A stretch of 64,000 nucleotides of DNA from Tubulanus polymorphus (taxonomy: Eukaryota > Animalia > Nemertea): positions 13,852,850 through 13,916,849 of the forward strand of contig NC_134029.1 in the NCBI RefSeq assembly GCF_964204645.1. Reading direction: 5' to 3'. The notes beneath the pieces are model-generated. The model was not told the origin of the DNA, made no database searches, and saw only the letters and a program-made list of their open reading frames with translations. The position numbers were made by a program, and so were the translations under genes. Below are positions 1 to 64,000 of this stretch, piece after piece; within the stretch, counting starts at the first letter, position 1; each line of letters starts with the position of its first letter.

Positions 1-2697
1 TTCGCTGGCGTGAAAGAGAGTATGTATTGGTCGGAGATGTCAAAAAGATGTACCATCAAGTTCTCGTTAGCCCAGGTATCGATACTCAAACGCATCGATT
101 CTTATGGCGAAATTATGAGTCGAATCGAGATCCAGATATTTACGTCAAGATGGTCTTAACATTTGGAGATGTATCGTCACCAGCTCTCGCAAATATTGCA
201 ATGGATATGACTGCGGATCAATATAAAACACAGTATCCAGATGCCGTCGCAACGATTAAGCAATGTCGATATATGGATGACATCGCAGATAGTGTGAATA
301 CCGTTTTCGATTTAGAAAAGCGTTGTTGTTAAAGGGAAAATCGGACTGCAGGAATTATGGCGAGTATCAACCGATACCAGAGAAGATGCAAGACAAATGG
401 TTAAGATGGATCGAGGAAATTCGTAAGCTGGAAACACGGAAGTTTGATCGATGTCTAACTCCGGCAAATGCGGCGTCAGATCCAGACCTTGTCATTTTCT
501 GTGATGCATCAAATGTCGCTTTCGGGAGTGTTGCATATTTACGTTTGATATGTGGAGATGGAAAGGTGGAGATAAAGTTTGCGTTGGCGAAGTCGAGGAT
601 TGCACCTATTCGTACGATAAGTCTTCCACGAAAAGAACTACAATCATTGGTATTGGGCTGTAGAATTTATGAGACTATCAAGGTTGAATCGAGACTCGAA
701 ATCAAGAACGTTTACATTTTTACTGATTCGATGATTGCTTACTCGTGGATTCAGAATGACTCGCGGGTATATAAAACATTTGTTGCGAATAGGATCGGAG
801 AAATTCTGTCTAAAACTGAGCATAGTTATTACGGCCATTGTCCGTCGACTGAGAATGTGGCCGATGATATTAGCCGTGGAATCAATGAATCCGATTTAGA
901 TGTTCGCTGGGTTGGTGGGCCAGAATTTCTGCGTCAACCGAAAGATGTATGGCCAGTGTCATATCCTACCGAAACAACCGAGATAGATGATTCCGAACAA
1001 AAACTAGGGTGCGTTATGGTCACAAAACCAAGATTCGAGATAAGTGCGTTGCAGAAAGTTAGCACGTTGAATCGTCTGATACGCCTCGTTGCAATGGTTC
1101 TGCGATTTGTGAAAAATTTGCAGGCGAGAGTTCGGAATAAGAAAGAACAACTTCAAACGGGAGAAGTTACTGCAGCCGAATTAAAGTGCGCGAAAAGCAC
1201 AATCGTGATATTGGCACAAACCGAAGTTAGAAATCGGAAATATGAAGTGGAATTTCGGAAATTATCGCCGGTTGTAGATTCTGCAGGGATTATCCGAGTA
1301 GGAGGTCGACTTGGAAACGCTGATGTAGCTTATGATCAGAAACATCCCGTTCTATTACCAAAGGATCATTTCATATCGAAACTTATCGTGGAACATCAGT
1401 ATCGATATGGTCATCCTGGAGTTGCAGCGACAACCGCGAAGGTCCGACGAGGATTCTGGATAATCGGGTTGAATCGGTTAGCTAAATCGGTAGTGCGCAG
1501 TTGCTTATTTTGTCGTGAAATGTGTGCAAAAGTGGAGGATCAGTACATGGCTGACCTTCCGAGTATTCGATTGAATCCGAGCCCTCCGTTTCAACATACC
1601 GCGTGCAATCTTTTTGGACCGTTTAACGTCCGAATCAAGCGAATGACAACAATGAAAGTTTGGGGTGTTATTTTCACCTGTCTCGCGACTCGTGCAGTGT
1701 ATTGCGATATCGCGCTTGATTACTCGGCACAGGAATTTATTCAAACCTTTCGACGTTTTCTATCTGTAAGAGGAAAACCGGAATCGATGTAGAGTGACAA
1801 TGGGTCTCAACTAGTAGCTGCACAGAAGGAAATTCGGGTCTGGTACGCAAATCACGAAATTTCGTGGCAGTTCATTACACCGATAGCGCCGCATCAGAAC
1901 GGTTGCGCTGTAGCGTTGGTGAAATCCGTTAAAAGGAATTTGAAAATTGTGATTGGAGAACAAGTAGTTGCGCCGTTTGAACTTCAAACTATTATATTTG
2001 AAGTAGCAAATCTCGTTAACGAACGGCCAATTGGAGTGAACTCCAGTGATCCAAACGATGGCAGTTACATTTGTCCGAACGGAATTTTGTTGGGCAGAGC
2101 ATCCGATGACGTACCCCATGGTCCATTTGCGGAGACGCGAAATCCGAGACATCGCGTAGAATAGTCAAAAAATCGTTGATGCGTGGTGGAAAAAATGGTA
2201 TCGAGATGTGTTTCCTCATCTTGCTCCACGGAGGAAATGGAATACTGCGAAACGTGATGTGAAAGTGGGGGATATCGTGTTACTCCATGAACCGAATCCG
2301 ATCCGTAGTAAATGGTGTAAGGGTCGAATATCACATGTATTTCCGAGCGATGATGGACTTATTCGAAATGTAGAAGTAAAAACCGTGACCGGATCGTATC
2401 AGCGTGCAATCACTAGAATAGCTTTTTACTTCCCGTGGAGGAACAATAATTAGTAGTGAAATGTCGTATCATGAGGTGTATACATGGGATTTAAATGTGC
2501 ATTTAATTGAACACGAGATAAAGGTTTATTTTGTATTGCGCAATCTAGAAATAGCTCAGATATTATAAGTTTGTATTATCTGTTTACAGATTTGAATCGT
2601 CCAAAATCTGTTGAATAAAGAAACATCAATTTGATATCCGGAGTTTGTTATTTGTCGGACGTATTCAAAAGCCACCACTTGAAACCCCATCGAGCCA
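1..2697 (+). mobile_element. Decayed BEL/Pao LTR retrotransposon: 3' part of pol plus probable 3' LTR remnant
   Basis: ORFs 27-332 (RT: HRFLWR, LTFG..SSP, YMDD), 323-1792 (Pao RNase H IFCDAS, AKSRIAP, integrase Zn finger GHPG..C..C), 1916-2164 and 2208-2453 (integrase C-terminus, KVGDIVLL...W.KGRI). Stops and frameshifts throughout. AATAAA at ~2614; sequence ends ...GAGCCA at 2697, where the Helentron-like repeat begins. Confidence 0.9.
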
Positions 2698-3298
2698 CGC
2701 GTTACAGCTTCACCTTTAGTAGTGTACTGTACGAGCTCGTGTGTGTGTTATGTAGCACTCCGCGCGGACGTGGAGGCCTCGTGTAAGTGAATGTTCGCTT
2801 ACACTTCAATGTCAATCTAAACAATCACCGGGTATTAAAATGAAACAATACCTTTGGCGGATGTGTGAAATAATTACATCCTCACCAGCAATGAGCATTT
2901 GAAATTCGCACGTATACGGCACCTAGTCTAATGAAACGTACGCCATTCTGTGGCTTTCCAATCATTATTTTAGTAGCGCCGGAATTCCCCGTATATCCCA
3001 AAAACAGCCAATCCCATTCGCTCGTATAGAGACGACGCCCCCCCCCCCCCCCCAATCGAGGTCATTGCAATTTTATACGCGAAAGCTAAGAATTTTCCCG
3101 CCAAAAACAGTTTTTCGTAGAATTTTAACAATGTTGACCATGTCATCGAAGGAGGTTCGCCACGTCTTCAATCGCATCGATTATACGTCGTTTAAGCCGA
3201 GAACCAATGAAACAAATGCTCACATAAAACACATACCGCGATTTTACATGAATTGGCTCAATGCCAACATCATATCGCTGACAAAGGTAAACCAAAAA
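2698..3298 (-). mobile_element. Helentron-like non-autonomous repeat, copy 1 (partial, interrupted by the Pao element)
   Basis: Closely similar to the right-hand part of the copies at 21769-23491, 25332-26971 and 62705-63835. Ends in GCTGACAAAGGTAAACCAAAAA. Confidence 0.8.
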
Positions 3299-3301
3299 GA
3301 G

Positions 3302-5597
3302 TCATCGCAAATTACAGGCGAATTACTGTGTCGAATTCAATTCAATTCCAGAGGGCCTGGCCTATGCAATGGGAGTCAATTAAGATTCAACGTTTTGAAA
3401 AACCAGCACAGATGCCTATTCAAATCACAAAAATTCATTTTTTTAGTTTGATGTCCCTGTTTTTATCGTGCACGTGGTTAAAATTATTATTTACATCGAA
3501 TGTCTTCAACAGCTGATAAAACTGCACCCGCGTCTTCCAATCATCTTAATAGATATATACTAAAATGCTCACTATGAAAAAACCGTGAATCAATCAGGAA
3601 TTTTTCAGTAGATTGTCACACTAGGTACCTTCCTTTACAGATTTATTTGTTGTATGTCATTAACAATCAGTTATAATTGTCCTCATTTAGTAGTTTTTCC
3701 AGGATGCCGTGTCAAAAAAGTCATGTTGTTTGTCCTGTATTGACAAGATTGGATCCTGTACGAAAGAAGCACATGTCTTTGTTGCCCATTGAATAATTCC
3801 AAGAACTGTTTCACCAAAAGCATGTTCTGAACAAAATTTTTTAGATATTGCATTTATTATCAAGATAACTATAGGCTTAGGGGACTGCCCAAGCCCCGAA
3901 TTACAATGTTACTTATTAAAATGTTGAATATATTGCTGTCACCAGCTCCATGTGTTCTGCTTTCCTTGTTAGGCCCATTCATTAATTTTGCTTGCCAGCT
4001 CCCTTTAGCCGAGGAGTCTTTTCAGTTGTTCATCAATGGGCTTGTACACAAAAAAAATGTACTTTTTCCTCTAATGTTGCCTTATCTACTGTATATCACA
4101 TAATGAACATTTGTATCATACCTGCAGTTTTTTGAATGTCTTATATACATGGCTGTAATCTGATCATGAAAATATCTTAGCTGCGCGAAGTAATAACTTG
4201 TTATGTCATTACGTGATCGCGTAACTGGTTCGCGCAGATCGTCAGTTTCTGACCTTTATATACCTGTATTTGTTTAACAGCTGAAGTATTTTCCGCGATA
4301 CACCAGAATACTGATCGTACACCTGAATAGACATCCAGCAGTATGGCATACAATCATTGCAAGATGAAGATGCTGTTGGCGGGATCATTGATTGTATCAT
4401 ATCTAAGGGAAAGTTTCTTCCAAGGCAACCGCCTGAGTATGTGAGCTGTATTTTCAAATCCTTGGAGATACGCAATTGTATAGGAGAGTGTTGCCAGACT
4501 TCCGGAAATTTCCAAAGTTCCGGAAATCAAAACTTTCAACAAAGAAATTCCCGGAAATTTTCTGCCGTTCTACTTTGTCTAATAAACGATTTCTACTAAA
4601 ATTGTTTTTTTAATATTCATGAGCGATAGTTTACTCAGCATACGGCTCCCGTAATGCTCCCGAAATACTAAGTTATTCTACTATTAAACGCCCCCTGGTG
4701 ACCATATACAAAACCCAATGAGTTTGAAACTCACCCCAATCATAAAACATGTCCTACAACTTTGCAATTGGTCATGGTAGCAAAATATGCCTAGGTACCA
4801 ATATAATAAGGAAATACTAAGTTATTCTACTATTCAACGCCTCCTGGTGACCATATAGAATAACAAGAGGCCCACGGGCCTTATACCTTCATGACACAGT
4901 AGAAGATTCAGTATTCAAAGTTTTCCAGAAAGATTGACATTGTAACGATGTAACAATTTTTAAAATAGTTAAGATAGTATAGGCTATGTGGCGATAATGT
5001 TCATTTTCTGTTAATATATCCTTACATGAAAAGACAAGCCCATTTTAGCTGCCCCAAATATCACACTACATGAAAAAATGCATCAAGAATTGGTGTAGGC
5101 ATCGTGCTGAAAAGAAATCCATGATGGATGGCAATCCTGGTGGCCATACTTGAACTCAATTTTCAAGACATTTCACCTATCAAAATTCTTACACCTAGTA
5201 TCATGAAAATGCATCAAGAATTGCAGGCCGTTTCGTGCTGGAAATTCAAGATGGCTGACCTGGTGGCCATATTTGAAAGCCGATGAGCCCCAAATGCTAA
5301 AGGCATGGACAGCTTACCTACCCTGATCCTTACACCAAATTTGTGATAATCCATCAAGAATTGCAGGCTGCATGGTGCAAACAAGAAATTTAAGATGCCA
5401 ACCCCAATGGCAGCCACATTTGATCACCAATGACCCCATCTTCAAGCTTATTTTCAAAAAGATTCATCACAAATTACAGGCAAATTACTGTGTCGAATTC
5501 AACTCAATTCCGGAGGGCCTGACTTAGGCCTATGCAATAGGAGTCAATTAAGATTCGACTTTTTGAAAAACCAGCACAGATGCCTATTCAAATCACA
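3302..5597. repeat. ~130 bp dispersed direct repeat (about 3302-3430 and 5465-5597)
   Basis: CATC.CAAATTACAGGC.AATTACTGTGTCGAATTCAA...GAAAAACCAGCACAGATGCCTATTCAAATCACA occurs at both positions. Confidence 0.75.
4662..4860. repeat. ~150 bp tandem unit (1.3 copies), same family as 53050-53350
   Basis: GAAATACTAAGTTATT..A.T.TT.AACGCC.CCTGGTG.CCATATA repeated at ~4662 and ~4811, and again at 53050-53350. Confidence 0.75.
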
Positions 5598-5777
5598 TGT
5601 AATTAAAAAATTCAGTGCTTCCATGGTGGTCAAAGCCGACACAACAGCAAGGTCACCTGACCTTAGAAATATTCATGATCAGGAATAGTTACAATATCAA
5701 AAAACTTCTACAGTTATTTCACATTGATGGTATATTTGACCTTGTAAATTTGAATTGACGACTGACATATCTGCCAA

Positions 5778-5897
5778 TTAATCTTTTCCATCAATTTTCA
5801 GCAATGCTCGTGCCATCTTGATTCCTTCAGAAACATTTCTTGCCGCTCTCAAAGCCAATGCTGACCTTCTATCCACGCTGCGTACTAAATCATTCAC
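5778..5897 (-). CDS. Naam: Nicotinamidase, terminal coding exon
   Basis: Acceptor TTTTGTAG, phase 0, translates VNDLVRSVDRRSALALRAARNVSEGIKMARALLKIDGKD*. Joins in frame to ...YVTSDE of the 24138-23996 exon and resembles the V..MV...DRR C-terminal motif of metazoan nicotinamidases as I recall it. Not in the ORF track. Confidence 0.8.
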   Translation of the reverse strand: MNDLVRSVDRRSALALRAARNVSEGIKMARALLKIDGKD

Positions 5898-8131
5898 CTA
5901 CAAAACGTGATAACACATAAGCCTACAATAGGGTCAGTGTAGTGTTTTCCTGAAATATGAACAAATTTGTGTAGTCAATACTGAAAAATTGGACCATTAC
6001 TTTGGTAAGCGAGTGCTGGGTAATTTTCTGGGAAAATATGAGTGTACCAAGGTCAAGGGGCTTTTTTTTTACTACTATACTAACAACATCCAAAATGGAA
6101 CTCAGCCATAATATCATATCAAGTTTTCCTTGGAAGCGTAGGAGAGCTAACGAGAAGATGGCCATATTGGATGAGCGAGAAAGCTGATTTTCAACATTAC
6201 AAATACCAAGTTTAAAAGATATTGCACGTTATTTGATGTGTGAAGAGCACTAACAAGAAATTCAAGATATTCTCTGTGGCAGCGATTTTGGATGAGTAAG
6301 AAAGGTAAATTTTGAAAGATTTCATTCATGGACTCACCCCATTACACATACTAAGTTAAAAAGAAAATGCATGTAATCTCATGTGGGTAAAGCGCTAGCA
6401 ATAAATTCAAGGTATGCCATGGTGGCCATATTGGAAGCGGTAGAAAGCTGCTAGTTTTAGAAAGGTTTCATCCGTGAGCCAACCCCAATAACGTGCACGT
6501 CATTTAATGTGTGTAGAATGCTAAAAAGACATGTGCAACGTGGCAGCCATATTGGAGTACGATTATTAATTCTATTAGCGATGATTTGTATTCTTTGCTG
6601 AATAAGCTCATACTTAGAACAAGATCGGTTATATTCTTGGAGATTTTAATATTCATTTACTTAAAATACTTGACCATAAGCCAACTGAAGTATTTCTTGA
6701 TAATATGGTAGCCTTCTCATTTACCCCTTTGATTGATAAATCTACGAGGATTACAAATTTTTCATCTACCATTATAGATATTTCAGGGCACTTTAAATGA
6801 TATTAACGAAGACGAATTACGTTGATTCTTTTTCACATAAGACACGTTTATTTGTTTCACATCAAACACTAGAACTGAAAATAAATAACATATAGACGTA
6901 ATGAATAAAATAAATAACTCTATAATAAATCAATTATATATACACTTAGGCTCACAAGCCTTCAATCAAACGCTATATCCTTCTACACACAGCCTACTGC
7001 TTCACACAAAGATTCACAAGTTCTCCTCAATATCAAATCCTACCCAGTTTTTGTGGAAAAGCATGTTTATTTATCTTGCCTTCAGCTAAGAGAAAATATA
7101 CATTGTTATCAAATTCATGAGCACAAGAAAATGACAAATTACTGAAAAAAGAATTTTCCAACAATTATTAGAGATTGGCCCAGTGAACCGTGTAATCTGC
7201 CATGTCTAATCTCAGAAAGTAAAATTTAGAGGTCATAGGACCTTTAAAAACAAATCACATTCAACTAACTAAAGGACAAAAGGTCCTGTGCTCTCGAGGT
7301 ACAGTTTTTTATAATATCGATGAAAACATATTACATCATTCTATTACTCTTTAAATTATGCAGATCTGTTTGCTTTGACAACTGCCCTGGGCACTATGGT
7401 GAGACTTGACGCCTCGGACAGTGGTAGGCAAAAGAAAATACGTCAGATCGATTTGTTTTGCTTTGAGCTTTAGAGTGAAATATGGCTGGTTATATGACCA
7501 ATGTCTATCACTTTCAAAGACATTTAATAATAATTGAATCGATGACAACTTAAATGAACATCGATTAAGAACTTTATTTCATTCAAAATAATAATTTCCC
7601 ATGGGCCAAGAGGTTTTACCACAGCCTCCTGAAGTGCAGAGATGAGATGATAAGTCGAAGTTCAAAATACCAGTAAACAATTGATGCAATTCGTAATATA
7701 GGAGTAGATTCGTTGACGGTCAAAAGAATGAACTGTAGCAGCTACATCGGTGTGTTGCAAATCCAAGGACAGAGCGGCGATACTGCACCAGTCTTTTTGC
7801 CGACAATCTGCACCCGCAGCCAGACCGGTTCCATCGCCCATATCGAGACAGTCGCAGCCGCAGCCACGACTAGAGCACACACGATGACCATACGAAGACG
7901 GGATGTTGCGGACAAGCCGTGTCGTGACAATGAATGGCGATTACTTATAGCCTAAACAATACTAGTTCACCTGTTCGGTGTTTTCTACATGCAAATAGGT
8001 ATTGCGTAATTTCATCCGAATATTCATAAACACGTTGTATTCACTAAAATAACCACTGGCACCAATATGCACCAAAAATAAATTTTAGAATACAATATAT
8101 TTTCAAATTAATATTTCTATTTTCAAACAAT

Positions 8132-8753
8132 CAGGGATGAGAACGCCGACCTGTAAAATCCGCGCATTTTTTTTCTTGAAGTTACACACGCGAACCAGCT
8201 GACAGCGTAGCCGTCAGCACTACCGAGCGCCAAAGGCGCGAAACTATTTCGGGGGGTTTTGGGGCCACCCCCCAAGAAAATTTTAGAAATTAAATGCGTT
8301 TTCCGAGCACTTAGAGCGATCTTGAACCCATGAACGACTATTATATTTTGGAAGGTAATGGCTAGTTCCAAAGTGGTACATCCTCATTCGATGACATTCA
8401 GCATCTCATGCATTACGGGTCGAGCCCTGAATTATTGCAGTAAAAATGCGCCGATGAGTGCTCACTAATCTGATCGATAAAATACATACACACTCATCGT
8501 AGTACAAATGTAGATACAAGATCACTGTGTTGCAATGAATATGCATTGAAATGCGATACTTTTACGTGACGATAAGTAAAACAGGCACTGAACGCTTTTA
8601 CGGTTCACCTGATTACCGATCGCGCCAGACCAATTGAGTGAGATCATCACCCCCCCATACTTTTACATCATTTTTGAACTATTTGGAAAATTGATATTTT
8701 TTAATACCGAAATCTGCGGGAAACCGCGGATCCGCGGGGAATTCTCATCCCTG
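8132..8753. mobile_element. MITE with CAGGGATGAGAA termini (hAT-like)
   Basis: CAGGGATGAGAA ... TTCTCATCCCTG; flanks AACAAT / TACAAT (probable 6-bp TSD). Related copy at 31125-31796. Confidence 0.75.
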
Positions 8754-8859
8754 TACAATATAGATTTAGAATTAAAGTTTGGCAAGGAAAATGTGTTACT
8801 AAACAATCTATTGATGGGACTCTGTAGCAGGTGCCCATAGCTCTGATTGGTTGTTGTGA

Positions 8860-9769
8860 AGCATAGGGAACCCCGTTAATGAGGAATTTCCAAACAAACT
8901 AATGGATGTTTATAAAAATTCTATTCCGAACCGTTTTGTTACTATTAGAAATACTTCATAACCCATGGGTTTAATGATAAGATTAGAAGTGAAATAAATC
9001 GTAGAAATAGGTATCGAAAATTATCGAAAGCATAAGAAAACTGGTAACCCTCATTATTTCAATAGCTATAAATTGCAGTCAAACTATGTAAATCGCCTGA
9101 TTGCTGAACAAAGAGAGAACCATGAAAATAAATTACTAAATGGCCTTGGAAGTACATCATCATCAAAACGTAATTACTGGGCAATTATTAGAAAACTATT
9201 GGGTGATAAATTTGATAGTGGTAAACCAACTCTCTTTGATCAAGAATCAAACAAAGAATGTACCTCGAGTTTCGAAAAAGCTAACTTATTACTGAATTCG
9301 GTGACAAAAAAATATCATAACGTCAAAAACTTTGATGATTTTCCTGATTTCCCAGACCGATGTGTAAATAATGTTACAATTAACTTAACATTTCCGGATT
9401 CTATCTTCAAATTGATACAACAGTTGCCTATTAATAAAGCCTGTGGTCCGGATGGTATAACAAACAGAATGTTAAAAGCTTCAAAACATCAGGTTTCACC
9501 TCTGATTTCTGAGCCTTATATATAATCGTCAGTCTGGCTTTCTGCCAGGTCACAGTACCTGCGACCAAATTCTAGCAATATCACAGAAATCTCGACGTTC
9601 GTTCTGTATATTTAGACATTAGTGTCGCATTCGATTCAGTTCCGCATAAGCTGTTACTTCATAAATGAAAGGCTTATGGTGTAAGGGGAAACGTTTGGAA
9701 TATAATAGAAAATTATTTAACGAACCGTAAGATTAAGGTAAAGGTGGATGGTATATTCTCTGATACATC
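8860..9769 (+). mobile_element. CR1/L2-group LINE, 5' portion of ORF2 (decayed)
   Basis: ORF 9073-9525 has KANLLL and KACGPDGITNRMLK. Downstream broken frames give LDIS.AFDSVPH.LLL and YGVRG...ENYL.NRKIKVKVDGIFSD. The left boundary is approximate. Confidence 0.85.
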
Positions 9770-9965
9770 CAGGTATATAAACTGCCTATTTTTGTAACTT
9801 GCTCATACAGTTGCTCATGAGCATTTTTTAGGTTTTGTAAGTTGCTCACATCTACTGAGGTGAGCCAGTGTAGGGTTTTTGAAAGTTGCTCACATCTACT
9901 GAAAGAGTTTTTCAAGTTGCTCATACATTCTAAAAATGATTAAATAGGCCTATCAAGCTACCAAA

Positions 9966-10372
9966 TCTTAAACTTAACTACACCAACTATTCAACTTTCT
10001 ATAACATTGTATAGACTAATTTTACTCTAAAATATAGATGTCTCTAATTTGCTTTAGACTGATTTAGCCTACTTACTTACTCTTAAAGCTCACTCCCTAA
10101 TTAGCCGTAAGTCCCTATCAAATTTCCCCTAATTGCCTTAAGACTGATGTCACCCTAAAATATAAATTTCTTAAACTTAACTACACCAACTATTCAACTT
10201 TCTATAACATTGTATAGACTAATTTTACTCTAAAATATAGATGTCTCTTATTTGCTTTAGACTAAATTTAGCCTACTTACTTACTCTTAAAGCTCACTCC
10301 CTTCTTAGCCATAAGTCCCTATCAAATTTCCCCTAATTGCCTTAAGACTGATGTCACCCTAAAATATAAATT
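9966..10372. repeat. ~203 bp near-perfect tandem duplication in the left subterminal region of the KDZ element
   Basis: TCTTAAACTTAACTACACCAACTATTCAAC...CACCCTAAAATATAAATTTC starts at ~9966 and ~10169. Confidence 0.9.
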
Positions 10373-10443
10373 TCATTAATTTGCCTCTACACTAGTATAC
10401 TGACTAGTATACAGTTTACTTTAAACAATCAGATGATAATATG

Positions 10444-10477
10444 TATAAAAGCCTTGCTTCAGTGTGGTATATCAGTC
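10444..10477 (+). promoter_or_regulatory. TATA box plus initiator core promoter of the NRF1-like gene
   Basis: TATAAAA at 10444-10450 and Inr-like TCAGTC at 10472-10477 (+1 A is 30 nt after the first T of the TATA box); ATG follows at 10524. Confidence 0.6.
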
Positions 10478-10523
10478 GGAAAACTTATTTTGTCGTGGAC
10501 ACGTATATATGTAATTATCATTG

Positions 10524-12469
10524 ATGGATACCGCTACGCAACGTGCAGTTAACCGCATTGTAAAAGGTGTAAATTCGTATGTGAAGGACACATCCATGGA
10601 TGCTGGAGCTGTTTTTTTTACACAGATAAAATAACCAAACAAAAAACACTAGGAATTGTTGGATCGCCATTAATGCGCGCAGCGTTCGAGGATAACAAGG
10701 ACATTATTGCGGAGTCTATTGCCAATGGATTAACTTCAGTGACGGTAATACCTCCAGGGGAATGTATAACTGCTCCAGTTGTGGAGTTCAAGTTACCTAA
10801 CATAATGATCGACTATGGGAAACCACTGTCCCGATTACCACTGACAGATTTGCGGGTGATAATTCCAACTGAGGTGTTAATATCCAAATTGATGGACAAT
10901 CCAAATGCTGAAAAATTGCCTCGATGGGGAAATGAGAGTAAAAGAACGCCATGGTGGCCAGCGGATTGCAAGTGGCTAAATCTGAGATATGACAAAAGAG
11001 ATGCATCAGAAAAAAAGGGAGAATCAGCAGCAAATGTGTGTCGCAGAATAATCACTGCGGCATATAGATATCATAATGTATTGAGTCTTACTGGTAAGTC
11101 TATTAAATTTTATGATTTATGATAACTAGCAGGCCATTACCATCAACAAAAACAGGGAACCTCCCTGAGCAGACAGGCCACCATCATCATAAAACATAAT
11201 TTTAATCTTATTTCATTTCTTATTTATGCAGGTGATGAGAATGGTCTTAGCAATGAAGTCACCTCTGCTACAACCGTTGATGCTGCATATATAAACAGTA
11301 CATATGCAATCCCCAGTGACCCCGCTACTCCGTTAAGTATGTAATAAAAATCATATGCTAAAATTAAATAACATCTATTTGATAATCATATATTGCAGTA
11401 TCTTAGTGAAACTGGCTGTTTTGCCAACCTATAGTTTATTACGTAAGAACCTCTACAATTATAGTTTAATACTTTTTTGTACTTTTATACTTCAGTTGAA
11501 GACTTCCCAACCAGCACCAGTAATGAGACGTATATTTTCCTCTTAATTCGACATCCGAAGCCACTGAAATTGATAACTTGGATATTGGTAGTAAGTATAA
11601 AAGTAATATGCATTATTGATGCTATTAGTGAATTCATGTACCCATTATTGTGTATATATTACATTCTCAAAATAATTTAGATTGTTTCTATTTTTCCGAT
11701 TCATAATGATATTTTTTGCCAGTAGGGGGTCATTCATTTATTACGTACGCATTAGGGGAGGGGGAGGGGGTCAGTGCAATTGCGTACTGTAATGCTTAAT
11801 GTATATGAAAAAATGGCCGATTTTGCGTACAGAGGGGGAGGGGGGTTGAAAATTTTAAATTTTATGCGTACGTAATAAATGAATGATCCCTAGGTTTTTG
11901 CTTGTAGATAATTTGGTGCCTATTTCCATTTTCAGATGTTTCTAAAATCATAGAGGCAGTAAATAATGCAAGTGATTTAATGAACTTGAATTTTTCATAC
12001 TTACTGGCGGAAAGTGTTGGTAAGTCTTATTTTGATTTTAAATTGATAATGAAAACGTCACAAAACAGCTTCCCTTGAATGATTGTTCTATTCAGTAATT
12101 ATTCTGTTATTTAAATAGAAAATAGATATTGTGAAGAGAAACAATCTGATGATTCGCTACATACTCCGAATACTACTATGATTTGTGACAATATTCAGAA
12201 CCAAACACATTCGGACAGTATTCCTGCAGGTAAATTGAAATTATATCCTTTTAAGAGGGATGAGATAATCAGAAAGAAAACAAGAAATTTGCAGTTTATG
12301 TGTTTGCTCATATTTTTCATTTCTTTTTCAAACAGATGTGACTAGAGATTTGTCCAACAGCACTCAGAATGTTGCACCAGTCCGCCAAAGTCGTGCCCGA
12401 AAGGTTACCAAAAGAATGGAGGAATGGAAGAAAATGGAAGGGAAACGTCGACGAATTGTTAAATTCTAA
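10524..12469 (+). CDS. Transposon-borne NRF1/EWG/P3A2-family DNA-binding-domain protein; 6 exons, two apparent 1-nt frameshifts (possibly a pseudogene)
   Basis: Exons 10524-11093, 11232-11336, 11496-~11590, 11936-12019, 12119-12229 and 12336-12469, with GT-AG phase-1 introns. Exon 1 has LTDLRVIIP...PRWGNESKRTPWWPADCKWLNLRYDKRDASEKKGESAANVCRRIITAAYRYHN, matching NRF1 QLRAFIP...PGWGKESCKPIWWPEDIPWANVRSDVRTEEQKQRVSWTQALRTIVKNCYKQHG as I recall it. Basic NLS-like C-terminus RKVTKR...KRRRIVKF*. Confidence 0.8.
11726..11890. mobile_element. 165 bp MITE in intron 3 of the NRF1-like gene (PIF/Harbinger-like)
   Basis: TIR GGGGTCATTCATTTATTACGTACGCA ... TGCGTACGTAATAAATGAATGATCCC, with TAG on both flanks. 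Confidence 0.8.
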
Positions 12470-12503
12470 TTGTCAGACATGTAAATATACAAAATTCGAT
12501 GTA

Positions 12504-13111
12504 CCGTATTTTCCGGCCAATAAGACGAGGGCAGTTTTTTAGCATAAAATACATGGATTTCATAAAGCTTCGCCCAATAAGCCGAGGCCCTTCATCAGAG
12601 ATTTTAATTCACTGATTTGTCAATTAGTTCGTCTTAATTGACGATTTAAGAGGCTGACAGTATCGCCCGCCGATGTGTGAGAGTGCTGTGTATACTATCA
12701 TCGCCGAGTGACTGTGCTATATATAGACTCACTCAGCTGATTACTATACACACAGCCATACACGCAGTACGCGGCTCACTGCTGATTTGCGTATATACTA
12801 ATGTATGAACTGACACGTGGTAGTACGATGAACTCGCGCATTATATTAATGTATACCATTGCCGCTGTGCGGTGATGGAACAATCAAAGTAAAAATAAAA
12901 TAGTTCAAAATAGATTATAATTGGTAGTAAACAATGACCTCAAATAAATATCGACCACTTTTCTTGATTTTGACGATCATTGAGAGCATTAGAGTGGCAT
13001 AGATCGGGAAGTGATTTTTTATGTCAGATCGTATCCGCCCAATAAGCCGATCACGATATTTTGGGTAAAAATCTGAGGCTTGAAAATCGGCTTATTGGCC
13101 GGAAAATACGG
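12504..13111. mobile_element. Tc1/mariner (pogo/Tigger-like) MITE
   Basis: TA|CCGTATTTTCCGGCCAATAAG ... CTTATTGGCCGGAAAATACGG|TA. Confidence 0.85.
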
Positions 13112-13206
13112 TATATGAGTATTTTAAACTTTTTGATCAATATAGTTATTGCTTGCTTACAAATGATTGCTTTCTTTCCTTATCAGCATATAAACACACA
13201 CCGTGG

Positions 13207-14035
13207 CAGGGTCCCTACAGATCAATCATTCTAGAATTCAAGGACTTTTGAAGGATAGAATTTCAAATTTGAACGAGTGTCTGCTGCATCACTTTCATAT
13301 CCAAATTACGGTCCTAAAACGGTACTGCTTATCTTGGTAAACCGGTAATTTGGTGGTTGTATAAGAAAATTTTTATCTTTTATCCTGCTACACTTGATTT
13401 CTAACTGTCTAATTGAGTACAAAAATCCTAGTTCCAACAGTACTAATTTAGGTGTAGTGTATCTCTTCTGTTCAACTACAAACAAAAATGTACAGAAATG
13501 AACTTAAAATTCGCAGATTGAACATTTTGCAAAACGTTTATCTTAAGTTTTCAGAAGCCAATCCTTAAGGTCTGGATCCTGAAGCCTGATATATTCAAGT
13601 GATACATAATTACTGTCTCAACTAATAGTGAAGCAACACTTTAAACCCTTGAAAATACTGATTGATTAAAATAACAGACCCGCTAATCAGTACTAATTTC
13701 CCAACCAGGCAGTCTTAATTAAATAATGCTGAACAATTCTGAACATAGTTCTTTTGTCCAAGAGATACAATGAGAACCACAGCAGACACTATGTATTAAT
13801 CATACTACAATTAGCTGGTGAAAGACTGTGTGTATAGGGCCTATGACTACTAACTAGGCCTAATCTTGGAAAACACTTGTAACCTAAACATTTTCTCATT
13901 GCCAATTTCTCAAAATTCAAGGAGTTTTCAAGGACTTTAGGGCATTTTGCTCCAATTAAAGGATATTCAAGGACCTTGAAAAACATTTTTGGTTTAGAGG
14001 AGTTTTCAAGGAATCAAGGACCCGTAGAGACCCTG
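13207..14035. mobile_element. MITE with CAGGGT...ACCCTG termini
   Basis: CAGGGTCCCTAC ... GTAGAGACCCTG with internal TTCAAGGA repeats; flanks CGTGG / CATGG (possible 5-bp TSD). Confidence 0.65.
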
Positions 14036-14568
14036 CATGGTGTAATCAGTGTAGAATATAACATTGCAGAACAATACTTGGACCGTGGACAAATATGCAT
14101 CAAGTGATAACATAGAGACATAATCTTGAAGAAACACTCTACGGTATTCATGTTGCAGCAACAATTCATAAAAAAAATATTGCTTGTGTTTGATCAGTTT
14201 CATTTTCTGAGCGTGTCAAAAAAAGTTTGTCAGTAAAAAATTAAAATGCGCATCCCGCATGCAGAAATGTTTTTTTTTCACTATTTGAATTTGGATTAAG
14301 GCCCGTCACTTTTCCAAAAAGGGCTGATGAAAACAAAGGTATTTCTTCGTATGGCCTAATCCCACAATAATGATTAAGAATAAGTCAGAAATGTTTCCTT
14401 TGAGCTAATGTCTTATTCGATTTCGAGTTTACAAAAATACTCCATGTTTAATTAATTATATTATTTACAAAAAGAAATTTGAGGCAAAATACAGAACAAT
14501 TCAGGTAGGCATAGTGAAACCTGGTAAATGTGTTATGATACAATACATATTTCAGATTCAATTTTTTT

Positions 14569-17500
14569 TTACAACTTTACATTTTTATCCTGATTTTTAA
14601 GGACCAGAAATAATGCTACATGCCAAACAAAGTTTTCTGGCTTCATGTAAGCAAGTTGACTTTTCAGGTGAATAAGTCCCGAATTGTTCATTCACTTGTG
14701 AATTAATATTGGAAAGATCCACATTGCTGCAGTAAGTGTCTAGTTTATAGCCAGCACAACACCTACAAAATGGAAAAAAATTAGATACATATATACATGA
14801 CGAGTAGATGGGGTGATGAAAGATATAATTCACGAGATAATACATACCCTGTATGATTTACCCAATGCATTCTGTCCACACAAAATATAGTGTTCTTGAA
14901 AAATTCTGGTTCTCTGTAATTAGAATAATTAATGGACTTACTTCAATAACAATCAACCTCGGTTAATCACTATCACTTGGGACTGAGCTCTTTAGTATCT
15001 TGATAACAGGTAATCCGTTATCTATGAATTACTTAATATTTCTATGGTCAAATATAAGTGCACGGGCCAATTGCCTAAATACTTACCTATTAAGAGCATA
15101 TTGATGCAGCTTGCATGCATTATCATACACGATCATAGACGGTGGCCTGGGGAATCTTGTCTTAAATATTGAAAATGGAAATCGTGGCGATTCATGAGAC
15201 TCCATGGCCTATAATACAATATACAAACGAATCAACAGATACAGGGTATAAGAGGTAATTGCTTTTAAAAAAAATAATTCTACTGAATGAGTATGTTCAC
15301 CTGAAATCCATAGCAGATTCCATGCGGACAAAACACAGTAAAAATCCCTGGTGTAAGAACCCTGTGGCGTTTTGACATCTTATTACAGGCATCATCCCGG
15401 CACATGTCATTATCCTTCTTATCATCCATTACATATGCTGCATCACTAAAAAAACACATCTGCCCTTATATATCACATTGACAAATGAAAAACATGTTGA
15501 ACTGAAATTACATTAATAATACCATTACTTAATCAATAAATCTTCCTAGAAAAGTATTCATTACCTGTGGTGTTTAGGTAAACTCGGGAAAAATGACAAA
15601 CTCTTGAAAAGATTTTCGTATGGAGCTGGTGTGTATATATGATCCTTGTTGCACTGCAATCAAAAGTAAATCAGACCATAAGCTCATCAGGCATTATCTA
15701 AAATATGTATTTACGATGTAACAAAAACTTCTCACATTTTCTCTAAATTATCATCCATTAAAAATTCATTACCTTAAAACAAGTACGTATTTTCTTCAGA
15801 AGTTCTCTTATCAAATCAATGTAGTCATTATGCAGATTACCATCTGATAAACTCTGACTGATAAACTCAATCAGTATAGGTGCATCTATCAGTAGCTGAT
15901 TATATATCTCTGAATTCTTACTATCAAATGTTTCAGTTATCTCGGACAGCGCGTGATCCAAAATATCTATGACGCGATCCAAATCATTGGTCTGTAGAAA
16001 AGCACATGCTGGACCGTTGGCACTGATTGCTTGAAGGAATTTTGTCTCAGATGATTTACAATTTAATGAGTTTGAAGCTGACACTTTATTTTTGAGCGGG
16101 TTAAGGTGTTCATATTTGCTGATTCGTAGAATTAAATCCTGCTTTTCTTCTGGTGTCAGTGGTAAAGGAGATCTTGGTTTTACGTGAGTTTTTGACGAAA
16201 CCTTCGGCCCCCAGGCATATTGTGAAAGTAATTTTCTTGCTTTGTTGTCTGGTACAAACACTCTATCTTTGTGATGTGTGCCTGAAATCCTCGTGCCTGC
16301 ATTATGAAAATTCATCAACTGTATCGACTTGAGAAAATCTTTTCTAAAACCCAAATCAACACCGTCGCAAACAATAACCTAGAAAAGAAAACCTTTATTA
16401 CATATAGTTCCAGGAACCCTACCGTCAAGTTGGTATTTTCAATCAGTCAATTATTTACCTGAGGATGTTTTCCACACTGAACGCATTGGAATTCTCTAGC
16501 CCAATCAAAATCTAGCAGATGCATCAGACCATTCCATGCACGCTGAAGCGTATGGAGAGGAATAATAGGAATCTTGAAAAGCGTTCGTGATGATCTTGTC
16601 AAAGCTCTGAAAAATATATTCAAATTAGACTAATCCCTAAATTAGAAATAATTGAATTGTAGTATAAAGTATCTGAAACAGCAAACCTGTGGAATGTGAA
16701 GTCTGATTCATTAGTTTCTGGATATGGAATAGATTCACTGTGACACCAATCACGATAGCGAAGAAATGTGATCGCAATGACTATTAAATCTGCATTCCTC
16801 GCATACTAATTTCTTCAAACGTGGTTGCCAATGGATAACACTTGTCTTATCATCCAGAGTCACACTGACAACTAGAGGAGACACTGACAACTGATTAACA
16901 GTGCAAACATCCACGGGATCACTGATATTCTGCACATCATAAAGCTTATTAACGGCATACGCATGAATGCAATACTGATTTTCTTCGCGTTTCATGAAAG
17001 TCGATACAGTTTCACCCTCGACTGCCCATTTAAGAGAAAGAAGTCGATTTCTGCTGAGGTGTGCATTCTTACAGCTACATGTTAACACTTTAAATCCCTC
17101 TCCAACACAGAAAAACTGTAAACTATGCAAAACAACATGCACATCTTTCAGAATAGTTCCTTGATCATTGCTATCGGCTACAATATACGTTTGGCCGTTT
17201 ACGTTCCAATGGCGATGAGTCTTGTTCAGTTCACCTACATAATACACGTGCGGACCCAATTCCAAGTCAACTGCAAGAATGGTGTCAATATGCCTATAAG
17301 AAAATTGAGAACGGATATGAGAAATATATTCATTTTTCAATAGATGTGAAACCTTTCATTTAATCACAAACATATTATTTTAATGGAAATTTTTTCATTA
17401 TAGACAAGTAAGAAGTATTTTTTATCTTTAGGGTAGACACTGAGCAACTTTCATGAGCAGCTCCCATAAAATTAAAATACCTGAGCAAGTAAATGAGCGG

Positions 17501-17859
17501 CGTGCATAAATGGCCTACCCACCTGACCTGAGCAAGTATACATGAGCAGCAACTAGTTTCTAGTGTAATTAAGGCCATTACGGCATTAGGCCTATATATA
17601 AAATGCTGTGCTTAGAGGCTCATTTAGCTACATAGCATGCAAGGATTCACAACGAAAAATAACTTACTGGAGAGATGTCGCAATGATTTACGTCGCTGCT
17701 TGACGACGACGGTGTGTTTGTCGTTCGTTGACGTTGTTGATGCCGACCGTTTTTTTGGAGAACTGCGACTGTGGTTCCACATTTTTTTGGTTTTGGATTA
17801 CCGGCACTATCTCCGACTCCGGTGCCAGCGATCATATCATTGTATGATCGCCGAGGCAT
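14569..17859 (-). pseudogene. Spliced KDZ-type transposase (CxC/HMGXB3-like), frameshifted
   Basis: Exons ~17859-17668, 17352-~16687, ~16606-16459, 16378-15773, 15653-15565, 15445-15301, 15208-15087, 14913-14848 and 14762-14569, with GT-AG borders. Motifs: SWIM-like CSC...CIH and CEEC....CDH; FQCVQCGKHPQ|VIVCDGVDLG; SFFPSLP; CNK...LTPGIFTVFCPHGICYGF; ESPRFPF; IVYDNACKLH; VDRMHWVNHTGC; INSQVNEQ...LKSQLAYMKPENF. Indels near 16750 and near 14685 break the frame. The exon 1 assignment is less certain than the rest. Confidence 0.85.
17440..17550. promoter_or_regulatory. Three spaced direct pairs of TGAGCR motifs in predicted transposase intron 1
   Basis: CTGAGCAA-N4-6-ATGAGCRG at 17440, 17481 and 17528; the same hexamer occurs in both element ends. 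Confidence 0.55.
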
Positions 17860-18223
17860 TCTAAGAAAATCTATCTATGGATATAACCTTTCTGCGTGAG
17901 TGAGTAGTAGTGCAAAGACTTCGAAGCTTCTGCTCGGATATTGTCTGATTAAACGTCAGCCGGCAGCGCCCAGTGACACAATTCAATTCAATAAAGATTT
18001 ATTGCAACCAGGTTACCGAAATAGGTTCGAATCCCGAAATATTTTTCGTGCAACGTGCGCGTAGCGTATGATTGTAAAAATCATAATCATACAATAAAAC
18101 TTTATTGATCGGATTAATTTTGCAATAAAACTTCCGAGTAAAAGTCAATGAAGTATAGGCTCGCACAAACTGATACCGTCTACGCCTACGGCACGTCTTT
18201 TGCGAATTGCTTTCTGCTCGATG

Positions 18224-18400
18224 ATGAGCAGTGTTGACTGCTCACCCAATGAGCAGTGTTGACTGCTCACCCAATGAGCAGTTTTGACTGCTCACCCAGG
18301 TCCGCGAGCGGAGCGATCTGCCGTGCCTGAGCAGTTTACAGTGCTCAGCATGAGCAGAAAGCAATTCTTAGAAATGCTCATGCGCAACTCATGTGAGCAA
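18224..18400. repeat. Right subterminal motif array: three 25-bp units plus further TGAGCA/TGCTCA sites
   Basis: ATGAGCAGT(G/T)TTGACTGCTCACCCA x3 at 18224-18298; TGCTCATGCGCA at 18375-18386. Confidence 0.9.
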
Positions 18401-18436
18401 CTTACAAAAAGCACTGAATTTTATAGCTCATACATC

Positions 18437-19760
18437 ACCTGATAACTATGTAAACAGCTCCGTACCACAGGGATCAATTTTAGGTCCATTGCTATTTTTG
18501 TTGTATATTAATGATCTTCCCGATGCTGTGTTTTTGTATGCAGATGATACCTCCTTATATTCTAATATTGATTCAACTGACCCGTACCCTGGTAATCAAG
18601 CTGTCCAGTCAGATCTTGATAATATCTCGAAGTTGGCACTTTGCTGGGATCTTGAGTTTAAGCCTAGTAAGAGTTGTGATGTCACATTTTGTAAAAGCGA
18701 CATCAAGAATTATAATCCTTTGTTTTTAAACGGTATTCGTATCCCAAGTGAAACGTCACACAAGCACTTAGGTTTTATCTTAGACTCAAATATACGTTTC
18801 CAAAAACATGTTGAATCTATTTATGAAAAGGTACAAAAATTTTAAATTCGTTAAAATCACAACACCTGAACACAATCTACAGTTCATTTATATACCCACA
18901 CTTTGAGTATTGTGATGTAATATTGAGTAGCACCAACAAAACAACTCTAGATAGGCTTGAACGGCTCAATTACCAGTCTGCTATCATAGTATCTGGCTGT
19001 ATCACGGGTTCTAGTAGAGAAAAAGTTTTAGATGTCGTTAACTGGCAATCATTATCATGTATAAATTTTCAAAATGTATGCACCCCTCTTATGTATTATC
19101 ACTCTTCAGTACCTACCAAAATATAGCTGAAAGAAACTTGAAAAATCAACAACCTTTTCGTATACCCCATCGTGTACCATGTAAGATTGAGAATTCCCCT
19201 TTATTCAGACTTATGGCTGTCTGGAATGACACTTGTAGAGGTTCGCCCTATTCAAAACTTTTCAATTTTTAAATCTAGAGTCTATAAACGATCATCACAA
19301 GTTTCTACAATCACGACAGCAATGATTCCAAATTTAAATCGTAGAGAAGAAATGTCTTTAAAGAGACTACTTGTAGACCTCTTTTTACGATCCCAGCTAT
19401 ATGATCATAATTTTAGCAATGTGCTTCATCCAAATTGCCCTAATTGCAACAATAAAAGACTCGATACAGTTCATTTCCTTTTAAAATGCCAGCACCCTCC
19501 TCATTGCGATAAAATCCATTGGCTTCTCCAGGACCTTGCTAATGAAATTCAATTATCTACAATGCAGCAATTCTTTTCAAAACGACTTATTGATAAATGT
19601 AAATTTTTATCGTTTGGTAGTCCAGACCTGAATTATAATACTAAAATCAGTATTATCTCACTAACCGCAAAATTTGCAAATCTAAATCATTATGACTACT
19701 GACTGTGAAATGATCAAAACCGTGTGATAGTGGTGATGCTGTTATTGTAATAACTACTAT
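18437..19760 (+). mobile_element. Same LINE, 3' portion (RT core and C-terminal Cys/His region)
   Basis: VPQGSILGPLLFLLYINDLP, LYADDT, HKHLGFILD and C-terminal CPNC...HFLLKC. Rejoins the 5' part in frame (FSDTSPDNYVNSSVPQG) once 9770-18436 is removed. Confidence 0.9.
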
Positions 19761-19777
19761 AACAAATATTTTCTATT

Positions 19778-19985
19778 ATCATCATCATCATCATCATCCA
19801 TCATCCATCATCCATCATCCATCATCCATCATCCATCATCCATCATCCATCATCCATCATCCATCATCCATCATCCATCATCCATCATCATCCATCATCA
19901 TCAATCATCATCAATCATCATCATCATCATCAATCATCATCATCATCAATCATCATCATCAATCATCATCATCATCATCAATCAT
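19778..19985. repeat. Compound (ATC)n/(CATCCAT)n microsatellite at the LINE 3' end
   Basis: Directly visible in the sequence. Confidence 0.95.
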
Positions 19986-21055
19986 TACTCTTGATATTAT
20001 CATCATCATTATTCTTGATATTATTGTGATCAACTTCTATCACAATTCAACCCAGTTTGTGAAATAATCTTGAATCCAAAGTTGCCAGATCTATTTTTGC
20101 AGCGTATTTAACCCCATCGATCGGATCTTTCGATAATTCAATGACTGTAAAAATGGTGTGCTTTGGTTCCCCTTATGAAAATAAAGTGCACTTCCATGAG
20201 TAAAGTACACTCAAAATGTACTCATTGAGTCTACTTTTGTGAAATTAGTGCACTTTTTCATAGGGAAAGTGCACTTCACAAAATAGTGTACTTGGTGAGT
20301 GTACTCATTGAGTTTGCTTTTGAAAAATTAGTGCACTTTATCATAGGGAAAGAACACTTCATGAAAAAGTGTACTTGGTAAGTATTCTAAAAGTGTACCA
20401 CCAAAGGCCAATCCCTTAAGGAAATAAATGTATTTTCATGTATAAAAATCTATTAACTTTTTTCCATATGAAAATATATTCTTTAGCAAAGAAATGTATT
20501 TATTGATCAGTATTTTTCGAAATATGACCACAAAATATATTATTATCATTGGGCTAAATTATATTGGCTAAAATTTATTATACGAATTAGCGTTCACTGT
20601 TGACTTACAAAAATTCAAATCTTCAAAAACGACTTTGAAAAAATATCAGGTTTTTACTGGATTCGAACCAATTCACGACAGCTAGCGAAGGGCTGGGATT
20701 GAGCATGCAGTCAGCACGGCGCCATTTGCAATTATTTTGAGCAAATTCATTGCTGTTTTTAATCAATTTTCATGGTTAATTTCTAAGTTGGGACAGTCTG
20801 GTGTTAAAATTTAAGCTCCAAGGCAAGTATTTTTAATTTTGTTGTATAAAATATTTGACTTATTGGCGACGTTAGGCTCTGAACGTTGATACATTGTCCG
20901 AAATGCAGCAAGCAGGACAAGAAAGGCGACTACAAAACCTACGAAACGCCAACATAAAAGTTGGTAATGAAAGATTGGTGAAGAGCTCAAGATGAATATA
21001 TCGAGTTACAGCACACGTAAAGAAGATTATATACGACTTAGCCTCGGTATCAGGC

Positions 21056-21440
21056 TCAATGACAAAACTGCGTCTTTGACTCTATCCGCCGGGAGGGGAG
21101 GTGGTGCTGGATACTGATACGGCTTTCTGTGACGATCTTTACCAGGAAAACATCGGAATAAGAGCTTGCTAGTAAACCTACGCAAACGTGGCATCCAGTA
21201 ACTCTGACAGATTCAAGCCATTGCAGCCGAGACACCTTCATGATGCGCATCATTGATATCAAATTCGGTGAACTTATGATTGGGTGGTAATATCAGTGGA
21301 AACTTGGCACAGTCTTCCAACTGTGCATTGCGTAGATGACCTTTCGACTTAATCACATCGTTAGCTAGATACATAGTTAACTGTTTCATACGAAGATTTG
21401 CTGGTTTATTGTTACAGAGACGATACAGCTCATCCACAGC
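21056..21440 (-). mobile_element. Small BEL/Pao integrase-region remnant
   Basis: GHLRNAQL...KFPLILPPNHKFT....DAHHEGV, parallel to the GRLGNA...KHPVLLPKDH segment of the Pao at 323-1792. Confidence 0.7.
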
Positions 21441-21768
21441 CGTACGCGTGCATTCATTTCTTTGAAAATCTAGCGAGCGGGCACTGTGCGCGGTGCCCGC
21501 ACGGTTATTCGCAACATTTAATGGCTACCACCCTCTTGACCAACACAACAACAATAATGCGGTAACAACAACAATGCAGTAATACAACAATTCAAACTTG
21601 AATTTAACATAAAATTTCCCAACAATTTACTTTTTCTAAGAATTTTGCAGGCTTAAGACATTGAAAGAATAAATCAAAGTCAGAATTCCATCAACATTGG
21701 ACCCAGCATTGCCATATTTCATATAAATAGATTCTTACACTACATTAGATAATTCTATCATATTCAGC

Positions 21769-23491
21769 AAATAAATTGTCCATGGGCAAAGTGTGGTTTA
21801 CCTTGAAAGCTAGAGGTTGTTTGGAATAAGGGCATTGCTTGAAAAATCTTTTTAACTCGTGACTTCAAAGTTCCACAAGTTTATATTGTATTTTATGTTT
21901 CTTAAATAATTATTTTGTAGTCAAATAAGACCAAAGATAAACATTTGGTTACGGTCCACGCCAAAAGTTTGTAGGGTACACGAAGGCGCGGCAGGGAAAC
22001 TATTTCATATTTTCAAAAAAATATGTTCCATTATATAAAAAAAATTTGTTCAAATAAGGCCATCCCAAAATAATTGTCTGTTTGCCGTAACACCGTCTCA
22101 ACTTTTCAGGATGAGTCGGTAGGTAGGTAGAAATTTTTTGGGCAAAATTTGTGGGCAAAAAAAACCCAAATTTATCACCTTTTTTACATCGAAACAATAT
22201 CGCAAAAATCATATATTGTGTGCACGGGAAATTGGTCTAATAGCGAAGATTTCAGAGCATCATCTCTGTGTTAAAAATGAAACAGCACCTTGAATATATG
22301 TGCGCGCTTTTACGTTACCAGCTTTAATAAAGTCATTATGAGAATGAATGGCAGCTTATTGGAACACTGCCAGTTTCCTGGAAAACTTAAATTAGGCCAC
22401 ATGTCAAGGCATGTTTTCACACGATGCACACTTGAATTCAAACATACGTAGCTCACACTTCGGCAGTTGGTCGGTCGGTCGGTCGGTCGACCGGCCGTTT
22501 TTATCAAAAATAAAATTTATTTCGATGAATCCCAGAGAAAAAAGTTTTCACTCGGTACCTTTGACGTCGGGTCACGGCAAACAGACCATTAATATGGGAT
22601 GGCCTAAAATTCATATGATGTCACATATCAGAGGGTGGCTGAATATTGGGTCTTGGAAATCTCTTCCAATGTTGGCCGCGGAAGTTAGAATACCGGTACG
22701 GAAGAAATCGGTTATTAGATCGTTTTAAATCCTGGAATTTACGACTACAATATTCAGACCTCGACCTATACTTTTGGTTTGCTGCTTAATATTTTCAGGT
22801 CACAAGAAATTACAATTTATTACAAATTCTATCAAACAGAAAACACAGCCCTCATCTTCTGCTACGATTATTCAGCCTATTTTCATGTCAAACGCGCACG
22901 CGTTACAGCATCACCTTGAGTAGTGTACTGCATGAGCTTGTGTGTGTGTCGTGTAGCACTCTGCGCGCACAGGCGGAGGCCTCGTGTAAGTGAATGTTCG
23001 CTTACACTTCATTGACAATCAAAACAATCACAGGGTATTAAAATGAAACAATACCTATGGCGGATGTGTGAAATAATTACATCCTCACCAGCAATGAGCA
23101 TTTAAAATTTGCACGTATACGGCACCTAGTCCAATGAAACTTACGCCATTCTATGGCTTTCCCATAATTATTTTAGTAGCGCTAGAATTCCCTGTATATC
23201 GCAAAAACAGCCAATCCCATTCACTCGTAGAGACGACGCCCCCCAATTGAGGTCATTGCAACTTTATACGCGAGAGCTAAGAATTTTCCCACCAAAAACA
23301 GTTTTTCGAAGAATTTTAACTCAGTTGACCATGTACATCGACGGAGGTTCGCCATGTCTTCAATCGCATCAATTATACGTCGTTTAAGCCGAGAACCAAT
23401 GAAACAAATGCTCACATAAAAAAACGTACCGCGATTTTACATGAATTGGCTCAATGCCAACCTCAAATCGCTGACAAAGGTAAACCAAAAA
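21769..23491 (-). mobile_element. Helentron-like non-autonomous element, copy 2 (full length, with nested MITE)
   Basis: The left end has AAATAAA, a palindrome TTG(T/C)CCATGGGCAA and subTIR TGGTTTACCTT; the right end has AAGGTAAACCA followed by an A run. No TSD seen. Confidence 0.8.
22058..22604. mobile_element. PIF/Harbinger-type MITE nested in Helentron-like copy 2
   Basis: TAA|GGCCATCCCAAAATAATTGTCTGTTTGCCGT ... ACGGCAAACAGACCATTAATATGGGATGGCC|TAA. The empty site CAAATAAAATTCAT is seen in copy 4 at ~50732. Confidence 0.9.
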
Positions 23492-23995
23492 CACGAACTT
23501 CACTTACCTACGACGTCAAAATTGCGTGTATCCCTTGTGCAATTTCTTGTTCAGCTAGACTGGCTTTTTGGGGAGTACCCCAGCTGCTGAGGGTATTCCC
23601 TGAACAACCAATCAGAGCGCAGCTTTCTCATTATGTCAAAAAGCGCGATTATGTAGGCCGCGGCCTACCCCATTGAAGAGCAATGATTAGCTGAAAGAGC
23701 CCACGTGATCTCCGCAGAATGAAGGAACTAATTTTCCGGATGGAACATATATTCGAGGAAAAATACCAAACTTTGACTGCTTATTACTGCGTAACTGGAA
23801 CATTTCACGGTTTCATCTTCTAACCATTTTATCTTTGTTTGGTAACTTATTAAATGGCACTAATTGCATAACGAAAGTGTACGATACAAAAAGCGGGTTT
23901 ACGTCCACAGCATATTGTGAGCAAGTTATTTCCAGAAAGGTCTCCAGAGCCATTGTGAAGACTCTGTCGACATACCACGAAGTCAAAAATCATAC

Positions 23996-24138
23996 CTCAT
24001 CTGATGTCACATATATAGCACCATTATCTTCTAACCTCTTCTTGGTTAAGATTATGTCATCCTCACTCACACCTCGGCAAGCATCTTCAATTACTGTTGT
24101 ACGGAAACCATGTTCCATTGAATGAGCTGCGGTGGCTG
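23996..24138 (-). CDS. Naam: Nicotinamidase, internal exon
   Basis: TTTTATAG acceptor and GTATGA donor; phase 1 in, phase 0 out. Translates AATAAHSMEHGFRTTVIEDACRGVSEDDIILTKKRLEDNGAIYVTSDE (GF.T.VIEDACRGV isochorismatase-family motif). Confidence 0.92.
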
Positions 24139-25331
24139 CTATAAAAGAATACTTGTAAATCAATAAGTGATAATCATTTGAATATAGGCATCGAATAATT
24201 TAACTTGTTAGCAGGCAGATTCTATAATAATGTGTACCATTATCTACCTCTTTCTTAAAAAAAATTATACTGTGTAAAATATTCTAATATTTGTTCCTCA
24301 CCAATTATTTTCTTCAGTTTTTGTTTGTAAATTCAAAGATAATAGGAACATAGTTTTTTGAAAAATTAGCAAAAAAGTGGTTCTAACGTAACTGTCAGCG
24401 AGAGTTTGACAGATATTGTTTAACATGAGAGAAAAAAATTTAAATAGGTTTAATCCTAGTTACCATTCGCGAACTTAATTAACATAAATGTTACGCTAAA
24501 TTAACGTAACGCTTTTTTCATGGCTATCTATCTCAAAATGAATGTGCAACAAGAGGACCATAAGGTCCATATGGTCGAAGATAGTGCATGAGGAGTAATC
24601 AGTTTTATTAGAGAAAACAAATTCACGCATTTCCAGGGTTTCTTTTAACCATTATGGACAATTTCCCCCAGAAAAGAGTGGTCCTACTTTCCCCAAATCC
24701 TGAAAAATTCTTTGAGGAATTGTGAAAATAAACTGATTATTTGTTCTCTATGTTCTCTAATGTTACTATGTTTGACAGGTGCTGCCATTTTTCAAGAGAG
24801 ATAATTACTAATTACATCAATACAACGCATTGCAGTGTACTAGCAAAGTCTATCACTGATTTATACAACGCACTGCGGTGTAGACACACTGAAAGGGTTA
24901 ATTTGGTAAGTGAATTATAATTACACAAGGACTGATTTAAAGTTTCTGATCTGCACATACAATCATTAATTCTATATCTTATAAATCTATATTCAATAAT
25001 ATACAAATGAATTTCTAGTAAAGTATTTATTTCTAAAAAAGTAGGTGGTATTAATCCAAATCAAAAAGGATTTTATTCCGGGGGCAATTGTCCGGGGAGC
25101 AGTTGTCCTATGTGCCGATTCAGATCCCCAATCAATGAATGATTTATTAGAGTGGCAAGTGTCATTGCCCATCGATCAAGATACATAACATCCAACAGTG
25201 CAAAGATTTAGAGAAGTTATGACAATTTAGGTTTTTAATGTATCACAAGGATGAACATAACAAGTTTGACAGATTTATTGATTGATGCGATATTTATACA
25301 ATAGATAACTTTTGAAGAATTAAACCTTCTT

Positions 25332-26971
25332 TCTTTTTAATTCGTGACTTCAAAGTTCCACAAGTTTAAATTGTATTTTATCTTTCTTAAAGAATTATTT
25401 TGAAGTCAAATAAGACCAAAGATATACATTTGGTTACGGTCCATGTCCAAAAGTTTGTAGGGTACAGGTAGGCGTGGTAGGGAAATTATTATATATTTTC
25501 AAAAAAAATATGTTTCACAATATGAAAAAAATATTCAAATAAGGCCATCCCAAAGTAATTGTCTGTTAGCCGTAACACCGACTCAACTTTTCAGGATGAG
25601 TCAGTAGGTAAGAAAAATTTTTTTTTGCTAAATTTTTGGGCAAAAAAAAAACAAATTTATCACCTTTTTACATGGAAACAATATCGCAAAAATCATCTTC
25701 GTTGTGCACGGGAAATTTGTCTAATAGCGTAGATTTTGAGAATTATTCTAAAATTATAACTTCGTCCAGAGCGTCATCTCTGTGTTAAAAATGAAACAGT
25801 ACATTGAATATGTGAGCGGTTTTACGTTACCAGCTTTGATATAGTCACTATGAGAATGAATGGCAGCTTAGTGGAACACTGCCAGTTTCCTGGAAAACTT
25901 AAATTAGGCCACATTGACAAGGCATGTTTTCACACGATGCACACTTGAATTCAAACATATATAATATGTAGCTCATACGTAGGCAGTGGGTCGGTCGGCC
26001 GTTTTTATCAAAAATAAAATTTATTTCAATGAATCCCAGAAAATAAGTTTTCACTCGGTACCTTTGAAGTCGGGTCGGTCAGGTTACGGCAAACAGACAA
26101 TTAATATGGGATGGCCTAAAATTCATATGATGTCACATATTAGAGGGTGGCTGAATATTGGGTCATGGAAACCTCTTCCAATGTGTTGGCCGCGGAAGTT
26201 AAAATACCGGTACAGAAGAAATCGGTTATTAGATCGTTTTAAATCTTGGAATTTACAACTACAATATTCAGACCTCGACCTATACTTGTAGTTTGCTGCT
26301 TAATATTTTTAGGTCACAAGAAATTACAATTTATTACAAATTCTATCAAACAAAAAACACATCGCTCATCTTCTGCTACGATTATTCAGCCTATTTTCAT
26401 GTCAAACGCGCACGCATTACAGCATCACCTTGAGTAGTGTACTGTACGAGCTTGCGTGCGGTCGTGTAGCACTCTGCGCGCACAGGTGGAGGCCTCGTGT
26501 AAGTGAATGTTCGCTTACACTTCAATGTCAATCAAAACAATCACCGGGTATTAAAATGAAACAATACCTACGGCGGATGTGTGGAATAATTGCATCCTTA
26601 CCAGCAATGAGCATTTAAAATTCGCAGGTATACGGCACCTAGTCCAAAGAAACGTACGCCATTCTATGGCTTTCCCATAATTATTCTAGTAGCGCCGGAA
26701 TTCCCTGTATATCCCAAAAACAGCCAATCCCATTCTGTCATTGCAATCTTATACGCGAGAGCTAAGAATTTTCCCGCCAAAAACAGTTTTTCGTAGAATT
26801 TTAACCATGACATGTACATCGACGGAGATTCGCCATGTCTTCAATCGCATCGATTATACGTCGTTTAAGCGAAGAACCAATGAAACAAATGCTCACATAA
26901 AAAACGTACCACGATTTTACATGAATTGGCTCAATGCCAACCTCATATCGCCGACAAAGGTAAACCAAAAA
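25332..26971 (-). mobile_element. Helentron-like element, copy 3 (left end missing; same nested MITE at 25543-26116)
   Basis: Colinear with copy 2, with the same TAA-flanked GGCC MITE at the same internal position. Confidence 0.85.
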
Positions 26972-29182
26972 GCCTAAGATGTCCCCCTTGATTGAATCCA
27001 GGAAGAAAGACTATCTAAATATTTGGATGGATATATGAAAGCTGTGGGTACTGGAGTGTGTAATGGGTAGTGTAATGTGATCTGTGTACATTTGTGGCCA
27101 GCACACAGATCACATTGTTCAATGGGGTTTGGTCCAGAACTCGCGAGATTTTCAACAACACGGAAGTAACGTGTAAATGATGACTTGAATTGCATGACTA
27201 TCTACCACCCCTCATTATTGTTGGAAAACTAAACGTTTGGGACTGACTAAAAATTAGTAATAACATTTTAGAAATGGCCAAAAATTTAACTTAGGTTCTA
27301 TCACATTTTTATTTTACAATTGCGATTGGTATAAATTTTTTAAACGGCCGTTAAGGCTTCACGTTTCGTCTGCAATTCACTGCAAATAGTTACGCAACTA
27401 CGCACATTTCAGTGTTTTTGGCAGCTGTACACTCAATCGGCACCGTTCGTGACTAGCTTCACTGCGGAATTATCATTAATTAACATCGCCATATCACATC
27501 ATCAACTTATATTGTGCCTTAAAACGCTAACAGTCGAAATAATTGAAATGCACACACGATTTCTATCATTGAAAATTGAGAGAGTGGCCATGTTTGTGTT
27601 TGCTGCTTCGCGTAAATCCCGCGCGGTGGCGCAACCGCGCGGAGTGGGGCCGATACGTCCAGGTTTTCATGAAAATCTATCTATTGATACGATCTCCATC
27701 ACACACAACTACATGATGATTCATCATGAATATACATGGTAGCAGGTTTTCCCCACCAACTCAAATAGACACTCTTCACGTTCAGGGTGTGACGATTTCT
27801 ATACACTGTGTACAAAGTTTGTTAGACAATTTATTTTCGTGAATTGAACAATTTCCAAGTTCTTCTATAAAATTCACTGCTTTTCACAGCCAGCCGCGAC
27901 AACCCTGGCAGTTGAATCATTTGCAGTTTCCAGGTAACAACTTTAACACTTTAACTAGGCCACGCGAGAGGCGTGCTTTTCATATCATGCAGAGATCAAT
28001 ACATCACATAGCAGCAGGTCTGTAATGAGCATGTGTGTGAAGCATGAATATACGTAAAAGGGCATGTGTTCTTCCGAAATGAAGTGTAGTTCCAACAACA
28101 AATAAATAACTAAATTGATATATAAGCAACAAATCCGATGAAATTCAATAGGGTTAGAGATTTCATTACTGCATTGAATGTTTTGAAAGATCTGAAGAGA
28201 ATCTAAGCCTTGTTCTGAATTATTCTGAAGTTATTTAGTGCTGTATTATTAGTATTGTCCTTAAGTTATTCAGTACCAAAGGCAGAAAGTTTCATATGCG
28301 ATAGGCCTATCAAAATGGACTACGCTAAAGCGGAAGTCCATAACAAATGAAACTAGTGTTCGCAACGACGCGCAGTGTCATTGCCTGAGCTACCGGAGGT
28401 CACAAGTGGGAGGAGCTCACTTAATTTAATGAAAATTACCACCAATTGAGTCAATCTCTGCGACGTCGTGCAACAAAGTCAACTATTGAATTGAATTTCA
28501 CCGGTAGCATAACATCTGATACACGGTCAGTCCCGGTCAATCCACAAGTCTAAAATCCGGCCCAGGCCAGATATCAGATACACGGGCCGGTTCTGAGTCC
28601 GCCAACAGCTTTTTCCGTGCTACAATCAATACAATGTTTACGATTCAAATAGATACAATTATCGATTGAATTTGTACTGTCTTGAATGGAGACCGGGAAA
28701 ACACATAGGGTTATTCACTCTAATTTCTATGGTGAACGCTTTTACGGTTTGCAGCGCATTTACTGCCACACTGATCTACCGATCTCAGAAAACCTTTGTG
28801 ACTGATAATCCTCAACCCCCCAAAATTTTAAAACGGATTTACACCGTTCTCATGAATGATGGAAACGAAACTAAAAGATCGAAAATCCATCTTTGAAAGG
28901 AAGATTTTCATCTAAAGCGAAAGACCATAAAAATTACCAAACTTAAACTATTATGATTTTGACCCCTAGATGCTGGGATAACGCATCTGAGCATCTCCAA
29001 ATATAACATTTTTCTGGGTCCCGCTCCTGATAAGGGCTCACGTCTTTAAGACCGCCCCTAAAAATTATTTCCAATGGAAAACAGTGGATATCTTACCACA
29101 CATTCATTGCCAAGAATACTTCCTGGATTGTGGTTAGTCACTGGATCTATTTACACCTTATAGTAAAGTAATAAGTACTTAC

Positions 29183-29351
29183 CTACACATACATCACTGG
29201 CTAAACCACAGCAGTAAACATCAGTTATCTTCCTCTTCGCGAGCTCCAAGGCAAGGTCGGTCTGGCCTAGCTTTCCATTGTCCCAGAATGCTGAATAGCT
29301 GTCTACTTCTGGATTAGTGCCTTTATATGAAAACACCGCACCTTCAATAAC
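29183..29351 (-). CDS. Naam: Nicotinamidase, internal exon with catalytic Lys and Cys
   Basis: TTTTAG acceptor and GTAAGT donor. Translates VIEGAVFSYKGTNPEVDSYSAFWDNGKLGQTDLALELAKRKITDVYCCGLASDVCV (KG...DSYSAF and GLA.D.CV motifs). Confidence 0.95.
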
Positions 29352-29441
29352 CTAAAAGGAGGGTAAATTTTATAAGATGCATTGATGGATGTAATTGTAT
29401 GAAGGCTTGCTCATGTCAGGCTGCAAAAGTAACTCTTATAT

Positions 29442-29886
29442 CAGGGGCGGATCTAGGGTTTAATTAAGGAGGGGGAGCAGGTTAAGTTAGGGCACATTTT
29501 GATGAAGAAGGGCACTCTAAGAGCGTCACACCGGAGGTGTGATGTGTACTTCGCACCGCAATTTTCTCCCCCAGAAAATTTTCTAAATTTGATGCAATTC
29601 AAGAGCTATCTGGGCTTTTCTGGTGGCACCTGGCAGCATTTGCGAATCCTGTATCCTAGACATGTATTGAATAGGCAAAGATAAGAGTGAAAAGAAAGAG
29701 TGGTCCAGGCCCCCCCCATGAAAGTCACCGGAAAACATCAACTATATTTTTGAAACACCCAATTACGGATGGTTTAGTTCTATAAAGAATTTTACTTAAA
29801 TAAAAAAAAATGAAAAACTTTTTTTTTAGGGCACCTTGAAATTTTGAGCGGGAGAGCTCCCCCTGCCCCCCTTGAATCCGCCCCTG
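29442..29886. mobile_element. hAT-like MITE
   Basis: CAGGGGCGGAT ... ATCCGCCCCTG. Confidence 0.7.
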
Positions 29887-30185
29887 TTCATATTCACATA
29901 TGAAGAGAAATAGCGGTGTATACAACAGGAAGGATGGAATCAAATTGAAAAGTTTATAGTGATGTTCTAATTTTCATGTCCATGTTCAATAAAAAGAGGC
30001 AGTTCTTGTTAACAAATCAAATTTTGGAATGTTAGAATACTAAAAACATAAAATTATCATGACTGCTGTATCGCCAATACGTAAAATCCAAGCCTACAAA
30101 GAAAAACCATTCCAATAACTATAAGGGTTTAAGAAATATGGTCAATTTTAATATTTCCAGTGCATCAGGGTAGATAGCCAGTTAA

Positions 30186-30652
30186 CAGGGAGGAAAGTCA
30201 CCAGAGAAGAAAAATCCGGAAGAATAAAAGTCACACACCTACACCGCCTCGCGAGCGCCGACGGCGCTGCCCGAATGACTGTATTGAGTATAGACACTTG
30301 AGACTGTGGACACAACGTTATGTTTTCTCGCTATACGTACTTCTACTGGCGGCTATAAATAGTCTACAGGTACAAATGAGGTCACGTCACACAGGTGAAA
30401 GGCCATCGCCGAAAGATCGATAATTGCAGCAGAAGGAAATTAATACACTTGTTAAACGTCAGAAATAGAATCTAAATGTAAAACGGAATGTTGTCTGGTC
30501 TGCGGCGCTTTTACGGCCACCAGTACCAACAAACCTTCAGTAAACCTTACCCCCCTCACATTTTCTCATTATTTTTAGACTTTTCAGAAAAAAATTTCCT
30601 CATACTTGAAAAATTCGGAATTCCGGATAAATCCGGAAAACTTTCCTCCCTG
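30186..30652. mobile_element. CAGGG-terminated MITE with 6-bp TSD
   Basis: AGTTAA|CAGGGAGGAAAGT ... ACTTTCCTCCCTG|AGTTAG. Confidence 0.75.
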
Positions 30653-31124
30653 AGTTAGTTACCTTGGTCACCAGTTAACAATGAAATCTACCAGTTTCCA
30701 TGGAAATAAAATTCAGTTCCATGTAGCAGAAGTTAAAAGCATTCCAATGATACCTAATTTGTCAGTATGGTATTTTTGTTGAATGAACCTGGTGATGGAG
30801 ATCCAAGAATCCTCATGACAATATAAGTCAATGAGTTGTTATCTAGTACAAATAAGGACCAAGTCTGAAAACAAATGAAACAATTTCTTCAAAAATGCAG
30901 AAATGTATTCATCAATTCATAAATGTTTTAACTTGACGGTTTGCTTTCTATTTTTACTGAATATTAACGACATTTAGGCATGAGTGGTCTCCTTTGTTTA
31001 AATGTAACAAGGCCATTTCACTTTGACTGATATCTATCAGGTAACAAAATAACTGGCAGAAAATCATATCTGGCTAATCACTTTCAGTCCCTGGGTCCGG
31101 TTGCATAGTCAAGGCTTAGACTTA

Positions 31125-31796
31125 CAGGGATGAAAACAGAGGCGTTTAAAAAACGCGGAAAAATTGGAAATGAAAGTATAAGAGGCTAACTACTGCTGGC
31201 TTGGCCAGCAGTCGCGAGCACCGAATGTGCGAAGCCCCTAAAGGGGGTTTGGGAGACCACCCCTCAGAAAATTTCAAGAAGTTTTTGGCGCACCTGAGGC
31301 CCATTTTCCAATGACAAAATAAGACTGCTGCCAAGTGGTTGATCGTTCATTGTTTATGTTTTGAGTACATGAAAAGGATGGCTCCGATGATATCCAGATC
31401 ACTAGAACATGTTCATACTTAGGCCTAAATGAATCGTCCAATCTATCTCTCAAGCCAAGCGTATTGTGCCCGAATTAAAATAATGACTACTTTTGTTGAG
31501 CATGGAGGCTATGCTTTGTTGGATGAATCGAAGCACGCAACCGCAGATTCTAAATATAGATTTCCCGCGCAGCGCTATTGCATGTATATATATTATTGAA
31601 CTGCAGTGGTTCTAGCATCGTAGCACCGGTTTTGTGAGACGCTTTTACCATTTGTTCTTTAAGTATGCTACAATCTAACTATCAACTTTTCCCTAAGACC
31701 CTAACCCCCCATCATTTTCTCAATGGATCTACATCAATCTCAAGAATGATAAAAATGGACCTTCAACCACGGAAATCCGCGGAAGATTTTCATCTG
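31125..31796. mobile_element. CAGGG-terminated MITE with perfect 6-bp TSD, nested in another small TIR element (~31091-31929)
   Basis: GACTTA|CAGGGATGAAAA ... TTTTCATCTG|GACTTA; outer ends CTGGGTCCGGTT ... AACTGGCCCCAG. Confidence 0.75.
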
Positions 31797-32040
31797 GACT
31801 TAAGACCAGTCTAAGACCAGCTCAGTTCTAGGCCTATAGACAATCTAAAAACTTAGACCAGTCTTAAGATTTAAGACCACTTTTGGTCATGACTTGGTCA
31901 TGAAGTCATGACTAAGAAACTGGCCCCAGGAAATCAAGAAGATACATAAGCCATTTCTTATATTACATTATTCTTAGTGGCATTGGTATTCATCATATCA
32001 TGGCTCGACAGAAGTTAGCCTTTAACCGTAATTAAATTAC

Positions 32041-32169
32041 CTTAAGATCTTTGTGCAGCTCCGAACCCCATGAATTTTGGACACAATGCTTAGGCCATAA
32101 TATTTGCTCTTGTTTTGGTGGACCAGCATAAACTATTTTGTCTAATACCTGAGCTTTTTCAGCAGATAC
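32041..32169 (-). CDS. Naam: Nicotinamidase, internal exon
   Basis: 129 bp with phase 0 at both ends. Translates VSAEKAQVLDKIVYAGPPKQEQILWPKHCVQNSWGSELHKDLK (LWP.HCVQ...G.ELH..L metal-binding motif). Confidence 0.95.
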
Positions 32170-32260
32170 CTAATAAAGATAAATTTAAATTTAAGTTCAT
32201 GGGTTTCATCCTTTTTTGATTACAAAGGCTAAAACTTTGAGAACCATTTCACAGACTTAC

Positions 32261-32500
32261 TTGACTTGATGAATCTAAGGATCTTAAGTTTACATTTTCG
32301 ACAAATGACAAATGATTTGGTGGATGCCAGTCAAATGTGTAAACAACAACATCAAATGAGGTATTTTCTAAGATATTATTAATAACAGGAACTACTTCTG
32401 AACCATCGTGATTAGATGGACAGTTCTTAAGGCTTAAAGTCCCATCAATAAAATCATTCTGTACATCGATCACAAGCAGGGCTGAAACTGGGTTGAATAT
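32261..32500 (-). CDS. Naam: Nicotinamidase, first exon found (upstream exons not located)
   Basis: TTGCAG acceptor and GTAAGT donor. Translates IFNPVSALLVIDVQNDFIDGTL...VVYTFDWHPPNHLSF...SSQ (catalytic Asp in IDVQNDF; DWH metal ligands). Confidence 0.95.
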
Positions 32501-35500
32501 CTGCAAGTTAAAAATAAAGATACATACAGGCCTACTGGTAAAGCAATAACTACAAAAGCTTGAGACAGATTTCATTTCAAAGCTACTGGTTCGCTTCCCA
32601 TGAATAATAGAAAATTCATCATATTAGTCATTATGCTTGATCTTTTAATTATGTTTACTTAAGTGAAACAAAACTGTTGACTGTCAAAACTATGTTTTTG
32701 AAAATAATAGTTTTTTGAGACATGTGTAGCGTTAGTTTCATTTAAGACATATTTCATATTGTATTTTAACTTAAGTTGTAATCACTGATCACTGAAATGA
32801 CATTTCTGTATTTGAGTTCCTGTTGGATAAGTCTTTTTCTGAATAACCAGTAATAATTCAGTTTTAATGTTTAGGGGAAACTGGTGAATTTACAATGTGG
32901 GCACTTTCCTGATATCTAAATCACATGAATCCTGTTATTGTGGCATTGCTACTAAGATTATCGAACGGGCAAATTGTGTCGAGATTTTTGCATTATCATG
33001 TAAGTCAATTTAAAACTCGGTAAGAAGTATTTATTTCTCTTCAAATTCAAATTTGTTTGGTATCTTATCTTAAATGTCTATCATTCTCGAGTTATTAAAT
33101 GATTATTCTATAAATTGTGTTGATAAATAAGATTGAAAGTTTAAGAAATAAGCAGGCCTATAGAAAACTCATATTTCAAATAAAATTCGAGGAGAAAGTG
33201 GTAAGCTGCTATCTAGATTCTTAACATGCAAATAGCTGCAACTAAAAAAATGTGAAAAAGTGAACGGGTCGGAGATTGACTACCAGCAAGCATATGTACT
33301 GATATTTTTTAAAGAGATCATACCATGAAAAGAGGCCCATCCTACAGCAGTTATAGGGTTTACCAAATGCTTCTCTGCATCCATCAAATGTGAGAGTATC
33401 AAGACTAACCTAGTCACTTGTAAATGTGTATATTGTGTTAGCGTTGATATGAAACTTGAATGTATGAAAAGGGCCGGGATGAAAACAAGAATCACTGCAT
33501 AAGCTGAAACACTGAAAAGAAAACGCTGAAATTTCTTGGAATTCCCGAAAAACGCTGAAATTTCAGGGAATTCCCGAAAAATGCTTAAATCATGCTAGGA
33601 ACCGGCAATACACGTTTTGAAATTTTTTCCGGGCCGGGGCCTCTGCCGAGACCAGAACCTTTGCTTTAGTCTCTACCTAACTTTTGGTTATAGAGATATG
33701 CATTAACAGTATGTGTGGAGTATGAACCTAAGAAAACCCTATCACAACCGTACAAGCCAACTTTAAACACTATGCTGAATATTCCAAGAATGCCGTTTAC
33801 TTCAACAAGACGAAAAAATCTTATTTGAACATTGATTACGATAGCCACTTTTCTTTTGCTCGTCATTTCGATTATCAATTCAAGTTTAAATAAACAAATT
33901 TTTTGCTGCAAGACTTCACATTCAGCCGCGGTTTTCAAACAGTAATTTTCAACACATACCCATTTTCCTCATCAAATCATATTACCGATACACAGGAAAT
34001 TTACTGCTCTAGATTTTAAAAGCACTGTCGAGCCATAAACATCGACGAATCGACGTGTGTCTCTTCATCGTCGTTCCGGGGATCAGCTGTGAGTTTCTCC
34101 TCATCATGACAATTCAATCAAGTAAAAATAAATTTATTACTAACAGTGATTTGGCCGCGGGCTTCAAACAGTTAGTTTAAGTTAGTTAACTAATTTTCGT
34201 TACCAAATTTACGAAAAGCTGTTGTGTCGACGAGGTATCAAAATAAAAGAATATATAACTTCATTCGGCCGCGGGCTTCAACCATTTATCAATACTCTAT
34301 ATGTCCTACAGTACATACTGATCATAGTCAAATCCACAATTTTATACTTGTATTTACTAAATACAAGTATATAACATACTCTTATCCGTACGCTGGACTC
34401 ATGCTTGATATTCGGAGTAGGCGTTCGCCGCGGGGTAAAGGAGATCGAAGTGTTTATCTAGTTGTACGCGACCTTTGGGCCTACCAGTACTAAGCTTTAC
34501 TGTCTCAAACAAACCAAGTATAATTCTTGCGTTTATTAACGGACTCATTGCATTGAACTTCATAACAATTCGAAATAAAAATCCGGCAACATTGCTACAA
34601 TTTACAATCCGAAAATGAAATCGATTTCATGAATTGAATACGGTACCCCAGAGACCGATCCCTGTTGAATAAGGTGAAGGATTACGATGTTTAGGAGGGT
34701 TGAAATTCAATAGGCCTAAGACCAATCTGTCCGGATGCTAGGCCTATACATATACAAAGGCCTACAGAGGTAAGTAGCCTCTACTAGGTTAAAGCTAAGT
34801 TCCCTGTAAAGGAGGATTCATATTTATTAGAAGGCATGTATTAGTTTTTAACTGGTTCTGACTTCCAATGATCAATCACAATTATCGACGATATTTTATT
34901 GGCAAAATGAAGATTTTCATTGAAAATTTCATCGAAAAAAGTTGCTTATGTCCGAATAAATTTTTTTAAATGAAAGGTTTTTCGTTGAACAAATTGTTTG
35001 ATTGACTAGGATCGCTTTCATTCAAACATCCATTTGTTTTCGCTCAACAAATTTATTTGTCGGAACGTAGAAAAGTGGAAATTAGAAGTTGCAAGGAATT
35101 ACCAAACAATAAGAAAAACTATTGAAAATTAGAATTACTGTAGTTAAGAATTTATTCAAATGAAGTGAAAACTCCATTGTTAGCTCATACGGGTACATGC
35201 ACATAAAAAAAAAATAACAACAATTTATATCATGATGCACAGACAAATGAAATGTAAATAAATGAAGACAAATATTGTTTATTTAATTTTCCATTTTGGG
35301 GAAGCATGATGTTAGTTTTTGGAACTGATGTAGTTTTGATGTACTAATTTTTGGCAAGTAATTATCATGTTATAAAGTGTGTCTGTCCTGAAGAATTATT
35401 GTTCCTCCTGATTCAACTGAAGATTCCGGCTCTTGTCAAGGAAATAAGGTCCTCTGTCAATCGATCAAAAGTTGCGTTCAGACCACTATTCCAAAATCTT

Positions 35501-37500
35501 TGATATCCTATAGTAAAAACAAGAAATTGGAGAGTTCAGTTCATATATAAGTGTGGTATTTGTTACAGCCGCATCAAACAAAGTATTGTATAATTATTAC
35601 ATTCGCATATAATAAAGCTGCTTTTTGTATTGTCATGGCTGTTCATTGTTAGTATCAGGAATCTGTCCTCCTTAAATCACACTTGGCGACGAGGAAAATG
35701 TTTTAAAGATGAGTCTAATTAGTTTATGTTCCGAATATGTTGAGTCGGATGACTGAGAGAATTTCACCGACCGGCTAGAACAGTATTTTGTAGCCAATGC
35801 CTTGGAAGAGGAGGACCGGAAGCGAGCCGTTCTGCTCACTGTTTATGGATCGGCGACATATTCACTCATCCGTAGCTTAATTGCACCATCCAAACCCAGT
35901 GATAAGACCTATGCAGATCTAGTAAAATTGGTGAAAGACCATAAAAAGCCGCAAATGAGTGCTATCCTGGCCAGGTTTAAATTTAACTCGCTAGTCAGGG
36001 AGAAATCTGGCACTGTTTCGCAATTTGTAGCAGACTTGAAAGGGCTGGCTGACAAATGCAAATATGGGTCTGAACTGCCGATGATGTTACGCGATCGTTT
36101 TGTAATCGGGGTGAATGACGAACGCAATCAGCGTCGCCTGTTGTCGGAATCAGATGCCCTGACATTCGCTAAAGCAGTGGAGATAGCTAGGTCCTTAAAA
36201 ACTGCAGAGGAGAACATGAAAGAGATATCTGGGTCAAACCCTGTAGTCAATCGGGTTTCGAACGCTAGACCAAGCCATGTTAAACCGAAGGACCCGAAAC
36301 CGCAAATTAAGCCTCATAGTCAGAATCAGCTTCCTAAAGAATCAGCGGGTCGAATTCAGTGTTACCGTTGTTTAAGGCCTCATAAGGCTCATGTGTGTCG
36401 TTTCAAAGATGTCAAATGTAATTTCTGCCAGAAGATTGGTCATATTGAGAAGGCTTGTAATGCTAAAAACAGCAATAAAGGTCGTGAAAACCAGCGTAGA
36501 AATCGCCGGTCTGAGAGACAAGGGCAAGCATACCGTGTAGAATCTTCAGCCCTCGAGAACCAATATGAATTAATGGGGCGCATCACAGCGATTTCTGATG
36601 TTCACAATCGTGATCCCGCTAGTTATAAATAATCGTTCGGTAGAGATGGAGCTCGATACTGGGGCTAGTCGTTCTATAATGTGTCAAAAGACATTTGATT
36701 CGTTGTGGAGCGAGGTAAATCGACCTGTTATTAAAAAGTCAGAGTTAGACTTGCGGTCCTATACGAACGACATCATCGATGTTGTGGGATACGTCGAAGT
36801 GGAAGTTCAGTATCGCGGAAGAGTTAAACCGTTGGCTCTTTGGATTGTCTCGAGAGACGGCCCAACATTATTAGGGCGTCCATGGCTACGTGCGCTGGAC
36901 ATTCAGATCAAAGACGACCGTGCGAAGGTTAACTTCGTGACTCCGCATTGTACTTCAGTAGAAGAATTGTTGAAAAAGTACGACCAGGTTTTCAAAGAGG
37001 AACTTGAAACTTTCAACAAAGCTAAGATAAATTTGAAAGTGGATCCGAATGCCACACCAATATTCATCAAAGCTTGTTCGGTGCCGTATATGATGAAGGA
37101 GAAAATTGAGAATCAACTCGACCGTGAAGTTAGAGACGGAATCCTAACGCCAATCGAAACCAGTGAATGGGCCAGTCCGATAATGCCTATGTTAAAGAAA
37201 GATAGATTCGGAGAGGATTTGTGGCGACTATAAACTGACTGTGAATAAAGTAACTAAATTAGATTCGTATCCGATACCTAAAGCGGAAGATTTGTTTGCA
37301 GGACTTGCTGGTGGGAAAAAGTTCACGAAACTCGACTTATCGCAAGCCTATCTACAGATGGAACTAAAGGAATCGTCAAAGCAGTATACAACTATCAACA
37401 CTCATAAAGGACTATATCGTTACAATCATATGCCTTTTGGTATTAAATCAGCCCCTGGAATTTTTCAGAGGCACATTGAGAACATATTGAAGGGTATCCC

Positions 37501-38398
37501 CAGAGCTGCAACCTCAGAAAGATGTTGTCAGTACAATTTTTTGAGTTTGTCAGTATTTTCTTGAGGTTGTCAGTATTTTTCCAAGAATAACGCGACACGA
37601 AATAAGCTTCCAGTTCCTGTCCAAAAATGGAATTTCTAGCCAAAAATAAATGAGTCGACCACAAGATTAAGATATTGTAAGAATTAATGCTAGGATTTAT
37701 ATATTTTACATCGAAAGTTTCGATGTAAAATGAATCTGTAAATGAATATGTAAAATGAATCATGTATATCATTTCAGTTTTACATATTCTATCTTGATAT
37801 TCAATAGCAATGTGGAGATATACATGTTGTGATTTATTCTTTTAATCCATCTACGTATCACTACAAAACTCTTCAATAAATAGCCGTTTTTATTCTAAAT
37901 CTAATTGCTTTATTAATTCATAGCCCCTTATTACAGTTTATGATTCATAAAAGTCTTACTCGTAATTTAAAGCTTTTATTATCCTTGAATTAAATTATAA
38001 GACGCGTGCGCCAGAGTTCTCCTTGTGCGTCTCAGTGGTGTTACAACACAGCGCATGTATTAATAGCCATATATGTTCTCTATTGATCAATGCTACTACA
38101 GCAGGGAAGTGTGTCTGTGTGAGACTATAGTATTACAAAAGCATTGAACGCTGCGCTGGCTGCGCGCCAACACAACTGTTGAAAGACAAAACAATACTGA
38201 CGGGAATAATGACTGTTGATAAGATGCTGATAGCATTCCACTGCTAATTGTAGGCCCACTATTGACTATTGAGTCAATTATTTTAGACTTTCAGAATTCT
38301 ATTCAAGACCGTACTAAATAAAGAGCGACCGTAACACCGTACACAATAGGCCACGGCCGTATGAAAATAAGGTGGAAGCGTACGGGTTGGCAGCTCTG
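37501..38398. mobile_element. MITE inserted in the Gypsy RT
   Basis: CAGAGCTGCAACC ... GGTTGGCAGCTCTG; flanks TATCCC / TAATCCC. RT reads through as LKGIP|LTFIRMDDVL when the insert is removed. Confidence 0.85.
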
Positions 38399-38631
38399 TA
38401 ATCCCTCTCACATTCATCCGCATGGATGATGTATTAGTGACTGGTGTAGATGACCAAGATCACATCAGGAATCTGGGTCAAGTGTTGAGCAGGTTACTGG
38501 AAGCAGGTTTACGTGTTAAGCTTCCAAAATGTGAATTCATGTTGCCTGAAGTCACTTACATAGGAAAACGTATCAACTATGAGGGTATCCGTCCTACGCT
38601 TGATAATGTTTAGGCTATCCAAGATGCCCGG

Positions 38632-41600
38632 TGTCGAATTATTGCCTATGGAACGCTTCGAGGTTTCAACATCAACAACACGAATTAATCCATCTTTTCC
38701 TGGATAGACCAATTTGATTTCTCCCAATTTCCACTGCTGCCTTGGAAGATCTTTATCAATAAATAACACAATATCTCCGATCGCAACTGATTTGGAGACA
38801 ACCATTTCTTTCTCGCGCTCAACTGAGGTAGAATCTCTTGGATCCACCTACACCAAAACTGACGAACGACTTCCTGACTATGTCGCCACTTGTTACGCAA
38901 ATTGAACAGAATGCAGTCTACACTACTCGGCGCAGTATCTCCGCTGACTCGTCCCACGATAAAATGATTTGGTGTCAATATAGGTTCATTTATATCTTGA
39001 CCAACCAACGGTCTCGAGTTCATTAGTCCTTCAACTAATGTAACGACTGTACGAAACTGCTCATCGTTTAATTCGCTACCTCCGATTATTGCTTTTATCG
39101 AACACTTTGCGGCTTTAATCATTGTTTCAAATACACCACCTGTGGACTAACAGGTGGATTCCAAATCCAGTTTACTCCGTTATTTGCTAAGTTATTCGAT
39201 ATCTTATCTTGATCAAGACTATCAAGACAATCGACGAGCTCCTTCAACTCTGATTCTCCTGAAACGAAACTTCCACCGTTATCTGATAAGCATCTTTTGG
39301 GCCAACAACGCCTCGCCGCAAATCTTGAGAATGCGCAAAGGAACGAATCTGTATCCAGGCTATCAGTAGCTTCGAGATGTACCGCTCTGACTTGCAGATC
39401 GACCATCAAAAGGAGGTATCTTTTCGCCCTAGCACGACCTCTGCCCACCTTAACTGAAAACGGACCAGCGAAATCCAAACCGATTTCTGAAAACACATTC
39501 CATGATGAGTTTACTCGAATACTAGGCAGAGGAGCCATCTGTTGACTGAGACGCTTGTTTCGTAACCCTCTAAGACAATACGCACAGTTGTTCGCGATTT
39601 TCTTAACCACAGTCGACCCTTGTAAAATCAGATATTTTCTACGAAGAGTGTTAAGAATATGTACTGGTCCTACAATATGTGCAGTATCATCATGTGCCTG
39701 TACTATCAAAAGTCTTGTAATGTCACTCGACTTTGACAGAATTATCGGAAATTTTGTTTCTTCCGGTAATAATTAGCATCTTTCGACTCTCGTTCGCGAT
39801 CGAAGAACTCCATTTTCGTCCAGGTATGGGTTCAATCCTGCGATTTTACTACTGAGTAATACATTTTTCTTCTTTTCTAATGCTACTATTTCTTCACTGA
39901 AAGCTTCTCTTTGACCTACTTTCACAAACTCTACTTCCGCTGCTTTCAGTTCATCAGGAGACAATACACGATCATAATTTCTGCTTGACTTACACGTTAT
40001 ACAGTTCAATACAAATCGCTTAATCCACGCATAAATTCGAACCAGCGAAAACTTTCCTGTCGAGGATATACCACCGTTTTGTACGGGTAACCATCTAGAC
40101 CATCGACTAGGTTTCAAACTCCACACAAATTCATCGAGTGGAATATTCGTCATCGAATCATCATTTTCTTTGCGATTTTCTGTATTTTCGACATTTAAAT
40201 CCAACGCACGAATCATAAACCCAGTAGGTTTTTCTGCATCTGGATTTTCGACTGTTTCATGAGTAATATAATCCCTCCAATCTTCACGAATTTCATCCAT
40301 TGCTTTGGATGATATTTTGATCTCTGTTTCTGGCCACGAGTCTGAGTTATCACATAGAAATTGTGGTCCGTGCCACCATAACTCTTCATCTTTCAACCGA
40401 ACTATACTGCAGCCTCTTGACGCGACATCTGCTGGATTACAGCTTGTTGGTACGTATCTCCACTGAGACGGAGAGGTAACTTCATGAATTTTACCAATAC
40501 GATTGGAAACAGAAGTCTTGTAGCTTCGACTTTCTCCTCTTAACCAGAACAAAACATCATAAGAATCGCTCCAGAAAGTAGCTTTTTCTATTCGTAATTT
40601 CAGCACTTTACATACTCGTCTTGTCAACTGCATACCAATTTCCATTAACTCTAGCTTCGGAATTTGAAATACTCATTGTTGGAGCCAACTTCGATTTTGC
40701 AGTAACTAGTGTGACAGTAACTGAACCATCTTCATATGTAGTTAACTGATACACTGCTTTGGAGTAAGCTCTAATCGAAGCATCACCGAATGTATGTAAA
40801 GTCACCGATTTTACATCTTTTCGAGTCTTCAAACATCTTGGTATGTGGAGACATGAGATCAATGACAAATCTTCACACCACGATTTCCATTTCTGATGTA
40901 ATTGTGACGTAAGAATCTCATCCCATTTGAGTCCTTTCAGCCAGGTTTCTTGCAGAATGATTTTCGGTTCAAGGACTTTAGGTGTTATAAGTCCCATCGG
41001 GTCAAATATCCGAGCGATATGACTGAGAACTTCACGTTTCGTTATACTGTCGTGGTATTCTGGTACGTTAACTTGATATTCAAATGTGTCTGATTCTGCT
41101 TTCCAGTAGACACCCAGAACTTTGGTTTTTGGCAATACATTGTCTTGAATCTTCAATCTATCGGATTCCGGAATATCTTCTAAGTCATTTCTGTCATTTG
41201 ACATCCATTTTCTATAATGAAATCCTCCATCTGTAGCCAAAGCTGTTAACTGTTGTCTGGTGGCTATGGCAACATCTGGGTCATCCATTGAACAAATTGT
41301 GTCATCCATGTATGTTTTCGAATCAACTGCATCAGCTGCAAGGGGATAAACTTCTTTCTTCATTTTCGCATGAGTCTGCCATACATACTGAGCACAGCAG
41401 AGAGAGTATGTTCCACCGAATACATGACTTTTAAATTCATAGACTTCAATTTCACCGGATATCTGATTTTTCCAGAGAAATCTATGATACTTTCGATCTT
41501 CTGGCTTCATTTCTATTTGCAAATACATCTGTGAAAGATCTGCACCCATAGCTATGAGTCCACTTGTTAATGGAAACTTCAAATAAATCAGCTTGAAGTT

Positions 41601-44600
41601 TCGGTCCGGCATAAGCTTCGGAGTTCGGACTTTTTCCTTAGTACTTCGACGATCCATCAAATACGATCCGTACTTTTGTTGTTTCTCTATCTGGCTTAAC
41701 TATCGGAAAATGAGGTAAATACCATGCATCAACATTTTTGAACGATTTTAACGGACCTTTGAATTCAATGTTATCTTCGGTCAGGTATTCTGCGATTGTT
41801 TCTTCATACGATTTTTTGATGTCCGGATTGGAATCAATTTTCTTCATTAATAATTTGAGTCTGTTCAACGCTACTGACTGATAATTTTCCAGATAGGGAC
41901 TTTCATCATTCCAAGGAACGCCAATTTCATAACGCTTGCCGTCGAACTTCAACAATTGCTCAAGCTTTTTCTGAGCTATTTCTTCGTCAACTGATAATTT
42001 AGATCTTGATTCATCGAGATCCGATTTTTCTATCTCCCAAAACGCTTTAAGGGTAGAATCTAACGAAATTTCTTCTTCATTCGGATTTTCACGATTAGCC
42101 AAAATCGTTTGACAGATTACATGAGTCTGTTTCTTCACGTTATGTGACTGATTTACATTGTCACCGATACACGTCCAACCGAGCAGACAAAGACGAGCGA
42201 TTGGATCCGACGGTTTTGGACCGCATATTTCTTTCAAACAGTACAGTAGATGTCTACAATCTTTTCCAAGTATTCCCTCAATTGTAGAATTAACACCAAC
42301 ATCTGGAAAGGGTATACCTTGCAGATGTGTCCACCAATTACCTATCTTCGACCATGCAATCGACACCATACTGTCGCAAACGTTATCCACCACGTAAAAT
42401 CGCTGCGTGGCTAAGATTTTATCTGAACCGTTGTAATGTCTTATGTTTACATCACAAACTCTCGATTTCGTTGAAATTTCCGAACCATCGAATACTTTAA
42501 CCGTCAAAGTTTCATTGTTATATTTCAAATTACGCATATGCAATACAGCGTGAGTACTGAGGTAACTAATGTCACTGCACTCATCTAGAAGAACTATTGT
42601 CTGACGTTTATCATGACCATCACCAATATAGATAGGAAGAGTTCTCATTCCAACGTTCACTGAACTATCTGTAGCATATATCTGCTTCGCCATAAACGAA
42701 CCATTCTTTTTTACGTCAGTTTGTAATGACGACTGGATATTTTCTTGATCTGTAGTTTCATCATCTTTATTTTCCCGATCGTAAGTTTCTGATTTCTTAA
42801 ACTAACTGTGTGTTAGAGTACAGCCAGATACTCCACACTGTCGTCTACTATTACAATCCGACCCACGGTGATACGGATGTAAACATCGAAAACATGAACC
42901 AAGCCTTTTTGCAGTAGTCCAACGTTCATCGATTTTCATCTTTCGGAAACGGTCGCATTTTACTTCAGTGTGTTCCATTCCACACACGCTACATTTTACT
43001 GAATTACCCACGAAGGTACCACTACGTTTATTCGGTAATTTTCTATCAACAGTCTTCGAATCATGATCTCGAGCTTAACCAGTCATAGTACTGTACAAGC
43101 AATATCTCAGGAATCTTTCGAGATACAATGCTATACCAAGCACCATCACCGAGATAATCACCTTTTCCTCCAGCTTTCAATTTTGCCACTGCTGGTTCAT
43201 CTGTACTGTCAACTACGTTCACGAAGGCCGTCCAGTAACTGTTGAATGTCAACTTATTTCCATCAAATACAGGAACTTTTATGCGTTCAAGTTTGGAAAC
43301 AGCTGTAACAGACGATTCATCTTCTTCAAGGCTAATTCTCTTTCTTGGAGTGGACTTTTCTTTTTACTCATGTCATTATATTCATTGACCGAACGATTCA
43401 ATAACAGAGAGCGAGCCTTTTCTATTTCATATTCTGTTGTATTAAAAACCTCTTCTGCTTCAGCTTGAATATTCTGAACGCCTTTACTATTATTTTCTGT
43501 TAAGTGGAGTTGTTCTAACTCATCTAGTACTGACAGGACTAAATCTCTTTTCTCATGAATATTGTCTATTATCTCTAGTACTTGACTACCATTCCTTTCT
43601 AACACCTTTGCTGTCAATTTTGTTAGGAGTCTACTCAAAGTGCTTTTTTCTATTTTCTTAAGTTTTTTCAGCTTACCTAAACCACGTTTTGAAGGGCTGT
43701 TCGAATATCACGGATACCGGACACCGGACACCTAAATACCGGATACCGGATACTCGAGATTGCGGAGTATATAGCGCATCGGGTCTAATGATCAGCGGTA
43801 AACGGCAGTTCGTGTGAGATCTAGTAGAAGAATAAAAGGCCTATATTATTTTCATAATACATCGGTTTATGCTTTTCAAGTACAGTAGCATACAAATGTT
43901 ACCGGTTTAGACAATTCAATACCGATTTATTGCTTCCGAGTAATAACACGATTACATACGACAGACACGGTAACACACAGTGGACAGAAAATATTTTTTA
44001 TCATTCTGCCAATTTGAACGGATTACCGAATAGACCGTTACCGTTTTGGGCAGAGGTACTGTACAATACAAAATATCTATATCATTCAGTTTCACGAAGA
44101 AGGCCATTTTAATCAAGTTAAGCGTTATTGACGATCTATATTTTCATGATCTTTAGAATCAAATTTAACATCAGGGTAAATAGTCACTTCGAACTATGGT
44201 AGGAACCGGTATTCGACGAACTGATTTTTGAAGGTTATACCAAAACAATTGGTGTCCAGTGGTGTTGATTTTCGACGACCGCCATGGACTCAATTTCATT
44301 TTTAGGGACATCGTGATTGAGAATGAAATGTAGACATATCGTCCAATAAATAGAATATACCGAATATTCTCCTCCATAAAATAAGAAAACGAATTTTTAT
44401 TCTTTGTTTGTAAATACTTGTATTTCATTGGTGTTCAGCTCAACTATTCCATCGTAAATCAACAAAATGTACAGATCTTTAAAACAAACTTTATTAGAAG
44501 GAACTTTAGAACTGCCAGACTCGCTTATGGCCTTCCAACTTGAGATATAGGGCCTAGCAGTACTCAGTCCTATTAATGAAAGGATTTTACAGAAAAACCA

Positions 44601-45326
44601 AAAAGGGCCACCAATACATATCCATCACCGGTGAAGTAAGATAATAAAAAATGAATATAACGTTTAACTTCACCTAACCAAAGAAAAACAGTATTCAGAA
44701 AGAAATATGTATAATATTGAGATCGATGATGACACTAAAAACGTGAAAGCAGGCTGTATATTAAGACAAATAAGTTGGGTAGCCGCTGTAACAATTTGAC
44801 ATAAATGAATTGTGTGTCGCCGCAGTACTACTTACAACAGCACGGAAACGAATCCTTAGACCCGACGCGCTATATAATCCGCAATCTCGAGTATCCGGTA
44901 TCCGGTATTTAGGTGTCCGGTATCCGGTATCCGTGATATTCGAACAGCCGTTTTGTAGTACTATCGGTTGCATCAACATCAGCCATGATTGCGAAATTTT
45001 GTCAGCAGTTACTCAAGTCTAATTTTCTGATGTTTATACTTGCTGTTTCTGATGTTCTATTTCTATTTCATGAGTCAGCTTTACAGTTTTCTTGTGTTCC
45101 CGGGTTTCGGCACCATTTTATGTTCTTGTTTATCCTCGGGTCCTGGCATATAAACTATAAAACTGGCCCTTGAATCAGGGAAACTAATCTATCTGACTCT
45201 AACACCTGCTTCCATATTTGATCAACAACTTTATTATGCAACAGCTATACAAAAAAATCAACTCAAAAATTTGATATGTAACAGATGTAACAATTTTCAA
45301 TATAAGATCACAGGTTCGAATCTTCA
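38632..45326 (-). mobile_element. BEL/Pao LTR retrotransposon nested antisense in the Gypsy (5' LTR kept, 3' LTR lost)
   Basis: Minus-strand gag Zn knuckles (42802-43011), protease-like LLDECS, RT (YLPHFP, RIVFDGS, YMDD), RNase H FGDAS, integrase (LDFAGP, SDNG). PBS TGGTGCCGAAACCCGGG (tRNA-Phe-like) at 45115-45099; LTR about 45121-45326. Confidence 0.92.
43695..44949. mobile_element. Mutator-like (MULE) non-autonomous element inserted in the Pao gag
   Basis: ~95 bp TIRs GGCTGTTCGAATATCACGGATACCGG... and a 9-bp TSD GTTTTGAAG / GTTTTGTAG. Confidence 0.85.
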
Positions 45327-47218
45327 CCCTGTGCGAGAAAGGTTTGGCTGTGGTTTATGGTGTCACTAAGATGCACCAATATCTATATGGTCGTCAGTTT
45401 GAAATTGAGACTGATCAACAGTCGTTGGTAACTTTGTTGGGTGAAGCCAACGATATCCCAGCTACTGCATCGCGCCGTGTTCAGAGATGGGGGTAACTGT
45501 TGTCAGGTTATGATTATTGTATTAAATATCGTAAAGGAGTTGAAAATGTAGCTGACGCGTTAAGTAGGTTACCAGTTAGTGATAATCAAGGGGGTACGGT
45601 ACCTCAACCCCCAGCGTTTGTAAATCTTATGCAATGTATTAATCATGTAAATTCACCACTGACAGCTAAGCAGATTCGACACCTGACTGACAGGGACACA
45701 GTCCTATCAAAGGTTCGGGAGTTCATCCTGTCAGAAGACTGGTCAAACATTCCAGAGGACCAGCAGGCAGACTTCAAATCTCATAAACGCCGTTCCATTG
45801 AACTCAGTGTTCATTGTTGCTGTGTTTTATTGTAATGCCTACTGCTAGTCACAATCGTGTTATTGAAGAAGTTCATGATGCCCATCCAGGCATCTATATT
45901 ATTAAGGCAGTATGACGTGGTATTTGCTGGTGGCTAGGAATCAATGAGAATCTTGAAGAATGTGTCTGCAAATGTTCAATTTGTCAGGAGAACCGTGCAA
46001 AGTTGTCAGAGGCTCCTTTAAGTATGTGGGATTTTCCCAAAAGCCCATGGTCACGTATTCACATAGACTACCTAATTCCATTTCAAAATCGTATGATTTT
46101 AGTTGTTGTTGATTCATTTTCGAAATGGGTCGAAGCTACAATTATGTACAGTAGGCCTACTACTTCTTTTGCTACAATTGAAGAGTTGAGACGCATTTTT
46201 GCTGTCCATGGTTTACCAAAGTCTCTAGTGTCTGATAATGGTTCTAACTTTACTAGTAGCGAGTTTGAAAATTTTTGTATAAATAATGGAATCAAGCACA
46301 TAAAGAGTGCACCTTACAAGCCTGCTTCTAATGGACTAACTGAGCGAATGGTTCAATCAATCAAAAATGGTTTGAAAAAACTTTCTAGGGGTAGTTTGCA
46401 GAATCGATTAACTGGATTTCTGTTTAGATATAGGAGCCAACCTCATTCAGTAACTGGGGTATCGCCAGCTGAGTTATTGTATCGTAGAAAGCTGCGTACA
46501 CGCTTGAGTTTGATTTCTCCATGTTTAACTGAAGTAGTCGAAGCACGTCAGGAGAGCCAAAAGAGGAATCACGATAAGAGGAAAACATTGTGTAGAGAAA
46601 TCTCTCAAGGTGACTCAGTTTTTGTTTGAGAATGCCCCGGGTTCGAAGCCAAATGGTTGCCGGGTACTGTGGTTAGTAAGTTAGGATATAGGTTGCTTGA
46701 AGTAAAATTGTTAAGTGGTAGAAACGTTAGGAAACATGTGGTCGAAACTCGTTTAAGGTAAACTGATGATGATCAGTACATCGATCAATGTACATCAGTA
46801 TGGGAATCTGAGGGTCCATGTCCTGAGAGGGGAGATGTTGAAATTAGTGCTGTTCGAAGTTTAGATCCCCAAAAAAATTCTGGGAAGGTGCCAGCACTGC
46901 GACGTTCTAGCAGGACTGTTAAGAAACCTAACCGGTTAATTGAAAGCGAGGTTGTCTAGAATACTTGTATGTTTAAGTGATGTAATGTTTGCCGATGCCT
47001 GTATTTGGAAACTATGCATGTAAAATTAAGAGGGGATAATGTGGTATTTGTTACAGCTGCAAAGTATTGTGTAATTATTACATCCGCATATAATAAAGTT
47101 GCTTTTTGTATTGTCATGGCTGTTCATTGTTAGTATGAGGAATCTGTCCTCCTTAAATCCTCCTGCATCCACCCGGACATCACAATAAGCGCGTTAATTC
47201 AGGGGAAATCCTGCTTAA

Positions 47219-48068
47219 AGGTCAAGTGCCCTCTAAACTTTTTGAGGTTTTACTTTCCAAATGATACTTAAGTATATATAAATGATGACCTGCGATCAGC
47301 CTTAAAGAAAAAAAATCACTTGTGTCTTAAAACATGTCTTAAGTCATGTGTCTTAAATCAGTAAAAGTAAATAACTGGATGATTGACCAATATAGCGTAT
47401 GCATCTTGGCCGCAGCCACGTGTCAGCGCCACATTCGTGCGTCATCCTTGCCAAAAAAACATACATGTGTGTGAACTCAGTACACATGGCGTATATATAA
47501 AATCTATAACAACATCATTCCTTCGCTTTATTCACAGCTCTACTGCTGGCTATCCATTGTATGTTTGTTCTTTTACGTATAACAGTATCATCAGAAAGAA
47601 TTTAAGAATCTTAAACAACTTCTAAAAGGATTAAATACGCTGCGAATGGTGATTATGCGGTGCAGGATTTTAGACAGGAAACTGTTGGATTATTTCAGAC
47701 GTACACTGCTTATTTCACCACGGATTGTTTTAAAATCTGTCTAATAAAGCTAAGTTAATTGTTTTAAATCAAATCTATTAGTTTGCCATAGCTTCGCTAT
47801 TCATAAAGTGCACCAAAAGTTAGTTATTCTTCAGTGGTACAACGCACGTGGAAATGTGTGTTTGACTACAATGACGTCAGCAATCGTGGGTATTTCACAG
47901 CAAACGCGCACCTGCTGTGTACGGCAAACTGGTGATAATAGCCGACTTTAAAGTTTTCTTTCTCAGTAATGGCTTTACTAAAATCAGAATTAGTAACACA
48001 CTTATCATTTATACACATAGGTAGAAAAAAGGTTCTATACAACATTCTATTTAGAGGGCACTTGACCT
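47219..48068. mobile_element. Kolobok-like MITE (TTAA TSD)
   Basis: TTAA|AGGTCAAGTGCCCTCTAAA ... TTTAGAGGGCACTTGACCT|TTAA. Confidence 0.85.
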
Positions 48069-48391
48069 TTAATGCTCATAGGCCAGCATCTTAGCGACGC
48101 ATTGAAGTTGTTTTTGCCTCACATACCCAACATAACTTTTGAAATAATTGAACCTTTAGAAAGGAGGGGTATCCCAGTACAGGTATGCCAGTACATCCGA
48201 GCCAAATGCCACACCGTGTTTGGTACCCATATTCCGAGCAAAAGAGGTCGAGGAAATTCCTTTTTTCATCATCATTCTGCCTCTCAGGACCAATTAATTT
48301 CAAACATATAACCGAAATTCGTTACCTATCGAATTTGCCGAAATTATGGCACCATTTATGGGGACCTCTTCTCCACTCTAGCTACTATTTT

Positions 48392-48650
48392 GCATCTTCA
48401 CCCGTCAAGGGATTCGAACCCACTACGCTAAAGCTGTTCGCCGAACCCCTTGACCTCACGAGTCATTTGAGTCGTTACTAGCCGACCAGAATCCGGTCGT
48501 ACCAATCGAAGCGCTTGTAACAAACGACTTAAGCCTTCTATTGGTTTTCCCGTTAAATAGACCAATCAGCGAACGTTTTTCTGAACAAGGAAGTATTTCG
48601 CAAATCGATATATGACGTCATGTGCAACAGCGCCAGTAATGAAATCACAC
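48392..48650 (-). repeat. Dispersed repeat with tRNA-like B box (second copy ~54773-54981)
   Basis: Minus strand GGGTTCGAATCCCTTGACGGGTGAAGATG; both copies share CCAATC..AGCGCTTGTAACAAAC...AGCGCCAGTAATGAAATC. Confidence 0.6.
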
Positions 48651-50453
48651 TTCATGAGGCCAGGGGGCATCTTCGAGCTACTAACCTATTAATTATGGTC
48701 CGATGCCAGTTGAAAATGTTGAACGGAGCCGAAGACGAAGACCTTGTAGGCATATCTCCATAACACGAAAATTCGATCAAGACTAAAGCACGGTTTAGGA
48801 CTCGGCAGCAGATACCAGGTCCGGAAAAAATTTTCAAAACGTGTATTGTCGGTTCCTAGCACGATTTCAGCATTTTTAGGGAGTTCCCTGAAATTTCAGC
48901 GTTTTTCTTGAATTCACTGAAAGTTGAGCGTTTTATTTTCAGCGTTTTGGTGTTTCCGCTTTTTCAGCGAAGTTCAGGAACCAGCACAGAGGTTCCTCCA
49001 AACAGTATATATAACAGGTACATGTGATCGGTGCATCGTTGGTTCCTAGAACGATTTCAGCGTTTTAAGGGAATTCCCCGAAATTTCAGCGTTTTTCAGC
49101 GTTAATTATAATTAAGTTAATAATATTAACTTTGGGACCGTCTCAAAAAGTCAATAAGCTAAAACCTTACAGTTAAAGAACATAAATTCTTGAATACTTT
49201 CAAAAGATCATTGATATGTATCGCCTAAATTTTGACAGTCCTGTGACGTTATGAGCTTTGACTATAGTATGGTTGTGTCTGAAATACGACAAATTCTTAG
49301 TATTTCGTATCGTACTTTAGCATTACTCGCAAAAAATCAACATTTTGTAATTTTGTTTCGCATTTCGTTTCATATTTCGTAATTTCGTTTCATACTTGGT
49401 AATTTTGTTTCATATTTCATAATTTCGTCGTTTTGTACATTAGCAGGACCCATCTTGTAGGGAACAATTGAAACATTATTTTGAGTCATTTTCAGCTGTT
49501 TCTAATGTTTTACTAGAACGGAGTTACAATTTGAAGCTACTATGAAAATGAGGAGAGTCAGCGCCTTTTTTTTTTACTAAGACTTTCGATCCAATTTACC
49601 AGCACTGGCATGACGTCAACCACAGCGTTATAACATGTATATACATATACTGACGGGATCCTGCAAATTCCCAGGAAATACCAACCTACCTCCCCTTTTT
49701 CAAATTAAACCTATTCCGAATAGGTATTCCCTCTGCCGTCGAGGAGAGGCCGTAAAAGGAATCTTCCGAACTTACGTGGTCTTCCGAAATTACAGTGAGT
49801 TACCCTACATCTACTTGAAATGAGCACAGAAAAATAAAGCGGCGCCCACTATATGATGGACAGGCCGAGCAGCGAGCAGCGTCACCAACATTGTAGAATG
49901 CATTGAATGGGAAACATTGGAATCTGGACCCACAGCTCAAGATGATCTACAAGAGTAGATATACACTGGTAAACCTCCCGGTGGACAGGCATTTTACCCC
50001 AGGAGACACTCTAGCCAACTGGTAGATCTAGCCAGCAGATCTAGCAGGGGCCTTGGATCCCTTTTCTTCTAATGTTAGTGTAAGGACCCCAGCTGTAAGT
50101 AACCACCAATGATTCCCAAGGCTGTGTCAGCCTCAAGCTTTGCAAGTGGAGAGGCTTGGGTTGTGGAGGAGAATTCACAGCTGTCATATATCTTTTCTTT
50201 TTCTTTCTATCCTAAATCTGTTATGTAACAGTCAATAGTGACTGTGGCAACATATGATGTAGATGTACATGTAGATGAGTATGTAGCATCACCTCATATG
50301 AAGATGAGTAATGAATTGTTGATGCCTGTTCTATTTGGTACAAAATCAGGGTCTGAAACCAGAGGGCATCAAATCACTCATTAATTTTTTTTTCATATAA
50401 ATGGGAGACAGAAAAGCATTCTTAGCGTCAATAAATAATAGAATAAAATCAAC

Positions 50454-51685
50454 AAATAAATTGCCCATGGACAAAGTGTGGTTTACCTTGAAAGCTAGAG
50501 GTTGTATGGAGTAAGGGCATTGCTTTAAAAATCTTTTTAATTCGTGACTTCATAGTTCTACAAGTTCATATTGTATTTATCTTTCTTAAAGAATTATTTT
50601 GCAGTCAAAAAGAACAAAGATATACATTTGTTTACGGTCCACGTACAACATTTCGTAGGGTACATGTAGGCGCGGCAGGTAAAGTATTTTATATTTTCAA
50701 AAAAATATGTTTCACAATATGAAAAAATATTCAAATAAAATTCATATGATGTCTCATATCAGAGGGTGGCTGAATATTGAGTCTTGGAAACCTCTTCCAA
50801 TGTATGGCCGCGGAAGCTAAAATACCGGTACAGTAAGAAATCGGCGTATTAGATCCTTTCAAATCCTAGAATTTACCACCACAATATTCAGACCTCGACC
50901 TATACCTATAGTTTGCTGCTTAGTATTTTCAGGTCACAAGAAATTACAATTTATTACAAATTCTATCAAACAGAAAACACAGCGCGCATCTTCTGCTACC
51001 ATTATTCAGCCGATTTTCATGTCAAACGTGCACGCGCCAAGCAGCGTTACAGCATCATCATATAGTAGTGTACTGTACGAGTGTGTGTTTGTGTGCGCAC
51101 GTGGAAGCCTTCTGTAAGTGAATGTTCGCTTACACTTCAATGTGAATCAAAACAATCACCGGGTATTAAAATGAAACAATACCTATTGTGGATGTGTGAA
51201 ATAATTACATATTCACCTGTCACTCCGTGCAAGTGGAGGCCTTGTGTAAGTAAATGTTTGCTTACACTTCAATGTCAATCAAAACAATCACAGGATATTA
51301 AAATGAAACAATACCTATGGCGGATGTTGTCATGACTAATATGCTATATTCTACATTTCAATATATTATAAGTTACAGTCTATGGTTTTTGAACGGTATT
51401 CTCAAGTCGGCATCCAGTCATATCAGTCATGACAACATTTCACAGATATGTGAAATAATTACACATTCACCAGCAATGAGCATTTGAAATTCGCACGTAT
51501 ACGCCACCTAGTCCAATGAAACGTTCGCCATTCTATGGCTTACCCATAATTATTTTAGAAGCGCCGGAATTCCCCGTATATCCCAAAAACACCCAATCAC
51601 ATTCGCACGTTAAGAGGATGCCCCCAATCGAGGTCATTGCAATTTTATACGCAGGAGCTAAGAATTTTTCCACCAAAACAGTTTT
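50454..51685 (-). mobile_element. Helentron-like element, copy 4 (split by a LINE; last ~50 bp at 57050-57101)
   Basis: Same left end (AAATAAATTGCCCATGGACAAAGTGTGGTTTACCTT). Lacks the Harbinger MITE and has an internal duplication. The terminal AATTGGCTCAATGCC...AAGGTAAACCAAAA resumes right after the LINE tail. Confidence 0.8.
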
Positions 51686-54600
51686 GGCTGAATATATCCA
51701 TATAATCAACTATGATTTTAGTATAATTGGTTTATCGGAAACTTGGACGGACGCCAATGTATCAAATGAATCTTTGTTTCATTTACCTGGCTTCACTAGT
51801 GTCTTCCGAAGTAGACTAAATAAGGGAGGGGGTGGAGTCGGTCTTTTGATCAATAATGCTATATCCTTTAAGATCAGGGATTCCTTAAATCTAGCTGAGT
51901 CCTTATTTATTGAAACAACTGCAAATTCTAAACATAAGCTAATTATTGGCGTTGTATACCGGACCGAACTCGGATTTAAACGATTTTCAGACTGAATTTG
52001 ATACATTTGCCCAGGGGGTTAACCGTCTAAATGTTATTCTCATGGGCGATTACAATATTGACTTCAGTAAGTTTGGCAAAAATTACTTAAGTGACAATTT
52101 TATGAATACTGCGATTTCTAATTCCTTTTCGCCCCTCATCACTTTCCCTACTCGTGTCACCGAGCACTCTGCGACTGTTTTTGATAACATTTTAATTAAT
52201 TTTATTGACGAATTCCAAACTAAGTGGCGTTTTTTTAGCTGATCTCACGGATCATTACCCAATTTTTGCCGCCATTCAAGGTGTATATGAGACTAAACCA
52301 GACAAATCCCCGTCGAAAACTCAGGTCCGTGATATTAACTCATGGTCAATTGAACATTTCTCACGCTCTTTGTTGGCCAGTAACTGGCAGAATGTATATA
52401 ATAACGACAACCTTGAAATGTTGTGTAACGAATTTTATAAAATTGTGAACAGCTGTTATGATACATGTTTCCCGATTAAACAAATCGCACCGAAAAAAGC
52501 CAATAAGCCATGGGTTACAAATGGTATTAGAAACTCTAGTAAGTGTAAAGAAAAATTTTTTAAGAAATATTTAAAGAATAAAAGCGAGCAGAGTTAAGAC
52601 AAATATTGTAAATATAGAAATATGTTAAATGCTCTACTTAAGAAAAGTAGAGAAATGTATGATAAAGGGAAATTTTTATCATGTAAATCAGATCCAAAGG
52701 AAATATGGAAAACTACTAACACTTTTTTCAGTAAGGCCAAACATAAGGGCCACGAGGGCCAGTTTTTGAAAATATGGTATTGATTGATGTGAATGAAATA
52801 TCCAATGAATTCAATAATTATTTTGTAAATATAGCTACACAATTAGAATCTCAGATACCCGCATCAGATAAAGACTTTAAAGATTTTCTTGGCGAAAAAA
52901 TTAACAAGAGCCCCAAGGGGCACAATGGCCAGCCTGTCAGATTTGCTTTTTATAAATGATGTAATCTGTGGGTTATATTTATCAGTATACACTCCCTGCT
53001 CAATATCATTTACATAGTAAAATCGTGTGTTAACACAGACAGCAGGAACGAATGTAATATAGAAATACTAAGTTATTGTATTGTTCAACCCCCCTGGTGG
53101 CCATATACAAAAATCAATGAGCTTGAAACTCACCAAGATCATAGACCATGTCATGAGCTACAACTTTCCAATTGATTGTGGTAGCAAAATATGCATAGGT
53201 ACGAATGTAATATAGAAATACTAAGTTATTGTATTGTTCAACGCCCCCTGGTGGCCATAAACAAAAACCAATGAGCTTGAAACTCATCTCGATCATAGAA
53301 CATGTCATGAGCTACAACTTACCAATTGATTATAGTAGCAAAATATGCTTAAGTATCAATTATGATGTGGAAAAACTTTTTTTCCACCTACGAATGAGTA
53401 CTGATGTCCCCAAGATGGCCGCCAAGTGCGTCATAATTGCCTGGTCAAAAATACCCTCTCGGATATAAAAGATCCCTTTCCAAAGAATACCCATTACAAA
53501 TTGCAATGAAACATGGCACACCATTAGAAAGCTACAGGACTCAGAATTCAGGCCAAAATTGACATTTTTGGGAACAAAAAAGGTTACAGTACGGCCATCT
53601 TGAGTCCGATCGACCCAATTTTTCTCATGCCGATGGGCCCTCGGGGGATACAAATATATACGAATGATCAAGGTTATTGATAAAAGTGTCTTCAAAATTT
53701 CCCTCGAAAACTTCAAAAATGTGTAAAAAGTGCTGATTTTGGCGAACAACAATGGCTGCCAGTCGGCCATCTTGAATCTGACAGGGCCAGTTTTTGGCCT
53801 GAAGATGTGTCTAGGGTAGATACACGTATAAACCAAATATCAAGACATTACCTTGAAGTGTCTTCAAAACTTTGGAACTCTCACGAACTATCTAGATGGT
53901 TATCTCTCGACCTAAATAGCTTCAAGACCCATCTCAAAACAACTTTGTTCCATGCAGCATACCATTAACTCTCGGAAAGCGAATTGTATTTAACATTTTT
54001 TGGCAGAATAAAATTTGATTGAATTTGCAATTCGGGCACATGGCTAATTAGCATATCAAGGTCATACACCCGATTTGGTAAAACCTTTTTTTTCGCGAAC
54101 CTTGCGCAATTGTCAAGGATGAATTTTCTGTAGAGCAAATAAAAATTCCTCCCAAACACCTAATCAACTAAAGATTTCATAGAAATCGATCTTGAAATAC
54201 AATTTTAAATCTTAAAATAAAACCCGGAAGTAAAACAGTAGACGATACCGCGGATTCACGTGAACACCTGATTTCTGTAAACGAAATGTTGGTTGTGACA
54301 AAATTGTTCAGACGGTTTTAGGTGGTAATAAGTACGGAAACGTAACGACCATGGTCGACTTATTCGACGAAATCAGGCCTATGTGATATCCAAATTTTGA
54401 CTTTTTTATTCTCCAGACCTCCCTGATATAGAAATAAAAAAATTTTTGTGGTACGAAAGTGCAATCACAGCGCCGACGGGGACAGAGCTGTGTCAGCGGA
54501 GTGAAAATTGAGGTGGACGAACACGAAGAAGTAGGCTATTGCGCTACTTGAATCACGAAAACTCCTGGCGCGGCCCTGACGCTTTTCGTTGATTAAGTAA

Positions 54601-57045
54601 TACAAATATCATGCAATGGGTTTTCACAATCTACCGCTGGTATTTACCTGATTTCAATATCACTCCAAAATTCAAAGAAACCTCGAAATATCGAACCGGA
54701 ATACTTCCGGTAGATATCCGCGGCTGCCCAACCGGGAAACTTATTAGTTTCAATAGATATTGATAGGATCCATCATCTTCACCCGTCAAGGGATTCGGAC
54801 CCACTAAGCTAAAGCCATGCCAGAATCGGGTCGGGCCAATCACAGCGCTTGTAACAAACCACATTAGGCTTCTGTGGAATTTCCCAGTAAATGGGCCAAT
54901 CAGCGAACACGTAGGCGAACGCGGAAGTATTGTCGCGTGTTGATACATGAAGTCATGCGCAAAAGCGCCAGTAATGAAATCGCGATAATTCACGTGAACA
55001 GCTGCTGATATTTTCAGATAAACCAATCACAGGGAAGACACAACTTCCTGATTGGCTGATAAAAATTGAAATTTTCCTGATTTAACTTTCGTGCTCGCTA
55101 CGATTCCGAGAATGGATTACGCTTAAATACGTGATTTGTTCGAATATGCCCTCACTTGGCAAGCAAAAGAGCCTTTTGTGTGGAAACCATGTCATTTAAA
55201 TTCGCTCCATTTGTATAGTAATAGGCTCAGCCTACGGCTGGCCTAATAATAATTTTTTTCGATCGCCTATTGAGGAAATAGTTATGAATTTAAAAAAAAG
55301 CTTTCAGCGGATGTGATAATATCAGTATGAAAATGCTCAAAGCCAATATCTCCTCAATTTCCCAGCCTTTGTCTTATATCTTTAATTGTAGCTTCATTAC
55401 GGGAGTTGTACCGAGTATTTTCAAAATCCCACATGTTACACCAATTTTCAAAAAGGTGATAGAACTATTTTTTAGCAATTATCGCCCAATTTCTATCCTT
55501 CCATCGACCTCTAAAATTATAGAAAAACTATTCTATAACAGGTTATTGAAATTTTTAGATAAGTTTAACCTTTTAGCTGAGCGCCAATTTGGCTTCAGGA
55601 AAAACCGTTCCATGGCCTCAGCACTAACTTTCATCACTGACAAAATAGTTGAATCTCTTGATAAGGGCCTCTTACAGCTGGTGCATTAATCGATCTGTCC
55701 AAAGCATTTTACACTATTAACCATAAAATTCTAATTACTAAACTAGAACATTATGGTATCCGTGGTTCTCCCTTAAGTTGGTTCCATAATTATCTCCTGG
55801 GTAGGAAACAAGCTGTAAAGTTTAAAAACTGTTTATCTAACCACAAAATTATTACTTCCAGAGTCCCACAGGGGTCTATTTTAGGTCCCTGCTGTTTCTT
55901 ATTTATATCAATGACTGTCCATCCTCTTGTAAGCTTTTACAATCAATACTATTTGCCGATGACAGCAACTTTTTTACAGTGATCGAGACCCAAAAAAATT
56001 AGAGCATACATTAAATACGGATCTAGCAAATCTATTACAGTGGTTTAGAGCCAATAGATTATCTGTGAATATAGATAAAACTCAGTATATGGTATTTGGC
56101 AATAGGGGCCACCTAGGACTTAATATCTTTCTTGGCAATAAAATCATTAATCGTGTTGATAGTGCAAAATTCTTAGGTGTCATTTTTGATCGTAATTTAA
56201 CATGGAAAGATCATATATCGTCTGTCTGTAAAAAGGTTTCTCGGGGGATTGGAATAATCAATAGACTCAAAAACTTCCTGCAATTCGATATTCTCAAAAA
56301 TCTCTATCATTGTTATGTCCACTCGCATTTGCAATATGTAAATCTTGTTTGGGGCAACGCCTGTACATCATATTTACAACCTTTATTTATACTACAAAAA
56401 AGGGCCCTTAGAACCATTACTCAATCCTATTGGCTTGAACACACCTCTCCAATATTTCGCAAACTACATTTTCTAAAACTGGAAGATATCCACAAATTCC
56501 AAATTGGTTATTTTGTCTTCCAACAGGCTAGCCATCACCTGAAATTTTCAATCATTTCTTTTAACTTCAGAAACAACATTTATAGATGTAGTCCGACTCG
56601 CAGGCCGCGGGACCTACATATAGCATTTGCTAACTCCAATTACAAATACAAGTCTGTCAAAATCCAAGGGGCCAAATTCTGGAACAGTTTAAGTACAAGC
56701 CTCGAATGCCCTCAATCTCCATCCGCTTTTAAAAATAGTCTTCATCATTTCCTTTGTTCTAACTATTGATTGATACCATTTCCATGCTAATTGCTTGTTC
56801 TTCCATTTTGAATGTATGTATGTATCCAAATGTTTGGTAACGTGTGCACATGAGAGTGAATGAGGGTGTGCATGTGGGAGTGAATGGACGAGGAATTAGG
56901 ACTAGTTAAAGCCAACTTTGGCTTTTCCTAATTCCTCTCATAATCTATTGCTACAATGATTGATTGTTATTATATTTTCAGACTCTATCGTATTGTATAA
57001 TTACATATCTTTGTATCAATCTATCATGCAAAATAAACTATACCA
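51686..57045 (+). mobile_element. L2/CR1-group LINE ORF2 (APE endonuclease plus RT), decayed and interrupted at 52903-55247
   Basis: IGLSETW, GGGVGL, GVVYR, MGDYNID, PTRVT..SAT.FDNI, TDHYPIF; NYRPISILP, QFGFRK, VPQGSILGP, FADD, KFLGVIFD..LTWK.HI, LQKRALR. 3' UTR stem-loop GAGGAATTAGGA...TCCTAATTCCTC at 56890-56937, then AATAAACTATAC. Confidence 0.92.
52903..55247. mobile_element. Second Helentron/pearl-like non-autonomous element carrying 153-bp tandem repeats
   Basis: Interrupts the LINE in an A/T site. The left end has AACAAGA, hairpin GCCCC-AA-GGGGC and GGCCAGCC; the right end has hairpin CAGCC-TAC-GGCTG overlapping GGCTGGCC. Tandem units start at 53050 and 53203. Confidence 0.65.
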
Positions 57046-57154
57046 TTCTAATTGGCTCAATGCCAACTTCATATCGCTGACAAAGGTAAACCAAAAAAAA
57101 ACAATATGAAATAAATGAATTGAGAAAAATTTATCATTTTTTGCACTTAAAAAA

Positions 57155-57405
57155 GAGGTTAAAACAAGGAGTAAGTGTTTAATGAATTTTGAGATTAAAA
57201 ACAAGGTTAAAATGAGGAGTAAATGTTGAATGAACTTTTGAAATTGAAATGAGGTTAAAATGAGGAGTAAAAATTTAATGAATTTTTAAAAATAAAAACG
57301 AGGTTAAAATGAGGACAATTTAATTAATTTTGAAATTAAAAATGAGGAGTAAAAATTAAACGAATTTTGAAATTAAAAATGAGGTTAAAAGGAGGAGTAA
57401 TGAAT
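57155..57405. repeat. AT-rich ~43 bp minisatellite
   Basis: About six degenerate copies of GAGGTTAAAATGAGGAGTAAA..TTAATGAATTTTGAAATTAAAAAT. Confidence 0.85.
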
Positions 57406-57622
57406 TGTGTATTTTCTTTTTAATTACAACTAGAGTAATACCTGTGAAAACCACAGGTGATTTCCTTTGGCCCAGAACTTCAAACTGTTCAATTTATTCA
57501 CAATGGAATTAAGTCGGGCCATTTAAAATCTATGTGTCCATGCCCGTGGAGACCCTATGAGCTTTGATGACTTGTACCTGTGGAGACCGGGAACCTGGAA
57601 TCGGAGGTAAACAAAATATGTA

Positions 57623-57696
57623 TGGAGCTACGCAGGACTCGAACTCCCAACCCATCAGGTGCAAGTCTTGTGCTCTACAACTGGGCCATCGTGACT
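57623..57696 (-). pseudogene. tRNA-like (Ala, TGC) degenerate sequence inside a repeat
   Basis: Minus strand TGGCCCAGTTGTAGAGCACAAGACT-TGC-ACC...GGGAGTTCGAGTCC...CTCCA. A and B boxes are present but the acceptor and anticodon stems pair poorly. Confidence 0.45.
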
Positions 57697-57934
57697 GCAT
57701 AATGATGCTGCACTGTTGAATAGCTTTGATGCAGTTAGAGTCAATAATTAGAATTCCTGCTTACTGATTGGCTGAAATTTTGTCTGCCTCTGTTTGGCCC
57801 CCCTATAAATATTTTCAGACCCGTTTATACCTGTTGCATTAGTTTATACAATGATTGACTACCACAAAAAATTTCAAGGCCCAATTCTTCTCCACGGCGA
57901 CACTATTTGGTACATAGTTTCGCACTAATAGATA

Positions 57935-59875
57935 AGATTTTTCCTTAATAAATGGAAACAATTCAAACAATGATTTATCAAATTGATGGTTATAAATTGA
58001 AAAATTTATTAGATGTAATGGAAATCAAACATTATATTTCATTTAATGAAATAAAATTTCAGAAATCTTATATGATTAATGACATTAAAGATCTAATATT
58101 AGATGGTGAAATATTTAGAATAATGGAATAAGTTGATGAGAATAATGTTGAAATATTTAATACGTTATTAACTTATTCATTAGTGAATTAATCAATGAAC
58201 TAATCATTCAAACTGAAAATAAAGGACCAATGGTCCAGTGGCTCGCCAAACTGGTGTAAAGTAAAAAATCTGTCACGTAGGCTACCGGTATGCAAAAAAT
58301 CATTTCATTAAAAATTAAACCTGAAAAAAATATATAAAAAGGACTCAATTTTGGTCAGTGTGAACTTTTAATGATAACTGACTTTCAACGAGAATTTAAT
58401 CTTTGAAAAAATTGATTATGGGCCTTTTGTCTGAACAAATGTTCATAATTTTGATACATCCCTTGAATGACGCAAAACAACTAAAACTATGAGTGACCCG
58501 TTACGATAGGGTACAAACTTGGTGAGAGCCTGGGTTTCATCGGAGGTTTTTCATTATCATATACGGACCAATCAGCACAGAAACTCCCAAGTTCTTCAAA
58601 TTTGAGGCCAGTGCCGGTTACTGACGAAACAAAGTTTATCGACTGACGTGGTGTTTAATAATTTCACGATAGGATTGCTTTAAGTAGCTTACATCTTCAC
58701 TCAGACAAATCGTCGTTATGCGCGACCTACACCGTGGCGCGTACTCTATAACTGATACATACACGCAGTCAACACGATTGTATAAGGCGATATTGCCTAT
58801 GCGTTTGTACACGACTGTTTTCAACGCATACGCTCATCACTGTGCCCGATTAACAAACTAATACTAATAATCAGGCTCCATAATGGATCGCTAATGCTTC
58901 AATTAATGATGATAAAGCAAGTATTCCAGTCATGTATATATCAGACTCATCCCTAAAAATCCGTTACTATCAATAAATAAGCTGCGTTGCGAACACGGAA
59001 GTGAATTTCCACGTTTTGAAACCACATTTTTGTCAGATTTCTTGATGCAACGTTACCTTACTACAAAAAACTACATGAATCATTGAACACATCGCACACA
59101 ATAAAGCATTATATCATATGCCTTGAGTATATTTTGGACAGTGAAAGATGCTGCATAAAAAAACATGCTCAATTAAATCAAATTTTTGAAACTTTTTGGT
59201 AAATTTGTAAAAAAAATATGAAACCCACGGCTTTCAACTTTGCGCACTATAAAGAAAAACCAATTACGAAATATAATTTTGCCTAATTAGTTAATTTCGC
59301 CCAGTAGTAGTGAAATTACAGACTACTGAAATTGCGCTGGAGTATGCTAAAAATAGCTTTGAGCGTAGTGTATTAGGCATACGAATGATTATCAATTGGC
59401 CAGAACGTTGACACGGGCTCACTAACGTGAGCCAATAAAAAACCTAAAATCTATTATTTAAACAATAATTCAGATTATAAACTTATGAAGATAAATCGAT
59501 ACAATGCGATTTAGAAAATGAAAAAATGGTTGAACAAAAAGGGATTCAATGTGAATTTGATGATGAAATTAATAAATTGAGAAAATATAATCCGGATGAA
59601 ATAGTTAACTGCAGTTGTGGTAGAAAATATACTTTAAAAAATAAATCACGCCATTTTAATTTAAAATATCATAAATAATCAACTCTTAAAATTGATTTAA
59701 ATCAAATCATCATTAAATTAAGTTAAATAGCTTGATGAATTTCTATAAGTTTAATATTTCTAAAATATTTGAATATATAATTGTTCAAGAATTAATTAAA
59801 GAATTAATTATGCTTCGAATATGTTAAAGTGATTGAATTTTTTTCTTTAATAAATGAAAGATTTCATTATTAGGG
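57935..59875 (+). other. AT-rich intronless gene remnants, possibly from a Polinton/Maverick or DNA virus, interrupted by an insertion at ~58218-59437
   Basis: ORF 57952-58191 with one internal stop; frame 59481-59678 ending CSCGRKYTLKNKSRHFNLKYHK*; shared TTTTC(C/T)TTAATAAATG start context at ~57939 and ~59842. Confidence 0.4.
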
Positions 59876-60199
59876 GAAAATCCAGTAGGCCTATTGTGAT
59901 TACTGTACGATTTGAAGTTTTGAGCCTAAAAATACATCAAAGAAAGCAGTTCCAGGAAGGTCACATATGACAAACTCATAATGTTGACAAATGAGGTAAA
60001 AGGCAGCCTAAATGATTTGTCCGCTGAACCATGTGGTATCAGATCCTGGTGATGATGCAGTTGCTCACATCTGCTGGTAGGGAGATTTACTGCACTGCCA
60101 GAACCACTCACAGAAGATGATGAAATTGACAATCCACATTATGATACAGAGCAGAAATCCCTACAGAGTTGTTAGCTACTCTAATAGCAGCTAGATGAA

Positions 60200-61100
60200 A
60201 TTGAGTTTCTGTTCGCTAGTAATGTGAGAGCCAAATTGCTTCAAGTTGGATAAAATACAAGTTGCCTGAATTTATCTGAAATAGAGCCAATGAAATTCAA
60301 AAGTTAGAGGGAGAAAATTGGCATTTCTGTCCAATTTCAGAGAACCTGGCAGACATTCTAATTCGGTGGTTTGAAAATTCAAACCTAGAACAAAAAATCT
60401 TAAATATCAAATGGTTTCAAGGACCTAAATGGTTACTTAATGACAAGAGACCAGTAACATTCACTCTCACTTCTGGTGCTTCATTTGTCATCCATAGAGG
60501 AGCAAAATCTTTAATTTCCTGTTTCGTGTTTTATCAGAGTAGAGAACACTTGTCTTTGATGAAAATTTTACAAGTCTCTGTGTTAGTTTATCGCTTCATA
60601 CGTAACTGCTGTATGACTGCTAACGAATGTCATCTTTGGATACAGCTGATGAAATTGAGGTAAGCCAACTTGTAAAACACTATCTTTGTAGTTGTGTGGT
60701 TTGTTGTGTGGTTTGTGGTTCATCAACCAATTTTCTTACAAAATCCATCTCATTGCCAAATACTAGTTACACAATCTAATTGCTTCATTTCATAGGTGTG
60801 GACTACCTTGGTCCAATGACAGTTAAATTGCACAATTTTAATAAAAAAATGTTGTCTGTGTTCGTTGACTTGTGGTCACTCACACAATTCATTTAGAACT
60901 GGCCTGGGACCTGACAACGGAAAAATTCTTGTTAGCCTTGAGGTCAGTGGCTCAACAATCTCTACCTAAACATTATATTTCCAACAACACTTTAACTTTA
61001 CAACCTTCTGTTGCAAATGGACTCTCAAAAATTATTCTCATCAGAAGTGTCCCCCTTTACAGCAAATCACCCATATAAAATGGCAGTTCATACCAAATTT
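60200..61100 (+). mobile_element. Highly degraded BEL/Pao pol remnant
   Basis: Broken frames give WHFCPISENLADIL, WFQGPKWL, VDYLGPM, IHLELAWDLTTEKFLLALR and WQFIP. Confidence 0.75.
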
Positions 61101-61830
61101 TGCCCCCTGGCTCGGTTGTAGGTAAAAATCCCCTCAGTAAAAATCCCCAAATATTCAAAGTAGGTAAAAATCCCCAGTTGGTGATTTTCAAGAACATTTC
61201 AAAGCAAAATGTTTTTCCAATTTTATTCATTTGCGATGAGGCTGAAATGTTTGAACTGCGCAAGTTCTCTTTCGTTGGGATAAATTCTTAAGTAAAATCT
61301 TAAAATAAAATTAATTGTTAGAATTAATAAGATTAATGTACTTTTTATTTGTAATATCTTCAAATTCGAACTGGAATATTTTTGAACTGTGAACTCTTGT
61401 CAATTTGTGGTATATTTGAGTTGTGCGATGCCATGAATTATAAGCAATAATGAACTTTTAATTTGAAATATTTTAGATTCAAGCTAGTGTATTTGAAATG
61501 TGCGATGAACCCTTTCATTAACTGTGATAACTTTAAGTATGGTACTAATTAAGTATTAATGAACTGTTAATTTGTAGTATGTTTTAATTCAAATGGTATA
61601 TACAATAGTTTGTATGCTCACGATATCCTTATGGTGTTCCACATTAAAATATGAATAAATTAGATATATGTATCAATAATATGAATTAAGTGACCTTAAG
61701 ATTGTATCTACTTTCACTACATTCAGAAGGAGGGGGACTTTTACAGTGGATTCTATGAGAGGATAGTTTAGAGTTTTTACAAGAAAGTGCTAAAAAGAGC
61801 TTCGACCACTTACGTTGAACTAAATATATA

Positions 61831-62485
61831 CCGTATTTTCCATTGTATAAGTCGAGTTTTTGAGACCAAAAACCATGTCCAAAAAGCGTTGGTCGACTAA
61901 TACATCGAATACGCTTTCAATATCGTTTAAACTGACAATGTTTTAGAGTTCAAGGTTGCCATGATGAAATGGAATATTAATTCATGGTATAATACACTCG
62001 TATACCAATAAGAATTTAGAATGTTGATAAAATAGTTTCTCATAGTTTGGAAATGGTTCAAACTGAACTGATGTTAAAAATCAAATGAGAAAGAAAAGCG
62101 CACACGTGTATCATTGTACAGCATTTCATGAGCGGTGCTGCTATGGCAGCGTGCCAATAATCAATACTTGAACAGCAGTCTAATACTAGACTACACAGGT
62201 GCACGGCATTCAATGTATACACAATACATTCAACAAGTGGATACAATCAATGAGCACTAATCCAGTAATTTACTATCAGAAACAACAGATCCAAATGATT
62301 AATTGCAAACAGTGGTATAGACTCTCAACTACTATGAGAATGACCTTAGCAATGTTTTCAAAAGTGACTTGTGTAAACACATGAAGAAGGGACTCGACAC
62401 CGACTATAGCCTTAGTACAACTTTTTAAACTGAAAATTTGACCTCGACTCACACACCCGGTCAACTTGTACACCGGAAAATACGG
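61831..62485. mobile_element. Tc1/mariner (pogo-like) MITE
   Basis: TA|CCGTATTTTCC ... GGAAAATACGG|TA; same terminal motif as 12504-13111. Confidence 0.8.
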
Positions 62486-62704
62486 TAGTTCAATTGACAT
62501 GGATAATCTCATCGAACAACTCATGGGAAAAACCAATCCTCTACATGAAATAGGAACACAGTTAAAGACAAAAATGAGCATTTTTGGAATCAAAGATTGC
62601 GACCAGTAGGCAAATACTGAATGGAATAAAACCTAAGATTCATATACTGATAAATAATTACATCTAACATTCACACATGGGAATTATCAATTCGTTACAG
62701 GAAA

Positions 62705-63835
62705 AAATAAATTGCCCATGGGCAAAGTGTGGTTTACCTTGAAAGCTAGAGGTTGTTTGGGGTAAGGGCATTCTGAAGTGACTTCAAAGTTCTACAAGTT
62801 TAAATATTGTATTTTATCTTTCTTAAAGGATTATTTTGTAGTCAAATAAGACCAAAGATATACATTTGTTTACGGTCCATATCCAAAATTTCGTAGGGTA
62901 CAGGTAGGCGTGGCATGGAAAGTATTTTATATATTCAAAGAAATATTTTTCATAATATGAAAAAATATTCAAATACAGTTCATATGATGTCACATATCAG
63001 AGGGTGGCTAAATGTATGGCCGCGGAAGCTAAAATACTGGTGCAGTAAGAAATCGGCGTATTAGATCGTTTTAAATCCTGGAATTTACCACTACAATATT
63101 AAGACCTCGAGCTATACCTATAGTTTGCTGCTTAGTATTTTCAGGTCACAAGAAATCACAATTTATTACAAATTCTATCAAACAGAAAACGCAGCGCTCA
63201 TCTTCTGCTGATGAAATGTCAAACGCACCAGCAAGCAGCGTTACAGTATCACTATAGTAGTGTATACTGTACGCGCGTGTGTTTGTGTTTGCAACAGTCT
63301 AATCTAATGATTTCCGCGCGCATGTGGGGCCTTGTGTAAGTGAATGTTCGCTTACACTTTTATGTCAATCAAAACAATCACCGGGTATTAAAATGAAACA
63401 ATACCTATGGCGGATAATAATTACATTCTCACCAGTAATGAGCATTTGAAATTCACACGTATACGGCACCTAGTCCAATGAAACGTTCGCCATTCTATGG
63501 CTTTCTCATAATTATTTTAGTAGCGCCGGAATTCCCCGTATATCCCAAAAACAGCCAATCACATTCCCTCGTAGAGACAACGCCCCCCAATCGAGGTCGT
63601 TGCAATTTTATACGCGAGAGCTAAGAATTTTCTCGCCAAAAACAGTTTTTCGTAGAATTTTAACAATGTTGACCATGTCATCGACGGAGGTTCGCCACGT
63701 CTTCAATCGCATTGATTATACGTCGTTTAAGCCGAGAACCAATGAAACAAATGCTCACATAAAAAACATACCGTGATTTTACATGAATTGGCTCAATGCC
63801 AACTTCATATCGCTGACAAAGGTAAACCAAAAAAA
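62705..63835 (-). mobile_element. Helentron-like element, copy 5 (full length, no nested MITE)
   Basis: AAATAAATTGCCCATGGGCAAAGTGTGGTTTACCTT ... AAGGTAAACCAAAAAAA, with a perfect 14-bp palindrome TTGCCCATGGGCAA. Confidence 0.85.
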
Positions 63836-64000
63836 CATTTCCAGCTATCAGCCAAAATGTAAATTTTTAAAATAAAAAATGGCTGTCAGTCAGCCAGCTT
63901 GTATGTAATTACCATCTGGATTCATCTACCAATACATAACCAATGAGATCAACCTTTTGTGGGGGTTTTGGGGGCCCACCCCCATAGGTACGCGGTAATA

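What the first reader, a model, noticed from the sequence alone, without database searches (positions are those of the whole stretch)
9770..18429. Two-gene KDZ transposon pairing a transposase with an NRF1/EWG-family DNA-binding protein
Seen in the sequence: a bounded 8.66 kb insertion (7-bp TSD ATACATC, imperfect TIRs, host LINE frame restored on removal) with two convergent multi-exon genes, neither complete in the ORF track. Established: the minus-strand motifs (C..CG..P.VIVCDG, CPHG, YDNAC, D..H..NH..C, NSQ..EQ) are those of KDZ/HMGXB3-like transposases, and the plus-strand W..E...P.WWP....W.N.R.D.R...K motif is the NRF1/EWG/P3A2 DNA-binding domain. KDZ cargo known to me includes TET/JBP genes in fungi and SUMO-protease/F-box/SAP domains in Zisupton; I know of no described NRF1-domain partner. 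Inference: a two-component transposon, analogous to Harbinger's transposase plus Myb/SANT protein, with a captured or ancestral NRF1-like factor.
Basis: partly seen in the sequence, partly recalled or inferred. Interest (0 to 1): 0.92.

Follow-up and report, generated by a model that had tools for sequence, protein, structure and literature searches.

The report
Transposon carrying NRF1-like end-binding partner
A broken copy of a cut-and-paste DNA transposon in a ribbon worm carries, beside its transposase gene, a distant relative of the transcription factor NRF1, and both ends of the element are studded with a one-letter variant of NRF1's binding site, so this protein likely recognises the element's own ends.

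Summary
Bases 9770-18429 form a KDZ-superfamily DNA transposon with a 7-bp TSD and ~62-bp imperfect TIRs, inserted in a LINE of the nemertean Tubulanus polymorphus. It holds two convergent spliced genes: a KDZ transposase (PF18758) and an NRF1-family gene (PF10491, solved NRF1 structures). Both are broken in this copy. A second copy on another contig has both genes under consecutive RefSeq ids; its DNA was not seen.

New here: TGAGCA/TGCTCA occurs 17 times in 431 bp of the ends (0.26 expected). A 12-bp near-palindrome, one or two letters from NRF1's TGCGCATGCGCA, sits in each TIR and nowhere else in the window. The changed base is the one that human NRF1 reads through the R244 backbone, and the element's protein clade has a proline just before that residue.

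Best reading (0.6): a Harbinger-like two-component element whose NRF1-like protein binds the ends; binding is untested. The scan noted the same pairing once before on other DNA (e1-6728510, unchecked). I found it in no paper searched. Linkage in other species is not shown.

The parts
9763..9769 (.). left target-site duplication ATACATC (7 bp)
9770..9831 (+). left imperfect TIR (begins CAGG)
   Evidence: 45/62 identical to right TIR
9800..9923 (.). left subterminal array, 6 TGCTCA/TGAGCA words, including the palindrome TGCTCATGAGCA at 9812-9823
9966..10379 (.). 204-bp tandem duplication upstream of the NRF1-like gene
10524..12469 (+). NRF1-like gene, six predicted exons (10524-11093, 11232-11336, 11496-~11594, 11936-12019, 12119-12229, 12336-12469). 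Dimerisation and DNA-binding domains in exon 1, Ser/Thr-rich tail, basic C-terminus. Frameshift in the 8-T run 10612-10619, and a second shift in exon 3 relative to P0001
11726..11890 (.). nested high-copy MITE in intron 3 (27-bp inverted arms)
12504..13111 (.). nested high-copy MITE flanked by TA
13206..14036 (.). nested repeat with 26-bp inverted arms and high read depth at its ends; boundaries approximate
14569..17859 (-). KDZ transposase gene. Exons 16606-16459, 16378-15773, 15653-15565, 15445-15301, 15208-15087, 14913-14848, 14762-14569. Upstream exon 17352 or 17293 to 16687; first exon near 17859-17668 unresolved. Breaks: frameshift near 16757, loss of ~150 codons (CxC4 region) near 16700, frameshift near 14685
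17441..17548 (+). internal array of 5 TGAGCA words in one orientation, in the predicted first transposase intron
18225..18399 (.). right subterminal array, 11 TGAGCA/TGCTCA words (four pairs spaced by 8 bp), including TGCTCATGCGCA at 18375-18386
18367..18429 (-). right imperfect TIR
18430..18436 (.). right target-site duplication ATACATC
8998..9769 (+). host LINE, 5' part (degenerate ORF2)
18437..19700 (+). host LINE, 3' part (RT; end approximate)
   Evidence: RVT_1 E 7e-8

Best explanation
This is a dead copy of a low-copy, two-gene KDZ DNA transposon whose second gene encodes a divergent NRF1-family protein that likely binds the TGAGCA/TGCTCA words at both ends and likely helps the transposase find and pair them. 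Shown: the boundaries, the two gene families, the breaks in both genes, spliced contigs of the transposase, three transposase loci on three contigs, and the end motifs. Inferred: (1) the NRF1-like dimer binds TGCTCATGAGCA-type sites; (2) the N-P-R/K change before the R244 equivalent shifted specificity from G to T at the position read by that backbone carbonyl; (3) the bound dimer recruits or positions the DDE transposase, as the Myb-like protein does in Harbinger3_DR; (4) the transposase cuts and inserts, leaving a 7-bp TSD.
For: Ends. Families; the transposase model matches RNase-H DDE enzymes, best ISCth4 Z 8.8, rmsd 4.1, 203 aligned. Second copy: NRF1-like XP_074659467.1/LOC141912150 and transposase XP_074659468.1/LOC141912151, both on a 14,301,023-bp contig, while the window's own transposase record lies on a 24,873,478-bp contig. 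Motif: 17 words in 431 bp against 0.26 expected, the top shared hexamer of both ends. The 12-bp site occurs only in the two TIRs (2 sites, each counted on both strands; mean 0.41 matches, 2 of 100 shuffles reach 4). Only 10 of 2080 strand-pooled hexamers lie within one mismatch of TGCGCA. Human NRF1 binds a 14-mer matching the right-TIR site at 13 of 14 bases with Kd 2.23 uM against 0.31 for its own site, and binds the double variant weakly; that base pair is read by the R244 carbonyl (PMC10810270 sections 15, 17, 18). The window protein keeps the R206, W224, N242 and R244 equivalents. Proline at 243 occurs in 5 of 124 rows, all in the element's clade.
Against: Binding is not measured, and the motif resemblance was noticed before it was counted. 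The window copy has Leu, not Pro, at 243, and copy 2 has lost the R206 equivalent. Earlier AI notes report family-specific end words in fungal KDZ elements (e1-7240794, e1-7271071; unchecked; no NRF1-like gene mentioned), so the transposase alone may read such words. Copy 2 linkage rests on ids and contig length, not DNA. No NRF1-like record surfaced for the third transposase locus (31.90-Mb contig), though none surfaced for the window's own copy either. A second T. polymorphus NRF1-like gene (LOC141915157) had no transposase with an adjacent id among the 120 of 160 rows listed. Clade support falls from 98 to 84 in a smaller tree, with long-branch warnings. No spliced joint of the NRF1-like gene was among the 15 of 146 joints shown.
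Confidence: 0.6

Rival explanations
1. The NRF1-like protein binds the same words but works as the element's own transcription or anti-silencing factor, not as part of the transpososome.
For: 11 of the 17 end words lie about 370-540 bp upstream of the predicted transposase start, and 5 more lie in its first intron, far from either tip. NRF1 is a transcription activator (PMC10810270 passages). The variant word lacks the CpG of TGCGCA, so CpG methylation could not block it (sequence; methylation sensitivity of NRF1 is recalled).
Against: The best two-half-site match sits at the equivalent position inside both TIRs, about 42 bp from each tip, which suits end recognition. The two roles do not exclude each other.
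Confidence: 0.2
2. The NRF1-like gene is passive cargo; the end words are read by the transposase and resemble the NRF1 site by chance.
For: KDZ elements often carry extra genes (PMC12477816 passages; PMC12730594). Earlier unchecked notes describe KDZ end words in other elements. Both genes are broken here. Cross-species linkage was not shown (searches found no loci).
Against: A random top hexamer falls within one letter of TGCGCA 0.3-0.5% of the time, and the words also form the spacer-free palindrome that NRF1 prefers. The gene belongs to a divergent group, not to host NRF1, with the residue change where the site differs.
Confidence: 0.15
3. Two separate things lie here: a KDZ element into which an independent NRF1-like element or gene fragment was inserted once.
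For: The spacer between the genes holds several nested insertions, so nesting is common here.
Against: The nested pieces are short high-copy repeats with their own arms. The NRF1-like exons have the same low read depth as the transposase and no boundary of their own among the inverted repeats shown. Copy 2 also has both genes.
Confidence: 0.05

Closest known systems
KDZ (Kyakuja-Dileera-Zisupton) DNA transposons, Pfam PF18758 with CxC4 (PF18717); KDZx1 of Cryptococcus deneoformans
   Same: KDZ catalytic domain; SWIM-like Cys/His motif and, in full-length relatives, CxC4. KDZx1 also has KDZ+CxC4+SWIM and a second ORF of unknown function (PMC11343200 passages). KDZ elements often carry accessory genes.
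   Different: A 7-bp TSD together with TIRs fits none of the three lineages as given in PMC12730594: Kyakuja 7 bp, CA..TG, no TIRs; Zisupton 8 bp with TIRs; Dileera 8 bp. The accessory gene is NRF1-like, not TET/JBP.
PIF/Harbinger (zebrafish Harbinger3_DR): transposase plus Myb/SANT protein
   Same: Two genes in one element; the second encodes a DNA-binding protein. In Harbinger3_DR it binds a 9-bp subterminal motif and contacts the transposase (as cited in PMC9710019 passages; original paper not read).
   Different: Unrelated transposase family and TSD; NRF1 fold instead of Myb/SANT; binding and contact untested here.
NRF1 / EWG / P3A2 transcription factors (PF10491; PDB 8K3D, 8K4L)
   Same: Dimerisation plus DNA-binding domain; base-reading R206, N242, R244 equivalents kept in the window copy.
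   Different: 32% identity to human-type rows in the DNA-binding domain; separate long-branch group with N-P-R/K; lies inside a transposon; predicted site TGCTCATGAGCA, which human NRF1 binds only weakly.
En/Spm TnpA (subterminal-repeat-binding accessory protein)
   Same: Accessory protein that reads repeated subterminal words and also regulates the element (recalled; named in earlier notes).
   Different: CACTA superfamily, unrelated proteins.

Membership tests
KDZ superfamily | KDZ transposase domain PF18758 | tested here: met
   P0002 (identical to the spliced window exons) 27.7 bits vs cut-off 26.6; P0008 27.3
KDZ superfamily | RNase-H-fold DDE core | tested here: met
   Model of sister copy P0008, pLDDT 88.5; best match ISCth4 Z 8.8, rmsd 4.1, 203 aligned, then integrases. 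Foldseek gave no match at E<=0.001. The choice of the three acidic residues is inferred.
KDZ superfamily | N-terminal CxC cysteine cluster | tested here: inconclusive
   CxC4 hits in 7 of 9 relatives scanned, 2 above cut-off; that region is deleted in the window copy
KDZ superfamily | 7-8-bp TSD | tested here: met
   7 bp at one insertion only
Zisupton | 8-bp TSD | tested here: not met
   7 bp vs PMC12730594
Zisupton | TIRs | tested here: met
   45/62
Kyakuja | 7-bp TSD | tested here: met
   PMC12730594 passage
Kyakuja | CA..TG termini and no TIRs | tested here: not met
   ends CA..TC with TIRs
Dileera | 8-bp TSD | tested here: not met
Kyakuja / Dileera / Zisupton | placement in the transposase tree with named references | not tested
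   no named K, D or Z reference among the session's proteins; the tree holds only animal and unnamed relatives
NRF1/EWG domain family | PF10491 and NRF1 fold | tested here: met
   52.2 bits vs cut-off 23.5; Foldseek probability 1.00 to 8k4l and 8k3d
NRF1/EWG domain family | base-reading R206, N242, R244 | tested here: met
   window copy R, N, R; copy 2 has L at 206
host NRF1 orthologues | high identity to and grouping with canonical NRF1 | tested here: not met
   32% to human-type row; separate group, SH-aLRT 98 (124 rows) and 84 (36 rows), long branches
Harbinger-type two-component system | Myb/SANT accessory domain | tested here: not met
   only PF10491 found; not a Harbinger member
Harbinger-type two-component system | accessory protein binds the subterminal motif | not testable with these tools
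   indirect only:
Harbinger-type two-component system | accessory protein contacts the transposase and is needed for transposition | not testable with these tools

The most novel reading that the evidence does not exclude
An old animal lineage of KDZ-CxC4 transposons, from sponges to ribbon worms and hemichordates, uses an NRF1-family dimer with a re-specified, CpG-free site as its end-recognition subunit, and each family's end word co-evolves with the protein's linker. The further step, that host NRF1/EWG is itself a domesticated member of this transposon module, is not excluded but has no direct support (about 0.1).
Probability: 0.35. Interest if true: 0.82.

Novelty: new variant of a known kind. 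Interest (0 to 1): 0.66.

Why it matters
How KDZ transposases recognise their ends, and what their accessory genes do, is little studied; here a partner and a target word can both be named and tested with one binding assay. NRF1 has a solved DNA complex, so the element offers a natural one-base change of specificity with a candidate causal residue. If the pairing is old, NRF1/EWG joins the transcription-factor domains shared with transposons, and many 'Ewg-like' genes in invertebrate annotations would be transposon parts, not paralogues.

Tried and rejected
Alternative ends were rejected. A 6-bp TSD at 9766/18438, and CAGGT..ACCTG termini ending at 18441 (Kyakuja-like CA..TG), score 16/36 and 11/36 in TIR register against 24/36; the second would need a TSD matching at 4 of 7 bases.

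No whole genome was held, so termini of other copies were not seen. A closer read view of the left end was not obtained, which leaves the empty site and the other copies' flanks open.

Locus searches found nothing: transposase alignment in metagenome, viral and prokaryote contigs; NRF1-like alignment in metagenome contigs. These collections are poor in animal DNA. No RNA holder was listed as such.

The upstream frame piece 10524-10628 was not detected by pairwise BLAST or by my own profile. It was detected by anchored ungapped scoring against 5 of 5 relatives, at one of three registers tried each (shuffle p from <0.0002 to 0.024).

ESM Atlas gave leads only: best 0.87 for the window ORF, 0.90 to an NRF1 cluster for P0048. 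The careful NRF1 tree did not finish; the quick tree is quoted.

Literature: no paper joining NRF1/Ewg/P3A2 with a KDZ element appeared in searches. 'NRF' had 0 hits in PMC12730594, and 'Nrf1'/'PF10491' had 0 in PMC12062965, main texts only. Iyer et al. 2014 was not held; Bohne et al. 2012, Repbase and all supplements were not seen and may bear on novelty.
Full report
1. The insertion is real. ATACATC flanks 9770-18429 on both sides. It is the longest exact flanking repeat in a scan of nearby starts and ends, and the imperfect TIRs fall into ungapped register only at these ends: 24/36, against at most 16/36 for 30 other right ends; 45 of 62 bases overall. The flanks are two halves of a LINE reverse-transcriptase gene and read as one open frame without the element. 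The junction is three codons longer than the usual spacing in such RTs (recalled), and no empty site was seen, so the TSD length rests on one insertion.

2. The minus-strand gene is a KDZ transposase. Its downstream exons have GT-AG introns and, spliced from 16524, are identical to RefSeq LOC141905706 of the nemertean Tubulanus polymorphus. That protein passes the Pfam KDZ cut-off narrowly. A model of the sister copy P0008 matches RNase-H DDE transposases and integrases. An alignment search found 160 relatives among 7138 candidates; the named ones among the 120 listed come from hemichordates, amphioxus, a brittle star, molluscs, a soft coral and a fish. CxC4 hits were found in 7 of 9 relatives scanned. 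This copy is dead: a frameshift near 16757; about 25 codons where the 4 of 6 relatives with both landmark motifs have 170-175; and a frameshift near 14685 that the other two copies lack. Run X2, of unrecorded kind, has contigs joined at four predicted introns with no mismatch in the listed exon pieces, while X1 and the DNA run X5 show none of those joints. I read this as transcription and splicing of this copy or an identical allele.

3. The plus-strand gene is NRF1-family. PF10491 scores 52.2 bits against a cut-off of 23.5; solved NRF1 chains are the only significant hits by sequence and by fold. The first helix of the dimerisation domain lies in another frame from ATG 10524, across an 8-T run. 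Six exons are predicted, in line with P0001 up to the tail. Of 123 hits among 1.84 billion representatives, most are ordinary NRF1 orthologues. In a tree of 124 domain rows (11 of 135 dropped as too short) the window protein groups with P0001, P0024, P0048 (Ptychodera flava 'Ewg-like'), P0064 and P0094 at SH-aLRT 98; in a 36-row tree at 84; both runs warn of long branches. Identity to the human-type row is 32%. So this is not a recent capture of host NRF1, but which came first is not shown.

4. The two genes travel together in at least two places. The transposase cluster has three members on contigs of 24.87 Mb (the window's own), 14.30 Mb and 31.90 Mb. On the 14.30-Mb contig the transposase XP_074659468.1 follows the NRF1-like XP_074659467.1. 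This is linkage by id and contig length; the DNA was not seen. For the third locus no NRF1-like record surfaced, nor did one for the window's own copy. Read depth in X5 over both genes is like that of the flanks, so the family is low-copy. Against generality: a second, diverged T. polymorphus NRF1-like gene had no adjacent transposase id among the 120 rows listed. In P. flava, P0048 and 1 of 3 listed transposases share a 39,134,633-bp contig, which is weak. An earlier unchecked note (e1-6728510) describes a head-to-head KDZ/NRF1-like relic in another genome; here the genes converge.

5. The ends carry NRF1-like sites. TGAGCA/TGCTCA occurs 58 times in the window, 24 in the element, 17 in 431 bp of the ends (0.26 expected from the outside rate) and 5 in the predicted first transposase intron; it is the top hexamer shared by both ends. 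TGCTCATGAGCA (9812) and TGCTCATGCGCA (18375) sit at equivalent places in the two TIRs and nowhere else in 64 kb at up to one mismatch. Human NRF1 prefers TGCGCATGCGCA. In PMC10810270 (passages and sections 15, 17, 18 read) the single G-to-T variant, which matches the right-TIR site at 13 of 14 bases, binds at 2.23 uM against 0.31, the double variant binds weakly, and that base pair is read by the backbone carbonyl of R244. Proline just before that residue occurs in 5 of 124 rows, all in the element's group, though the window copy has leucine. Only 10 of 2080 hexamers are this close to the NRF1 half-site; I noticed the likeness before counting. The variant also removes the CpG.

6. Mechanism. 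Most likely (0.6) the NRF1-like dimer binds the end arrays and helps load or pair the transposase, which cuts and leaves a 7-bp TSD, as the Myb-like protein does for Harbinger3_DR (PMC9710019 passages). Binding, specificity shift and recruitment are all inferred. Rivals: the protein binds the same words as a transcription or anti-silencing factor (0.2); it is cargo and the transposase reads the words, as earlier unchecked notes suggest for fungal KDZ elements (0.15); or two elements are nested (0.05).

7. Comparison. It is a KDZ-superfamily element, but 7-bp TSD plus TIRs and CA..TC ends fit neither Kyakuja nor Zisupton nor Dileera as given in PMC12730594 (part 1 of 7, passages and section 11 read). 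Accessory genes in KDZ elements are known (PMC12477816 and PMC11343200, passages). It works like Harbinger by inference but is not a member. I found no NRF1 partner in searches (listings only) or in the main text of PMC12062965 (passages). Iyer et al. 2014, Bohne et al. 2012, Repbase and supplements were not seen.

8. Verdict. New variant of a known kind; interest 0.66. A new partner class with a structure-based, directly testable target site raises it. A dead copy, no DNA view of other copies, no proven linkage in other species and no binding data hold it down.

Noticed in passing
window 11726-11890: 165-bp MITE with 27-bp arms in intron 3 of the NRF1-like gene; read depth about 2000 against 10-30 around it. 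No TSD with perfect terminal arms was found.
   Followed up: partly
window 12504-13111: TA-flanked MITE just after the NRF1-like stop codon, high copy; looks Tc1/pogo-like (family recalled).
   Followed up: partly
window 13206-14036: Repeat with 26-bp inverted arms; reads and contigs join about 13270-13309 to 13881, so shorter copies exist elsewhere.
   Followed up: no
window 9966-10379: 204-bp tandem duplication (96% match) in the NRF1-like upstream region.
   Followed up: no
window 18525: 12 of 18 reads in X5 and an X1 contig have 12 extra bases here, so this LINE copy differs from others or from another allele.
   Followed up: no
KDZ partners might come from one wider fold group; lead only.
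   Followed up: no
P0025 (LOC141915157, 32.06-Mb contig): Second, diverged NRF1-like gene of the same type in T. polymorphus (46-53% identity), possibly another family of the element.
   Followed up: partly
window 293-2161, 35757-37561, 38512-43707, 45497-46626, 51480-56766: The rest of the window is retroelement debris: BEL/Pao-like and Gypsy-like LTR pieces and further LINE fragments (ORFs; family names from recalled motifs).
   Followed up: no
window 32252-32623 (minus): Exon of a nicotinamidase/isochorismatase-like host gene (motif recalled).
   Followed up: no

Follow-up and report, generated by a model that had tools for sequence, protein, structure and literature searches.

The transposons most similar to the element analysed here are those of the Kyakuja-Dileera-Zisupton (KDZ, PF18758) superfamily and Harbinger3_DR. 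For Kyakuja, the accessible parts of PMC12730594 report 7-bp target-site duplications and CA..TG ends without terminal inverted repeats, and for Zisupton and Dileera 8-bp duplications; fungal consensus sequences presented in the same source contain arrays of short motifs near the ends. Harbinger3_DR combines a transposase with a separate Myb-like protein, which binds both to a 9-bp motif repeated in the subterminal regions and to the transposase (PMC9710019, as far as accessible). The third system of relevance is the NRF1/Erect wing/P3A2 family (PF10491; PDB 8K3D, 8K4L). As described in the accessible parts of PMC10810270, each monomer in the NRF1-DNA crystal structure reads TGCGC, with R206 contacting the TG, the side chain of R244 contacting G4 and N242 contacting the base opposite C5, while base 3 (C3) is read by the main-chain carbonyl of R244.

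We analysed a stretch of 64,000 nucleotides from the ribbon worm Tubulanus polymorphus (referred to as the window), which contains a two-gene cut-and-paste KDZ transposon with convergent genes, both of them damaged in this copy. Like the known KDZ elements, it carries a KDZ domain, a multi-exon transposase gene and short motif arrays near its ends, but it adds a separate gene for an NRF1-type protein. It shares the 7-bp duplication with Kyakuja (ATACATC, in a single insertion) and differs from it by its CA..TC termini and imperfect terminal inverted repeats, whereas the duplication length of 7 bp at most distinguishes it from Zisupton and Dileera. The association of a transposase with a separate DNA-binding protein and repeated subterminal motifs resembles Harbinger3_DR, although the transposase belongs to another superfamily and the second protein to another DNA-binding fold, and the binding and interaction demonstrated for Harbinger are predictions for our element. 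The NRF1-type protein corresponds to NRF1 in its fold, its dimerisation and DNA-binding parts and residues R206, N242 and R244. In contrast to NRF1, it has no N-terminal region, belongs to a group characterised by Pro243, is encoded within a transposon and has TGAGC as its putative site.

Boundaries and copies of the transposon

The limits of the 8,660-bp element (9770-18429, no strand assigned) were derived from reads of the empty site together with reads containing other flanks. In run X5, 20 reads fuse the left flank straight onto position 18430 and thus represent the empty site, while 22 reads and one contig of run X1 carry other DNA behind 18430 and represent other insertions. The element interrupts the reverse-transcriptase frame of a LINE, which is restored by its removal, and it is flanked by two copies of the target-site duplication ATACATC at 9763-9769 and 18430-18436 (both on the + strand). 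The A at 18430 recurs in reads from other copies and may therefore be part of the element, in which case the duplication could be 6 bp long; a duplication of 8 bp was rejected. The imperfect terminal inverted repeats of about 59 bp extend from 9770 to 9828 (+ strand) and from 18371 to 18429 (- strand) and match in 46 of 63 columns, or with 87% identity over 39 bp by BLAST. A TGAGC on the - strand overlaps the right terminus, consisting of the last four bases of the element and the first duplicated base (18426-18430). There are three transposase loci on three contigs, and the other copies are known solely through reads and RefSeq proteins.

Several further repeats are located within the element. 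A 204-bp tandem duplication (9966-10379, 96% alike) lies between the left motif array and the start codon of the NRF1-like gene. An intron of the latter contains a small element (11726-11890) of 165 bp, which has inverted ends of 27 bp and TAG on both sides and resembles a PIF/Harbinger-type MITE; its bin shows about 100 times the read depth of the host transposon. High-copy insertions are present between the two genes at 12499-13116 (with 30-bp inverted ends), ~13270-13881 and ~14213-14304, the latter two being skipped in reads or contigs. As judged from translations, the rest of the window (e.g. 293-1789, 35757-46626 and 52196-56766) consists largely of open frames of LTR retrotransposons and LINEs and of other repeats. 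A contig of run X2 (18253-18962, depth 29) crosses the right end of the element into the flanking LINE, which suggests transcription across the right terminus at the locus in the window; the contigs show neither strand nor start.

The transposase and the NRF1-like protein

The transposase gene (14572-17859, - strand) consists of multiple exons, most of which match protein P0001 with 100% identity, while P0008 matches with 88-100%. The nearest named proteins are from T. polymorphus itself, one of them being identical to most transposase exons in the window. P0001 carries PF18758 according to a precomputed table, and P0008, which represents a copy of the locus protein with 91% identity, matched this family with an E value of 3.4e-6 and 27.3 bits at a cut-off of 26.6. 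Five transposase introns, including that at 17293-17666, are spliced in contigs of run X2. This run was taken as RNA-derived solely from the spliced contigs, with no run being on record as RNA, and depth was not used for ranking genes. The start codon is probably located at 17859. The window copy contains frameshifts near 17687 and 14685 and apparently misses a segment near 16700; a one-base difference at 17687 is present in 16 of 34 reads.

In the NRF1-like gene (10524-12488, + strand), exon 1 (to 11093) codes for the dimerisation and DNA-binding domain and the later exons for a low-complexity tail. The exon extent was taken from protein P0006, and no spliced joint of this gene was among the joints listed. 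The gene carries a frameshift at a T run (10612-10619). Because both genes are damaged in the window copy, their products would need to be supplied by another copy. The domain matched PF10491 with an E value of 8.8e-14 and PDB entry 8k3d with 4.5e-9, and a word-index protein search yielded none near the length of the query. A model of the domain built from 70 sequences reached a pLDDT of 89.6 and matched 8k4l and 8k3d; its three significant matches to solved structures are all NRF1-DNA complexes. It superimposes on the DNA-binding domain of NRF1 with an rmsd of 2.3 over 101 columns, while sequence identities to the solved chains are about 22-32%. Folding of the single sequence gave an unusable model (pLDDT 38), and no solved structure was matched by the 36 residues preceding the frameshift when these were taken alone.

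The original prediction had raised the possibility that the base-contacting residues differ from those of NRF1. By mapping the 8k3d alignment onto the numbering of PMC10810270, we found all three of them, R206, N242 and R244, kept in the window protein, but only 3 of the 10 other, backbone-contacting residues. P0006 has Leu at position 206, and so do 6 of 22 X5 reads. At position 243, the window copy has a Leu encoded by a CTG codon, which is one transition away from CCG.

Six members of the homologue set (n = 125) group with the window protein, and the resulting 7-member group received SH-aLRT values of 98 and 99 in two quick trees. For the first of these, 11 of 126 rows were omitted (the non-NRF1 hit P0120 and 10 short domains); the second was calculated from a random draw of 35 sequences in addition to the seven group members. 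The group contains the window protein, its second copy, another ribbon-worm locus, an 'Ewg-like' protein of Ptychodera flava and three unnamed sequences; all of this is read from long-branched sequences, and the grouping may be an artefact. Pro243 occurs in six of the seven members compared to none of the 118 other homologues, 116 of which have V or I at this position, while N242 is kept in all seven members and residue 244 is either R or K throughout. By this test, the window protein is not an NRF1 orthologue, as it falls into a separate long-branched group without the N-[VI]-R loop. The Pro243 group includes P0028, a second NRF1-like locus of the same species with 52% identity, and P0064, an NRF1-like protein of an acorn worm. 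Most of its members end the domain at the same 'TG' as exon 1 in the window, which hints that they share an intron position. On another contig, LOC141912150 (NRF1-like, 91%) and LOC141912151 (KDZ) are consecutive RefSeq loci. This second locus appears to hold both genes and, with their adjacency deduced from the consecutive locus numbers, the KDZ and NRF1-like genes most likely move together.

The TGAGCA arrays and the base reading of NRF1

About 12 half-sites at the right end of the element and about six at the left had originally been proposed. Indeed, 18224-18400 contains 11 exact copies of TGAGCA/TGCTCA and one TGCGCA (18381-18386), and 9800-9923 contains six TGAGCA sites, five of them on the - strand. 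The right array as a whole (18204-18399) includes the three expected 25-bp units, located at 18224-18298 with 98% matches, and four inward-facing 20-bp palindromes. It precedes the likely start of the transposase gene by 366-540 bp, and the left array lies 601-724 bp upstream of the start codon of the NRF1-like gene. A third cluster, which had been missed by the original prediction, is located in the first intron of the transposase gene, 881-988 bp from the element end (17441-17548, + strand), and consists of five TGAGCA and one TGAGCG in direct pairs 12-14 bp apart. The enrichment of the hexamer at the termini over background was confirmed. With 34 TGAGCA sites in 55,200 bases outside of the element, only 0.11 sites are expected at the right end and 0.09 at the left, and TGAGCA is the first-ranking hexamer of 18224-18400 and of the intron cluster and the second-ranking one of 9780-9930. 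The Poisson p values are 6e-19 for the right array, 8e-10 for the left array and 3e-8 for the internal cluster, for intervals picked after the fact and with the right-end value inflated by tandem copies.

Both 12-bp palindromes were found as described, TGCTCATGAGCA at 9812-9823 within the left terminal repeat and TGCTCATGCGCA at 18375-18386 within the right one. They are the sole palindrome matches in the window with zero and one mismatch, respectively. Because they occupy mirror positions of one terminal inverted repeat, they represent one independent case. Dimer binding in NRF1 geometry would be compatible with the terminal-repeat palindrome, present once per end, but not with the arrays: half-sites facing outward around a 2-bp centre occur in only two pairings, namely these palindromes, whereas most commonly the sites form pairs that face inward or repeat directly at a distance of 12-14 bp. 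By chance, an NRF1-spaced pair is expected in 7% of clusters of the size of the left end, and in 35% of cases for any of the three clusters.

Collapsing the duplicates leaves 17 sites in the element. Six of these are preceded by CA, versus two of the 34 background sites (p = 0.012), and 14 of the 17 are followed by a purine versus 9 of the 34, at a position outside the five bases read by the NRF1 domain. The stretch 18204-18367 folds back on itself (z -7.65), and another copy of the element lacks 18218-18335, as indicated by three X5 reads and by loose ends found in run X1. With 7 of the 11 right-end sites lying wholly or partly within the stretch missing from this one copy, a large part of the right array is not fixed.

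TGAGC differs from TGCGC in base 3 alone (C to A), which is the base read by the main-chain carbonyl. An arbitrary 6-8-mer contains TG.GC followed by a purine in 0.2-1.5% of cases (~1%) and comes within one mismatch of TGCGC in 3-14%. Both terminal 12-mers of the element match sequences tested in the accessible parts of PMC10810270. According to Table 2 of this source, human NRF1, which has the same three residues, binds weakly to TGCTCATGAGCA and to ATGCtCATGaGCAT, and the Kd for the hybrid site is 2.23 µM, compared to 0.31 µM for the consensus. Because human NRF1 binds the exact palindrome only weakly, a 'retuned' protein as originally suggested would indeed be needed, although the base-contacting side chains themselves are unaltered. 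A Pro beside the carbonyl-reading residue would be a plausible route to a changed base-3 preference.

NRF1 is blocked by CpG methylation, and the original prediction had suggested that the element's protein might be insensitive to it by using a CpG-free site. TGAGCA contains no CpG, as stated. The suggested insensitivity found no support: CpG is barely depleted in the window, with an o/e ratio of 0.90 (0.59-1.48 across seven retroelement stretches), and 47 CpGs at an o/e ratio of 1.24 are present between the right end and the first intron of the transposase gene (17667-18429). With this overall ratio and the CpGs retained at the right end, methylation escape as an explanation of the motif is possible but unsupported. 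A derivation of TGAGCA from TGCGCA by CpG decay was rejected, since decay gives TGTGCA/TGCACA, neither of which occurs in the three clusters. For Spiralia in general, the accessible passages of PMC10658182, which cite no ribbon-worm methylome, report no clear targeting of transposons by methylation.

Candidate readers of the arrays

We propose that the arrays are subterminal repeats of the two-gene KDZ transposon and that its own NRF1-type protein may mark the ends by binding to them as TGAGC half-sites, acting as a Harbinger-style accessory protein, and we give this reading slightly better than even chances. The divergent NRF1-type protein would bind to the half-sites and then help to bring the transposase to the ends; the loop residue flanked by N242 and R244, which is altered, would have shifted its base-3 preference from C to A. 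Its role in transposition would correspond to that of the Myb-like protein of Harbinger. Because both genes read inward from the ends, each array lies upstream of one gene, and the same binding could also regulate transcription, a role which the cluster in intron 1 would fit. Self-recognition by the NRF1-like protein, as envisaged from the beginning, would be the best single explanation. It is favoured by the kept fold and the three kept residues, the change at base 3 only, the neighbouring residue changed across the subfamily, the low chance of such a fit for an arbitrary motif, the NRF1-spaced palindrome in both terminal repeats, the preceding CA and the joint occurrence of the two genes. 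Speaking against it are the weak binding of this palindrome by human NRF1, the rarity of NRF1 spacing, the purine behind the hexamer, the small number of kept backbone contacts, Leu243 in the window copy and Leu206 in P0006, the long branches of the tree group and the short arrays of fungal KDZ elements.

The arrays may instead be ordinary transposase sites read by the cysteine-rich zinc regions of this enzyme, so that the likeness to the NRF1 site would be coincidental and the NRF1-like gene would have another function or be mere cargo. We regard this as possible but rather doubtful. Cysteine clusters of KDZ proteins have been hypothesised to recognise DNA (bioRxiv 2024.12.17.628972, accessible parts), a MULE transposase binds to its own subterminal repeats (PMC5499845, accessible parts), and the mirror-image layout and mixed spacings of the arrays would suit a transposase. 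Short repeated motifs were also counted by eye in the first 400 bases of fungal KDZ elements, namely GGGCC nine times in Kyakuja-2_AuPo and ACTCC seven times in Zisupton-2_AuHe and ten times in Zisupton-4_AuHe, based on 15 KDZ rows (14 of 51 plus one) of Table S1 in the accessible material of PMC12730594. However, recognition by the transposase requires a motif coincidence of ~1-10%, and this in an element carrying an NRF1-fold gene with the base-reading residues kept. Moreover, a TGAGCA array is absent from the fungal ends (first 400 bases of the rows examined) and from all 18 KDZ loci obtained in a metagenome scan, none of which had an NRF1-like hit either. Because these loci mostly lack element ends (the seven closest are contigs of 1.4-8 kb without recognisable ends, and the other 11 match with ~30% over a short stretch), the absence of arrays there is a weak argument. 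Searching viral contigs and prokaryote genomes with the KDZ alignment and with the NRF1-like domain gave no match. The sole hit of the terminal motif in viral contigs, L019, has 57% GC and no KDZ or NRF1 match and was taken as chance.

A host factor could also read the sites, namely NRF1 at the single hybrid site or else a protein unrelated to it, or the density may stem largely from local duplication and fold-back structure, with most copies having no protein reader. Human NRF1 binds the hybrid 12-mer of 18375-18386 at ~2 µM (Table 2, accessible parts of PMC10810270), and the nearly identical 25-bp units, the fold-back and the copy with the missing stretch are in line with this reading. Still, we consider an explanation of this kind improbable, because the motif recurs in three clusters that lie apart and whose flanks are unrelated, among them those in both terminal repeats and in an intron, with 17 sites remaining after the collapse of duplicates, and because the window is devoid of a canonical GCGC-NN-GCGC site.

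We found no paper describing a KDZ or Zisupton element with an NRF1-type gene or with subterminal repeats in the literature within our scope, outside of which most subscription papers and the Repbase entries lie. While the two-gene design is known from Harbinger, its realisation in a KDZ transposon, with a subfamily of the NRF1 fold and a terminal motif to match, appears to be new. As no demonstration of KDZ end recognition was found in the accessible literature, the element offers a concrete candidate, pairing a host-type transcription-factor fold with a motif predictable from the NRF1-DNA crystal structure. If binding of the arrays by the element's NRF1-type protein holds, KDZ would become a two-protein system like Harbinger and use a third kind of DNA-binding fold, and the subfamily with Pro243 would represent a natural experiment in a one-base specificity change of the NRF1 fold. 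Only tentatively, and against what we consider the better odds, we extend this proposal to an animal KDZ lineage ranging from ribbon worms to acorn worms, in which an NRF1-fold subfamily with an N-P-R/K loop might serve both as the end-recognition subunit of the transposase and as a transcriptional switch, its specificity having moved to a site without CpG to which host NRF1 hardly binds. If true, the NRF1/EWG fold would have its first role in a transposon, and one would have to ask whether host NRF1 and the mobile subfamily have exchanged genes.
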